Shown: in pieces, positions 1 through 64,000 of the stretch
How positions within the stretch are numbered: position 1 is the first letter of the stretch
Layout of the letters: each line of letters begins with the position of its first letter
Source of the DNA: Octopus vulgaris
Lineage: Eukaryota
NCBI GenBank assembly: GCA_951406725.2
Contig: OX597819.1
Coordinates: forward strand, 114,824,001 to 114,888,000
Direction: 5' to 3'
DNA length: 64,000 bases
Notes under the pieces: generated by a model
Told to the model about the DNA's origin: nothing
What the model saw: the letters and a program-made list of their open reading frames with translations, nothing else
Databases searched by the model: none
Position numbers and translations under genes: made by a program

Positions 1-787
1 GAATGGGTGCATTAAATTAAATTAAATCAATTTCAATTAACTAAACTGAACTAAAATGAGTTGCATTGAGCCTCCATGGTTTCCATCCTGCAAAAACTAA
101 ATCCATTACTTACTACAATTTATTTTATTCCTGTAGATTTTCAGGAATGTAGAAGAAAATTTATGTATGCAAAAGGGGATCACGTCCGTAAATTTATTCA
201 GAATGTGCGGTCCATAACACCTAAGGATGGTAAGTGATTCCCTTATGCATAGCCTACACTTGCTGATATTTTTCTTGAAGTTTGGGGTTTTAGAAATGAT
301 GGACCATTCTAGGAAATAATTCTTATTGTTCTTTCTCAGGTTGTGTATATGCGATGCAAGTGTAGTTGAGTTATAGTATTTTTCGTTAGCAAAAGAGTTC
401 ATGTGTGATCTATATCGCGCCTTAAAATCCATCGTACTACCTATATAAAATTTGTTTAGCTTATCTACATCCCTAACTACACATTTATATATTACGTTGG
501 TAACCAGACAGGAACCATCCAAAGGACATAATTTGGGTTTCCTACAGTTACATGTCTTTTCGGGGCCTTTCCTAATCTTTTTCCTATTGTTATCTTTACT
601 TATTTTATCTCCAGTTCCAGACGGGTTTCCCTCAAAACTACCCTTATAACATGGGTTCGATGAGTCCGGTAAAGGTAGACCGTTTATAGCTTTGGTAATC
701 GGCTTTACAGGATTATCAAACACATTTCCTTGGTCATCCTCAAAGGAACTTTCTTTTGCCGTTCCACCTAGTAAGCTTGCTTCTATA
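1..787 (-). mobile_element. 5'-truncated Penelope-like element (GIY-YIG endonuclease end plus 3' region)
   Basis: ORF 106..825 contains CNCRKPKLC, VIYKC...FYIGST, RYRSH, CRLC and CIH (GIY-YIG with CCHH). The DNA closely matches 46457-47228; homology stops at ~787, so the ORF N-terminus is flanking DNA. Confidence 0.9.
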
Positions 788-790
788 TAT

Positions 791-1009
791 ATGCCGTCAT
801 ATATATTGGTTGCAGTTTTTGGCACAAAGCTAGCAATTTTGAGGGAAGGAGTAAGTTGATTACTTCAACCCCAGAACTCATTTGGTACTTACTTTATTGA
901 CACCATAAGGATAAAAGTCAAAGTCAACCTTGGTCGCATTTGAACTCGGAACTCTCCATCTTCATATTACCAAGATAGAACCACTGTAGGCCAGTGTCTG
1001 GCTGGATTG
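791..1009 (-). repeat. Inverted fragment of the 3 kb array unit (CR1 relic plus SINE)
   Basis: Reverse complement of the unit segment seen at ~3022-3232 and ~23572-23787. Confidence 0.85.
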
Positions 1010-1018
1010 TGTTCGAGA

Positions 1019-1147
1019 ATGTGTATTTATGTGTGTGTATGTATGTATGTATGTATATGTGTATATATTTATATGCATGTATGTATTTATGTATATATAT
1101 ATATATATGTATGTATATGTGTATATATTTATATGCATGTATGTATT

Positions 1148-1194
<47 letters not shown>

Positions 1195-1220
1195 ATGTAT
1201 GTGTATATGCATGTATATAT
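1019..1220. repeat. Compound (TA)/(TG)/(TATG) microsatellite
   Basis: Directly visible, with an internal ~60 bp duplication. It explains the low-complexity ORFs at 962-1429. Confidence 0.95.
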
Positions 1221-2438
1221 TTCCAGCTCAGCATCATGCCCTTTGTTGCAGTTCCATCCTCATTTATTTTATGTTGCACATTGAGAATAGTTTTCTCTAC
1301 TTCCCAAATATTTCTTTTCTGCTTATTCCTATTCCATTAATAGCATTATACTTGTTTACCCACTGTCTTTCATCATATCCATTGGATGTTTATACCACTT
1401 TAGGCTCCTCCTTTGCACACCATGGTTGATACCTCTTATACACAGTGGCTCTCTCATATAACCAGTTTTCATTGGGTACACCGTATAAAATTCCAACCTA
1501 CATCATTTTTTGCATATTGAGCATGGGCATTTCTTAAATGGCAGTCTTATTTTTATTTTTCCTGACAAGAGTTTTACTAAGTTTACCTTATTCCCTTTTG
1601 AATCTTGGTTTTTGACATCGATGTTTTGAATTTCTTTTCTAATTCTTAGACTGATTTAGCTGGGAACTAGGTCAAAATTAAGAGATCTCAAAGGTAGTGA
1701 ACCAGCCAACTTTCGGTTAAGGGAATACATAGATACCTCATCATTCCAATCAGAATTCTCTTGAAACCATTTTGTCTATGATTCTTAACTGGTATTATTA
1801 ATGATGGAATGTTGCAATTTCATAAACACTCACATTTCTTCCATGTTTCTTAGCAAGGGATTTGAGTGAGGCTGTGGAGAAATTACATTTGTATTTAAGA
1901 GCTGTTAATTCCTCCCTTATGCTTCAATATTCAAAGTGGTTTTGAGAAGTGGAATGAGTTTCTAGCAATTAATCAAACCATTATCACTATTTGATATTAT
2001 CCCTAAAAGCTCATTTCAAAATCTATAGTGCATTAACTGTTAGTTAATGGTGAATCAAATACAGAACATTGACACTACACCTTAAGCTCTCTGTTCCAAT
2101 TTTTCATCGTAAAACATTTATGATGGTTAGTGTTCTATTGCAGATAGTGGGAGTGTGTTTTTTGTTCAATTGCAGTCCTGAGATCTTACTTCATGGGCAA
2201 AACCCCACAATAGATTGCCATCCTGGTATTTTAAAAATTTGTTAATTTAGATATCTTAAAAAAATTTGAGAAAGTGGATTGCTTGAAGGCACGTTTTTTC
2301 TAAGCTAAATACTTAGGAACTGTTTGGATTATGTAAAAATATTTTACTATTTACATCCGATATCAAGACATGAAAATCAAAATTATACAACTAGAAATCA
2401 TGGAAAAATTTTTTCGTTACTAAATAAGGAACAAAAGT

Positions 2439-2463
<25 letters not shown>

Positions 2464-2469
<6 letters not shown>

Positions 2470-2800
2470 TAATACAAATAAATGAAAGAATGGAGTTGAA
2501 CGACGATTTAACAAAATTCCTTTATTCTTGACATAGGTTTCGAAGGCTGCATATTCCTAATTTCGAAGGAATAAGGGGTTCATTATGCCGCCTTCGCATC
2601 AGGAAAAACAAGGAACGTATGTCAGCATCAAGATGAACAAAAACTTTTAGATGGCTGCCCACACGGAGCCCATAGCAATAATGAGTGTTTCTTTAAAATA
2701 TTCCGTTATAAGCAGTGACGTCAAAAATGGTTGAATGTAGAAGATTCTAGAAAGTTCAAGGGTTCAAACAAGGTTGGAGGAGAGAGGTCTAAGAATATAA
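2464..2800 (-). mobile_element. Short insertion in (TA)n carrying a degenerate hammerhead motif (Penelope pLTR-like); copies at ~26103-26435 and, partially, ~37797-37995
   Basis: Absent from other units at the same TA tract (e.g. 29551-29580). Minus strand reads CTGATGC-GAAGGCGGCATA...TATGCAGCCTTC-GAAAC-CTAT-GTC. Confidence 0.7.
2517..2615 (-). ncRNA. Degenerate type I hammerhead ribozyme-like motif (second copy 26155-26253)
   Basis: Core CUGAUGC (A9 replaced by C), long stem II, GAAAC, minimal stem III, GUC triplet, and stem I TTCCTTGTTTTTC/AAGAATAAAGGAA with 3 mismatches. Confidence 0.5.
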
Positions 2801-2829
2801 ATATATATATTTATATATATTACTACTTA

Positions 2830-3375
2830 TTGTTTGTTCCTTCTCTTGTAGCTCTCCCCATAACTCATTTGTTGCACTGAGTAAATTTTCTTTGGCAAGT
2901 GGTGTTCCACTGTTAGACACTTTATGGCAAACAAAGAGAACAGCAATCTAGATGACTGAGAATAAATATTCTCCATAGGAATAGCATGATATCCTTTTTC
3001 CTTGTTTTGAATGATCTTGGAATCCATCCAGCCACTGGCCTACAGTGGTTCTATCTTGGTAATATGTAGATGAAATGTTCTGAGTTCAAATGCCACCAAC
3101 GTTGACTTTGCCTTTTATCCTTATGGTGTCGATGAAATAACAGTTGAGTACTGGGGTTGATGTAATCAACTTACCCCTTCCCTCGAAATTGCTGGCCTTG
3201 TGCCAAAAACTGCAAACGATATGTAGATGGCATGTTGCATCATTATTCATGTGGATCCCCAGGTCATGCACCCACTATATCTCTAAAATTGCATTACTCC
3301 TCGGCCCAGTGTATTCTGACTGCACTCTGTTGGCTTATAACAGTGCTTGAAGTTGCTCAACGTTGAACTGCATGT
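2830..3375 (-). pseudogene. Decayed CR1/L2-type RT fragment in each array unit, split by a SINE
   Basis: Minus-strand translations give HDLGIHMNNDATCHLHI and CRPVAGWI(P/L)RSFKTRKKDIMLFLWRIFILSHLD. These parallel RDLGVIVDDDLSWSAH and CRMSSWILRTFRSRDQGVIIPLF...PHLEYCC in the CR1 at 50 kb. Confidence 0.75.
3073..3218 (+). mobile_element. tRNA-derived SINE fragment, one per array unit
   Basis: B-box-like GTTCTGAGTTCAAAT followed by GACTTTGCCTTT(C/T)ATCCTTATGGTGTCGAT. Flanked by the direct repeat ATATGTAGATG (AATATGTAGATGG at 23611 and 23772), consistent with a TSD. Confidence 0.7.
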
Positions 3376-3559
3376 TATGTTCATCAGCTGGCAAAGAAAA
3401 AAGAAGTCACTGACAAAGCACTTTCAAGTGAAGACTATCATGTTTTATAGGGGTTCCTAGGACTTGTGTTCTGTATGTCCTTCTCATTTTATGGATAAAT
3501 CAATATTTATTATTCAAAATTCAACAAAGAAATATGAATAAAAGGGGATCGTTGATCAT

Positions 3560-3900
3560 TGGCGGACTCAGTTTAAGGTTTTCCACTCCATCCATCTTCA
3601 GCTGCTAGATATATTTCACTGAGTGACATCCCACTGTCTGTATGAATGGTATGGTGGTATGTCGTTCTTGTTTCCTCATGCTCCCCACCTTAAGCTGTAG
3701 GTACTGTTGATAGCATTCATTGGGTGAGTGTTGCAGTTGGTTACCTGTTCATCTTAACTGGTGTTCCTTTATCCTTGTGCTCATTTGCATTTTGTCAGTC
3801 ATTTGGTACAATGTATCCTTGGAAATGTGGTCATTATAGGATATCTGATATACTATCCTCAGGTATCTTGTGTGAAAAGTGTTCACCATGACCCTTTACT
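3560..3900 (-). pseudogene. Highly decayed RTE-like LINE 3' coding relic in the array unit
   Basis: Minus-strand remnants resemble an RTE C-terminus (GR-like basic motif, D(C)GMSLSEIYLAAED...W), with many stops and frameshifts. Confidence 0.4.
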
Positions 3901-5469
3901 GATTTGTATTTGTTACCCATGTCTTCTTTATGTAAAAATTACAATTACCAGTTTTTCAATTTTCTAATGTGTTATTCTTAGAATTAAGTTAAATTATGTG
4001 ACACCTTTGCAACCTTGATGTGTAGAAATTACATTTGTATTTAAGAGCTGTTAATTCCTCCCTTATGCTTCAATATTCAAAGTGGTTTTGAGAAATGGAA
4101 TGAGTTTCTAGCAATTAATCAAAGCATTATCACTATTTGATATCCCTAAATGCTCATTTGAAAATCTTTAGTGCATCAACTGTTAGTTAATGGTGAAACA
4201 AATACAGAATATTGACACTTTACCTTAAATTCTCTGTTCCAATTTTTCATTGCAAAACAATTATTTATGATGGCTAGTGTTCTATTGCAGATAGTGTGCG
4301 TGTGTTTTTTGTTCAGTTGCAGTCCTGAGATCTTACTTCATGGGCAAAACACCACAATAGATTGATGTGTAGAAATTACATTTGTATTTAAAAGCTGTTA
4401 ATTCCTCCCTTATGCTTCAATATTCAAAGTGAGTTTAAGAAATGGAATGAGTTTCTAGCAATTTCTCAAGGAAGAAAAAACAAAAATCATCACTTGGCTT
4501 GTGAGATTTTCTCTGTGCTTGTGTCAAAGCCAATGTTATTTACAGCCATTCTCGAAACCATACTCTGCTAGATTGTTCTACAATAGATGTTGTTCATTGT
4601 TTACATCCATTTTTCTATGCTTATATCAAGTGGACTAATCTTTTCCAGCTCAGCATCATGCCATTTGTTGCAGTTTCATCCTCATTTATTTTATGTTGCA
4701 CATTGAGAATAGTTTTCTCTCCTTCTTCCCAAATCTTTCTTTTCTGCTTATTCCCATTCCATTAATAGCTTCATACTTGTTTACCCACTGTCTTTCATCA
4801 TATCCATTGGATGTTTATACCACTTTATGCTCCTCCTTTGCACACCATGGTTGATACCTCTTATACACAGTGTCTCTCTCGTATAATCTGTTTTCGTTGG
4901 GCACACAGTATAATATTCCAACCTACATCTTTTTTGCATATTGAGCATGGGCAGTTCTACATTTCTTTTTTCCTGACAAGAGTTTTACTAAGTTTACCTT
5001 ATTCCCTTTTGAATCTTGGTTTTTGACATCTATGTTTTGAATTTCTTTTCCAATTCTTAGACTGATTCAGCTGGGGACTAGGTCAAAATTAAGAGATCTC
5101 AAAGGTAGTGAGCCAGCCAATTTTTGTTTAAGGGAATACATAGATACCTCATCCATCCAATCAAAATTCTCTTCAAACCATTTTGTCTACGATTCTTAAC
5201 TGGTATTATTAATGATGGAAAGTTGCAATTTCATATACAATCACATTCGTTCCATATGTTTCTTAGCAAGGGATTTGAGTGAGGCTGTGGAGAAATTACA
5301 TTTGTATTTAAAAGCTGTTAATTCCTCCCTTATGCTTTAATATTCAAAGTGGTTTTGAGAAATGGAATGAGTTTCTAGCAATTAATCAAACGATTATCAC
5401 TATTTGATATCCCTAAAAGCTCATTTCAAAATCTTTAGTGCATTAACTGTTAGATAATTGTGAAACAAA

Positions 5470-5885
5470 TAACGTTCATCCTTCGGGTTCGAAGATGACC
5501 ATTGACATCATTTGGTGGAATTGCTGCTATGAGACCGGAGGTGGCTGGTGAGGCCAATCCGGGCAAGAAAGCCCTCCCGCAGGTGGGTCAGAAGGGGGTA
5601 GGGGCTGTGCTATTGGTGCAGGTGGCTCTGGTTTTCTGCATCTGGCGTTTCTGTTCTGCTGACTGAATCTTTCTCTCCTCGGCTGTCTTTGCACCTGTTG
5701 TGATTGCGCTGCGCCAGGATGAGCGGTCGGCAGCAAGTGTCTCCCAAGTCTCTGTGCCGATGGAGAAGTCTTTCAGAGAGACTTTGAGACTGTCCTTGAA
5801 GCGCTTCTTCTGCCCTCCAACTTTGCATTTGCCCTGGCTGAGTTCACTGTAGAAGAGCTGTTTTGGGATGCGAGTGTCGGACATT
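5470..5885 (-). mobile_element. RTE-clade (BovB-like) 3' fragment amplified with the array; copies at ~28770-29183, ~31897-32308 and ~34097-34513
   Basis: MSDTRIPKQLFYSELSQGKCKVGGQKKRFKDSLK...WETLAADRSSWR; the 34 kb copy retains CPTCGRGF...H...H. Empty site AAACAAATACAGAACATTGAC is present in other units. Confidence 0.9.
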
Positions 5886-6592
5886 GACACTACACCTTAA
5901 GCTCTCTGTTCCAATTTTTCATTGTAAAACATTTATGATGGTTAGTGTTCTATTGCAGATAGTGGGAGTGTGTTTCTTGTTCAATTGCAGTCCTGAGATC
6001 TTACTTCATGGGCAAAGCCCAACAATAGATTACCATCCTGGTATTTTAAAAATTTGTTAATTTAGATATCTTAAAAGAATTTGAGCAAGTGGATTGCTTG
6101 AAGGCACTTTTTTTCTAAGCTTAAATACTTAGGAACCGTCTGGATTATATAAAACAATTTTACTATTTACATCCTATATCAAGACATGAAAATCAAAATT
6201 ATACAACTAGAAATCGTGGAAAAATGTTTTCCTTACTAAATAAGGAAACAAAGGTTATATATATATCATCATCATCATCATCGTTTAGCGTCCGTTTTCC
6301 ATGCTAGCATGGGTTGGACGGTTCTACTGGGGTCTGTGAAGCCAGAAGGCTTCATCAGGCCCAGTCAAATCTGGCAGTGTTTCTACGGCTGGATGCCCTT
6401 CCTAATGCCAACCACTCCGTGAGTGTAGTGGGTGCTTTTTACGTGCCACCCGCACTGGTGCCAGACAGAGCTGGCAAACGGCCACGAACGGATGGTGCTT
6501 TTTATGTGCCACCGGCACGAGAGCCAGGCGAGGCTGGCAACGGACACGAAACGGGGCGGTGCTGGCAATGGTCGCGAAACGGAAAGTTCTCT

Positions 6593-6790
6593 TACATGCC
6601 ACCGGCACTGCTAACACATCTGCAATTTCCATTGATCGATTTCGATTCTGATCCTCACTTGCCTCAACGGGTCTTCACAAGCAGAGTTTTGACATGCCAC
6701 CGGCACTGGTAGCACATCCGCTATTTCCATTGATCGATTTCGATTCTGCTCCTCACTTGCCTCAACACGTCTTCACAAGTAGAGTTTTGT
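6593..6790. repeat. ~99 bp tandem duplication in the RTE 3' UTR, with repeated TGCCACC(C/G)GCAC motifs
   Basis: ACATGCCACCGGCACTG...TTTCCATTGATCGATTTCGATTCTG...CCTCACTTGCCTCAAC occurs twice. The short motif is also at ~6444 and ~6507. Confidence 0.85.
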
Positions 6791-6859
6791 GTCCCAAGAA
6801 GGGAAGGTATGCATACGTTGGCCGGCTCCATCCCATGTAGAAGGCCACGGGTTATGGAC

Positions 6860-9800
6860 TCACTTGTCCTGCCGGGTCTTCTCGTGCACAGCACACTTCC
6901 AGAGGTCTCGGTCTCTAGTCATTTCCTCAGTGAGACCTAAAGTTCGAAGGTCGTGCTTCACCACCTCGTCCCAGGTTTTCCTGGGTCTGCCTCTTCCACA
7001 GGTTCCCTCAACCGCTAGGGTGTGGCACTTTTTCACACAACTATCTTCATCCATTCTCGCCACATGACCATACCAGCGCAAACGTCTCTCTTGCACACCA
7101 CAACTGATGCTTCTTAGGTCCAGCTTTTCTCTCAATGTACTTACACTCTGCCGAGTGTGAGTACCGGCATTACACATCCATCGGAGCATACTGGCTTCAT
7201 TTCTAGCGAGCTTACGCATATCCTCAGCAGTCACGGCCCATGTTTCACTGCCATGTAGCATGGCTGTTCGTACACACGCATCATACAGTCTGCCTTTCAC
7301 TCTGTGCGAGAGGCCTTTTGTCACCAGCAGAGGTAAGAGCTCTCTGAACTTTGCCCAAGCTATTCTTACTCTAGCAGTTACACTTTCAGCACACCCGCCC
7401 CTGCTGCTGACTTGGTCACCTAGGTAACGGAAACTATCAACTATTTCTAGTTTTTCTCCCTGGAAAGTGACGGAAGTTGGTCTCAGAGCATTTTCAGTGT
7501 TTATTGTTCCTGAGCATCTGCCACATACAAAAACCATCTTCCTAGTTAGCCTTCCTTTGACATTGCTGCATCTCTTATGTGTCCATAGCTTACACTTGGT
7601 GCATCTTATAGAGTTTCTACCTACACCTTTTCTACAGATCGAGCAGGGCCATCTACCTGAAGGTGTTTGTGATTTGTCTACCTTCCTACTGATTACGACT
7701 TTGGTTTTAGCTAGATTGACTCTGAGGCCCTTCGATTCTAATCCTTGTTTCCACACCTGAAACTTCTCCTCCAGTTCTGATAGCGACTCAGCAATTAGAG
7801 CAAGGTCATCAGCATAGAGGAGCTCCCAAGGGCATCCTGTCTTGAATTCCTCCGTTATTGCCTGGAGGACTATGATAAATAGGAGGGGGCTGAGTACTGA
7901 GCCTTGGTGGACTCCTACCTCTACCCGGAATTCTTCACTGTACACATTTCCAACCCTCACCCTACTAGCGGCGTCCCTATACATGGCCCACACAGCTCTC
8001 ACTAACCATTCATCTATCCCTAGTTTCCTCATTGCCCACCAGATAAGGGATCGGGGGACCCTGTCGAAGGCTTTCTCCATGTCAACAAAAGCCAGGTACA
8101 GGGGCTTATCTTTGGCTAGGTATTTCTCCTGCAGCTGCCTTACCAGGAATATAGCATCAGTAGTACTTTTCCCTGGCACAAACCCAAACTGCATCTCATC
8201 TAAACTAACTCTCTCTCTAATTAGTTGGGCTATGACCCTCTCCGTAACCTTCATCACCTGGTCCAACAGCTTGATACCTCTGTAGTTATTTGTATCTAGG
8301 GCATCACCTTTACCTTTGTAGCAGTTGACTATTATACTGCTACACCAGTCATTGGGTATGACCCCTTTGTGTATCACCTGATTAACTATACGGGTGACTA
8401 GGCTATAGCCGACACTACCAGACATTTTGAGCATCTCTGCAGTGATTCCTGATGGGCCTGGGGCTTTCCCTGTCTTCATGCTTCTAATTGCCTTAGCTAC
8501 CACGGAACTATCAACTCGGATAGCTGGTCCCTCTGTTGGGTCAACATTCGGCAGACTCTCTTTATCCCATTCATTTTCTTCATTCAGCAACCTTTCATAG
8601 TGGCATCTCCAAACCTCTCTCTTTGCATCCTCATTTAGCGCAAGTGAACCATCTTCCATGCGAACACACTTCTCTCCTACCACATCACGATTCTCTCTCA
8701 CACACTGTCTTGCAACACGAAACACCTCCAGTCTTTGGTCCTCACGGCGCAGAACATTGGCAAATTTTTTCTTATCTGCTTCCCCTCTGGCTAAATAAAC
8801 CTGTCTCCTAGCTTCTCTTCTGGCAGTCTGATACAATCCCCTGCTACCCCCATTTTTCCAGACCTTCCAAGCCTGTCTCTTTTCTCTAATAGCCCTGTCT
8901 ACAATATTGTTCCACCACCACGTTATTCTAGGTCGAGAGGGGACTTTGCACCAGCCACAGATCTGGTCAGTGGCTCTCAGCAGGTTGTCCCTTAGAAACG
9001 TCCAGCTGTCTTCTACCCCCTGTGATGCTCTATCCCCTTCTACTTCGTCAGAGGCTTCAAGTAATATGTCCCTAAATCTCTGTCCATTTGCAGGATCTTT
9101 AAGCTTCCAGATCCTTCTTCTCCATATTTGTCGTCTTCTGGTTGTCCTCCTAGTCCTGATCCTAAAGTCACTAACTACCAGTCTATGTTGTGGGGTACAT
9201 TCTTCACCTGGGAAGGTTTTGGCATTTATAAGCAGCCATCTCTCCCTTTGCCTTGTAAGGATGTAGTCAATTTGGCTGGTATGTTGGCCCGATTGGTAAG
9301 TGACTAGGTGGCTGGTAGGTTTCCTGAAGTTAGTGTTGCAAATCATAAGATTATTTGCATCGCAGAACTCCAGCAGCCTGGTTCCCTCCTCGTTGCGGGA
9401 GCCATAGCCATAGCCTCCATGTACGCCATGGAAGCCCCCAGCATGTCGTCCAACGTGACCATTGAAGTCACCAGCCACAAAGATAAGGTCTCTGTCATTC
9501 GTCAACGAGGTAGTCTGCAGTAGAGTGTCATAGAATCGGTCTTTCTGTCCATCGGGTAGCCCCGACTGAGGAGCATAGGCTGATATAATGGTTGCTAAAC
9601 TATGATGAAGCACTAATCTAATCTTAAGTATTGTCACATACTCTGATTACCTCAATTACTTTATCTACCCATTTCTCAGCGATAAGTATACCCACGCCAC
9701 CAACCCCGTCAGTGTTCCCTGCCCAGAAAATCTTGTACCTGCGTTCCTTGCCTGTGAGGAACCTAGCTGATCCTCCTCTCCACCTTATTTCTTGCATGCA

Positions 9801-10025
9801 ACATATATCCACACATCTCCGTTCAAGCATCTCAACTATCTCACCAGACCTACCTTTCAGAGTGCCAACGTTGAGGGTGCCAACCCTGAGGGTGTGGGAG
9901 GCATGGGCTCTAGAGACCCTGGGACGGTGGACAGTAGCTTCGTGTACCTGAAAAGAAAGCTCGCATTTGGCAGAATTCATGTGCAAGAAATGAAGTAGTA
10001 AAGTAGCCTTCAGTACAACCTGCAT
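6860..10025 (-). CDS. RTE ORF: APE endonuclease plus reverse transcriptase with an inserted PHD-like Cys/His finger; one frameshift at ~9630
   Basis: TLNVGTL, CMQEIRW, SAYAPQ, AGDFNGHVG and QIDYIL (APE); FVDMEKAFDRV, GVHQGSVLSPLLF and LYADD (RT); RRLRWYGHV and GRGRPRKTW (RTE C-terminus). ORF 9624..10025 joins 6860..9637 across VIRVCD/ILKIRL. Confidence 0.95.
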
Positions 10026-12561
10026 AACGCTAGCCTTTCATATTTTGCACTGTATGAACATTACCTTACATAGGTCGAGACTAGGGGTAGGGAGGGGTAG
10101 GGATGGTGAGAGCATTTGCAGTCTTCATGGGAAGCAACCCCGGAATGGCAGAGAATAGGAACTTCCGGCATGCGTGTTGGGGGTGGGATGGCGGGTGCAC
10201 CGTAGCTGAGTAAAGAGGTTCTGTTAATCGTATGAGCTAGCAAATGGGTTTGTATGAATCGGGAGACAACACTAAACGAAAAATTGAAAAATCAGAGTGG
10301 CTATGAACCTGTAGACAAGTCTAAACGAAAAAAAATGTTTGAGCTAGACAGGGTAATGAGGGAATACTGAAAGAATGAGGGACAATACAATGAGATGGAA
10401 ATTGAAGAATAGAGAAAGAATAAGAATAAGTGCAAGAAAGAAGGTAGTCGTAGCGAGGTTGGACGATTCACTTAACTTTTAGCCATTCATGATCTGTGCG
10501 TATTCTTTAGATATTTTGAAGCGAGTGGGGTTAACGATAAATGCGATCGCTCTTTTATATATGGCGATGATGGTTTTGGGAAGGGGGGGCATAGAGAACC
10601 ATGGCGATGATGGTTATGGGAAGGGGGGACATAGAGAGAGAGAGAGATAGGGTTAGTTAGAGAGAGGTCAAGGGACACGTGACAATAAGCGGTGTGAGGG
10701 AATTTGACTGGGGACGGCATTGTCGATAAATAAACATTAGATAAATAGGTTTGAAAATCAGAGGGAATATCATTATTGATAGCTAATATAACACCGTAGC
10801 TGAGTAAAGAGGTTCTGTTAATCGTATGAGCTAGCAAATGGGTTTGTATGAATCGGGAGACAACACTAAACGAAAAATTGAAAAATCAGAGTGGCTATGA
10901 ACCTGTAGACAAGTCTAAACGAAAAAAAATGTTTGAGCTAGACAGGGTAATGAGGGAATACTGAAAGAATGAGGGACAATACAATGAGATGGAAATTGAA
11001 GAATAGAGAAAGAATAAGAATAAGTGCAAGAAAGAAGGTAGTCGTAGCGAGGTTGGACGATTCACTTAACTTTTAGCCATTCATGATCTGTGCGTATTCT
11101 TTAGATATTTTGAAGCGAGTGGGGTTAACGATAAATGCGATCGCTCTTTTATATATGGCGATGATGGTTTTGGGAAGGGGGGGGCATAGAGAACCATGGC
11201 GATGATGGTTATGGGAAGGGGGGACATAGAGAGAGAGAGAGATAGGGTTAGTTAGAGAGAGGTCAAGGGACACGTGACAATAAGCGGTGTGAGGGAATTT
11301 GACTGGGGACGGCATTGTCGATAAATAAACATTAGATAAATAGGTTTGAAAATCAGAGGGAATATCATTATTGATAGCTAATATAACACCGTAGCTGAGT
11401 AAAGAGGTTCTGTTAATCGTATGAGCTAGCAAATGGGTTTGTATGAATCGGGAGACAACACTAAACGAAAAATTGAAAAATCAGAGTGGCTATGAACCTG
11501 TAGACAAGTCTAAACGAAAAAAAATGTTTGAGCTAGACAGGGTAATGAGGGAATACTGAAAGAATGAGGGACAATACAATGAGATGGAAATTGAAGAATA
11601 GAGAAAGAATAAGAATAAGTGCAAGAAAGAAGGTAGTCGTAGCGAGGTTGGACGATTCACTTAACTTTTAGCCATTCATGATCTGTGCGTATTCTTTAGA
11701 TATTTTGAAGCGAGTGGGGTTAACGATAAATGCGATCGCTCTTTTATATATGGCGATGATGGTTTTGGGAAGGGGGGGCATAGAGAACCATGGCGATGAT
11801 GGTTATGGGAAGGGGGGACATAGAGAGAGAGAGATAGGGTTAGTTAGAGAGAGGTCAAGGGACACGTGACAATAAGCGGTGTGAGGGAATTTGACTGGGG
11901 ACGGCATTGTCGATAAATAAACATTAGATAAATAGGTTTGAAAATCAGAGGGAATATCATTATTGATAGCTAATATAACACCGTAGCTGAGTAAAGAGGT
12001 TCTGTTAATCGTATGAGCTAGCAAATGGGTTTGTATGAATCGGGAGACAACACTAAACGAAAAATTGAAAAATCAGAGTGGCTATGAACCTGTAGACAAG
12101 TCTAAACGAAAAAAAAATGTTTGAGCTAGACAGGGTAATGAGGGAATACTGAAAGAATGAGGGACAATACAATGAGATGGAAATTGAAGAATAGAGAAAG
12201 AATAAGAATAAGTGCAAGAAAGAAGGTAGTCGTAGCGAGGTTGGATGATTCACTTAACTTTTAGCCATTCATGATCTGTGCGTATTCTTTAGATATTTTG
12301 AAGCGAGTGGGTATTTCTTTATTATGATTATAAAAATCGATTACACAGAAGGACAAATACAGGACATACATACAAAAAAAACATTTAAGAGATTCGATTA
12401 AAAATTTTCATTTACATTGGGATTATTCATTATAACATAAATGTCCTTTACATGACCAGTAGAACAAACAACAGTACATGAACTTATAATCTCACTGGAG
12501 TTTTTACACCCCGGCAATTTATGAGGCCCTGCAGCTTTTATTTCCTCTCCTTCCTCCATGG

Positions 12562-15500
12562 TCAAGCTGGGTTTCTGACACCCACCTTTTTTTCCACTTC
12601 CTTCCATCTTTTCTCATACACACCCCGCAGTAAGATCCTCTTTTCCAGCCCCATTTTGCTCTTCAGATGATATCTGAAGTAAGTGAGCAAGCCGGGGCCG
12701 GAGACAAAGGATCCTATCGCGGCTCCTTCCATTCTTGTTCTCCACATACATTCTTTTACTACTGCAACCGTGCAGTGAAAACATGCCTCACCTTCCTTCG
12801 AGAGTCCAGTTGGCGGTATCATCTTAATCATAGACTCAGCCGACAGCTGTACTCGTCCCAGATGCGATAACACGTGTTCTGCGTAACTTATCAAGTCGGA
12901 CAACTTCCGACAGTGAACAAAAGCGTGCTGGACGGTTTCATCGTCCAACTCGCACCTTGGACACGTCGGTGGCACTGAAACTCCGTGCCGCGATAACTTC
13001 TCGCGAACAGGTAAAGCATTCCTATAGCACTGCCAGGCCAGGGATCTTTGGAAATTATCCAAATACCCCGACCTGAAAGTTTTTTTAAACAGGTTGGTAA
13101 GCTGGTCTTCGTCAAACCCCAGAGCCCCTCCTAGGACGTCGTCGTTTTTTACCTCTACCAGCTTTCTATAAAATACCGAGGTGGTATTTCCGCAGCCGGC
13201 CTTGCCCGCCTTGTGGATCAGCGTGAGTGCCTGTCGGCACTCCTTTTGCCATGGAGTCAGTTTCCATCTTTTGATGTAACCGGGTTTAAAATTCACTAAG
13301 GAGGCCGGTCTCGGGAAAAATCCCCCTGCCAGCGGACTCCACACCTTATCACCCTCCAGGTGGTGCCAGAGATGCCTTAGCCTCAACGCATGTCTGCGCA
13401 TCATCAACCAAGGCATTCCTAACCCACCCTTTAACGGTTCCTGGCAGCAAACGGAGCGCCTCACAAGTGGCCTTCCTCCCTTCCACAAAAAGTGGAAAAG
13501 GATTCGCTCCAACTTGTTAAGCCATGAATCGGGGCAAGGGACAACGGTCAGGCGGTAGGTGATTACAGATGCAATGAACATCTGCACCACCTCCGCCTTT
13601 CCTTTCAAGGACAGAAACCTTCCGGACCAGGTCCGTACTATGGCTTCCACCTTGCTCGTCACCTCACTCCAGTTCTTCTCCGTTTGGGAGTCTGGCCCAA
13701 ACCAAACTCCCAGCAACTTAACAGGGCCATCCGTCCAGTGTCCCACGACACTGGACGATATCGACTTGCTCCTCCAGGTGCCGAGGCGCAAGCCGACCGA
13801 TTTGTCCTTGTTAACCTTTGCTCCTGCCACCGCCTCGTATCCTCTGATAGCCTCCTCTACACAAGGTAGTTGGGCCTCTTTGGACACGATGAGGGTGACG
13901 TCATCCGCATAAGCAGTAACCGTCCTCCCACCTCCGATTTCATCCGAGTTACTCCCCAGCCTCTCCAACTTTCGCAGCAATGGCTCAAGAGCCAATACGT
14001 ACAAAAGTGGTGACAAGGGGCACCCCTGACGCACTGAACACTCGATCGAAAACGGTTCCGTTAGGTAACCGTTTATCTGGACGGTGGACTTGATGCCGCT
14101 ATACATAGCGGAGATCCACCCGCGAAATTCAGGGCCCAGCCCAGCCGCTTCGAGGACCGTCGCCAGGTACCCATGGTCTACCCTATCGAAGGCTTTACTT
14201 TGGTCTAAATGGACCATTACCCCGCCTTTGCCGGCTAATTTACCCACCCTATCTAAGGTGTAGCGTATAAGGTGAAGGTTGTCCTGGATCGACCTGCCTG
14301 GAATTGCACATGTCTGTGCTCTCCCTACAAGTTTCTCCACGACAACCGTCAACCTTTTTGCCAACACCTTGGCCAAAATCTTTAACTCTACATTAAGTAG
14401 AGTTATGGGCCTGTAGTTACTGATGTTATCCCCCTTGCTCGGGTCTTTCTGGATTAGCGTCACCACTCCCCGGCTTACAGAACTGGGAATTCTCCCATTC
14501 TGCTGCCAGTTCGTGTAGACGCCCGCCAGTATTCCCCCGAACAAGTCCGGCATACTTTGGTAAAACTCGTAGGGCAGACCATCCAACCCCGGCGACTTCT
14601 CCCCGGCGCATCCGGCCAGTATCTCCTTTATCTCCGCGGGAGTGATCGCTCCTTCACAGCACTCCACCTCACGCCCCGCGAGCCGCGGCCCGCCGGCTAG
14701 GAAGTCCTTTAAGGCTCTCCCCCGATCCAGCGGACCACCACCCCCGAACACGCGGGCGGAATGCTGGTGAAGAAACTTTTGCATCTCCTCCTGTCCATAG
14801 ATCTTTTGTCCCTGTTCGTCAGTTAAAGATTTGATTGAGGCTCTGTTGCCTCTCTGACTCTCCACACGACGGGCCCATCCGGCCACGTTAATACCTTCTC
14901 GTTTCCCAGCGCATAGCTTAGCTCTGACTCTGCAACCTTCGTGTTTGGAGTTAAGGTGACGGTACAATACCGTCCTTGCCGCCAACACTCCGGATGCAGA
15001 GCCAGCTTCCATTGCCTCGTCTAGATTCTTAACTAAATCGCCCTCTAGACTAGCCCTATCTATCCTTAGCTGATTGCTAAATCTAACGGACTCTGAACGA
15101 ATGGCTCTTTTGAGGGCGTGCCACCATCTATTGTTAATGATGGTGCCACACAATGCCCTCTGAACTAACACCTTAATCCGGGCACGGAAGTCTTCACAAT
15201 TCAAAATAGCCTTGTTCAGCTTCCAGTACCCGGGTCCCTGTCTATGACACTTGTCTAATTGCATCCTACACGTCACAAATTTGTGATCCGAGTAGGGTAC
15301 AATATGAAATTGTGGACAACTAAACGTATCCTTATCTCTTTTCTTGATAAATATCCTATCTAGATACGATCTGTGTGAGCCGTCGTTGTTACTCCACGTC
15401 CACTGTGGAACGCTCGGCTCATCCAGTCGGTAACGGTCCACTAGATCAAAGCTCTCTAGTAGACCCTTGAGGCTAGGATTCCCCTTCCTATTGGTTGAGC

Positions 15501-15951
15501 CAACACTGTCGATCTGCGCTTCAAGGACAGTGTTAAAGTCCCCTACTAGGATTACTGTTTTCGACGTCGCTAAAAAGGGCTCCAGGTTCCGAAAAAAACC
15601 CCTCTGTCTACCCTCGTTCGGGGCGTAGACAGCTACCAACCTGAAGGACTGTTTACTTACGTGAGTCACATCCAGGACAACCAGCCTGCCTTCTGGGTCC
15701 AGAAAGACAGTACTTACCTGCAAGTCCAAGCTCTTCCTGATGAAGACTGCCACGCCTCTGCCTCTTCCTCGGCTAGGAGAAATAAATTTCTCGAAACCAT
15801 TTAGAAGAGGCGAGAACGCTTGGGTCTCGCTCATCTTGGACTCGGTTGCAATGGCTATATCTACACCATGTGTCGTGAGGTCGTTCAGGAAACAAATTTG
15901 TTTCCGTTTCGACCCCATTCCACGTACATTTATACAACCCAGCTTAGCCAT
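12562..15951 (-). CDS. Tx1 ORF2 (APE endonuclease, RT, C-terminal CCHC), intact, 1129 aa
   Basis: CINVRG, VYAPN, VGDFN, YLDRIF, YSDH, GPGYWKLN, KSPGLDG, DQSKAFDRVDH, VRQGCPLSPLLY, AYADD, CPRCELDDETVQHAFVHC. Confidence 0.97.
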   Translation of the reverse strand: MAKLGCINVRGMGSKRKQICFLNDLTTHGVDIAIATESKMSETQAFSPLLNGFEKFISPSRGRGRGVAVFIRKSLDLQVSTVFLDPEGRLVVLDVTHVSKQSFRLVAVYAPNEGRQRGFFRNLEPFLATSKTVILVGDFNTVLEAQIDSVGSTNRKGNPSLKGLLESFDLVDRYRLDEPSVPQWTWSNNDGSHRSYLDRIFIKKRDKDTFSCPQFHIVPYSDHKFVTCRMQLDKCHRQGPGYWKLNKAILNCEDFRARIKVLVQRALCGTIINNRWWHALKRAIRSESVRFSNQLRIDRASLEGDLVKNLDEAMEAGSASGVLAARTVLYRHLNSKHEGCRVRAKLCAGKREGINVAGWARRVESQRGNRASIKSLTDEQGQKIYGQEEMQKFLHQHSARVFGGGGPLDRGRALKDFLAGGPRLAGREVECCEGAITPAEIKEILAGCAGEKSPGLDGLPYEFYQSMPDLFGGILAGVYTNWQQNGRIPSSVSRGVVTLIQKDPSKGDNISNYRPITLLNVELKILAKVLAKRLTVVVEKLVGRAQTCAIPGRSIQDNLHLIRYTLDRVGKLAGKGGVMVHLDQSKAFDRVDHGYLATVLEAAGLGPEFRGWISAMYSGIKSTVQINGYLTEPFSIECSVRQGCPLSPLLYVLALEPLLRKLERLGSNSDEIGGGRTVTAYADDVTLIVSKEAQLPCVEEAIRGYEAVAGAKVNKDKSVGLRLGTWRSKSISSSVVGHWTDGPVKLLGVWFGPDSQTEKNWSEVTSKVEAIVRTWSGRFLSLKGKAEVVQMFIASVITYRLTVVPCPDSWLNKLERILFHFLWKGGRPLVRRSVCCQEPLKGGLGMPWLMMRRHALRLRHLWHHLEGDKVWSPLAGGFFPRPASLVNFKPGYIKRWKLTPWQKECRQALTLIHKAGKAGCGNTTSVFYRKLVEVKNDDVLGGALGFDEDQLTNLFKKTFRSGYLDNFQRSLAWQCYRNALPVREKLSRHGVSVPPTCPRCELDDETVQHAFVHCRKLSDLISYAEHVLSHLGRVQLSAESMIKMIPPTGLSKEGEACFHCTVAVVKECMWRTRMEGAAIGSFVSGPGLLTYFRYHLKSKMGLEKRILLRGVYEKRWKEVEKKVGVRNPA

Positions 15952-15979
15952 TGTGGGTTAGAGAGAAAATTAAATGTAC

Positions 15980-17402
15980 TCACGGTTGGGAAAGGGAGCA
16001 TGACAGTTTAAATCTGCCTGCTTCCCCTTCTTCCGCTGCTGCAGGGCTCTTGACCGGCGTTGCCACCGGGCTCTGGGTGGGTGTGGTTGCCGGGGTTATT
16101 ATCAGTTTGCCCTCCATTACCTCTTTGGTCACGTCTCTTATCAGTCGGTTCCTCAGGTGTTCCTGAAGAACCTCCTCCTTCCACTCGTCCTCCCCTACCT
16201 TCGCGAAGCGAGCGGTTGCTTTCACATCTGTGGCTCTACTATACAATACAAATCTTGAGAATTTACAACACTTGTACACTCTTTCGTTTTTCTCGTCGAA
16301 AGCTATGATCCTCTCGTTCTTCTGTAGGCACTTTTTTATGTCTTGTTTTATGGGGAGGGGCTTGGCAAACTGTTTTCCAATGAAAACAGTGCCATGGGGG
16401 TAGGGTTGGGGGATTTGCTTGATGTGTGTGTCTGCTGTGTTTGCTGTTTTTTTCTTTGTTTGGGGAGGGGAGTCCTGGGTATTATCTTTTTTTCTTTTAT
16501 GAGTGACTTGTGTGTAGTCCATTGGTTCTGTATGGTCCGTTTTTGTTTTTGTACTTGTCTTCGTCTTTTTGTTGTCTTTTCCTGTTTTCTCCCCTTCAGT
16601 GTTGGGGACACTTGGAGGAGGCGCTTCTTCTGTTCTCTTCTTTTTTATACAATTTGATCTGACGTGACCCTTCTCTCCACACTTGAAACATCTGGGTCTA
16701 CGTCCCTCCACTGCAACTCTCATTGACGTCCCGTCCTCATTGAAGATTCTATCGGGCAGGCCCTCTAAAATTTTGTTCTCCGCCTGCCACGAGGAGTTCC
16801 AGGGTCTGACCCTTCCACCGCACCACCTCTTTCCTTCTCATCTGCAGTATCGATATCTCTCGTTCAATATTGTGCAGGACCGCCGCTGCTACCCACATGA
16901 TGTCGTACCCTCTGGGTATGTCCTCTACCAGCAACTTCGCTGTACGCTTCCCCATGTACGAGGGTAGCAGCATGATGTCGTTTTTTAGGGTCAACGACGA
17001 CACCTCTCTCGCTACCTCGGCTGTGTCGAAATGTGCCTCGACTGTAGCACTGCGTGCACCTCTAACGACATGACGAATTTTGTCCCACACCGGGGACAGG
17101 CACTTTTCTACCATTTCATTCTTTACATCCATTATCTTCTTTTCTTTAAAGCTGTATACCTTGTAAATAACTATTCTTTCTTTAATCTCTTGTACCTTTG
17201 CCTGCGGCGGTACAAGCCTTATCTCGCCTCCTTCCACTTTTACCAGGTTCCTGAATTCGTACAATTGTTCGATTTTAAACTCGACATCCATCATGGCGCC
17301 GCCCACCGCGGCCGAAAATGACTGTTTGGGTACTTCTTTTTCCTTATTTTCACTTTTTCCCATCACGGGAAAATCCTCCTTCGACGTCAAGTCGAAATCC
17401 AT
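15980..17402 (-). pseudogene. Tx1 ORF1 of copy 1 (single CCHC knuckle), frameshifted at ~16787
   Basis: Split into ORFs 16749..17555 and 15980..16723. There is an extra C (GCCTGCCACG versus GCCTGCACG in copy 2). Contains CFKCGEKGHVRSNC. Confidence 0.9.
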
Positions 17403-17838
17403 TACCTCGAAGGTAATAAAAATACAGTTAATACAAAATTTTCTGCCCCGTAGGGCGAAAATTACCGTTATACAACGGGCACTGTTCAAACAATCAGCAC
17501 AGACAATAATAGCACAAATCCGAACTCTCTTAAATGAAGGCAGCAAATTTCTCACAACGCAGATGAAAGTAACTCGAGAACAAAATTTTTGAAGCGAGTG
17601 GGGTATTTCTTTATTATGATTATATAATCACACATAGAAGGACAAATACAGGACATACATACACAAAAAACATTTAAGAGATTCGTTTTAAAAATTTTCG
17701 TTTACATTTGAATTAAAAAATGAAAATAAATGTCTTTTATATGGCCTAGTAGAACAAACCACAATACATAACTGGAGCTTCTGCACCCCGGCAATTTATG
17801 AGGCCCTGCAGCTTCCACTTCCTCTCTCTCCTCCATGG

Positions 17839-20800
17839 TCAAGCTGGGTTTCTGACACCCACCTTTCTTTCCACTTCCTTCCATCTTTTCTCATACACAC
17901 GCCGTGGTAAGGTCCTCTTTTCCAGCCCCATTTTGCTCTTCAGATGATATCTGAAGTAAGTGGGCAGGCTGGGGCCGGAGACAAAGGATCCTATCGCGAC
18001 TCCTTCCATTCTCGTTCTCCACATGCATTCCTTTACTACTGCAACCGTGCAGTGAAAACATGCCTCACCTTCCTTCGAGAGTCCAGTTGGCGGTATCATC
18101 TTAATCATAGACTCAGCCGACAGCTGTACTCGTCCCAGATGCGATAACACGTGTTCTGCGTAACTTATCAAGTCGGACAACTTCCGACAGTGAACAAAAG
18201 CGTGCTGGACGGTTTCATCGTCCAACCCGCACCTTGGACACGTCGGTGGCACTGAAACTCCGTGCCGCGATAACTTCTCGCGAACAGGTAAAGCATTCCT
18301 ATAGCACTGCCAGGCCAGGGATCTTTGGAAATTATCCAAATACCCCGACCTGAAAGTTTTTTTAAACAGGTTGGCAAGCTGGTCTTCATCAAACCCCAGA
18401 GCCCCTCCTAGGACGTCGTCGTTTTTTGCCTCTACCAGCCCTCTATAAAATACCGAGGTGGTATTTCCGCAGCCGGCCTTGCCTGCCTTGTGGATCAGCG
18501 TGAGTGCCTGTCGGCACTCCTTTTGCCATGGAGTCAGTTTCCATCTTTTGATGTAACCGGGTTTAAAATTCACTAAGGAGGCCGGTCTCGGGAAAAATCC
18601 CCCTGCCAGCGGACTCCACACCTTATCACCCTCCAGGTGGTGCCAGAGATGCCTTAGCCTCAACGCATGTCTGCGCATCATCAACCAAGGCATCCCTAAC
18701 CCACCCTTTAACGGTTCTTGGCAGCAAACGGAGCGCCTCACAAGTGGCTTTCCTCCTTTCCACAAAAAGCGGAAAAGGATTCGCTCCAACTTGTTAAGCC
18801 ATGAATCGGGGCAAGGGACAACGGTCAGGCGGTAGGTGATTACAGATGCAATGAACATCTGCACCACCTCCGCCTTCCCTTTCAAGGACAGAGACCTTCC
18901 GGACCAGGTCCGTACTATGGCCTCCACCTTGCTTGTCACCTCACTCCAGTTCTTCTCCGTTTGGGAGTCTGGTCCAAACCAAACTCCCAGCAACTTAACA
19001 GGGCCATCCGTCCAGTGTCGTGGGACACTGGACGATATCGACTTGCTCCTCCAGGTGCCGAGGCGCAAGCCAACCGATTTGTCCTTGTTAACCTTTGCTC
19101 CTGCCACCGCCTCGTATCCTCTGATAGCCTCCTCTACACAAGGTAGTTGGGCCTCTTTGGACACGATGAGGGTGACGTCATCCGCATAAGCAGTAACCGT
19201 CCTCCCACCTCCGATTTCATCCGAGTTACTCCCCAGCCTCTCCAACTTTCGCAGCAGTGGCTCAAGAGCCAATACGTACAAAAGTGGTGACAAGGGGCAC
19301 CCCTGACGCACTGAACACTCGATCGAAAACGGTTCCGTTAGGTAACCGTTTATCTGGACGGTGGACTTGATGCCGCTATACATAGCGGAGATCCACCCGC
19401 GAAATTCAGGGCCCAGCCCAGCCGCTTCGAGGACCGTCGCCAGGTACCCATGGTCTACCCTATCGAAGGCTTTACTTTGGTCTAAATGGACCATTACCCC
19501 GCCTTTGCCGGCTAATTTACCCACCCTATCTAAGGTGTAGCGTATAAGGTGAAGATTGTCCTGGATCGACCTGCCTGGAATTGCACATGTCTGTGCTCTC
19601 CCTACAAGTTTCTCCACGACAACCGTCAACCTTTTTGCTAACACCTTGGCCAAAATCTTTAACTCTACATTAAGTAGAGTTATGGGCCTGTAGTTACTAA
19701 TATTATCCCCCTTGCTCGGGTCTTTCTGGATTAGCGTCACCACTCCCCGGCTTACAGAACTGGGAATTCTCCCGTTCTGCTGCCAGTTCGTGTAGACGCC
19801 TGCCAGTATTCCCCCGAACAAGTCCGGCATACTTTGGTAAAACTCGTAGGGCAGACCATCCAACCCCGGCGACTTCTCCCCGGCGCATCCGGCCAGTATC
19901 TCCTTTATCTCCGCGGGAGTGATCGCTCCTTCACAGCACTCCACCTCACGCCCCGCGAGCCGCGGTCCGCCGGCTAGGAAGTCCTTTAAGGCCCTCCCCC
20001 GATCCAGCGAACCACCACCCCCGAACACGCGAGCGAAATGCTGGTGAAGAAACTTTTGCATCTCCTCCTGTCCATAGATCTTTTGTCCCTGTTCGTCAGT
20101 CAAAGATTTGATTGAGGCTCTGTTGCCTCTCTGACTCTCCACACGACGGGCCCATCCGGCCACGTTAATACCTTCTCGTTTCCCAGCGCGCAGCTTAGCT
20201 CTGACTCTGCAACCTTCGTATTTGAAGTTAAGGTGACGGTACAATACCGTCCTTGCCGCCAACACTCCGGATGCAGAGCCAGCTTCCATTGCCTCGTCTA
20301 GATTCTTAACTAAATCGCCCTCTAGACTAGCCCTATCTATCCTTAGCTGATTGCTAAATCTAACGGACTCTAAACGAATGGCTCTTTTGAGGGCGTGCCA
20401 CCATCTATTGTTAATGATGGTGCCACACAATGCCCTCTGAACTAACACCTTAATCCGGGTACGGAAGTCTTCACAATTCAAAATAGCCTTGTTCAGCTTC
20501 CAGTACCCGGGTCCCTGTCTATGACACTTGTCTAATTGCACCTCACACGTCACAAATTTGTGATCCGAGTAAGGTACAATATGAAATTGTGGACAACTAA
20601 ACGTATCCTTATCTCTTTTCTTAATAAATATCCTATCTAGATACGATCTGTGTGAGCCGTCGTTGTTACTCCACGTCCACTGTGGAACGCTCGGCTCATC
20701 CAGTCGGTAACGGTCCACTAGATCAAAGCTCTCTAGTAGACCCTTGAGGCTAGGGTTCCCCTTCCTATTGGTTGAGCCAACATTGTCGATGTGCGCTTCA

Positions 20801-21227
20801 AGGACAGTGTTAAAGTCCCCTACTAGGATTACTGTTTTCGACGTCGCTAAAAAGGGCTCCAGGTTCCGAAAAAACCCCTCTGTCTACCCTCGTTCGGGGC
20901 GTAGACAGCTACCAACCTGAAGGACTGTTTACTTACGTGAGTCACATCCAGGACAACCAGCCTGCCTTCTGGGTCCAGAAAGACAGTACTTACCTGCAAG
21001 TCCAAGCTCTTCCTGATGAAGACTGCCACGCCTCTGCCTCCTCCTCGGCTAGGAGAAATAAATTTCTCGAAACCATTTAGAAGAGGCGAGAACGCTTTGG
21101 TCTCGCTCATCTTGGACTCGGTTGCAATAGCAATATCTACACCGTGTGTTGTGAGGTCGTTCAGGAAACAAATTTGTTTCCGTTTCGACCCCATTCCACG
21201 TACATTTATACAACCCAGCTTAGCCAT
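17839..21227 (-). pseudogene. Tx1 ORF2 of copy 2, frameshifted in an A-run at ~20870
   Basis: ORFs 20847..21227 and 17839..20718 match copy 1 ORF2. The run is A6 versus A7 in copy 1, which could be an assembly homopolymer error. Confidence 0.9.
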
Positions 21228-21254
21228 TGTGGGTGAGAGAGAAACAAAAAGTAC

Positions 21255-22679
21255 TCACGGTTGTGAAAGGGAGCATGACAGTTTAAGTCTGCCTGCTTCC
21301 CCTTCTTCCGCTGCTGCAGGGCTCTTGACCGGCGTTGCCACTGGGCTCTGGGTGGGTGTGGTTGCCGGGGTTATTATCAGTTTGCCCTCCATTACCTCCT
21401 TGGTCACATCTCTTATTAGACGGTTCCTTAGATGTTCCTGAAGAACCTCCTCCTTCCACTCGTTCTCCCCTACCTTCGCGAAGCGAGCGGTTGCTTTCCC
21501 ATCTGAGGTTCTACTATACAATATAAATCTCGAAAGTTTGCAACACTTGTATACTTTCTCATTTTTCTCATCGAAAGCTATTATCCTTTCGTTCTTCTGT
21601 AGGCACTTTTTTATGTCTTGTTTTATGGGGAGGGGCTTGGCAAACTGTTTTCCAATGAAAACAGTGCCATGGGGGTAGGGTTGGGGGATTTGCTTGATGT
21701 GTGTGTCTGCTGTGTTTGTTGTTTTTTTTCTTGTTTGGGGAGGGGAGTCCTGGGTATTCTCTTTTTTTCTTTTATGAGTGACTTGTGTGTAGTCCATTAG
21801 TTCTGTATGGTCTGTTTTTGTTTCCGTACTTGTCTTTGTCTTTTTGTTGTTTTTACTTGTTTCCTCCCCTTCAGTGATAGGGACACTTTGAGGAGGCGCT
21901 TCTTCCGTTTTTTTCTTTTTAATACAATTGGATCGGACGTGACCCTTCTCTCCACACTTGAAGCATCTGGGTCTGCGTCCCTCTACCGAAACTCTCATGG
22001 ACGTACCGTCCTCATTGAAGATTCTATCTGGCAGGTTTTCAAGGATTTTGTTCTCCGCCTGCACGAGGAGTTCTAGGGTCTGGCCCTTCCACCGTACCAC
22101 CTCTTTCCTTCTCATTTGCAGTATTGATATTTCACGTTCCATGTTGTGCAGGACTGCCGCTGCTACCCACATGATGTCGTACCCTCTGGGTATGTCTTCT
22201 ACCAGTAACTTCGCAGTTCGCTTCCCCATATACGAGGGTAGCAGCATGATGTCGTCGTTTTTTAGGGTCAACGACGACACCTCTTTCGCCACCTCTGCCG
22301 TGTCAAAGTGCGCCTCGACCGTAGCACTGCGTGCACCTCTAACGACATGACGAATTTTGTCCCACACCGGGGACAGGCACTTCTCGACAATTTCATTTTT
22401 CACATCCATTATCTTTTTTTCTTTAAAGCTGTATACTTTATAGATCACGATTCTTTCTTTAATCTCTTGTACTTTTGCCTGTGGCGGTACAAGCCTTATT
22501 TCGCCTCCTTCCACTTTAACTAGGTTCCTGAATTCGTATAGCTGTTCGATTTTAAATTCGACATCCAACATGGCGCCGCCCACCGCGGCCGAGAATGACT
22601 GTTTGGGTACTTCCTTTTCCATATTTTCACTTTTTCCCATCACGGGAAAATCCTTCTTTGACGTCAAGTCGAAATCCAT
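21255..22679 (-). CDS. Tx1 ORF1 of copy 2, intact (~474 aa from MDFDLTS), with a CCHC zinc knuckle
   Basis: Open frame 21255..22835 with the first ATG at 22679. Contains RPRCFKCGEKGHVRSNC and a basic low-complexity linker. Confidence 0.9.
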   Translation of the reverse strand: MDFDLTSKKDFPVMGKSENMEKEVPKQSFSAAVGGAMLDVEFKIEQLYEFRNLVKVEGGEIRLVPPQAKVQEIKERIVIYKVYSFKEKKIMDVKNEIVEKCLSPVWDKIRHVVRGARSATVEAHFDTAEVAKEVSSLTLKNDDIMLLPSYMGKRTAKLLVEDIPRGYDIMWVAAAVLHNMEREISILQMRRKEVVRWKGQTLELLVQAENKILENLPDRIFNEDGTSMRVSVEGRRPRCFKCGEKGHVRSNCIKKKKTEEAPPQSVPITEGEETSKNNKKTKTSTETKTDHTELMDYTQVTHKRKKENTQDSPPQTRKKTTNTADTHIKQIPQPYPHGTVFIGKQFAKPLPIKQDIKKCLQKNERIIAFDEKNEKVYKCCKLSRFILYSRTSDGKATARFAKVGENEWKEEVLQEHLRNRLIRDVTKEVMEGKLIITPATTPTQSPVATPVKSPAAAEEGEAGRLKLSCSLSQP

Positions 22680-22864
22680 TACCTTGAAGGTAATAAAAAC
22701 GCAGGTAATACAAAATTTTCTGCCCCGTAGGGCGAAAATTACCGTTATACAACGGGCACTGTTCAAAACAGTTAGCACAAACACTAGTAGCACAAATCCG
22801 AACTCTCTTAAATGAAGGCAGCAAATTTCGCACAACGCAGATGAAAGTAACTCGAGAACAAAAT

Positions 22865-23032
22865 TTTTGAAGCGAGTGGGGTTAACGATAAATGCGATCG
22901 CTCTTTTATATATGGCGATGATGGTTTTGGGAAGGGGGGGGCATAGAGAACCATGGCGATGATGGTTATGGGAAGGGGGACATAGAGAGAGAGAGAGATA
23001 GGGTTAGTTAGAGAGAGGTCAAGGGACACGTG
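22865..23032 (-). promoter_or_regulatory. Putative Pol II core promoter in each monomer (E-box, CT/GA tract, TATA box, initiator-like CCACTC)
   Basis: Minus strand: GTCACGTG (CACGTG at 23027-23032), (CT)n, TATATAAAAG (22903-22912; also 10552-10561 etc.), then CCCCACTCG ~30 nt downstream. Motif-based only. Confidence 0.55.
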
Positions 23033-26000
23033 ACAATAAGCGGTGTGAGGGAATTTGACTGGGGACGGCATTGTCGATAAATAAACATTAGATAAATAGG
23101 TTTGAAAATCAGAAAATCAGAGGGAATATCATTATTGATAGCTAATATAACACCGTAGCTGAGTAAAGAGGTTCTGTTAATCGTATGAGCTAGCAAATGG
23201 GTTTGTATGAATCGGGAGACAACACTAAACGAAAAATTGAAAAATCAGAGTGGCTATGAACCTGTAGACAAGTCTAAACGAAAAAAAATGTTTGAGCTAG
23301 ACAGGGTAATGAGGGAATACTGAAAGAATGAGGGACAATACAATGAGATAATATATATATTTATATATATTACTGTTTATTGTTTGTGCCTTCTCTTGTA
23401 GCTCTCCCCATAATTCATTTGTTGCACTGAGTCAATTTTCTTTGGGAAGTGGTGTTCCACTGTTAGACACCTTATGGCAAACAAAGAGAACAGAAATCTA
23501 GATGACTGAGAATAAATATTCTCCATAGGAATAGCATGATATCCTTTTTCCTTGTTTTGAATGATCTTGGAATCCAACCAGCCACTGGCCTACAGTGGTT
23601 CCATCATGGTAATATGTAGATGGAGTGTTCTGAGTTCAAATGCGACCAAGGTTGACTTTGCCTTTCATCCTTATGGTGTCGATAAAGTAAGTACCAGTTG
23701 AGTACGGAGGTTGTTGTAATCAACTAACTCCTTCTCTCGAAATTGCTATCCATGTGTCAAAATCTGCAACCAATATGTAGATGGCATGTTGCATCATTAC
23801 TCATGTGGATCCCCAGGTCATGCACCCACTATATCTCTAAAATTGCACTACTCCTCAGCCCAGTGTATTTTGACTGCACTTTGTTGGCTTATAACAGTGC
23901 TTGAAGTTGCTCAGCATTGAACTGCATGTTATGTTCATCAGCTGGCAAAGAAAAGAAGTCACTGACAAAGCACTTTCAAGCGAAGACTATCATGTTTTAT
24001 AGGGGTTCCTAGGACTTTTGTTCAACATGTCCTTCTCTTTTTATGTATAAATCAATATATATTATTCAAAATTCAACAAAGAAATATGAATAAAAGGAGA
24101 TTGTTAATCGTTGGCAGACTCAGTTTCAGGTTTTCCACTCATTTCCATCCATCTTCAGCTGCTTGATATATTTCACTGAGTGACATCCCACAGTCTGTAT
24201 GAATGGTATGGTGGTATGTTGTTCTTGTTTCCTCATGCTCTCAACCTTGTAGGGTCTTAAGCAGTAGGTACTGTTGACAGTATTTATTGGGTGGGTGTTG
24301 CAGTTGGTGACCTGTTCATCTCAACTGGTGTTCCTTTCTCTTTGTGCTCATTTGCTTTTTGTCAGTCATTTGGTACAATGTATTCTTGGATATGTGGCCG
24401 TTATAGGATATCTGATATATTATCCTCAGGTTTCTTGTGTGAAAAGTGTTCACCATGACCCTTTACTGATTTGTATTTGTTACCCATGTCTTACTTCTGT
24501 ATGTAAAAATTACAATTACCAGTTTTTCAATTTTCTAATGTGTTATTCTTAGAATTAAGTTAAATTATGTGAAACCTTTGCAACCTTGATGTCTAGAAAT
24601 TACATTTGTATTTAAGAGCTGTTAATTCCTCCCTTATGCTTCAATATTGAAAGTAGTTTTGAGAAATGGAATGAGTTTCTAGCAATTTCTCATGGAAGAA
24701 AAAAACAAACAACACTTGGCTTGTGAGATTATCTCTGTGCTTGTGTCAAAGCCAATGTTATTTACAGCCATTCTCGAAACTATATCTGCTAGATTGTTCT
24801 ACAATAGATGTTGTTCATTGTTTACATCCATTTTTCTATGCTTATATCAGGTGGAGAAATCTTTTCCAGCTCAGCATCATGCCATTTGTTGCAGTTCCAT
24901 CCTCATTTATTTTGTGTTGCACATTGAGAATAGTTTTCTCTACTTCTTCCCAAATCTTTCTTTTCTGCTTATTCCCATTCCATTAATAGCTTTATACTTG
25001 TTTACCCACTGTCTTTCATCATATCCATTGGATGTTTATACCACTTTAGGCTCCTCCTTTGCACACCATGGTTGATACCTCTTATACACAGTGGCTCTCT
25101 CATATAACCTGTTTTCGTTGGGTACACAGTATAATATTCCAACCTACATCTTTTTTGCATATTGAGCATGGGCATTTCTTAAGTGGCAGTTCTACCTATT
25201 TCTTTTCCTGACAAGAGTTTTACTAAGTTTACTTTAATCCTTCTTGATTCTTGGTTTTGACTTCTGTATTTTGAATTTCTTTTCCAATTCTTAGACTGAT
25301 TCAGGTGGGAAATAAGTCAAAATTAAGATCTCAAAGTTAATGAGCCAGCCAACTTTCGGTTAAGGGAATACATAGATACCTCATCCATCCAATCAAAATT
25401 CTCTTCAAACCATTTTGTCTACGATTCTTAACTGGTATTATTAATGATGGAAAATTGCAATTTCATATACACTCACATTTCTTCCATATGTTTCTTAGCA
25501 AGGGATTTGAGTGAGGCTGTGTAGAAATTACATTTGTATTTAAGAGCTGTTAATTCCTCCATTATGCTGCAATATTCAAAGTGGTTTTGAGAAATGGAAT
25601 GAGTTTCTAGCAATTAATCAAACCATTATCACTATTTGATATCCCTAAAAGCTCATTTCAAAATCTTTAGTGCATTAACTGTTAGTTAATGGTGAATCAA
25701 ATACAGAACATTGACACTACACCTTAAGCTCTCTGTTCCAATTTTTCATTGTAAAACATTTATGATGGTTAGTGTTCTATTGCAGATAGTGGGAGTGTGT
25801 TTTTTGTTCAATTGCAGTCCTGAGATCTTACTTCATGGGCAAAACCCCACAATAGATTGCCATCCTGGTATTTTAAAAATTTGTTAATTTAGATATATTA
25901 AAAAAATTTGAGAAAGTGGATTGCTTGAAGGCACGTTTTTTCTAAGCTAAATACTTAGGAACTGTCTGGATTATGTAAAAATATTTTACTATTTACATCC

Positions 26001-29000
26001 GATATCAAGACATGAAAATCAAAATTATACAACTAGAAATCATGGAAAAATTTTTTCGTTACTAAATAAGGAACAAAAGTTATATATATATATATATATA
26101 TATTTATTAATACAAATAAATGAAAGAATGGAGTTGAACGACGATTTAACAAAATTCCTTTATTCTTGACATAGGTTTCGAAGGCTGCATATTCCTAATT
26201 TCGAAGGAATAAGGGGTTCATTATGCCGCCTTCGCATCAGGAAAAACAAGGAACGTATGTCAGCATCAAGATGAACAAAAACTTTTAGATGGCTGCCCAC
26301 ACGGAGCCCATAGCGATAATGAGTGTTTCTTTAAAATATTCCGTTATAAGCAGACGTCAAAAATGGTTGAATGTAGAAGATTCTAGAAAGTTCAAGGGTT
26401 CAAACAAGGTTGGAGGAGAGAGGTCTAAGAATATAAATATATATATTTATATATATTACTACTTATTGTTTGTTCCTTCTCTTGTAGCTCTCCCCATAAC
26501 TCATTTGTTGCACTGAGTAAATTTTCTTTGGCAAGTGGTGTTCCACTGTTAGACACTTTATGGCAAACAAAGAGAACAGCAATCTAGATGACTGAGAATA
26601 AATATTCTCCATAGGAATAGCATGATATCCTTTTTCCTTGTTTTGAATGATCTTGGAATCCATCCAGCCACTGGCCTACAGTGGTTCTATCTTGGTAATA
26701 TGTAGATGAAATGTTCTGAGTTCAAATGCCACCAACGTTGACTTTGCCTTTTATCCTTATGGTGTCGATGAAATAACAGTTGAGTACTGGGGTTGATGTA
26801 ATCAACTTACCCCTTCCCTCGAAATTGCTGGCCTTGTGCCAAAAACTGCAAACGATATGTAGATGGCATGTTGCATCATTATTCATGTGGATCCCCAGGT
26901 CATGCACCCACTATATCTCTAAAATTGCATTACTCCTCGGCCCAGTGTATTCTGACTGCACTCTGCTGGCTTATAACAGTGCTTGAAGTTGCTCAACGTT
27001 GAACTGCATGTTATGTTCATCAGCTGGCAAAGAAAAAAAGAAGTCACTGACAAAGCACTTTCAAGTGAAGACTATCATGTTTTATAGGGGTTCCTAGGAC
27101 TTGTGTTCTGTATGTCCTTCTCATCTTATGGATAAATCAATATTTATTATTCAAAATTCAACAAAGAAATATGAATAAAAGGGGATCGTTGATCATTGGC
27201 GGACTCAGTTTAAGGTTTTCCACTCCATCCATCTTCAGCTGCTAGATATATTTCACTGAGTGACATCCCACTGTCTGTATGAATGGTATGGTGGTATGTC
27301 GTTCTTGTTTCCTCATGCTCCCCACCTTAAGCTGTAGGTACTGTTGATAGCATTCATTGGGTGAGTGTTGCAGTTGGTTACCTGTTCATCTTAACTGGTG
27401 TTCCTTTATCCTTGTGCTCATTTGCTTTTTGTCAGTCATTTGGTACAATGTATCCTTGGAAATGTGGTCATTATAGGATATCTGATATACTATCCTCAGG
27501 TTTCTTGTGTGAAAAGTGTTCACCATGGCCCTTTACTGATTTGTATTTGTTACCCATGTCTTTATGTAAAAATTACAATTACCAGTTTTTCAATTTTCTA
27601 ATGTGTTATTCTTAGAATTAAGTTAAATTATGTGAAACCTTTGCAACCTTGATGTCTAGAAATTACATTTGTATTTAAGAGCTGTTAATTCCTCCATTAT
27701 GCTTCAATATTCAAAGTGAGTTTGAGAAATGGAATGAGTTTCTAGCAATTTCTCAAGGAAGAAAAAAAAAAATCATCACTCAGCTTGTGAGATTTTCTCT
27801 GTGCTTGTGTCAAAGCCAATGTTATTTACAGCCATTCTCGAAACTATATCTGCTAGATTGTTCTACAATAGATGTTGTTCATTGTTTACATCCATTTTTC
27901 TATGCTTATATCAGGTGGACAAATCTTTTCCAGCTCAGCATCATGCCATTTGTTGCAGTTCCATCCTCATTTATTTTATGTTGCACATTGAGAATAGTTT
28001 TCTCTACTTCTTCCCAAATCTTTCTTTTCTGCTTATTCCCATTCCATTAATAGCTTCATACTTGTTTACCCACTGTCTTTCATCATATGCATTGGATGTT
28101 TATACCACTTTAGGCTCCTCCTTTGCACACCAAGGTTGATACCTCTTATACACAGTGGCTCTCTCATATAACCTGTTTTCGTTGGGTACACCGTATAAAA
28201 TTCCAACCTACATCATTTTTTGCATATTGAGCATGGGCATTTCTTAAATGGCAGTTCTACTTTTTTTTTTCCTGACAAGAGTTTTACTAAGTTTACCTTA
28301 TTCCCTTTTGAATCTTGGTTTTTGACATCTATGTTTTGAATTTCTTTTCCAATTCTTAGACTGATTCAGCTGGGGACTAGGTCAAAATTAAGAGATCTCA
28401 AAGGTAGTGAGCCAGCCAATTTTTGTTTAAGGGAATACATAGATACCTCATCCATCCAATCAAAATTCTCTTCAAACCATTTTGTCTACGATTCTTAACT
28501 GGTATTATTAATGATGGAAAGTTGCAATTTCATATACAATCACATTCGTTCCATATGTTTCTTAGCAAGGGATTTGAGTGAGGCTGTGGAGAAATTACAT
28601 TTGTATTTAAAAGCTGTTAATTCCTCCCTTATGCTTTAATATTCAAAGTGGTTTTGAGAAATGGAATGAGTTTCTAGCAATTAATCAAACGATTATCACT
28701 ATTTGATATCCCTAAAAGCTCATTTCAAAATCTTTAGTGCATTAACTGTTAGATAATGTTGAAACAAATAACGGTCGTCCTTCGGGTTCGAAGATGACCA
28801 TTGACATCATTTGGTGGAATTGCTGCTATGAGACCGGAGGTGGCTGGTGAGGCCAATCCGGGCAAGAAAGCCCTCCCGCAGGTGGGTCAGAAGTGGGTAG
28901 GGGCTGTGCTATTGGTGCAGGTGGCTCTGGCTTTCTGCATCTGGCGTTTCTGTTCTGCTGACTGAATCTTTCTCTCCTCGGCTGTCTTTGCAGATGTGGT

Positions 29001-32000
29001 GATTGCGCTGCGCCAGGATGAGCGGTCGGCAGCAAGTGTCTCCCAAGTCTCTGTGCCGATGGAGAAGTCTTTCAGAGAGACTTTGAGACTGTCCTTGAAG
29101 CGCTTCTTCTGCCCTCCAACTTTGCATTTGCCCTGGCTGAGTTCACTGTAGAAGAGCTGTTTTGGGATGCGAGTGTCGGACATTGACACTACACCTTAAG
29201 CTCTCTGTTCCAATTTTTCATTGTAAAACATTTATGATGGTTAGTGTTCTATTGCAGATAGTGGGAGTGTGTTTCTTGTTCAATTGCAGTCCTGAGATCT
29301 TACTTCATGGGCAAAGCCCAACAATAGATTGCCATCCTGGTATTTTAAAAATTTGTTAATTTAGATATCTTAAAAGAATTTGAGCAAGTGGATTGCTTGA
29401 AGGCACTTTTTTCTAAGCTTAAATACTTAGGAACCGTCTGGATTATATAAAACAATTTTACTATTTACATCCTATATCAAGACATGAAAATCAAAATTAT
29501 ACAACTAGAAATCGTGGAAAAATGTTTTCCTTACTAAATAAGGAAACAAAGGTTATATATATATATTTATATATATTACTGTTTATTGTTTGTGCCTTCT
29601 CTTGTAGCTCTCCCCATAATTCATTTGTTGCACTGAGTCAATTTTCTTTGGGAAGTGGTGTTCCACTGTTAGACACCTTATGGCAAACAAAGAGAACAGA
29701 AATCTAGATGACTGAGAATAAATATTCTCCATAGGAATAGCATGATATCCTTTTTCCTTGTTTTGAATGATCTTGGAATCCAACCAGCCACTGGCCTACA
29801 GTGGTTCCATCTTGGTAATATGTAGATGGAGTGTTCTGAGTTCAAATGCGACCAAGGTTGACTTTGCCTTTCATCCTTATGGTGTCGATAAAGTAAGTAC
29901 CAGTTGAGTACGGGGGTTGTTGTAATCAACTAACTCCTTCTCTCGAAATTGCTATCCATGTGTCAAAATCTGCAACCAATATGTAGATGGCATGTTGCAT
30001 CATTACTCATGTGGATCCCCAGGTCATGCACCCACTATATCTCTAAAATTGCATTACTCCTCAGCCCAGTGTATTCTGACTACACTTTGTTGGCTTATAA
30101 CAGTGCTTGAAGTTGCTCAGCATTGAACTGCATGTTATGTTCATCAGCTGGGAAAGAAAAGAAGTCACTGACAAAGCACTTTCAAGCGAAGACTATCATG
30201 TTTTATAGGGGTTCCTAGGACTTTTGTTCAACGTGTCCTTCTCTTTTTATGTATAAATCAATATATATTATTCAAAATTCAACAAAGAAATATGAATAAA
30301 AGGGGATTGTTAATCATTGGCGGACTTAGTGTAAGGTTTTCCACTCATTTCCATATTCAGCTGCTAGATATATTTTACTGAGTGACATCCCACAGTCTGT
30401 ATGAATGGTATGGTGGTATGTTGTTCTTGTTTCCTCATGCTCTCCACCTTAAGCAGTAGGTACTGTTGACAGCATTCATTGGGTGAGTGTTGCAGTTGGT
30501 TACCTGTTCATTTCAACTGGTGTTCCTTTATTCTTGTGCTCATTTGCTTTTTGTCAGTCATTTGGTACAAGGTATTCTTGGAAATGTGGTCATTATAGGA
30601 TATCTGATATATTATCCTCAGGTTTCTTGTGTGAAAAGTGTTCACCATGACCCTTTACTGATTTGTATTTGTTACCCATGTTTTACTTCTTTATGTAAAA
30701 ATTACAATTACCAGTTTTTCAATTTTCTAATGCGTTATTCTTAGAATTAAGTTAAATTATGTGAAACCTTTGCAACCTTGATGTGTAGAAATTACATTTG
30801 TATTTAAAAGCTGTTAATTCCTCCATTATGCTTTAAAATTCAAAGTGAGTTTGAGAAATGGAATGAGTTTCTAGCAATTTCTCATGGAAGAAAAAAACAA
30901 ACAACACTTGGCTTGTGAGATTATCTCTGTGCTTGTGTCAAAGCCAATGTTATTTACAGCCGTTCTCGAAACTATACTCTGCTAGATTGTTCTACAATAG
31001 ATGTTGTTCATTGTTTACATCCATTTTTCTATGCTTATATCAAGTGGACTAATCTTTTCCAGCTCAGCATCATGCCATTTGTTGCAGTTCCATCCTCATT
31101 TATTTAATGTTGCACATTGTGAATAGTTTTCTCTACTTCTTCCCAAATCTTTCTTTTCTGCTTATTCCTATTCCATTAATAGCTTTTTACTTGTTTACCC
31201 ACTGTCTTTCATCATATGCATTGGATGTTTATACCACTTTAGGCTCCTCCTTTGCACACCATGGTTGATACCTCTTATACACAGTGGCTCTCTCATATAA
31301 CCAATTTTCGTTGGGTACACAGTATAATATTCCAACCTACATCTTTTTTTTCATATTGAGCATGGGCATTTCTTAAGTGGCAATTCTGCTTATTTCTTTT
31401 CCTGACAAGAGTTTTACTAAGTTTACCTTATTCCCTTTTGAATCTTGGTTTTTGACATCTATGTTTTGAATTTCTTTTCCAATTCTTAGACTGATTCAGC
31501 TGGGGACTAGGTCAAAATTAAGAGATCTCAAAGGTAGTGAGCCAGCCAATTTTTGTTTAAGGGAATACATAGATACCTCATCCATCCAATCAAAATTCTC
31601 TTGAAACCATTTTCTCTACGATTCTTAACTGGTATTATTAATGATGGAAAGTTGCAATTTCATAAACACTCACATTTCATCCATATGTTTCTTAGCAAGG
31701 GATTTGAGTGAGGCTGTGGAGAAATTACATTTGTATTTAAGAGATGTTAATTCCTCCATTATGCTTCAATATTGAAAGCGGTTTTGAGAAATGGAATGAG
31801 TTTCTAGCAATTAATCAAACCATTATCAGTATTTGATATCCCTAAAAGCTCATTTGAAAATCTTTAGTGCATTAACTGTTAGTTAATGGTAAAACAAATA
31901 ACGTTCGTCCTTCGGGTTCGAAGATGACCATTGACATCATTTGGTGGAATTGCTGCTATGAGACCGGAGGTGGCTGGTGAGGTCAATCCAGGCAAGAAAG

Positions 32001-35000
32001 CCCCTCCCACAGGTTTAGCAGAAGTGGGTAGGGGCTGTGCTATTGGTGCAGGTGGCTCTGGTTTTCTGCATCTGGCGTTTCTGTTCTGCTGACTGAATCC
32101 GTCTTTCCTCGGCTGTCTTTGCTCCTTTGGTGATTGCGCTGCACCAGGATGAGCGGTCGGCAGCAAGTGTCTCCCAAGTCTCTGTGCCGATGGAGAAGTC
32201 TTTGAGAGAGACTGTCCTTGAAGCGCTTCTTCTGCCTTCCGACTTTGCATTTGCCCTGGCTGAGTTCACCATTGAAGAGTTGTTTTGGAATGCGAATGTC
32301 GGACATTGAACTACACCTTAAGCTCTCTGTTCCAATTTTTCATTGTAAAACATTTATGATGGTTAGTGTTCTATTGCAGATAGTGGGAGTGTGTTTTTTG
32401 TTCAATTGCAGTCCTCAGATCTTACTTCATGGGCAAAGCCCAACAATAGATTGCCATCCTGGTATTTTAAAAATTTATGTTAATTTAGATATCTTGAAAG
32501 AATTGGAGCAAGTGAATTGTTTGAAGGCACTTTTTTTCTTAGCTATATACATAGGAACCGTCTGGATTATATAAAACAATTTTACTATTTACATCCTATA
32601 TCAAGACATGCAAATCAAAATTATACAACTAGAAATCGTGGAAAATTGTTTTCCTTACTAAATAAGGAACAAAAGTTATATATATATACTTATATATATT
32701 AGTGTTTATTGATTGTGCCTTCTCTTGTAGCTCTCCCCATAACTCATTTGTTGCACTGAGTCAATTTTCTTTGGGAAGTGGTGTTCCACTGTTAGACACC
32801 TTATGGCAAACAAAGAGAACAGCAATCTAGATAACTGAGAATAAATATTCTCCATAGGAATAGCATGATATCCATTTTCTGTATTTTTAATGATCTCAGA
32901 ATCCAACCAGACACTGGCCTACAGTGGTTTTATCTTGGTAACATATAGATGGAGTGTTCTGAGTTCAAATGCAACCAAGGTTGACTTTGCCTTTCATCCT
33001 TATGGTGTCGATAAAGTAAGTACCAGTTGAGTACGGGAGTTGTTGTAATCAACTAACTCCTTCCCTCGAAATTGCTAGCCTTGTGTCAAAATTGCTAGCC
33101 TTGTGTCAAAATCTGCAACCAATATGTAGATGGCATGTTGCATCATAATTCGTGTGGACCCCCAGGTCATGCACCCACTATATCTCTAAAATTGCACTAC
33201 TCCTCGGCCCAGTGTATTTTATAACAATGCTTGAAGTTGCTCAACGTTGAACTGCATGTTATGTTTATCAGCTGGCAAAGAAAAGAAGTCACTGACAAAG
33301 CACTTTCAGGCGAAGACTATCATGTTTTATAGGGGTTCCTAGGACTTGTGTTCAGTGTGTCCTTCCCTTTTTATGGATTAATCAATATTTATTATTCAAA
33401 ATTCAACAAAGAAATATGAATAAAAGGGGATTGTTAATCATTGGCGGACTTAGTGTAAGGTTTTCCACTCATTTCCATATTCAGCTGCTAGATATATTTT
33501 ACTGAGTGACATTCCACAGTCTGTACGAATGGTATGGTGGTATGTTGTTCTTGTTTCCTCATGCTCTCCACCTTGTAGGGTCTTAAGCTGTAGGTACTGT
33601 TGGTAGCATTTATTGGGTGAGTGTTGCAGTTGGTGACCTGTTCATCTCAACTGGCGTTCTTTTATCCTTGTGCTCATTTGCTTTTTATCAGTCATTTGGT
33701 ACAAGGTATTCTTGGAAATGTGGTCGTTATAGGACATCTGATATATTATCCTAAGGTTTCTTGTGTGAAAAGTGATCACCATGATCCTTTACTGAATTGT
33801 ACTTGTTACCCATGTTTTTGTATGTAAAAATTACAATTACCAGATTTCCAATTTTCTAATGTGTTATTCTTAGAATTAAGTTAAATTACGGGAAACCTTT
33901 GCAACCTTGATGTGTAGAAATTACATTTGTATTTAAAAGCTGTTAATTCCTCCCTTATGCTTCAATATTGAAAGTGGTTTTGAGAAATGGAATTAGTTTC
34001 TAGCAATTAATCAAACCATTATTACTATTTGATATTATCCCTAAAAGCCCATTTCAAAATCTTTAGTGCATTAACTGTTAGTTAATGGTGAAACAAATAA
34101 CGTTCGTCCTTCGGGTTCGAAGATGACCATTGACATCATTTGGTGGAATTGCTGCAATGAGACCAGAAGTGGCTGGTGAGGTCAATCCGGGCAAGAAAGC
34201 CCCTCCCACATGTGGGGCAGAAGTGGGTAGGGGCTGTGCTATTGGTGCAGGTGGCTCTGGCTTTCTGCATCTGGCGTTTCTGTTCTGCTGACTGAATCCG
34301 TCTCTCCTCGGCTGTCTTTGCTCCTGTGGTGATTGCGCTGTGCCAGGATGAGCGGTCGGCAGCAAGTGTCTCCCAAGTCTCTGTGCCGATGGAGAAGTCT
34401 TTGAGAGAGACTTTGAGACTGTCCTTGAAGCGCTTCTTCTGCCCTCCGACTTTGCGTTTGCCCTGGCTGAGTTCACCGTAGAAGAGCTCTTCTGGGATGC
34501 GAGTGTCGGACATTTGAGTGAGGCTGTGGAGAAATTACATTTGTATTTAAGAGCTGTTAATTCCTCCCTTATGCTTCAATGTTCAAAGTGGTTTTGAGAA
34601 GTGGAATGAGTTTCTAGCAATTAATCAAACGATTATCACTATTTGATATTATCCCTAAATGCTCATTTCAAAATCTTGAGTGCATTATCTGTTAGTTAAT
34701 GGTGAAACAAATACAGAACATTGACACTATACCTTAAGCTCTCTGTTCCAATTTTTCATCGTAAAACAGTTATGATGTTCTATTGCAGATAGTGGGAGTG
34801 TGTTTTTTGTTTAGTTGCAGAACTGAGATTTTACTCATGGGCAAAGCCCAACAATAGATTGCCATCATGGTATTTTAAAAATTTGTTTAGTTAGATATCT
34901 TAAAAGAATTGGAGAAAGTGGATTGCTTGAAGGCACTTTTTTCTAAGCTAAATACTTAGGAACCGTCTGGATTATATAAAACAATTTTACTATTTACATC

Positions 35001-35081
35001 CTATATCAAGACATGACAATCAAAATTATACAACTAGAGATCGTGGAAAAAAATTTTTCCTTACTAAATAAGGAACAAAAG

Positions 35082-35129
<48 letters not shown>

Positions 35130-38100
35130 AGTGTTTGTGCCTTCTCTTGTAGCTCTCCCCATAACTCATTTGTTGCACTGAGTCAATTTTCTTTGGGAAG
35201 TGGTGTTCCACTGTTAGACACTTTATGGCAAACAAAGAGAACAGCAATCTAGAAGACTGAGAATAAATATTCTCCATAGGAATAGCATGATATCCTTTTT
35301 CCTTATTTTGAATGATCTCGGAATCCAACCAGTCACTGGTCTACAGTGGTTCCATCTTGGTAATATGTAGATGGAGTGTTCTGAGTTCAAATGCCACCAA
35401 GGTTAACTTTGCTTTTCATCCTTATGATGTCGATAAAGTAAGTACCAGTTGAGTCCTGGGGTTGATGGAATTAACTTACCCCTTTCCTTGAAATTGCTGG
35501 CCTTGTGCCAAAATCTGCAACCAATATATAGATGGCATGTTGCATCATTATTCGTGTGGACCCCCAGGTCATGCACCAACTATATCTCTAAAATGGCACT
35601 ACTCCTCGGCCCAGTGTATTCTGATTGCACTCTGTTGGCTTATAACAATGCTTGAAGTTGCTCAGCATTGAACTGCATGTTATGTTCATCAGCTAGCAAA
35701 GGAAAAAAAGTCACTGACAAAGCATTTTTAAGAGAAGACCATGTTTTATAGGGATTCCTAGGACTTGTGTTCAGTGTGTCCTTCTCATTTTATGGATAAA
35801 TCAATATTTATTATTCAAAATTCAACAAAGAAATATGAATAAAAGGGGATTGTTAATCATTGGCAGACTCAGTTTAAGGTTTTCCACTCATTTCCATCCA
35901 TCTTCAGCTGCTAGATATATTTCACTGAGTGACATCCCACAGTCTGTATGAATGGTATGGTGGTATGTTGTTCTTGTTTCCTCATGCTCTCCACCTTGTA
36001 GGGTCTTAAGCAGTAGGTACTGTTGATAGTATTTATTGGGTGGGTGTTGCAGTTGGTGACCTGTTCATCTCAACTGGTGTTCCTTTCTCTTTGTGCTGAT
36101 TTGCTTTTTGTCAGTCATTTGGTACAATGCATTCTTGGAAATGTGGTCATTATAGGATATCTGATATATTATCCTCAGGTTTCTTGTGTGAAAAGTGTTC
36201 ACCATGACCCTTTACTGATTTGTATTTGTTACCCATGTTTTACTTCTTTATGTAAAAATTACATTTACCAGTTTTTCAATTTTCTAATGCATTATTCCTA
36301 GAATTAAATTAAATTATGTGACACCTTTGCAACCTTGATGTGGAGGAATTACATTTGTATTTAAAAGCTGTTAATTCCTCCATTATGCTTCAATATTGAA
36401 AGTAGTTTTGAGAAATGGAATGAGTTTCTAGCAATTTCTCATGGAAGAAAAAAACAAACAACACTTGGCTTGTGAGATTATCTCTGTGCTTTTGTCAAAG
36501 CCAATGTTATTTACAGCCATTCTCGAAACTATATCTGCTAGATTGTTCTACAATAGATGTTGTTCATTGTTTACATCCATTTTTCTATGCTTATATCAAG
36601 TGGACAAATCTTTTCCAGCTCAGCATCATGCCATTTGTTGCAGTTCCATCCACATTTATTTTATGTTGCACATTGAGAATAGTTTTCTCTACTTCTTCCC
36701 AAATCTTTCTTTTCTGCTTATTCCTATTCCATTAATAGCTTTATACTTGTTTACCCACTGTCTTTCATCATATGCATTGGATGTTTATACCACTTTAGGC
36801 TCCTCCTTTGCACACCAAGGTTGATACCTCTTATACACAGTGTCTCTCTCGTATAATCTGTTTTCGTTGGGCACACAGTATAATATTCCAACCTACATCT
36901 TTTTAGCATATTGAGCATGGGCATTTCTTAAATGGCAGTTCTACATTTTTTTTATTACCTGACGAGAGTTTTACTAAGTTTACTTTAATCCTTCTTGATT
37001 CTTGGTTTTGACTTCCATGTTTTGAATTTCTTTTCCAATTCTTAGACTGATTCAGGCGGAAACTAGGTCAAAATTAAGATCTCAAAGGTAGTGAGCCAGC
37101 CAACTTTCGGTTAAGGGAATACATAGATACCTCATCCATCCAATAAAAATTCTCTTGAAACCATGTTCTTTCTAATTCTTAACTGGTATTATTAATGATG
37201 GAATGTTGCAATTTCATATACAATCACATCTCTTCCATTTGTCTCTTAGCAAGGGATTTGAGTGAGGCTGTAGAGAAATTACATTTGTATTTAAAAGCTG
37301 TTAATTCCTCCCTTATGCTTCAATATTGAAAGTGGTTTTGAGAAATGGAATGAGTTTCTAGCAATTAATCAAACCATTATCACTATTTGATATTATCCCT
37401 AAAAGCTCATTTCAAAATCTTTAGGGCATTAACTGTTAGTTAATGGTGAAACAAATACAGAACATTGACTATACACCTTAAGCTCTCTGTTCCAATTTTT
37501 CATCGTAAAACATTTATGATGGTTAGTGTTCTATTGCAGATAGTGGGAGTGTGTTTTTTGTTCAATTGCAGTCCTGAGATCTTACTTCATGGGCAAAGCC
37601 CAAGAATAGATTGCCATTCTGGTATTTTAAAAATTTGTTAATTTAGATATCTTAACAGAATTGGTGAAAGTGGATTGCTTGAAGGCACTTTTTTTCTAAG
37701 CTAAATACTTAGGAACTGTCTGGATTATGTAAAAGTATTTTACTATTTACATCCTATATCAAGACATGACAATCAAAATTATACAACTAGAAATCGTGGA
37801 AAAACAAGGAACTTATGTCAGCATCAAGATGAACAAAATCATTAAGATCACTGCCCACACGGAGCCCATAGCGATAATGAGTGTTTTTTAAAAATATTCC
37901 ATTATAAGCAGTGACGTCAAAAATGGTTGAATGTAGAAGATTCTAGAAAGTTCAAGGGTTCAAACAAGGTTGGAAGAGAGAGAGGTCTAAGAATATAAAT
38001 ATATATATTTATATATATTACTAATTGTTTGTGCATTCTCTTGTAGCTCTCCCTATGACCCATTTGTTGCACTGAGTCAATTTTCTTTAGGAAGTGGTGT

Positions 38101-41100
38101 TCCACTGTTAGACACTTTATGGCAAACAAAGAGAACAGCAATCTAGATGACTGAGAATAAATATTCTCCATAGGAATAGTATGATACCCTTTTTCCGTAT
38201 TTTTAATGATCTCAGGATCCAACCAGCCACTGGCCTACAGTGGTTCCATCTTGGTAATATGTAAGAGAGTTCTGAGTTGAAATGCGACCAATGTTGACTT
38301 TGCCTTTCATCCTTATGGTGTCGATAAAGTAAGTACCAGTTGAGTACGGGGGTTGTTGTAATCAACTAACTCCTTCCCTCGAAATTGCTGGCCTTGTGCC
38401 AAAAACTGCAACCAATATGTAGATGGCATGTTGCATCATTACTCATATGGATCCCCAGGTCATGCACCCTCTATATCTCTAGAATTTCACTACTTCTTGG
38501 TCCAGTGTATACTGATTGCACTCTGTTGGCTTATAACAGTGCTTGAAGTTGCTCAACGTTGATCTGCATGTTATGTTCATCAGCTGGCAAAGAAAAAAAG
38601 AAGTCACTGACAAAGCATTTTCAACCGAAGACTATCATGTTTTATAGAGGTTCCTAGGACTTGAGTTCAGTGTGTCCTTCCTTTTTTATGTATAAATCAA
38701 TATTCATTATTCAAAATTCAACAAAGAAATATGAATAAAAGGAGATTGTTAATCATTGGCAGACTCAGTTTAAGGTTTTCCACTCATTTCCATCCATCTT
38801 CAGCTGCTAGATATATTTCACTGAGTGACATCCCACAGTCTGTATGAATGGTATGGTGGTATGTTGTTCTTGTTTCCTCATGCTCTCCACCTTGTAGGGT
38901 CTTAAGCAGTTAGGTACTGTTGATAGTATTTATTGGGTGGGTGTTGCAGTTGGTGACCTGTTCATCTCAACTGGCGTTCCTTTCTCTTTGTGCTCATTTG
39001 CTTTTTGTCAGTCATTTGGTACAATGTATTCTTGGAAATGTGGTCATTATAGGATATCTAATATATTATCCTCAGGTTTCTTGTGTGGAAAGTGTTCACC
39101 ATGACCCTTTACTGATTTGTATTTGTTACCCATGTCTTCTGTATGTAAAAATTATAATTACCAGTTTTTCAATTTTCGAATGTTATTCTTAGAATTAAGT
39201 TAAATTATGTGAAACCTTTGCAACCTTGATGTGGAGAAATTACATTTGTATTTAAGAGCTGTTAATTCCTCCCTCATGCTTCAATATTCAAAGTGGTTTT
39301 GAGAAATGGAATTAGTTTCTAGCAATTAATCAAACGATTATCATTATTTGATATTATCCCTAAAAGCTCATTTCAAAATCTTGAGTGCATTAACTGTTAG
39401 TTAATGGTGAAACAAATACAGAATATTGACACTATACCTTAAGCTCTCTGTTCCAATTTTTCATCGTAAAACATTTATGATGGTTAGTGTTCTATTGCAG
39501 ATAGTGGGAATGTTTTTTGTTCAATTGCAGTCCTGAGTCTTACTTCATGGGCAAAACCCCACAATAGATTGCCATCCTGGTATTTTAAATATTTGTTAAT
39601 TTAGATATCTTAAAAGATTTGGACCAATTGAATTGTTTGGAGGCACTTATCTTCTAAGCTAAATACTAAGGAACCGTCTGGATTATATAAAACTATTTTA
39701 CTATTTACATCCTATATAAAGACATTACAATCAACATTATACAACTAGAAATCGTGTAAAAATTTTTACGTTACTAAATAAGGAACAAAAGTTATATATA
39801 TATTTATATATATTACTGCTTATTGTTTGTGCTTTCTCTTGTAGCTCTCCCTATGACTCATTTGTTGCACTGAATCAATTTTCTTTGTTAGACACTTTAT
39901 GGCAAACAAAGAGAACAGCAATCTAGATGACTCAGAATAAATATTCTCCATAGGAATAGCATTATATCCTTTTTCCATATTTTTAATGATCTCACAATCC
40001 AACCAGCCACTGGCCTACAGTGGTTCCATCTCGGTAATATGTAGATGGAGTGTTCTGGGTTCAAATGCCACCAAGGTTAACTTTGACTTTTATCCTTATG
40101 GTGTCAATAAAGTAAGTACGAGTTGAGTACTGGGGTTGTTGTAATCAACTGACCCCTTCCCTCAAAATTTCTAGCCTTGTGCCAAAATCTGCAACCAATA
40201 TGTAGATGGCATGTTGCATCATTACTCATGTGGAACCCCAGGTCATTCACCCACTATATCTCTAAAATTGCACTACTCCTAGGCCCAGTGTATTCTGACT
40301 GCACTCTGTTGGCTTATAACAGTGCTTGAAGTTGCTCAGCATTGAACTGCATGTTATGTTCATCAGCTGGCAAAGAAAAGAAGTCACTGACAAAGCACTT
40401 TCAAGCGAAGACCATGTTTTATAGGGGTTCCTAGGACTTGTGTTATGGATAAAGCAATATTATTATTCAAAATTCAACAAAGAAATATGAATAAAAGGGG
40501 ATTGTTAATCATTGGCAGACTTAGTGTAAGGTTATCCACTCATTTCCATCTTCAGCTGCTAGATATATTTCACTGAGTGACATCCCACAGTCTGTATGAA
40601 TGGTATGGTGGCATGTTGTTCTTGTTTCCTCATGCTCTCAACCTTGTAGGGTCTTAAGCTGTAGGTACTGTTGGTAGCATTCATTGGGTGAGTGTTGCAG
40701 TTGGTGACCTGTTCATCTCAACTGGTGTTCCTTTATCCTTGTGCTCATTTGCTTTTTGTCAGTCATTTGGTACAATGTATCCTTGGAAATGTGGTCATTA
40801 TAGGACATCTGATATATCCTCCTCAGGTTTCTTGTGTGAAAAGTGTTAACCATGACCCTTTACTGATTTGTATTTGTTACCCATGTTTTACTTCTTTATG
40901 TAAAAATTACATTTACCAGTTTTTCAATTTTCTAATGCATTATTCCTAGAATTAAATTAAATTATGTGACACCTTTGCAACCTTGATGTGGAGGAATTAC
41001 ATTTGTATTTAAGAGCCGTTAATTCCTCCCTTATGCTTCAATATTCAAAGTGGGTTTGTGAAATGGAATGAGTTTCTAGCAGTCAATCAAACCATTACCA

Positions 41101-42149
41101 CTATTTGATATTATCCCTAAAAGCTCATTTCAAAATCTTTAGTGCATTAACTGTTAGTTAATGGTGAAACAAATACAGAACATTGACACTATACCTTAAG
41201 CTCTCTGTTCCAATTTTTCATTGCAAAGCAATTATTTATGATGGTTAGTGTTCTATTGCAGATAGTGGGAGCGTGTTTTTTTTTTTAGTTGCAGTCCTGA
41301 GATCTTACTTCATGGGCAAAACCCCACAATAGATTGCCATCCTGGTATTTTAAAAATTTATGTTAATTTAGATATCTTAAAAGAACTGGAGCAAGTGAAT
41401 TGTTTGAAGGCACTTTTCTTCTTAGCTAAATACTTAGGAACCGTGTATCCATTTGATGGCTGTCATCTAGTAAGATAAAGCAAGGTAGGAACCAGTTTTA
41501 TGAGAGAAAAATTATAACCGTTTACTTCTTGTGTAAGCCTCTACAGATTGAGCTTTGATATAGAAATGTGTGTATATATACAATGTGATGTATTTATATT
41601 ATAGTACCATGCATAGTAAATTATACTACTGCTGTATTTACATGCTACGTTTCTCTATTCTCAGATAAAATATTTGAGGTTTAAAGGTTAAGAAGCATTT
41701 TTCATTCCTTTTTGAAGTTGGTCTGATAATTTTTTTTCCCATTTTTGGCTAATTTTGATTCAGTTTCTGGAAAATTTGAGGAAAGTAGGAATGACTCACA
41801 ACCTCATTTATCTGTTATATAAAAACAAGTTTTTATAAAAACATTGTTTTCCTACTGATTTACACCATGTTGAATCTCAGCTTATCTGGATTTCTATTTT
41901 TGAATATTGTGGGATTTATGTTTGTAGATCAGAAAGGTAGCACTAGATATCGGGTTTAATTCAGCAGGATACTACTTTTGCAAATCATCCATACATTGAA
42001 TTCAAATCTCATTGAGTCAATTACATAAATAGCAATATTGTACAAGAGAATGTTCAGTTAACTATACACTTTCTTAAAAATATATGGCATTGTACCAAAG
42101 TAAAACAGTAACACTTTATTCTCTTGTAATAGAAATTTAATCAAACTAA

Positions 42150-42370
42150 ACCTGTTGTGTGTGTTTGTGTCTATTTGCCCCCCCCACCACTGTTTGACAA
42201 GCTGTTGGTTTGTGTCCCTATAACTTAACAGTTTGGCAAAATATACTGATATAATAAGCACCAGTCTTAAAATAATATACCCAGGTTTGATTTGTTTGAC
42301 TGAAATCTCTTCAAAGTAGTACCTGAGCATGGATGCAGTCTAATGACTGAAATAAGTTAAAGGTAAGATG
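42150..42370 (+). mobile_element. Old SINE-like 3' fragment
   Basis: GT-rich start and an ending ...GCATGGATGCAGTCTAATGACTGAAATAAG resembling an abundant cephalopod SINE tail. Recognised from memory only. Confidence 0.4.
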
Positions 42371-43240
42371 TCTTCTGTCATGTGACTTCATATTTATTTT
42401 GAAGGAACCTGTTAAGGTCTGCCTTTTTGACCAAGGTAATCCTCAATGAACAGTCTTCTTGGTAAACCATATTATATCAGTGTTGCTATCATCTGTTGTT
42501 GAAAAAACATTGAGGATGCTGCATATAGTAAGGTTTGGGATGCAGAGGAATAAAAATTGCCAGCCATATTGAGTAAATCTATACGTATGCGTGTTATTGT
42601 TACTCTTGGAAACCAGTTTATCACATCCATACTGTTATTCTGCTGACATCCATTATGTTGTTTATGTTGTTTTGAATCTTCTAAAATATATATATATGTG
42701 TGTGTGTGTATATATAGTGTTTTTGAAGTGGTGTACAGATATTGTATATTGAGAAAAAGGAGGCAATCAAAATTTTGGATAATTCTTTATTAGTGCTTTA
42801 GTTCATTTTTCAAACTTATCAAGGCAAAATCAAAAGGATAAAAGCAGGACATTTTGTTCATTTCTATGAAAGGGCATTTGTTTTTTGTTTTGTTTAGAAG
42901 AGAACATTGTTTTTGTCCCTTTTTGGGGGGGAAAAAGGGAGAGAAAAGCATAGTGGGGGAATGAATGGAGGTTTCAGGACAAACAAGAAAAATATAATAT
43001 AGGATGGAGAAAGAATAGATAAAGGTTTCTTTCCAATTTGATGTATTCAGTTCATTTAAATTTCATTACAAAGCATTTTTTTCCTTTCCATTGTATAGCT
43101 ATCAACATATAGATATACACATTTTCTCACAAGGGTTGGTGACCTTTCAAATATGTCAATTTCAGGAAGTAGGAAGAGTTGGGAAGAGTGTGATCATTGA
43201 AAAATGAGTTCAGTCCTATGAAAATGTATATTCCTTTACA

Positions 43241-43243
<3 letters not shown>

Positions 43244-43304
<61 letters not shown>

Positions 43305-43318
43305 TATGTATGTATGTA
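43244..43318. repeat. (TA)n(TATG)n microsatellite
   Basis: Directly visible. Confidence 0.95.
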
Positions 43319-43397
43319 GGTCCCGGGTGGAGTCGGGGTTAACCACAGTAAATAAGGTACTCAATACATAGCAGAGTAAAGTAATTTATTTTATAGG

Positions 43398-43448
43398 AGC
43401 TTCTACAGGACTAGAACTGTTTCATTCAGATGAAATCTTCAGGAAGCT
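43398..43448 (-). ncRNA. Type I hammerhead ribozyme with an intact catalytic core
   Basis: Minus strand: AGCTTC-CTGAAGA-TTTCATCTGAAT-GAAA-CAG(TTCTAGTC)CTG-TA-GAAGCT. This gives a 6 bp stem I, CUGANGA, short stem II, GAAA, stem III and a GUA cleavage triplet. Confidence 0.8.
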
Positions 43449-44284
43449 GGCTGTCAAAATAAGTTCTGATATTTATGCATTTAGGCAGATTTAATGGAGT
43501 GGTGGTGGGGGACGTTTTTGGGTAGGTTGGTATTTAGGAGATAAACAGGGCACAAGCTATTAAAATATATATATATATATATCAATATCAATAATACAGT
43601 GAGTGTTTCTTGTCAGGAACAAAAAGATTAATAGGACTGCTATAGAAGTGCTTTATTGAAAGAGACAAAAATATTAAACTAAAATTATTGAACAAACAAA
43701 TGCAAGGTCATCCGCATATCATTTCATAATTCGAACATTTAATCATAGAATATACATATAAACATCCCGCAAGATGGAACATAATTCATCTGTATAAGCA
43801 GACAAGCATATAATAATAATAAGGTGCGAGAAAAAATTTTCTTCATCAAAATTTAGCGTTAATATTTTAGCGATTCAGAAAAAATACATTTTTAAAAAAA
43901 CGTAGAAAGTAAAAATATAATATAAGTAGTATATAAAAATATATAGGTATATAAAAATATATATATATATATACACATATAGGAGCATATAAAAAATATA
44001 TAATATGTCATGTAAATAAAATAAAAGTTCATCGTTTAGAAATCTTATTAAATAATTATTTAGGTAAAAGAAGTCTTATAGTTAAGAAGGGAACCATATT
44101 TACTTATCCCTATGGCTATTTCAGGGGTGTATTATGTTTAAAGCACTAGGGTGCATCCAGATAATACCTCCTTCGTCAGGGGAAAAAATATATAAACATA
44201 AAGATAGACATCATCACGTACCAAGCCCGCACAATGTTTGCTTTCCTATTGAGGCATTCATGCTCGGATAGCCCAAAAGAGAGA

Positions 44285-46106
44285 TATTTCTTTATTACCC
44301 ACTAGGGGCGACATAGAGGGGACACTACAAGACATTGGGGACATAGAACATTACGTAAGATGAAATTTTGAAAATGATAATATGAAAGTGATGCTAACGG
44401 CCGTATTCCGCTAGCACCACTTACCTGTCCTTCGTAACCTATCATCCACTGTCATCTCCAATCAGAAGCCCTATATTCTCTATCATTCTCTCAGTTTTCT
44501 CTTCATACTCCTTCACCACCACATCCGTAAATCTCACCTTAGTCACCTTCACACCCTCATTCAAACAACTCTCCATAATTCCATCCATCTGTTCCTTTGG
44601 CACCACTGCATAACTCCCATCTACTCTCTCATACCATGAATAATTATTTATAATGTCTTTTGAATTTTCAGTGTCCTCCTTTTTCACGAAACATAGAATA
44701 TGGGGCTTGGGATCTTGTTTACTCTCTTGTGTGTCTGTATTATTTTTTTGTTTTCTTGAACTGAATACATCAAATTGGAAAGAAACCTTTATCTATTCTT
44801 TCCCCATCCTATAATATATTTTTCTTGTTTGTCCTGAAACCTCCATTCATTCCCCCACTATGCTTTTCTCCCCCCCCCCTCAAAAAAGGGACAAAAACAA
44901 TGTTCTCTTCAAAACAAAAAAAAAAAGCCCTTTCATATAAATGAACAAAATGTCCTGCTTTTATCCTTTTGGTAAGTTTGAAAACGTATATTCCTTTACA
45001 CTAATATATATATTAGGGTGCTGGTGGTGTTGAGGTTCAATATAGTTCAATTTTCTTCTCCTTTTTCTTTTCTTTCTTGCATCTTCCTATTTAGTCTGAG
45101 CTTCCTCCTCCTCAGTCTCTTCCTCAACTTGTTTCTGCTCCACCTCCTCCTTTTCCTGGTTCTTCACCAGTTTCCTTTTGTGGGGGAGGGCAGTAAGCTC
45201 TTATGTGGCCCCTCAGGCCACACTTGTAGCATCTTGGTGCTCTGCCCTCCACCCATACTCTTATTACAATATTTCCCATGTTTACATTGTCGGTCATTCT
45301 TTCGAGTGTACCCTCCTCCGCTTGTACGCTCATTTCTAGTGTCTTTCCTCGCCAGCCTTCACCCTTTACAGTAGCCTGCAAGATGTCTACCTCCTCTTCA
45401 ACTTCTTTTATCACAGCTGCAACAACCCACTCACCTTCTATGTGGGGGGGGGGGTATTCCTTCCACTCTTATTCTTGTGGTTCTTTTGTTCATAAATGTT
45501 GGTAATAAGATTACCTTTTCTGTTTTAATCGCCTTTGCTGCCATTTTTCTAGCCATATTCTTATTTCCAAACTGCACCATTACTGTTCCGTACTCGCTGC
45601 CTCTCGCCACAAAAACAATCTCTTCTTCCACTCTCCTTAAAGCCTCCTCAATGTCTTCCATTTTTACCATCTCCACTCTCTTGTTTCCGTTTACATATGT
45701 CCGGTACTTAATAAATCTTTTCTCAAACCATTCACCACGTTTTTCTGGTGGTAATAGTTTTACCTTTCCTCCTTCCTTCGTCACATATACTTGAAAGCCT
45801 GGCAACTTTACCAGGTTTATTTCCTTTTCTTCTGTCTTCCTTGCTGCTCTTGCATAAGTCTTACCGACTTTTACATTCATTTTATTAACGGCACTAATTA
45901 GTTTGTCTTCGGAGGTTGATGCTTCCGACAGACTCTCAAATAGCCTTTCTTCTGCCATCTCTCCCATTAGGGAGGGGCGGTCCATTACTTTTTGTCTGTC
46001 TTAGTACAGACAGACAACGGCCAACAGACTGAAAACAGTATGACAAAGTCGTATAACATAACGTTCAACAACAAATAATCAGCAACTTACAGTAAACACG
46101 TGTGGT
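44285..46106 (-). mobile_element. ORF1-only non-autonomous L1/Tx1-type element (HAL1-like), nested in the PLE 3' region
   Basis: 21 bp TSD TCGGATAG(C/T)CCAAAAGAGAGA at 44264-44284 and 46107-46127; 3' end AATAAAGAAATA. ORF pieces 45431..45985, 45124..45414 (RCYKCGLRGHIRAYC) and 44442..44687; the first two are homologous to Tx1 ORF1. No RT or EN is present. Confidence 0.85.
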
Positions 46107-46188
46107 TCGGATAGTCCAAAAGAGAGAAATAAAGCAGTAAAAGAATTTTCTTTTAAAGCAGTAGAGAAAGAAAAGGCGGTTAAAAAAA

Positions 46189-46570
46189 AATGGGTGTATT
46201 AAATTAAATTAATTTCAATTAAATTAAATTGAATTAAATTGATTTAAATTGAGCCTCCGTGGTTTCAAATTCTGTAAAACCTAAGTACTTTTATTTTTCA
46301 ATTTATTTAATTTTTGTAGACTCAAAAAAGAATGGGTGTACTCAACTAAATTAAACTGAATTAAATTGAATTAAATTGAGCCTCCGTGGTTTCAAATCCT
46401 GTAAAAGCTAAACCAATTATTTTCTACAACTTATTTTATTCCTAAGACTCAGAAGGAATGGGTGCATTAAATTAAATTAAATTAAGTTCAATTAACTTAA
46501 ATTGAACTAAATTGAGCCTCCGTGGTTTCAATCCTGTAAAATTACTTTCTACAATTTATTTTATTCCTGT
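46189..46570. repeat. Three ~125-140 bp tandem repeats in the PLE 3' region
   Basis: AATGGGTG(C/T)A...(AAATT)n...GAGCCTCCGTGGTTTCAA repeats three times. The same module is at 1-100. Confidence 0.85.
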
Positions 46571-46576
46571 AGATTT

Positions 46577-49065
46577 TTAGGAATGTAGAAGAAAATTTAT
46601 GTATGCAAAAGGGATCACGTCCGTAAATTTATTCAGAATGTGCGGTCCATAACACCTAAGGATGGTAAGTGATTCCCTTATGCATAGCCTACACTTGCTG
46701 ATATTTCTCTTGAAATTTGGGGTTTTAGAAATGATGGACCATTCTAGATGATAATTCTTATTGTTTTTCCTCAGGTTGTGTATATGTGATGCAAGTGTAG
46801 TTGAGTTACAGTATTTGTCGTTAGCAAAAGAGCTCATATGTGATCTATATCTCGCCTTGAAGTCCATCGTGCTACCTATATAAAATTTGTTTAGCTTATC
46901 TTCATCCCTGACTACACATATATTATGTTGGTAACCAGACAGGAACTATCCAAAGGACATAATTCGGGTTTCCTACAGTTACATGTCTTTCCGGGGCCTT
47001 TCCTAGTTTTATTCCTATTGTTATCTTTACTTATTTTATCTCCAGTTCCAGACGGGTTTCCCTCATTCCTTCCCTCAAATCTTCCCTTATTACATGGGTT
47101 CGATGTACCCGGTAAAGTTAGACCGTTTATAGCTTTGGTATTAGGCTTTACAGGATTATCAAACACATTTCCTTGGTCATCCTCAAAGGAACTTTTTTTG
47201 CCGTTCCACCTAGCAAGCTTGCTTCTATTGATTGAAGCAATGATGGAAGCAAAGTTAGGCATTACAGAATAGGAGAATTTTATCGTCGACTTGTTGCAGA
47301 TGCTATAATATTTATGGTCCTTTGGGAAGTTCTCCTTCAGAATCTTAAAAAATAGTTTCAGTAAATTCCTTACTCTAAGGGAGAAAGGGGGAGCGAACCA
47401 AATAACTTCCCTTATTCTAGGCCGTGAATTTCCCGTTTTGTTTAACTCCTTATCAAGATTATTAATTTTCTTATACCTGCACCTACTGCGGGTATCCCTA
47501 AACATATTATTCAAAGGCCTCTTATTATTGCAGTTGGGGGGGTTCTCTGTATTTATCTGTAGTATTTGTAACTTGCTTAATTGGCAAACCAGCCATCTTG
47601 TTTTTGAGTCTAGTATTAAAGATATACAATATTTTAGACTTGAAACCACTTAAATTTAGGGCATTATTATACACTGGTGCATGCTGCTCAAAAATCTTTT
47701 CATTCGCAGATAAATTAGATATTCTAGTTGAAATCGCAGTTATGATGCTATCTATTGTGGATTTCGGATGATTAGATGATACATTGATATATGATATTGA
47801 TTTATTAGCCTTACGAAAGGGATAATAGAGACCGGTATTAAGGCACAAGGTAACGTCCCAAAAGTTTACCACCCTAGAGTTACTGTCGAAGATGATATCA
47901 AGATTTAAAAAATCCCTCAGAAAGCTTCTCAACGACTCCTTTAATCTGTTTAATTCGGTCATAGAGAGGCCCAGCACAGCAAAGAGGGCATCATCCCTAT
48001 ATAATCCACCAGTAAGATTAGGGAAGCTTTTCTTAACTTCCGAGAGTAGATACAGGCCAACTAAGTCAGTCACCTGTGCAGAATCTGATGACCCCATGGT
48101 TATATCAAAGAAATTTTCTGAGTTTGCTCTCTGCCAGTCACTCTCATTATAGGAGATAAGTGTTTCTCTTGCCGCCAAAATTACCTCTATATCCGACTTG
48201 GGTATCTCTACAAACCTTCTTGCAAAGATTAAGGCTTTGTTTAACAAGATAGGGCTTATAGATATAGTAATTCGAAATGTCGAATTGTATGAAGTTGAGC
48301 TTAGGTTTATCTATGTGAGAGTCAAACCAAAGTATCACATCCTCAGTTCCTTTCCATAAGAGAAGTTGGACCTTTTCCCTCACAATTGGGATAATGCTAT
48401 CAATAATAAATTTGCTGATTCTGCCCAAATCAGTCTTTGTCGAACATATCAATCTAATCGAAGGATTAGATAAAAAATCAGACTTATGGTCCTTCAATAA
48501 AGCATGGGGAGTATTTGGATCATAAGGTTGGGTTCTATCAAGCAGGCCCAAACCAGAGATTATTTCCAAATGATTGGCATTAATCTTATTTATGGCATTT
48601 TTACCTGCATGTTTATAGCCAGAGTTAAGTTCCTTCAATATCAATTCATTATACAAATTTGGTGGTACAGAGTAAATTTTCCCGGTTTTATCCGACAATA
48701 CATGTAGGTCGGGAGACGATTTCATAGACGATACCTTCTGAGATAGCAGCTTCTGGAATGGATTAGTGTATTTTGAAAATTTCAAGCGTTTAATTAATTT
48801 TATCAGGTCCTGTTCAAACTTGGCAAGAGCTGGGTTGGACGGAGGATTTCTATAGGTTTTTGAGGTTAAAATTATTTTTCTTGCCGGAAATGTTGGATTC
48901 ATTAGAACTGCTGTCACTCTTATTATTTTTCAAATCAAAGAAGAAGGCTCGCCATCTTAGCCTGTTGATGAATTCTGTGGTTCGGTGGATCAATGATTCC
49001 ATGTATAAATTGTTCGAGGGTATGGGAATGTTCTTTGTGGAAAAACCTAGACAATGCTTATTCAT
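46577..49065 (-). pseudogene. Penelope-like RT plus GIY-YIG ORF, broken by several frameshifts
   Basis: STKNIPIP, RLRWRAFFF, SDKTG, KDHK...NPSIRLI, QFDISNYY, ITMGSSDSAQVTDLVGLYLL, LYRDD, SSNHP, IWFAPPFS, CNCRKPELC, CRLC. Confidence 0.92.
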
Positions 49066-49817
49066 TATGCAGCCTATATGAAGTGCTCAGAAGAGAAGAA
49101 ATATCAATATCAATAATACAGTGATTGTTTCTTGTCAGGAACAAAAAGATTAATAGGACTGCTATAGAAGTGCTTTATTGAAAGAGACAAAAATATTAAA
49201 CTAAAATTATTGAACAAACAAATGCAAGGTCATCCGCATATCATTTCATAATTCGAACATTTAATCATAGAATATACATATAAACATCCCGCAAGATGGA
49301 ACATAATTCATCTGTATAAGCAGACAAGCATATAATAATAATAAGGTGCGAGAAAAAAATTTTCTTCATCAAAATTTAGAGTTAATATTTTAGCGATTCA
49401 GAAAAAATACATTTTTTTTAAAAACCATAATTAAGATTTCTAAACGATGAACTTTTATTTCATTTACATGACATATATTATATATTTTTTATATGCTCCT
49501 ATATCTGTGTATATATATATATATATACCTATATATTTTTATATACTACTTATATTATATTTTTACTTTCTACGTTTTTTAAAAAATGTATTTTTTCTGA
49601 ATCGCTAAAATATTAACTCTAAATTTTGATGAAGAAAATTTTTCTCGCACCTTATTATTATTATATGCTTGTCTGCTTATACACATGAATTATGTTCCAT
49701 CTTGCGGGATGTTTATATGTATATTCTATGATTAAATGTTCGAATTATGAAATGATATGCAGATGAGCTTGCATTTGTTTGTTCAATAATTTTAGTTTAT
49801 ATATGTATATATATATA

Positions 49818-52015
49818 AACTTAGACTTAGATAAACTTAGATATGTTTCGACCAAAGATTGGTCCAGGCCATGTCTAACTTAATAGCACCACCTGATAGG
49901 ATTATTCGAATCCTGTTTAAGTCAAGTTTTGTTCAAGTAGTGAGTTCTTGTCGGGTGAGTTGTATCCAATTATGGGTGGCTTATCTGGTATTCTTTGAAG
50001 GAATCTATCCAGACTCCGTTTAAAGTTGATGGGATCCTTTTCCTCTTTGATCTCCCTCAGGACAATGTTAAATAGGGCAGGGCCTGTTGAGGAAAAGAAA
50101 TTATGTTGCAGTGTACATGTATGTTGTGATCTTGAATTGGGCAGGGGACGTATGGCCCATGGTCCCAGTCTTGGATGAACCTTGAAGCTAATGTTAAGGT
50201 CGTTTGGGCAAAGTTGGCAGTATATTCTCCACATTGTACAAATGATGTACCACTCACGGCGACGCTGGAGGGAGTAAAGTTTTAAGGGTTTAAGGCGATC
50301 CCAATAATCGAGAGCAGTCATGCCTTTAATTTGTTTAGTGAGTGCCCTCTGGGGTGACTCAATTCTGGAGATGTTTTGTCTTGTATGGGGAGACCACAGT
50401 GGGCAGCAGTATTCGAGGTGTGGCCATACAAAGGAGGAAAAAAGTGGTATGATGACACCTTGGTCTCTGGACCGGAAAGTTCTTAAGATCCAGGAACTCA
50501 TCCTACAAGCTATATTGACCTTCTTGTTGAAGTGTGCACTCCAACTGAGATCGTCATCAACAATTACACCCAGGTCTCTGATATTGTTAGAGGCTGTGAG
50601 CGGTTCCCCTGAAGGAAGAGAGTATGGTTGTTTTAGTGAGGAATTTCTTCCAAAATGCATCAGCTCAAATTTTCCCTCATTCAGTTGCATTTTGTTTCTG
50701 TCTGCCCATTGACTCACAACATATAGATCAGACTGGAGTTGAGTTCGGTCTGCTTCTTCATTGACGATTTGCTAGAGCTTAGTGTCATCAGCAAATATTT
50801 TCACTTTGCAGTAATGTACGACACTGGAAAGGTCGTTTATGTAAATTATGAAGAGTAGCGGATCCAAAACAGTCCCCTGGGGAACACCGCTGGTGACTTT
50901 TGCTGGGTTTGAGTGGACTCCATCAACTACAACATGTTGTGTTCTATTCGCCAGGAAATACTTAATCCAGTGTAGAACTTTTCCACGGATTCCAACATTT
51001 GCCAATTTTGAGAGTAGAATATTATGGTCTACCCTGTCGAACGCTTTACTGAAGTCAAGATATATGATGTCAGAGTTCGAACCTGTTCCCAAGGCTTTGA
51101 GTACATCTTCAATGTGGTGTAAGAGCTGTGTTAGACAGTCCCTGCCACAGCGAAAGCCATGCTGATTTGCATTTAGGAGTTTGTGGGTCTCCAGGAAGTC
51201 AGCTATCCTTGATCTTAACACTCTTTCAAACACTTTAATGATGTGGGAGGTGAGTGAGATTGGGCGATAGTTGACTGCGAGGGATCTGTTTCCCTGTTTG
51301 AAAACCGGGATGACCGACTGGGATAGAAACTGATTCGGTATATAACCTGCGTCTAACGAATTTCTCCAGAGGTTGGTCAGAGGGACTGCAAGTTGGTGTC
51401 TACATTCCTTCAGGAGACTAGCAGGAAATCTATCAGGGCCTACAGCAGAGTAATGTTTGACCTCATTTATTGCTGCTACGATGTCAGTGGCAGTGAAGGT
51501 TATGTCTGAGATTTTATGTTGGGAGTCAAATTTGTTCGTTTCTCTTACGTCAATATCAGTGGGAACACTAAAGACAGAGCAGTATTGTTTCTGCAGTATT
51601 TCTGCCATTTCTTTAGCATCGTGTTGGGGAATGCCGTTATCATCAATCAATGGCCCAATGGGTGAGACAGTGGTTCTATGCTTATTTGCATAAGAATAGA
51701 ACACTTTTGGGTTCTGTTTGATGTTTTTGATTACCTACTGTTCCTCCACAGCTCTTTGATTTTCAATGGAGGTTTTCATGTGGGTCTGCAGATGAAGTTT
51801 TTCCAGCTCTAGCCTTTTCATTGTTGTTGAATGTGGATGTTGTGTGTGGGAATATTTTAATTGGTTGATTTTTTTTGTTGAGTCTTTTGATGTGCCTGAT
51901 GAGTGTTTTTTTTTTCTTTTTAGGGAGCTGGTTTCTGTTTGTGTTAGTAGATTTCGTGGGAGTGTGTTTAGAGCATGTATAGGTGACAATGTTTTCAAAG
52001 TGCTGCCACACGGTC
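49818..52015 (-). mobile_element. 5'-truncated CR1/L2-group LINE (RT region), with stops and frameshifts
   Basis: NYRPISLTS, QHGFR, IYLDFSKAFDRVDH, SGVPQGTVL, IFADDTKL, RDLGVIVD, HLEYCCPLWSP. Short (TCTAAG)-type 3' tail at ~49818-49842. Confidence 0.92.
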
Positions 52016-52747
52016 TCAATATATATATATATATATATATATATTATTTTACTTTATTTATTAGGGAATAAAAATTCCGGCATCACAGGGATTCAAATAA
52101 AATGAATTATTCTCAATAAGGAAATATGTTATTTAGAGATAGCAGTCCTCATCATCACACAATATAAAAGAATTTTATTTTAATATTTACTACTCATTTC
52201 TAAATTTCTTAGCTACATGTGATTCTTGAGGTTCTTTTACCGTTCCTTAACCATGCAGCGTTTTACAGGAACATTTCTTAAAACGCAACCCCAATCGTCA
52301 GGCCTCTAAATAACTTTATTATAGTTCAATACCAAATTCTATATTTTAATTTTTTAACAGATAAATTCGCCGAACATTACTGTACAAGCCATAATTTAAT
52401 TCAAATAAAATTTTAATTGATTAATAATAAAAATAAAAAATTTACAAAACTAAATTCTAATGTGGCTTATGCCTATAAACATTCTTATAAAATTAATATG
52501 TAGGGATGAAAATTAAAATATATACTTGTGATGATTACACAAATGCGAATGAATGACAAAATGCAAATAGAAAATAAATATACAAATGATAAAAATAATT
52601 TATAAAGTAAAAATTAGTGTAATAACTTAAAAATAACGTAAAAAATATCATAAAACAAATGTCGTAAAAATATCGTAAAAAATATGCATGTACAAACTAC
52701 CGTTGACTACCATGGTCATACTACGTGTTAAGTTCAGCTTACCGTCG

Positions 52748-52781
<34 letters not shown>

Positions 52782-53204
52782 GAAATATGTTTTGAAAAAA
52801 AATATAAAATACACATGGAAGTGTAAGGGTAAAATAAGAAAAGTCAATGAAAATACATATTGCAGGTATAAAAAGACTATTTATGATAGGAAGTGATAAA
52901 AATATACATTTAGAGTATTACGAGTCAAAATGGTCATTATTATTGATGATTATAAGAAGTTAATAATAATAGAAATAAGGTAAGGGACTGAAACTAACCA
53001 ATTGGTTTTCGCGTTAGCTGTTCATCGTTTGAATAACACCAGTTAGTAGACGGTTAGTATGAATTGATCTGTGTATTAAGGTTCAACAAAAAGAGTACTC
53101 CATCTAGTGGGAGTAAAAATAGTTTTATATGATCACCTCACATGCTTAAGCCATGCTACTAATAGTTTCACGTACATGGGAACCCAAGTACATTGTTCAG
53201 GTGT

Positions 53205-55082
53205 GATTTCTTTATTGCCCACAGGAGGTCAAACATAGAAGGAACAATACAAATGAGGGAAGGGTCGATATAATGAATGATTTTTCATATAAAGGTGATT
53301 GGAAATTTTGATTAAAATGAGCAATAGACAAACCAATTGATGATGGCAATCCCTCAAGGTCGAGGATGATGGTCTTCGCGCAAATTTACTGGTGAGTCTG
53401 TAGGTGACTGATAAGACCAATTCTTGCTCGAAAAGATCAGTCGCAGTGCAGACATCTAGTGCCGGAAGGGAGAGTCGCACATGGTTGTTGTTGGCGCTTC
53501 TTCCGTCGTCGTCTTTTCTCCTACAGCTCTGCAGACCTTTTCGACTTGAAAGTCGCCGTTCCCTCATGGATGGTGGTTTTCCAGAGTGGTCTGTTTTTTG
53601 CCGTTTCCTCCCAGTTAGTGGAGTCGATGTCACACTTTTTGAGGTTCGTTTTCAGGGAGTCCTGAAAACACAATGAAGTGGGGGACAGATTCTGCTTTGA
53701 TCCTGCTATCCCTGTGCCGTCACTCTAACCTTTTGATGACCTTATGGATACATTATGCGGATTCATTCTCATGTTCACAACGGCCTTCCATCTTTTCCCA
53801 TATATATCAGGCAACTGGCATTTTCTCTCCAGCCTTATTTTCCTCTTAAGGTCGAAAATAAAGACGTTTACTAGTGCAAGACTGGAGATGAAGATGCCTG
53901 TCATGATTCCTTTCATGTGAGTCTTCCATACAGCCTCTTTCACTATAGCAACCACAGTGAGAAAACGAGCCTTACCTGCTTTGTTAAAAGAGGAAGGAGG
54001 GAACAACCTTCAAAATACTTGGAAGTCAGGCGTACTCTTACCAGCTGTGATAGCAGTTGTTAAAAACGCACATTTCTGAAATTTTGGGGCATTACACAAT
54101 TGCATGCATAAGTGTTCCTGCCCTTGCATCTTGGACACATGGGTGATCAAGAAGCACCATGCCTTGCGAGTTTATCACAGACTGGTAAGGCTCTTCAGTA
54201 ACATTGCCAAGCCAGAGATCCTTGGAAGTTATCCAAGGGTCCTGGCCTGAATGTCCTTCAGAACAGGCCGGCTAGTTGACTATTGTCAAAGCCCAGTCTC
54301 CTCCAGGTTGTTGTCTTGACCAACCCTCTATAGAATGATGAAGTGGAACCCTTGCTGCTAGCCTTACCCATGCAAGAGAGAAGTGAGCGTACCTGACAAC
54401 GCTACTTTCTAGGCTCCCAACTTTGGTCTGTGCTTGATCCATGGTTCTAGTTCACCAAAATTAGTAAGCCAAAGAAGTAACAATAACAAATGGCGACCAC
54501 ACCTGTTCAGTATATGTGTGTGTGCATCAACAGCCAAGGCTCATCCTTTAGCAGGTATTGGTAGCAGACAGAGCGCTTTACAAGAGGAACTTTGCTCTTC
54601 CACAAGAAGCAAAAGAGCAGATGCTCCAACTTGTTCAGCTATGAACGGGGGCAAGGCACGACAGTTAGGTGGTAGATAATCACAGATACAATGAACACAT
54701 TTGTGACATCTGCCCTCCCTTTCAGAGATAGCCATTACTCAGAACTAGTCTGAGTTACGTGGGCCACTCTGCTCGTCATCTCACCTCCATTTCCCTATCT
54801 GGAGGTCTGGACCAAACCAAACCCCAAGCATTTTAACCAGACCCTCCATCCAACGCTCTATGACATTGTTGGGAGGTATCACCTTGCCTCTCCAGGTGCC
54901 AACTGACTTATCCTGGTTAACTTTTGCTCCTGCCACCACCATGTAGTCCTTAATGGCCTCACCTACCCTCTATAGATGTTCTACCTTGGACATGGTGATA
55001 TGTGTACAGCATAACCATCCTTCCACAACCAAGACCACATGGGTTGTCCCTCAAGCCCTCCAACTTCCGTAGTAAAACCTCA
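53205..55082 (-). mobile_element. Decayed L1/Tx1-type ORF2 3' half
   Basis: 3' end AATAAAGAAAT; ORF 53725..54006 (VAIVKEAVWKT...KRKIRLERK...YGKRW). DNA resembles Tx1 ORF2, e.g. GGACCAAACCAAACCCCAAG and TTAACTTTTGCTCCTGCCACC. Confidence 0.8.
53338..53665 (-). mobile_element. RTE 3' fragment nested in the Tx1 relic
   Basis: Minus strand encodes ...DSLKTNLKKCDIDSTNWEETAKNRPLWK...CLHCDRSFRARIGLISHLQTHQ-like sequence, ending in a short (CAT)n tail. Confidence 0.75.
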
Positions 55083-58000
55083 TGTTATTGGACGCTCAGG
55101 AAAGGAAAGAAAGAGGAAAGATTTCACATTTCGAGCTGGAGCTTTTCGTTAGAAATATATAAAAAAAAAAGAAAAAGTCCAAAGAAGGGAAGAAAGAAAG
55201 AAAATCACTGATACATATGCAGTCACATATGTTTCCATGTGGACATTGGTTAGTTGTGGAATATAGCATATCAGTTCTAATTCTGTGTCCTCTTGAATGT
55301 GTGGCTAAGTTTTAATCAAATTTTATAACTTCTTGCAATATCTTCTATGGTCTTTCTTCAACCTCCCATTATTATTAGACAGGTTTTGTTTTTGTTTTTT
55401 TTTAGTTTCATTTCTGAAATATTTAAAAACACCTGTCATTTTCCTATTTGGGATATCAAACTGTTTGGGTAGAAAGTTTTATATTTCCCATGTTATAGAT
55501 CTTTTTCTTTGGTCTTTGCAATAGTTGTCAGTGATTTATTTTCAGTTCAGTATGGCTTCACTGTATTACTTCATCTGATGTTGAGTGCTGCCCACACCTC
55601 CATTTCTCTCACCTCCATTCTGATTGACTAGGCATACAATTAAAAGCATTCCAGCTAAGACCACACAGGCTTAAAAAAATTTTTTTTTTGCTCAGCATTC
55701 CATGTCTTTTCTATTCTAAGGTAGTCTGTGATATGGCATAGCTGGAAGAATTGGCTGCTCTTGCAGGTTGAGTGAGTACAGAGGCCGAACTTGTTGGCTC
55801 ATTTATTCCAGTTATTTTCAGATACCATCTCACTTTTCTCATCTTTTTATCATTTCCTTAATTTCAATTTGTAATTACTCACTCTGTAACTTGGCCTAAT
55901 CTCAGGAGGGTTTATGGTGTCTATCAGTAACACTTTCCATGCTTCTGGCAAACATACAATTCTCAATTTCTGGCTAAGCATTATTGATAGCATTATTAGG
56001 GTAGAGCCACTGGATAATAGAATATATTGTTACCTGATGGGTCTGATGCTCATATCATTCTAAGCATTTGGAAAGTTTGATATTTCTGATATTAGTACAA
56101 AGAGTTGAAGTTATGAAACCTTCCTACCAACAACTGGCAAACAAAACAGTATTACTTTCATAATTTGATAAAGCTGAGGAAAATCAGTCAAAAGTAAAGT
56201 TTCATTTATATGTATTTCTGCATACAGTGGAGTATGAGGTGTCATGCATGTATTTCTTCCATCTATCCCATTTGCTGTCATAGCATTAAGTTCTATTTAT
56301 AATTTATATTGAGTACATTTTTAGGATCTGGTCTCTTCATGCACTATTGAGACATCTTCACTTTCTTTTTACCGGCTGTCATACTCTCTAGACAAATCTT
56401 AGGAAGACTTACAGGTTGAATGTATGATGTAGTAGAGCAGTTTTATAGTGTTGCTATACAAAATTTAGTTGTAGATGAAGTATTTTAACTTTGACTTTTA
56501 GAGGGTTTACCAATAATAAATCTCATGATGGGGTTTTGATAGACTTCAATTTTTAAAGGCAGCTTCATTACATCAGCTGTGAATCACTGGTGTTATCGTT
56601 TACAGCCCCAGGTCAACTCTCATGATCATGCCTATAATCAAAAGCATTTTGGGGATATCTAGGATATATTATCCATGGTGCTTTTTCTTTGCTTTTGTCT
56701 TAAGACAGTAGTGTTTGATTTGAGGGAGATTTAGTTGCTATCTCTTGCATGTTGATCAACCATGAAGAAACTCTCTCTTTAAGGTTTAATAGACTTAACT
56801 ATTGAACTTAATTGCCATTAGCACTGTCTGAACACCAGGATTTTATCTCATCATGGAATCTGTTCAGTTTTTTATATCACAAGTAATATCAGTGGTTGAA
56901 AATATTTTAATTATAGAAATATTGGTCCCATATTTCTACACTGTACTGACATAAATTTAAAGATACTTAACTAACTCGTATTTCATGTTTGTGTTATCCT
57001 TGATTTAGTTTACTAAACTTAATAGTTTAAGAATGTATAAAGCCTATATCTTCATACTGATCTGTTGGAAAGTTTTTGATTCATCTCCCTTAGCCATTAA
57101 ACAAAAAAAAAAGAAGGTAAATCTTGTGTTAAGTTGGTCATTATAGCAAAATTTAATGTTACATAGTCTTTTCTATTGATATCAAATTTCTTCAATTTTC
57201 AGTAATATTTATCTTTCTCAATTACTTTTGTTGGGTAAGTGTAAAAATGGTAAGGTTTGTTAGAATAGCTGACATTTAATAAATAAGGATTGTTGTTGGT
57301 AACAAAATATTAAATCTGAAAACTGATAGTCTTCACTCCAACAAAGAGGTAATTATAACAAGATGGTATTTCTTAAATATTTCCGTGTCTACAGGCTGCT
57401 AAATTTTCCAGCTGCAAGTGTTAACATTTTATTTGACATGGGTTGGCTATACAAGTATTGACATTAGTTGCAACAGGAGACAAGTAGAATGATGTTCCTA
57501 ATGTAATGTACTTAAACTAAATAGCCTCACTTCTACTTCAGAATAGATTTCTGAGTCGTACATTTGTTTGGAGTATTTGCAGAATCAGTTCTTTCAAAAA
57601 TTTTATTCTCTATTGTACTTTCTTCTTACATATATCTCATTCTATACTGTAACTATGACTTGCAATCACCCAACTTTTCTGCACTCAGTAGTTCTGCATT
57701 AATCATTTCAGTTCCGATGGTTAAATGCATCTGGCAAGTTCTGTTTTCAACTTGCAGCAATTCTTGAGATAACCTAACATGTCAGAGAATTGTTCATTTA
57801 TTTATGTCAAGATCCATTGAACAAACTATTTATGTAGACCATTGCTTTGCGAAACTTTGTGATGATAAATTGTGCTTCTATTTGCAAATCCTAAAATTGG
57901 ATGCTTAGACATGTAAGGAGGAAATTTTAAACTGATTACAGTTAGGGGCTCTCCCTGCCATCTGCTACTGCTTTTGCTATGTAGGGTATCACCTAGACAC

Positions 58001-58159
58001 TTCATTAATATTGTTTATCTCCTTGGAGATACCTCTTACTTATACTCACTACATGGCTACTCAGTGAGAGTAGCTATGTAGCTCCTCTACAACAAGAACT
58101 TGTTCTATTCCAACCTTAACCCCTGTCTAGTATACAGAACCTCCTTGGGTTTGTTGACT

Positions 58160-58345
58160 TCCAAGCTACATGGTGACCTCAATAGTGCCAGTGGAATATA
58201 AAAAAGCACTTGCTACACACTGTAGAGTGGTTGGCATTAGGAAGGGCATCAGGTCATAGAAGCCATACAAAAGCAAACATTGGAGCATGATACAGTTCTT
58301 GATTCATTGGATCCTTGTCAAACCGTCCAACTAATTCCAGCATGT
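58160..58345 (+). mobile_element. SINE-like or RTE-tail relic sharing the RTE 3' end (copies at ~60580-60792; related piece at ~62350-62530)
   Basis: GAGTGGTTGGCATTAGGAAGGGCATC and AACCGTCCAAC are reverse complements of the RTE 3' UTR at 6300-6420. Confidence 0.7.
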
Positions 58346-58579
58346 TTCATGGTAGAGACTTAAGAGTATGGGTTGGTTGATTGTTTGCTATGGTGGTTCA
58401 GATCACCTCAGAGTTAAGTTGTAAAATGCATGATTATTGTGCAACAATTGAATTTGAGATGAGATTTTTTTTCATCTTATTTTTTTATCTTTACAAGGTC
58501 AGTAAAATAAATACCACTAATACAGAAGGTTGCGGTGATTGTATTATTTTAATGTCATTCTATATATCAGTGAATTAGT

Positions 58580-58596
58580 AGCACCATCTAGTGGCA
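58580..58596 (-). promoter_or_regulatory. CTCF-like motif (duplicated at 61028-61044)
   Basis: TGCCACTAGATGGTGCT versus the consensus CCACYAGRKGGCRS; one mismatch, compatible with CpG decay. Confidence 0.45.
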
Positions 58597-59224
58597 ATTT
58601 TCATAATGAGAAGAGTTTATAGACCTTTGAATAAGTTAAAATCCTGTGAGAAGCAGAAAATCTTGTTTTGTATTTTTGCTCTTCAAAACTAGAAAAAAAA
58701 ACCTCAGAAAATAGAAGGCAACTGGAATCGGTGTTTTAAAACTAGTTTGACTGACATAGTGGCAAATTCAGTGCAAACAAAGATAACAAATATGAAGACA
58801 GACGCATTAAAACAAATAACTATAAATGCAGAATAAGTGACAAGCACATCAACAAATATGCAATTGTAACAAGATGAGTTTCAGGAACACTGGTGGGGTG
58901 TCTGGTCTTATCTTGTCACATACAAGTTGAAGAAAAGGAACCAAAAATCTGGCTGTCTTCAATGACAATAAATAGTACTTTATTCTTTGGGTTCACAGGT
59001 AAAATATATACATATTTCTTATGGGTGAACCGGCAGCCAAGTACACAGGACTGTTTACAAGTGTTCACTTGGGTGAGCCAAGAAGATATGGTGTTCATTC
59101 CCGCTTCAAAGAGAGAGCTTCTCTGTGTGTAGGGTTTTCCCTGAGAGAAGTTTTAGCCATGTCCGCTCATTAGGGCTGCTCTTCCAAAAAAACTGATTTA
59201 GCGGTTACGCTTTCAGGTTGCAGT

Positions 59225-59290
59225 TCCTGCGCATGAGGGAACTCTCGGCGGCCTACCGGAAGTTATCCAATTCTGCGCATGCGTGCTGAA
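59225..59290. promoter_or_regulatory. Housekeeping-type promoter-like motif cluster (duplicated at ~61680-61740)
   Basis: TGCGCATG (59228), CCGGAAGT ETS site (59256-59263) and TGCGCATGCG NRF1-like site (59274-59283), in a locally CpG-rich patch. Confidence 0.55.
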
Positions 59291-62200
59291 ACTTCACAGT
59301 AGCGTCACTACACAATCATACACACAGCTTCAGAGGTGAAAATACTAAAAACGAAAATAGGGGTAGGCTATGTGGAAAAAGTAATCATAAAATTGAGGTG
59401 GATATTCATACTCACTGTGCAGGAGATTGTTAGTGGGTTACAAGAAAGATGTTCCCCATGTTGTTGAATTCTTTACAACAGTGTTAGTTCACAGCTGATG
59501 GAGAATTGGTCAAGTAAGTTGAGGTGATTAGCAATGGATCTGAGGCTTCTCAGTGCATCAGTTAAGACATACTATGAAGCAATCACCCACATGATGGCTA
59601 GTTTTACCTCTATACAAAGAATTGCAGAGAGGACATACTGTAGTGTATTGTAATTTGTTTGAAGCATTGCAGTTCATAAATGGAAAAAAACTTTTTGAGC
59701 AATGCAGGTGAGAAGTTAGGTAAAATATATAAGGTTATATTCAGTTACTGCTACCCTTATATAATGCTAGGTAGCCATGTATCTTCTCTATTGCAAAATT
59801 ACACTTTAACTGCCCAACTTCCCCACCATCAAATAGTCCCACCTCATACTTGTCAAGCAGGCTTTTTCTTTTGTCTTGTTTTCTTGTCTTGCAAGTTACT
59901 CACTGACTGCACTAGTACCAGTAATATTAAAAAAAAAAAACACTAAAGTGGTTGGCACTTCAGAATAGATTTCTGAGTTGTACATTTGTTTGGAGTATTT
60001 GCAGAATCAGTTCTTTCAAAAATTTTATTCTCTATTGTACTTTCTTCTTACATATATCTCATTCTATACTGTAACTATGACTTGCAATCACCCAACTTTT
60101 CTGCACTCAGTAGTTCTGCATTAATCATTTCAGTTCCGATGGTTAAATGCATCTGGCAAGTTCTGTTTTCAACTTGCAGCAATTCTTGAGATAACCTAAC
60201 ATGTCAGAGAATTGTTCAATGGATCTTGACATAAATAAATGAACAAACTATTTATGTAGACCATTGCTTTGCGAAACTTTGTGATGATAAATTGTGCTTC
60301 TATTTGCAAATCCTAAAATTGGATGCTTAGACATGTAAGGAGGAAATTTTAAACTGATTACAGTTAGGGGCTCTCCCTGCCATCTGCTACTGCTTTTGCT
60401 ATGTAGGATATCACCTGGACACTTCATTACTATTGTTTATCTCCTTGGAGATACCTCTTACTTATACTCACTACATGGCTACTCAGTGAGAGTAGCTATG
60501 TAGCTCCTCTACAACAAGAACTTGTTCTATTCCAACCTTAACCCCTGTCTAGTATACAGAACCTCCTTGGGTTTGTTGACTTCCAAGCTACATGGTGACC
60601 TAAATAGTGCCAGTGGAATATAAAAAAGCACTTGCTACACACTGTAGAGTGGTTGGCATTAGGAAGGGCATCCAGTCGCAGAAGCCATACAAAAGCAAAC
60701 ATTGGAGCATGATACAGTTCTTGATTCATTGGAGCATGATACAGTTCTTGATTCATTGGATCCTTGTCAAACCGGCCAACTAATTCCAGCATGTTTCATG
60801 GTAGAGACTTAAGAGTATGGGTTGGTTGATTGTTTGCTATGGTGGTTCAGATCACCTCAGAGTTAAGTTGTAAAATGCATGATTATTGTGCAACAATTGA
60901 ATTTGAGATGAGATTTTTTTCATCTTATTCTTTTATCTTTACAAGGTCAGTAAAATAAATACCACTAATACAGAAGGTTGCGGTGATTGTATTATTTTAA
61001 TGTCATTCTATATATCAGTGAATTAGTAGCACCATCTAGTGGCAATTTTCATAATGAGAAGAGTTTATAGACCTTTGAATAAGTTAAAATCTTGTGAGAA
61101 GCAGAAAATCTTTTGTTTTTTTGCTCTTCAAAACTAGAAAAAAAAAAAAAACTCAGAAAATAGAAGGCAACTGAAATCGGTGTTTTAAAACTAGTTTGAC
61201 TGACATCGTGGCAAATTCAGTGCAAACAAAGATAACAAATATGAAGACAGACGCATTAAAACAAATAACTATAAATGCAGAATAAGTGACAAGCACATAA
61301 CAAATATGCAATTGTAACAAGATGAGTTTCAGGAACACTGGTGGGGTGTCTGGTCTTATCTTGTCACATACAAGTTGAAGAAAAGGAACCAAAATTCTGG
61401 CTGTCTTCAATGACAATAAATAGTACTTTATTCTTTGGGTTCACTGGTAAAATATATACATATATATTTCTTATGGGTGAACCGGCAGCCAAGTACACAG
61501 GACTGTTTACAAGTGTTCACTTGGGTGAGCCAAGAAGATATGGTGTTCATTCCCACTTCAAAGAGAGAGCTTCTCTGTGTGTAGGGTTTTCCCTGAGAGA
61601 AGTTTTAGCCACGTCCGCTCATTAGGGCTGCTCTTCCAAAAAAACTGATCTAGTGGTTACGCTTTCAGGTTGCAGTTCCTGTGCATGAGGGAACTTTCGG
61701 CGGCCTACCGGAACTAATCCAATTCTGCGCATGCGCGCTGAAACTTCCACAGTAGCGTCACTACACAATCATACACACAGCTTCAGAGGTGAAAATACTA
61801 AAAACGAAAATAGGGGTAGGCTATGTGAAAAAGTAATCATAAAAGTGAGGTGGATATTCATACTCATTGTGCAGGAGATTGTTAGTGGGTTACAAGAAAG
61901 ATGTTCCCTATGTTGTTGAATTCTTTACAACAGTGTTAGTTCACAGCTGATGGAGAATTGGTCAAGTAAGTTGAGGTGATTAGCAATGGATCTGAGGCTT
62001 CTCAGTGCATCAGTTAAGACATACTATGAAGCAATCACCCACATGATGGCTAGTTTTACCTCTATACAAAGAATTGCAGAGAGGACATACTATAGTGTAT
62101 TGTAATTTGTTTGAAGCATTGCAGTTCATAAATGGAAAAAAAACTTTTTGAGCAATGCAGGTGAGAAGTTAGGTAAAATATGTAAGGTTATATTCAGTTA

Positions 62201-62529
62201 CTGCTCCCCTTATATAATGCTAGGTAGCCATGTATCTTTATTGCAAAATTACACTTTAACTGCCCACCATCAAATAGTCCCAACTCATACTTGTCAAGCA
62301 GGCTTTTCCTTTTGTCTTGTTTTCTTGTCTTGCAAGTTACTCACTGACCGCACTAGTACCAGTAATATTAAAAAAAAAAAACACTAAAGTGGTTGGCACT
62401 ACGAAAGACATCCCAACCATAGAAACTGTACTAGAGCTGACACTGGATTTTGATGCTAGTATGCAGCTTGCTGGAGCCTGCGAAACTGTCCAACCTATGC
62501 CAGCAGGGAAAATAAATATTGGATGATGA

Positions 62530-63300
62530 TATCAATAGATGAAAACAAAGAGGAAGGATATTGTAATTTCCTTAGATAGGAATTTATCACAAAATATAAT
62601 AGGATTATTAAACATCCTATTTCTAATAGAAGTAAAGTAATCAGTTTGGAGAAGTGTTTTGTAACTTGCAGGCTAGCAGGAATTGTTAGGTATGTTAACA
62701 GGAATAAATGGCATACATAAATGTCTGGTGTGATAAACAGGTCAAATATTATATCAGGGGTAAAAACAAATGGAGGTTCTGGGTTAGTTGTGACACGAGA
62801 ACTCCTGACTAGGTCACAAAAGCTTTTGTCCATTTTGAAGAAAATTGAGTGGAAGCTCAAGAAAGATAGGACAATTCGAAGGTCAAATCATAGGACAGAA
62901 GTGAGAGAGGATGGTGCACTGGTATGACTTGGTGGATAGTGAGTGGGAAAGGCATTTAATTTACAGGTGGACAGTAAAAGGCAATGTTGCAGCTGATGGT
63001 TTGGGCTTGATGGAAAGCTGTCTTAACGATGGGTTGAGGGTTATAGAAAGAGGATTTGAAGAACAGGTGAATAGTTAAAGGAAAGGGTGCAGCTTATGGT
63101 TTGGTTTCAATGGGAGTTTGAACTAACAATCGGTTGAAGACTACTTAGCAGTCAGTTGCAGCAATAGAAATGAGGAATTGTGTGAAGGATATGGCTTTCT
63201 TGATGTGCACAGGGGAGAGAGACAGAAATATCAAGATGGGATTGGTAATTGGTAGGTTTATAATAAACAATGGTAGAGCTATTATAGTTGTTGGTTCTTA
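62530..63300 (-). mobile_element. Possible old LINE relic
   Basis: Purine-skewed plus strand and a weak RT C-terminal-like peptide (FCDLVRSS) in ORF 62495..62860. No diagnostic motif. Confidence 0.25.
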
Positions 63301-64000
63301 ATTAGATATTAGAAAGTTATTTATTCAACCTACTCATTTAAAGCATTTTGATTTCTTTCAGTATTTTGTAATCAGCTGAGGAGTGAAACCTTACAGTTAT
63401 ACTCTTAACATAAGCCTAACTTCAATAGACATTTGTTTCAAGATTTTTATCTCCATTCATCTACCTTACCATACTGTTGAAATTTTATAGTGTTTCTCTC
63501 TCACATCTTGATATTTACACTGAAAATCCATTTAATGTATATGAAACTTCATGAATTGTTCTATATTCTCCCTGAAAGTCATTGGACAGCAGAACACTAG
63601 ATAATTTGGGTCTTGTGGGGGTACTTAACATATGGATTCATGGTGGCCCTAATGTTGAAGATTAGCTGCTGTTCTTCCTTGTGCTGACTTCAATTTGTTT
63701 GCTTGTATCCTCTGCATTCTTGTTAGACAGTACAAATTGAGTAGTGGTTCAATGGGGACCCTCACTATGAGAGTACTCCCTCAATTCAGCTTTCTAGGCT
63801 TTCTTAATGTTGAAGTATTCTTTTCTTAATTAATAGTTTTTTTTTTGATTTTAGACTTGCAGTGGCTGGTACTGCACCAGTTATTTGTTACAAAAGTATG
63901 ATCATATTTATACTCTGAAGAAAATTCAACTGTTCAGTGGTGATGAACATACAGAAAGAAATGTTGGGGTAAACTATGAGTGACTAAGGAGTAAGCTGCA

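Follow-up and report, generated by a model that had tools for sequence, protein, structure and literature searches.

The window, a 64,000-nucleotide stretch of the Octopus vulgaris genome (contig OX597819.1), holds a block at 6267–23349 that as a whole carries an (AT)n duplication at both flanks and sits within an approximately 3 kb satellite. The block consists of a host LINE with tandem 5' monomers, into which two copies of another LINE, A and B, are inserted (Table 1). By its architecture the host is probably an RTE element; both a single EN-RT frame and a short-repeat tail are present, with a long ORF at 6860–9346 and a frameshifted EN part upstream of it. The 594-bp monomer is a true part of this RTE-type element, and the RTE body followed directly after the last monomer in all 19 sampled places of the 16-bp target sequence (16-mer) that had downstream DNA. 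The window holds six copies of the 16-mer, against a chance mean of 0.01; three are empty target sites (10514, 11108 and 11703) and three flank the inserted elements (12296, 17587 and 22865). An Rfam search of the monomer for a small-RNA gene gave no match up to E 10.

Table 1. Features of the nested insertion, in positions of the window.
Feature	Position	Strand	Remarks
RTE-type host LINE body	6267..10202	-	EN-RT frame; short-repeat 3' tail at about 6267-6281
5' monomers of the RTE-type host, 594 bp each, about 3.5 in tandem	10203..12311	-	
Target-site duplication, 16 bp, 3' side of copy A	12296..12311	-	
Copy A, 5275 bp	12312..17586	-	AATAAA at 12318-12323; without poly(A) tail
ORF2 of A, 1129 aa	12562..15951	-	APE endonuclease, RT, zf-RVT
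ORF1 of A	15980..17402	-	frameshifted
Target-site duplication, 17 bp, between B and A	17587..17603	-	
Copy B, 5261 bp	17604..22864	-	ORF2 (17839-21227) broken by a 1-nt indel
ORF1 of B, 474 aa	21255..22679	-	one CCHC knuckle
Target-site duplication, 5' side of B	22865..22881	-	
Partial monomer upstream, forming the 5' end of the RTE-type insertion	22882..23349	-	
TATA box TATAAAAG	22903..22910	-	30 bp upstream of duplication 22865..22881

The first-pass annotation had described two full-length Tx1 elements, arranged head-to-tail with three copies of the 16-mer in the 5' monomers of an RTE element. This arrangement was recovered, as were the GGG/GGGG difference between the junctions and both ORF1 stretches it had quoted. 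Both copies are indeed full length, but neither is intact, the ORF1 of A being frameshifted and the ORF2 of B carrying the 1-nt indel, beside a whole ORF2 in A and a whole ORF1 in B; these indels could be assembly errors at homopolymers. The L1/Tx1 type was supported by an ORF2 with APE endonuclease, RT and a C-terminal zinc motif and by an ORF1 with the CCHC knuckle expected of the Tx1 clade, to which the element presumably belongs. The best solved relative of ORF2 was human L1 ORF2p (E 3e-65), while the named relatives were unannotated proteins from Argonauta (63%), turtle (43%), lancelet (39%) and fish (38%), with no named Tx1 reference among the search matches. A fold model of ORF1 was uninformative (pLDDT 34) and was discarded.

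The two copies, both on the minus strand, are 95.4% identical. Their ORF1 sequences differ by 80.5 synonymous versus 29.5 replacement changes (dS 0.33, dN 0.027), which confirms the synonymous excess noted earlier, their ORF2 sequences are closer (dS 0.046, dN 0.012), and the last 280 bases are 11–18% different. The dS values and the tree position support two separate lineages at one site, and on them local duplication of one copy was rejected; the GGG/GGGG junctions are compatible with either order of insertion. An assembly artefact is unlikely for this type of structure, since many other arrays exist and tandem junctions were found in runs X3 and X9; none of the listed contigs spans the tandem of the window itself.

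The family comprises approximately 100 copies, and its targets were tabulated at 75 loci; in the pattern search for element ends, 9 of 88 hits were false (control 8). Duplications of 13–24 bp were present at 36 of 60 ends, and 5'-truncated copies exist, both traits of LINEs that use target-primed reverse transcription. That the 16-mer belongs to the element's own terminus, a possibility which the first-pass annotation had raised against its own claim, was rejected. The further proposal, that a sequence-specific endonuclease is specialised on the RTE monomer 16-mer so that most copies lie there, was not supported: 71 of the 75 loci lie elsewhere. Copies at unrelated sequences, which the first-pass annotation had itself named as evidence against its claim, were flanked by clean 13–24 bp duplications. 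The 16-mer accounted for 4 of 75 loci, below the >20% of flanks used to define a target-specific family (PMC4494074), and any RTE-type 5' region for 12 (16%). Among the remaining loci, the targets are a Helitron-like repeat, a multigene-like promoter that occurs in clusters (17 of 75, only if likely duplicates are counted), another monomer and single sites. None of 15 held-out 5' ends lay at the 16-mer, and only 9 of the 249 genomic 16-mers flank an element. Specialisation of this kind is consistent with the exact site being filled at four loci, on four chromosomes, and in contigs of two other-labelled organisms, where a head-to-tail junction has a different incoming head, and with one lineage whose 11 3' ends all lie within RTE-type promoters. 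Given the above counts, and RTE-type targets that are unlike in sequence, we nevertheless regard it as very improbable.

The family uses single sites and no fewer than seven repeat targets; what these tend to share is not sequence but spacing to a TATA box. Three RTE-type subfamilies, the multigene-like repeat and the other monomer are hit in unlike sequences at an equal distance from the box. When TATA boxes were scored (TATAWAWR, at most one mismatch, same sense, start at −34 to −24, a window set after the junctions had been seen), matches were found at 25 of 32 full-length loci (control 87/891), at 10 of 16 non-redundant full-length site types (control 43/443, p 3e-7) and at 5 of 10 full-length single sites (control 23/275, p 7e-4). 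Five short-duplication sites were entered by hand into this scoring, and 16 of the 60 ends were left out because they had no duplication or no 5' end. The match stood at exactly −29 in the junction register at 8 of 16 site types; when 27 empty sites were rebuilt, 11 matches fell in the −30 bin and 0–4 in each other sense bin, with no mirror peak downstream. Truncated copies showed no enrichment (2/12, control 30/336). The held-out set, in which three calls were made by eye, was mixed: of its 14 scoreable loci 4 had a match, as did 3 of 6 site types and 1 of 3 new single sites. No match was seen in its commonest target, the Helitron-like repeat in its short form (8 loci). Several target types share a common TATA spacing, which suggests a seeker of promoters rather than a parasite of one element. 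In the window, we infer a start site at or near the first bases of 22865..22881 from the TATA spacing and the leaders described below; none of the sampled RTE copies began at this position (monomer position 269). Single sites displayed neither a CpG excess nor a first-exon splice donor; a donor-like motif at C7:13503533 turned out to be the ORF2 start of another element.

Short foreign 5' leaders, at C7:13508777, C7:109683314, C11:75468477, C7:13496763, C19:6251054 and C27:38309151, begin 0–3 bases from the duplication start of the target they copy, and such leaders also occurred in runs X3 and X9. Extra bases are likewise acquired at the 5' end by Drosophila HeT-A. Across 21 single sites, the opening bases of the target correlate with the lineage of the element (Mantel rho 0.31, p 0.01), and at C21, C22, C5:147.45 and C27:22869304 the lineage's bases stand at the junction where the target had others. 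A poly(A) tail, the canonical L1 trait, was absent from all 60 junctions, with five A in the first six bases at only one. At 8 of 60 3' ends, the start of another Tx1-like ORF1 followed in the same sense at a distance of up to 2 kb. A sister-family ORF2 end directly in front of the 5' end was seen in none of 57 cases.

The spacing, the 13–24 bp duplications, the missing poly(A) tail, the foreign leaders, the lineage-linked bases and the head-to-tail arrays, all read from sequence, argue with a probability of roughly 0.58 for the following reading: the family is an L1/Tx1-group LINE with two ORFs and an APE-type endonuclease, its sense insertions favour Pol II start sites some 30 bp downstream of a TATA box, it relies on the promoter of its host for transcription, and pairing of read-through RNA guides its homing. 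Insertion often appears to occur in promoters of other mobile elements and of a host gene family, the promoter apparently being borrowed. A copy at a start site would be transcribed from the host promoter, and its RNA would therefore start inside the upstream duplication with a host leader. This RNA would read beyond AATAAA into the downstream duplication, and a few read-through bases would anneal to the nicked target, thereby priming reverse transcription. Daughters would in this way be led to further copies of the promoter that the parent occupies, or to sites sharing its first 3–7 bases. Since the start site would be kept in front of the new copy, more copies, also of sister families, could stack there. 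The start-site bias itself may stem from open promoter DNA or from a putative tether to TBP or the initiation complex, the RTE monomer presumably being one among several 'home' promoters.

A different explanation, which we consider unlikely though the strongest of the competing ones, involves no active start-site targeting: a promoterless element would insert at few-base matches to its read-through 3' end, copies landing at start sites by chance would become masters, and their daughters would home to promoter paralogues, leaving the TATA signal as a founder effect. The lineage-linked target bases would be expected from this, as would the TATA match at 1 of 11 truncated copies at single sites, which equals background, the 1 of 3 among new held-out single sites, and filled Helitron-like sites that are mostly a minor variant matching the leader. 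Homing does not explain, however, the TATA match at 6 of 13 full-length single-site copies (p 5e-4 vs 9%), nor one lineage in four RTE-type promoters that share merely their first 2–3 bases. Passive recurrence, with one insertion per repeat family and subsequent spread of the carrier by Helitron rolling circle, RTE retrotransposition, segmental duplication or gene conversion, and of arrays by unequal crossing over, seems improbable as the general cause. In its favour, one internal deletion is common to C2:14.70, 14.71 and 14.72, C27:26.27/26.28 and C27:26.16/26.23 resemble duplicates, array copies at C9:59.2 are near identical, Helitron-like ends lie on the T4 host, and the 5' and 3' trees conflict, which indicates that copies recombine. 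Such spread is difficult to reconcile with five copies at the RTE 16-mer that belong to different 3' clades and monomer positions, or with different leaders at junctions within arrays, and it leaves the single sites with TATA spacing unexplained.

A bolder version of start-site insertion, which we offer only tentatively, has the LINE recognise the Pol II initiation complex itself: tethered to TBP/TFIID, it would nick at +1 and lack a promoter of its own. Both of its ends would keep an RNA memory of the last promoter, inherited yet switchable, and its lineages would hop between promoters that belong to RTEs, Helitrons, sister LINEs and host gene clusters. The target choice of LINEs is commonly attributed to the sequence specificity of their endonuclease or, for Dictyostelium, to a tether to Pol III factors. 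If true, a LINE at Pol II start sites would represent a third targeting rule, which could account for the switching of Tx1 families among unrelated targets, and nested leaders would be a readable record of promoter switches that predicts start sites. With a poly(A) signal placed downstream of a promoter by each insertion, RTE copies and members of the host gene cluster could also be silenced. A search confined to openly available papers found no LINE with such a placement.

The closest parallels are transposon-targeting Tx1 families such as Xenopus Tx1L in Tx1D, crocodilian Tx1-Mar in Mariner-N4 and Tx1-9_AMi in Harbinger, and Tx1-8_Crp/Tx1-4_AMi in LTR retrotransposons (Kojima 2015, PMC4494074). 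These are likewise APE-type LINEs at fixed positions in mobile elements, with tandems around one duplication and foreign 5' heads, and transcription from flanking DNA has been suggested for SINEU/Tx1-Mar (PMC4494074). Each is confined to a single type of target, at one position or two within it, in contrast to the range of targets here, and the accessible part of PMC4494074 describes neither a LINE target nor a TATA or start-site rule for Tx1 families; the known families may follow the same hidden rule.

The L1-type LINEs TRE5-A and NLTR-A of Dictyostelium are positioned relative to promoters, as the octopus family appears to be, and the TRE5-A ORF1 protein binds TFIIIB subunits including TBP (PMC5911963). 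They insert strictly, 40–54 bp upstream of Pol III genes and in opposite orientation (PMC5911963), whereas the octopus family shows a partial, same-sense bias at Pol II-type TATA promoters, with a sharp −30 peak in full-length copies only. Mu, P, Tf1, MLV and piggyBac share the proposed bias to transcription start sites but are DNA transposons or LTR elements, while the spacing here is nearly base-pair precise in a non-LTR element; human L1 is reported not to target transcribed or open regions (PMC7337890). Unlike these start-site inserters, the octopus LINE seems to require the promoter for its own RNA. The proposed annealing of 3' RNA bases to the nicked target resembles that of R1Bm, SART1Bm and R2 (PMC7265360), and the proposed transcription from the target resembles R2 co-transcription (cited in PMC4494074); these elements have one fixed sequence target, whereas here the pairing bases would change as a lineage changes promoter. 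Finally, HeT-A also forms head-to-tail arrays with the promoter upstream of the copy, but it is telomeric, lacks EN/RT and uses its neighbour's 3' UTR as promoter (PMC5537684), where the octopus element would use a foreign promoter at dispersed sites.

The first-pass annotation had described two Tx1 elements set head-to-tail between three copies of a 16-mer, and this description is confirmed. Where 0.01 occurrences would be expected, the window contains six copies of the 16-mer, three of them empty sites in 594-bp monomers and three flanking two minus-strand elements, A and B, which are 95.4% identical. ORF2 encodes APE endonuclease, RT and zf-RVT domains and ORF1 a single CCHC knuckle; the best relative among solved structures is human L1 ORF2p, among named RTs the closest is that of the octopod Argonauta (63%), and we assign the family putatively to Tx1. 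ORF1 is frameshifted in A, while B carries a 1-nt indel in ORF2. Divergence between the copies (dS 0.33 and dN 0.027 in ORF1; dS 0.046 and dN 0.012 in ORF2) rules out local duplication as the origin of the pair, bears out the earlier proposal of two insertions, and argues that A and B are different, recombining lineages under purifying selection.

The 16-mer is truly part of an RTE-type element. Genome-wide it is present in 249 copies (control 0), with between 1 and about 31 monomers per run, and the RTE body lies directly behind the last monomer in 19/19 stretches covering the downstream side (20 fetched), as had been proposed. The block at 6267-23349 is enclosed by an (AT)n duplication inside a 3-kb satellite, a complex satellite-like repeat of about 3 kb with many diverged copies (88-97%) at 1220-6266 and 23350-41444. 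Very long RTE-type 5' arrays, each with an RTE body at its end, were seen at G000:C1:150.109-150.128 Mb (L063-L090), C2:91.33 Mb and C3:9.59 Mb, with about 31, 17 and 24 monomers of ~600 bp, respectively. Several RTE-type subfamilies carry unrelated monomers that include a TATA box. Within the RTE-type ORF (6860-9346), a PHD-like cysteine cluster is inserted after the RT core at 7530-7645 (weak Pfam match, below cut-off).

Genome searches with a 3'-end pattern (88 matches, 9 of them false; control 8) and a 5'-body pattern (77 matches) led to 75 loci, namely 60 terminal 3' ends, 12 further loci and 3 known from the 5' end only. Target-site duplications of 13-24 bp were found at 36/60 ends, and no poly(A) tail at any of the 60. 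The 16-mer (target type T1) accounts for 4/75 loci and none of 15 unseen 5' ends, which contradicts the proposed specialisation on it. The 5' regions of other RTE-type subfamilies hold 8/75 (T2 five, T3 two, T7 one; at C2:59.41 monomers alone were seen, and the RTE body at its paralogue); their EN is 76-82% identical to that of the window's RTE and their target sequences are unlike. A further 12/75 lie in T4, which is dispersed in 332 or more copies, includes the decayed start of a Tx1-like ORF1 and has ends that we take to be Helitron-like. T5 resembles a promoter and has 40 or more paralogues, grouped in clusters on C27 and C2; it holds 17/75, several being segmental duplicates. T6, another monomer, holds two, and 32/75 are single sites. 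Strict RTE specificity is highly improbable. Passive spread by carriers, certainly behind some loci, is improbable as the general explanation. The earlier view of a LINE in an RTE 5' monomer, present as two lineages, stands without the specialisation and is broadened to a probable bias toward start sites.

The T4 repeat (L161, L159, L130 flanks) is ~1.1-1.3 kb long and non-autonomous, and a minor variant is filled preferentially. The T5-type multicopy cluster (L144:6002-6330; G000:C27:22.8-26.3 Mb, C2:14.6-14.7 Mb) is promoter/first-exon-like, and two LINE families insert there. Head-to-tail arrays of the A/B family are common, with up to 10 copies; those at G000:C9:59.204-59.253 Mb (L128, L129) and C5:29.18-29.21 Mb have 10 and 6.

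What the sites appear to share is their position relative to a TATA-like box. The likeliest mechanism, at a probability of roughly 0.6, is that insertion would be biased toward Pol II start sites, that the element would borrow the host promoter, its RNA beginning within the upstream duplication, and that homing would occur by read-through of RNA into the downstream duplication. With a scoring window chosen on data already seen (TATAWAWR with no more than one mismatch, its first base 34 to 24 bases upstream of the duplication; shifted positions as controls), 5 short-duplication sites entered by hand and 16/60 ends left out, TATA was found at 25/32 full-length loci (controls 87/891), 10/16 non-redundant site types (43/443) and 5/10 single sites (23/275). 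When 27 empty sites were rebuilt, 11 matches fell in the -30 bin and 0-4 in each remaining sense bin, with no mirror peak downstream; the near-palindromic motif accounts for the antisense count at -30. For the 15 unseen 5' ends the prediction was set in advance, with three calls by eye; TATA was found at 4/14 scoreable loci, 3/6 site types (p 0.015) and 1/3 new single sites. The short T4 form (8 loci) has no match, and the long form matches at -29. Three of the full-length TATA-negative sites lie shortly upstream of the 5' end of an element of a sister Tx1-like family.

Truncated copies show no TATA excess (2/12), and none of the RTE copies sampled begins at the inferred start site; the start-site mechanism leaves both unexplained. 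At pooled single sites TATA was found for 6/13 full-length (p 5e-4) and 1/11 truncated copies, a contrast that is not significant (p 0.08). The main rival, in which there is no active targeting and copies at start sites alone become masters whose daughters home, accounts for the repeat targets and the truncated copies but not for the TATA excess at full-length single sites, and we consider it rather unlikely.

Promoter borrowing would leave traces at the 5' end. In several copies the body is separated from the copy's own duplication by the duplication sequence of another target, and these foreign leaders start 0-3 bases from the first base of that other duplication. Tandem junctions also occur in contigs of two other-labelled organisms, at the T1 16-mer, where the leader is T3, and at T6. 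Such leaders would be the expected trace of host-promoter transcripts that begin within the upstream duplication. Behind 8/60 3' ends lies the ORF1 start of a sister family, and sister ORF2 ends lie directly before 0/57 5' ends (sensitivity for diverged ORF2 ends may be lower), which suggests that new copies enter on the promoter side.

Positions of the two tandem elements and of copies with foreign leaders
Feature	Position	Strand
Element A	12312-17586	minus
Element B	17604-22864	minus
Leader T2	C7:13508777	
Leader T3	C7:109683314	
Leader T6-like	C11 and C7:13496763	
Leader T6, then T3 remnant	C19	
Leader doubled T4	C27:38309151	

At the 3' end, the junction follows AATAAA by no more than some 6 bases. 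Cleavage spacing after a poly(A) signal places the RNA end beyond so short a distance, so the element RNA should extend into the downstream duplication. In line with such read-through, the first target bases at 21 single sites track element lineage (Mantel rho 0.31, p 0.01), every lineage has a repeat "home" beginning with the same first bases, and several sites carry the lineage's bases at the junction in place of the target's differing ones. In SART1Bm and R1Bm, 3' RNA bases pair with the nicked target (PMC7265360).

Tx1 families are already known inside DNA transposons and LTR retrotransposons, and share with the A/B family tandem insertions, foreign 5' heads and mobile elements as targets (PMC4494074). 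An L1-type LINE that selects its sites by position is described at Pol III genes (PMC5911963). Pol II start sites are known targets of Mu, P, Tf1, MLV and piggyBac but not of human L1 (PMC7337890). An octopus repeat survey reports L1-Tx1 and RTE families as recently active and gives no analysis of their targets in the portion consulted (PMC13282606). A search of the open literature found no LINE targeting Pol II start sites.

Remnants of other Tx1-like families lie in the window at 45190-45985 and 53779-54999, the former 48-60% related to elements stacked behind the A/B family at T5 and two single sites. The window also has a tandem duplication of 2.4 kb (96%) at 57535-62400 and a palindromic repeat of 0.6 kb at 49193-49804.

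Follow-up and report, generated by a model that had tools for sequence, protein, structure and literature searches.

We analysed a 64-kb window of the Octopus vulgaris genome (G000:C6:114824001-114888000), by which we mean the whole stretch of DNA under study, and searched the 2.8-Gb assembly of 227 contigs to which it belongs. The minus strand of the window carries a single composite, running from 23349 to 6267, in which a partial RTE monomer is followed by a TSD, the element Tx1-B, a second TSD, the element Tx1-A, a third TSD, three further monomers with a partial unit, and an RTE-like LINE. Its features, in the order in which that strand reads, are:

23350..23360, minus strand: (TA)n tract of a 3.1-kb tandem repeat, the insertion site of the RTE composite; its partner lies just below 6267
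22865..23349, minus strand: RTE monomer, 5'-truncated, 486 bp, the predicted promoter source
23027..23034, minus strand: putative E-box-like GTCACGTG, in every monomer, as read in the sequence
About 22984..22998, minus strand: CT tract of the monomer, as read in the sequence
22903..22912, minus strand: TATA box of the RTE monomer, TATATAAAAG, upstream of Tx1-B, with the TSD spacing of other target promoters
22877..22881, minus strand: predicted +1 region (from TATA spacing), the first five TSD bases, with an initiator-like A at 22877
22865..22881, minus strand: 5' TSD, CCCCACTCGCTTCAAAA, 17 nt, as read in the sequence
17604..22864, minus strand: Tx1-B, full length
22679-21255, minus strand: ORF1 of Tx1-B, open, with CCHC knuckle
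17610..17615, minus strand: AATAAA of Tx1-B, 6 nt before the element end, without a poly(A) tail
17587..17603, minus strand: middle TSD, 17 nt
12312..17586, minus strand: Tx1-A, full length, ORF2 open (1131 aa)
12318..12323, minus strand: AATAAA of Tx1-A, 6 nt before the 3' end
12296..12311, minus strand: 3' TSD, 16 nt
10198..12311, minus strand: three 594-bp RTE monomers and a 333-bp partial unit, with TATA boxes at 11741, 11146 and 10552
6267..10197, minus strand: body of the RTE-like LINE (APE, RT, PHD-like finger), ending in a (GAT)n tail
9646-6860, minus strand: 928-aa open stretch of the RTE-like LINE

The composite interrupts one unit of a 3.1-kb tandem repeat array (1220-6266 and 23350-41444) that shows internal sub-repeats and holds one 220-bp high-copy repeat per unit, and comparison of the filled unit with an empty one at 29520-29610 shows the flanks joined. 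ORF2 of Tx1-B (APE, RT, zf-RVT) has a frameshift near 20850-20900, and ORF1 of Tx1-A has one near 16790-16880. The two Tx1 copies are 95% identical and belong to different clades of a tree of 63 3' segments; they are thus separate insertions. The host element, RTE-like in its build, encodes APE and RT (PF14529 and PF00078) in a single ORF and has a short tandem-repeat tail, (GAT)n. A PHD-finger-like stretch right after the RT in its ORF (6860-9646, minus strand) matches PF00628 at E 5e-4, below the cut-off, and by eye its endonuclease seems to start upstream, in another frame. Elsewhere in the window lie older Tx1-like ORF1/ORF2 fragments, 32-54% identical to the studied family (45190-45823 and 53779-54999, both minus strand), a GIY-YIG (Penelope-like) fragment (106-864, minus strand), another RT fragment (50772-51734, minus strand) and a 2.4-kb tandem duplication of 96% identity (57535-62400).

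The sequence-only reading had set a TATA box, a TSD, an E-box and a CT tract around the 5' end of Tx1-B, and had proposed that Tx1 places itself just behind the +1 of the monomer promoter and borrows it. All four were found where it put them, on the minus strand. Tx1-B begins at 22864, directly after the TSD and in the same orientation as the monomer TATA box, again as claimed; in this 5' flank the TSD starts 31 nt past the first T of the TATA box, or 29 nt past TATAAAAG. The predicted +1 falls within the TSD, and the Tx1 body begins 13-17 nt past it. A single TATA coincidence is weak evidence, since 4.4% of the 5-nt windows here contain the start of a TATAWAWR match with no more than one mismatch.

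The monomer is the 5'UTR of the RTE: 20 monomer loci were fetched, all 17 that could be read beyond the last unit enter an RTE body, and the remaining three stretches span only the 5' end of long arrays. Measured from the TSD start, five RTE copies flanked by (TA)n begin at about nt 5, 6, 10, 12 and 23 of the unit, with one copy in the 30 nt upstream; these 5' ends are weakly suggestive of a +1 in the first TSD bases. An Rfam scan of the monomer gave no match and hence no sign of a small RNA gene. Contigs from four runs presumed to be RNA, viewed over 17400-24200, lie over Tx1 and the monomer with almost none over 23756-24200, and such contigs, which show neither start nor strand, were given no weight. 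The same reading held that the AATAAA of Tx1 would end read-through into the RTE. The RTE of the window would not be silenced in this way, as it keeps three intact monomer promoters on the 3' side of the Tx1 pair. Some monomer arrays, with units of about 600 bp and a TATA box in each, are far longer than promoter upkeep requires: they count 31, 24 and 17 units (G000:C1:150109573-150127683, C3:9587633-9601801 and C2:91332837-91342620, respectively). At one RTE 5' end (G000:C5:45093300-45097500) a 26-nt piece from the predicted +1 is followed by a (TA)n tract and then by the monomer from position 116, perhaps through a template jump.

The Tx1-like element encodes a separate ORF1 of 474 aa with a gag-like CCHC knuckle (PF00098) and an ORF2 with APE endonuclease, RT and C-terminal zinc finger (PF03372, PF00078 and PF13966). 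Against solved structures, ORF2 is nearer to human L1 ORF2p (E 3e-65) than to R2 (E 1e-24), and it is 25% identical to the window RTE and to another RT of the window. An Atlas search for the clade returned clusters of CCHC proteins only (0.89-0.92). By its sequence the element is a member of the L1 superfamily with Tx1-like build, a label that describes the build, the closest homologues being unnamed.

Copies were collected across the genome with a 20-nt 3'-end pattern (84 matches, 57 clusters) and a 5'-core pattern (75 matches), and both ends were fetched. A TSD, mostly of 15-19 nt, adjoins the 5' end in 44 of the 57 clusters; among the 13 others, which had no automatic TSD, two were recovered by hand, three are chance 20-mer matches without an upstream Tx1, and truncation or rearrangement accounts for the remainder. 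The TATA count omits cluster 6, which is a local duplication, and cluster 20, which is internal to an array and was replaced by L131; L133, L134 and L138 (no TSD) and L140 (a copy of L139) were left out of it. These copies occupy unrelated targets. Besides the monomer there are at least two further types of RTE promoter, a site borne by a Helitron, a multicopy promoter that occurs in clusters (type I) and numerous single sites. Sequence-specific Tx1 families have one multicopy target, whereas at least 21 unrelated targets were found here. The monomer-promoter idea holds in outline and is too narrow, the monomer being one of these targets, with four Tx1-bearing loci against 188 genome matches of its TATA motif.

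We scored TATAWAWR with at most one mismatch at -28 to -32 from the TSD start, using a general consensus not fitted to this species. A TATA-like box was present in 11 of 21 collapsed unrelated targets, eight of them at exactly -30; elsewhere in these flanks 127 of 2835 windows scored (4.5%; P 3.4e-10). The insertion at a predicted start, about 30 nt past a TATA box, is thus seen at unrelated targets too and far beyond chance. Without collapsing, 17 of 27 targets have the box at -28 to -32. A conservative set omits a TA microsatellite site and one member of a possibly related pair and takes the Helitron as TATA-less; in it 8 of 19 targets have the box (P 1.1e-6). Counted by locus, the figure is 29 of 50. 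The sense orientation of the earlier reading is supported as well: Tx1 is sense in all four monomer loci, and a mirror test on the opposite strand found TATA in one of the 21 targets. Among nine related RTE-promoter loci the TATA-to-TSD distance is 30 nt in eight and 28 nt in one, whereas a shared CACTCGCT motif lies 31, 32 or 37 nt past the TATA box and is separated from the TSD start by 1, 2, 3 or 7 nt. Two unrelated TATA targets (L079 and L086) hold copies whose final 1.25 kb are identical. A fixed distance to a core promoter is found at those 11 targets; the other 10 of 21 do not fit and lack a TATA-like box at -30, and by eye some are not promoters, L137 and L132 lying in coding-like DNA and sharing 6-8 nt with the parent TSD. 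There was no rise in CpG or GC around the insertion sites. At L086, L106 and L079, where LTR bounds were sought, only chance-like TG...CA pairs appeared, and L106 has a weak match to an integrase zinc domain, below the Pfam cut-off.

Two of the target families are informative about repeated use. The type I target is present in 40 or more copies, which form clusters on C27 and C2; some 310 nt past the TSD it has a donor-like GTAAGT. The first locus read has a C2H2 zinc-finger ORF 4.2 kb downstream on the same strand and the second a similar ORF on the matching strand; the zinc-finger ORF would be spliced to the type I exon. In type I pairs that align, Tx1 copies differ by about 1% and flanks by 6-13%, which indicates that host gene promoters were hit repeatedly. 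The clusters of C2H2 zinc-finger genes (G000:C27:22.8-26.3 Mb and C2:14.64-14.74 Mb) have a common promoter and first exon, and more than 10 of the genes carry Tx1 at the predicted start.

The other target family is a non-autonomous Helitron-like element (L061, L087, L100 and others; 94 matches) with, by eye, a TC start, a hairpin and a CTAG end. Within it lies the 5' end of an older Tx1 family, and one Tx1 lineage has made it a hot target; one of its subfamilies lacks 46 bp, the TATA box included. TATA-deleted copies are filled more often than TATA-bearing ones (10 of 44 versus 2 of 50; Fisher P 0.011), so that TATA is not required, and either homing by RNA pairing or a TATA-less start from the older Tx1 5'UTR must also act. 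Tx1 copies at the Helitron-borne sites differ by 0.3-0.6% and the flanks by 3.3%, and with so much less divergence than the flanks they look like separate insertions. For the TATA-deleted group, this difference led us to reject hitchhiking of all Helitron copies with one Tx1, and gene conversion among the Helitron-borne Tx1 copies may have contributed to it.

Tx1 5' ends also record earlier sites. At several loci, foreign TSD tags stand between the element's own TSD and its core: an 18-nt type B tag at L133, a 16-nt type C tag at L014 (itself a type B site), a type F tag at L137, nested F and C tags at L084 and L131, and a doubled tag at L045. These foreign tags begin at position -1 to +3 of the parent TSD and none has promoter DNA from further upstream. 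Over 17 loci the core begins anywhere between 23 and 67 nt from the TSD start, and inside one lineage between 39 and 67 nt. The tags fit RNA made from a host +1 inside the TSD, with tags gained or lost at each round, and Tx1 transcripts probably begin in the TSD; the earlier prediction that they start with TSD-derived bases gains genomic support in this way. A fixed internal start does not fit the variable distance, and a split initiator/DPE promoter, with its fixed spacing between +1 and a motif of the element, was rejected on the same 17 loci.

At the other end of the element, an A run is absent from all 57 of the 3' junctions. Which bases come first past the 3' end depends on the lineage: one has TCT in 18 of 18 clusters, another is C-rich there, and a further one is mostly purine-rich at the second and third base. 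At several loci the 5' and 3' TSD copies differ at internal or first positions, as is expected if RNA supplies some of the bases. Three copies of one lineage have 6-8 nt in common with the parent TSD at otherwise unrelated sites. From this we infer a pairing between the nicked template strand and RNA that continues beyond AATAAA into the 3' TSD.

Taken as a whole, the observations are best explained, and we think probably explained, by a Tx1-like LINE that targets RNA polymerase II start sites by position rather than by one sequence, borrows the promoter it finds there and primes by read-through. The template strand would be nicked first, at +1 or up to a few bases ahead of it, and the second nick would follow 15-19 nt further downstream, a spacing that would let the TSD span the initiator. 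The host promoter would then transcribe the TSD tag and the whole element; the RNA would extend slightly beyond AATAAA, and the few 3' TSD bases gained in this way would pair with the nicked target and prime reverse transcription. Such priming would give each lineage a short sequence memory and would steer it to the same target family again. The start site may be recognised by contact with TBP, TFIID or Pol II, or by its melted bubble. Each insertion would rebuild TATA and TSD upstream, so that the site could be reused and tandem arrays could grow. The earlier claim that the TSD regenerates the target is in keeping with tandem arrays of up to 10 copies and with the different clades of the two window copies. 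Older Tx1 5' ends lie directly behind a new insertion at several loci, and at G000:C9:59204000-59253400 ten head-to-tail Tx1 copies, the last cut short, stand behind one TACATAAA box. In that array the first TSD base is G at the upstream junctions and T at the last two, which may record the direction of growth.

Could Tx1 carry a promoter of its own near its 5' end and land at start sites only for their being open or melted, with no borrowing? Most LINEs have internal promoters (PMC1636488, available part), initiator-like words can be picked out by eye in the first 25 nt of Tx1, and the hot TATA-deleted Helitron copies carry the older Tx1 5'UTR right behind the site. The stacking of the 5' tags, their beginning at the TSD start of the parent site and the variable TSD-to-core distance, also within one lineage, tell against it, and we regard it as unlikely. 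Homing by sequence, in which read-through RNA pairs with look-alike DNA and promoters are in excess since only transcribed copies breed, accounts for the lineage-specific first bases, the reuse of the same target families, the off-target sites with 6-8 nt of the parent TSD and the Helitron result. Three common bases, however, cannot bring the share of targets with TATA at -30 to about 50% when the background is 4.5%; TATA+30 is also where truncated dead-end copies are found (L106, L065 and L122), and among RTE promoter variants the site tracks TATA and not the common motif. Homing as the only principle is thus quite improbable.

A classical Tx1, with an endonuclease specific for the RTE monomer sequence and an incidental TATA spacing, would account for the same site in four monomer loci and would resemble families aimed at one transposon or repeat, which are on record in the available part of PMC4494074. 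Contradicting it are the 21 or more unrelated targets, which have nothing in common beyond the first bases, and near-identical copies in unrelated targets; we give it very little credence. Start-site targeting with a borrowed promoter is the explanation with which we compare known systems below.

SLACS inserts just after the +1 of a Pol II gene, in the spliced-leader genes, and R2, SLACS and CRE have a restriction-like endonuclease. Each of the three differs from the Tx1-like element in having one multicopy target (28S rDNA or spliced-leader genes). R2 is like it in depending on the transcription of its target, 28S rDNA (PMC4494074, in the part available). HeT-A of Drosophila telomeres is alike in that transcription starts in the upstream neighbour, a 5' piece is added and head-to-tail arrays form, but its promoter is its own 3' end and its target the chromosome end (both from the available part of PMC1636488). 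As to targeting, the accessible sections of PMC5911963 describe the LTR retrotransposons Ty3 (S. cerevisiae) and Tj1 (S. japonicus) as inserting within a few bases of a start, by position and not by sequence; Ty3 does so 1-4 nt from Pol III starts via TFIIIB and needs TBP and Brf1. These elements use integrase, Pol III genes and their own LTR promoter, whereas the Tx1-like element is an APE LINE found at TATA-type Pol II starts in one orientation. The same sections present TRE5-A and NLTR-A of dictyostelids (L1 clade) as L1-type LINEs at a set distance from a promoter, with TRE5-A ORF1 binding TFIIIB subunits including TBP; they differ in lying upstream of tRNA genes (Pol III) and are not described there as transcribed from the target promoter. 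By analogy, the Tx1-like element would work with Ty3- or TRE5-A-like targeting and R2- or HeT-A-like transcription.

Its closest likeness in build (ORF1 with CCHC; ORF2 with APE and RT) is to Tx1L, Keno, Kibi, Koshi, Tx1-Mar and Tx1-8_Crp, which also insert into other transposons (PMC4494074, available part). Each known Tx1 family has a single repeat, gene or transposon as its target (PMC4494074 and PMC6719617, in the parts available), and the named ones are each tied to theirs by endonuclease specificity (available part of PMC4494074), whereas the studied family has unrelated targets at a fixed TATA distance. The accessible portion of the Octopus vulgaris repeat annotation lists 13 recently active L1-Tx1 families, and the words 'target' and 'promoter' are absent from that portion (PMC13282606). 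In the literature covered, mostly open-access papers, we found no LINE aimed at Pol II starts across unrelated promoters; targets of such families may already be on record in Repbase reports or supplements. Known target-specific LINEs follow one DNA sequence or, in amoebae, settle beside Pol III genes; targeting of Pol II starts at base resolution would, if true, be a new rule and would account for the survival of a promoter-less LINE outside rDNA. It would also place a terminator-bearing 5-kb insert between promoter and first exon in zinc-finger genes and competing transposons. The stacked 5' tags would be a record of a lineage's past targets, from which the history of target switching could be read in DNA.

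A 1.7-kb non-autonomous Tx1-like family, which has ORF1 only (30-44% identical), ends like the studied family. TATA lies at -29 or -30 in four of its seven flank sites with TSD, against a background of 40 of 476 (8.4%; P 0.0014); the count rests on these seven out of 29 loci, 21 being without a 3' end or without a TSD and one being tandem. For the two families together we tentatively suggest, as a reading that may well prove too far-reaching, that this APE LINE lineage is a base-precise parasite of Pol II start sites, shared by at least two divergent families. Its proteins would dock on TBP/TFIID or the Pol II complex and nick the template at +1; itself promoter-less, it would be transcribed by any promoter it hits, among them those of rival transposons and clustered zinc-finger genes, and would cut their transcripts short. 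Were this so, it would be the Pol II, LINE counterpart of Ty3, and its insertions would map germline start sites. The 1.7-kb family (L171-L199) often stands in tandem with itself or with relatives.
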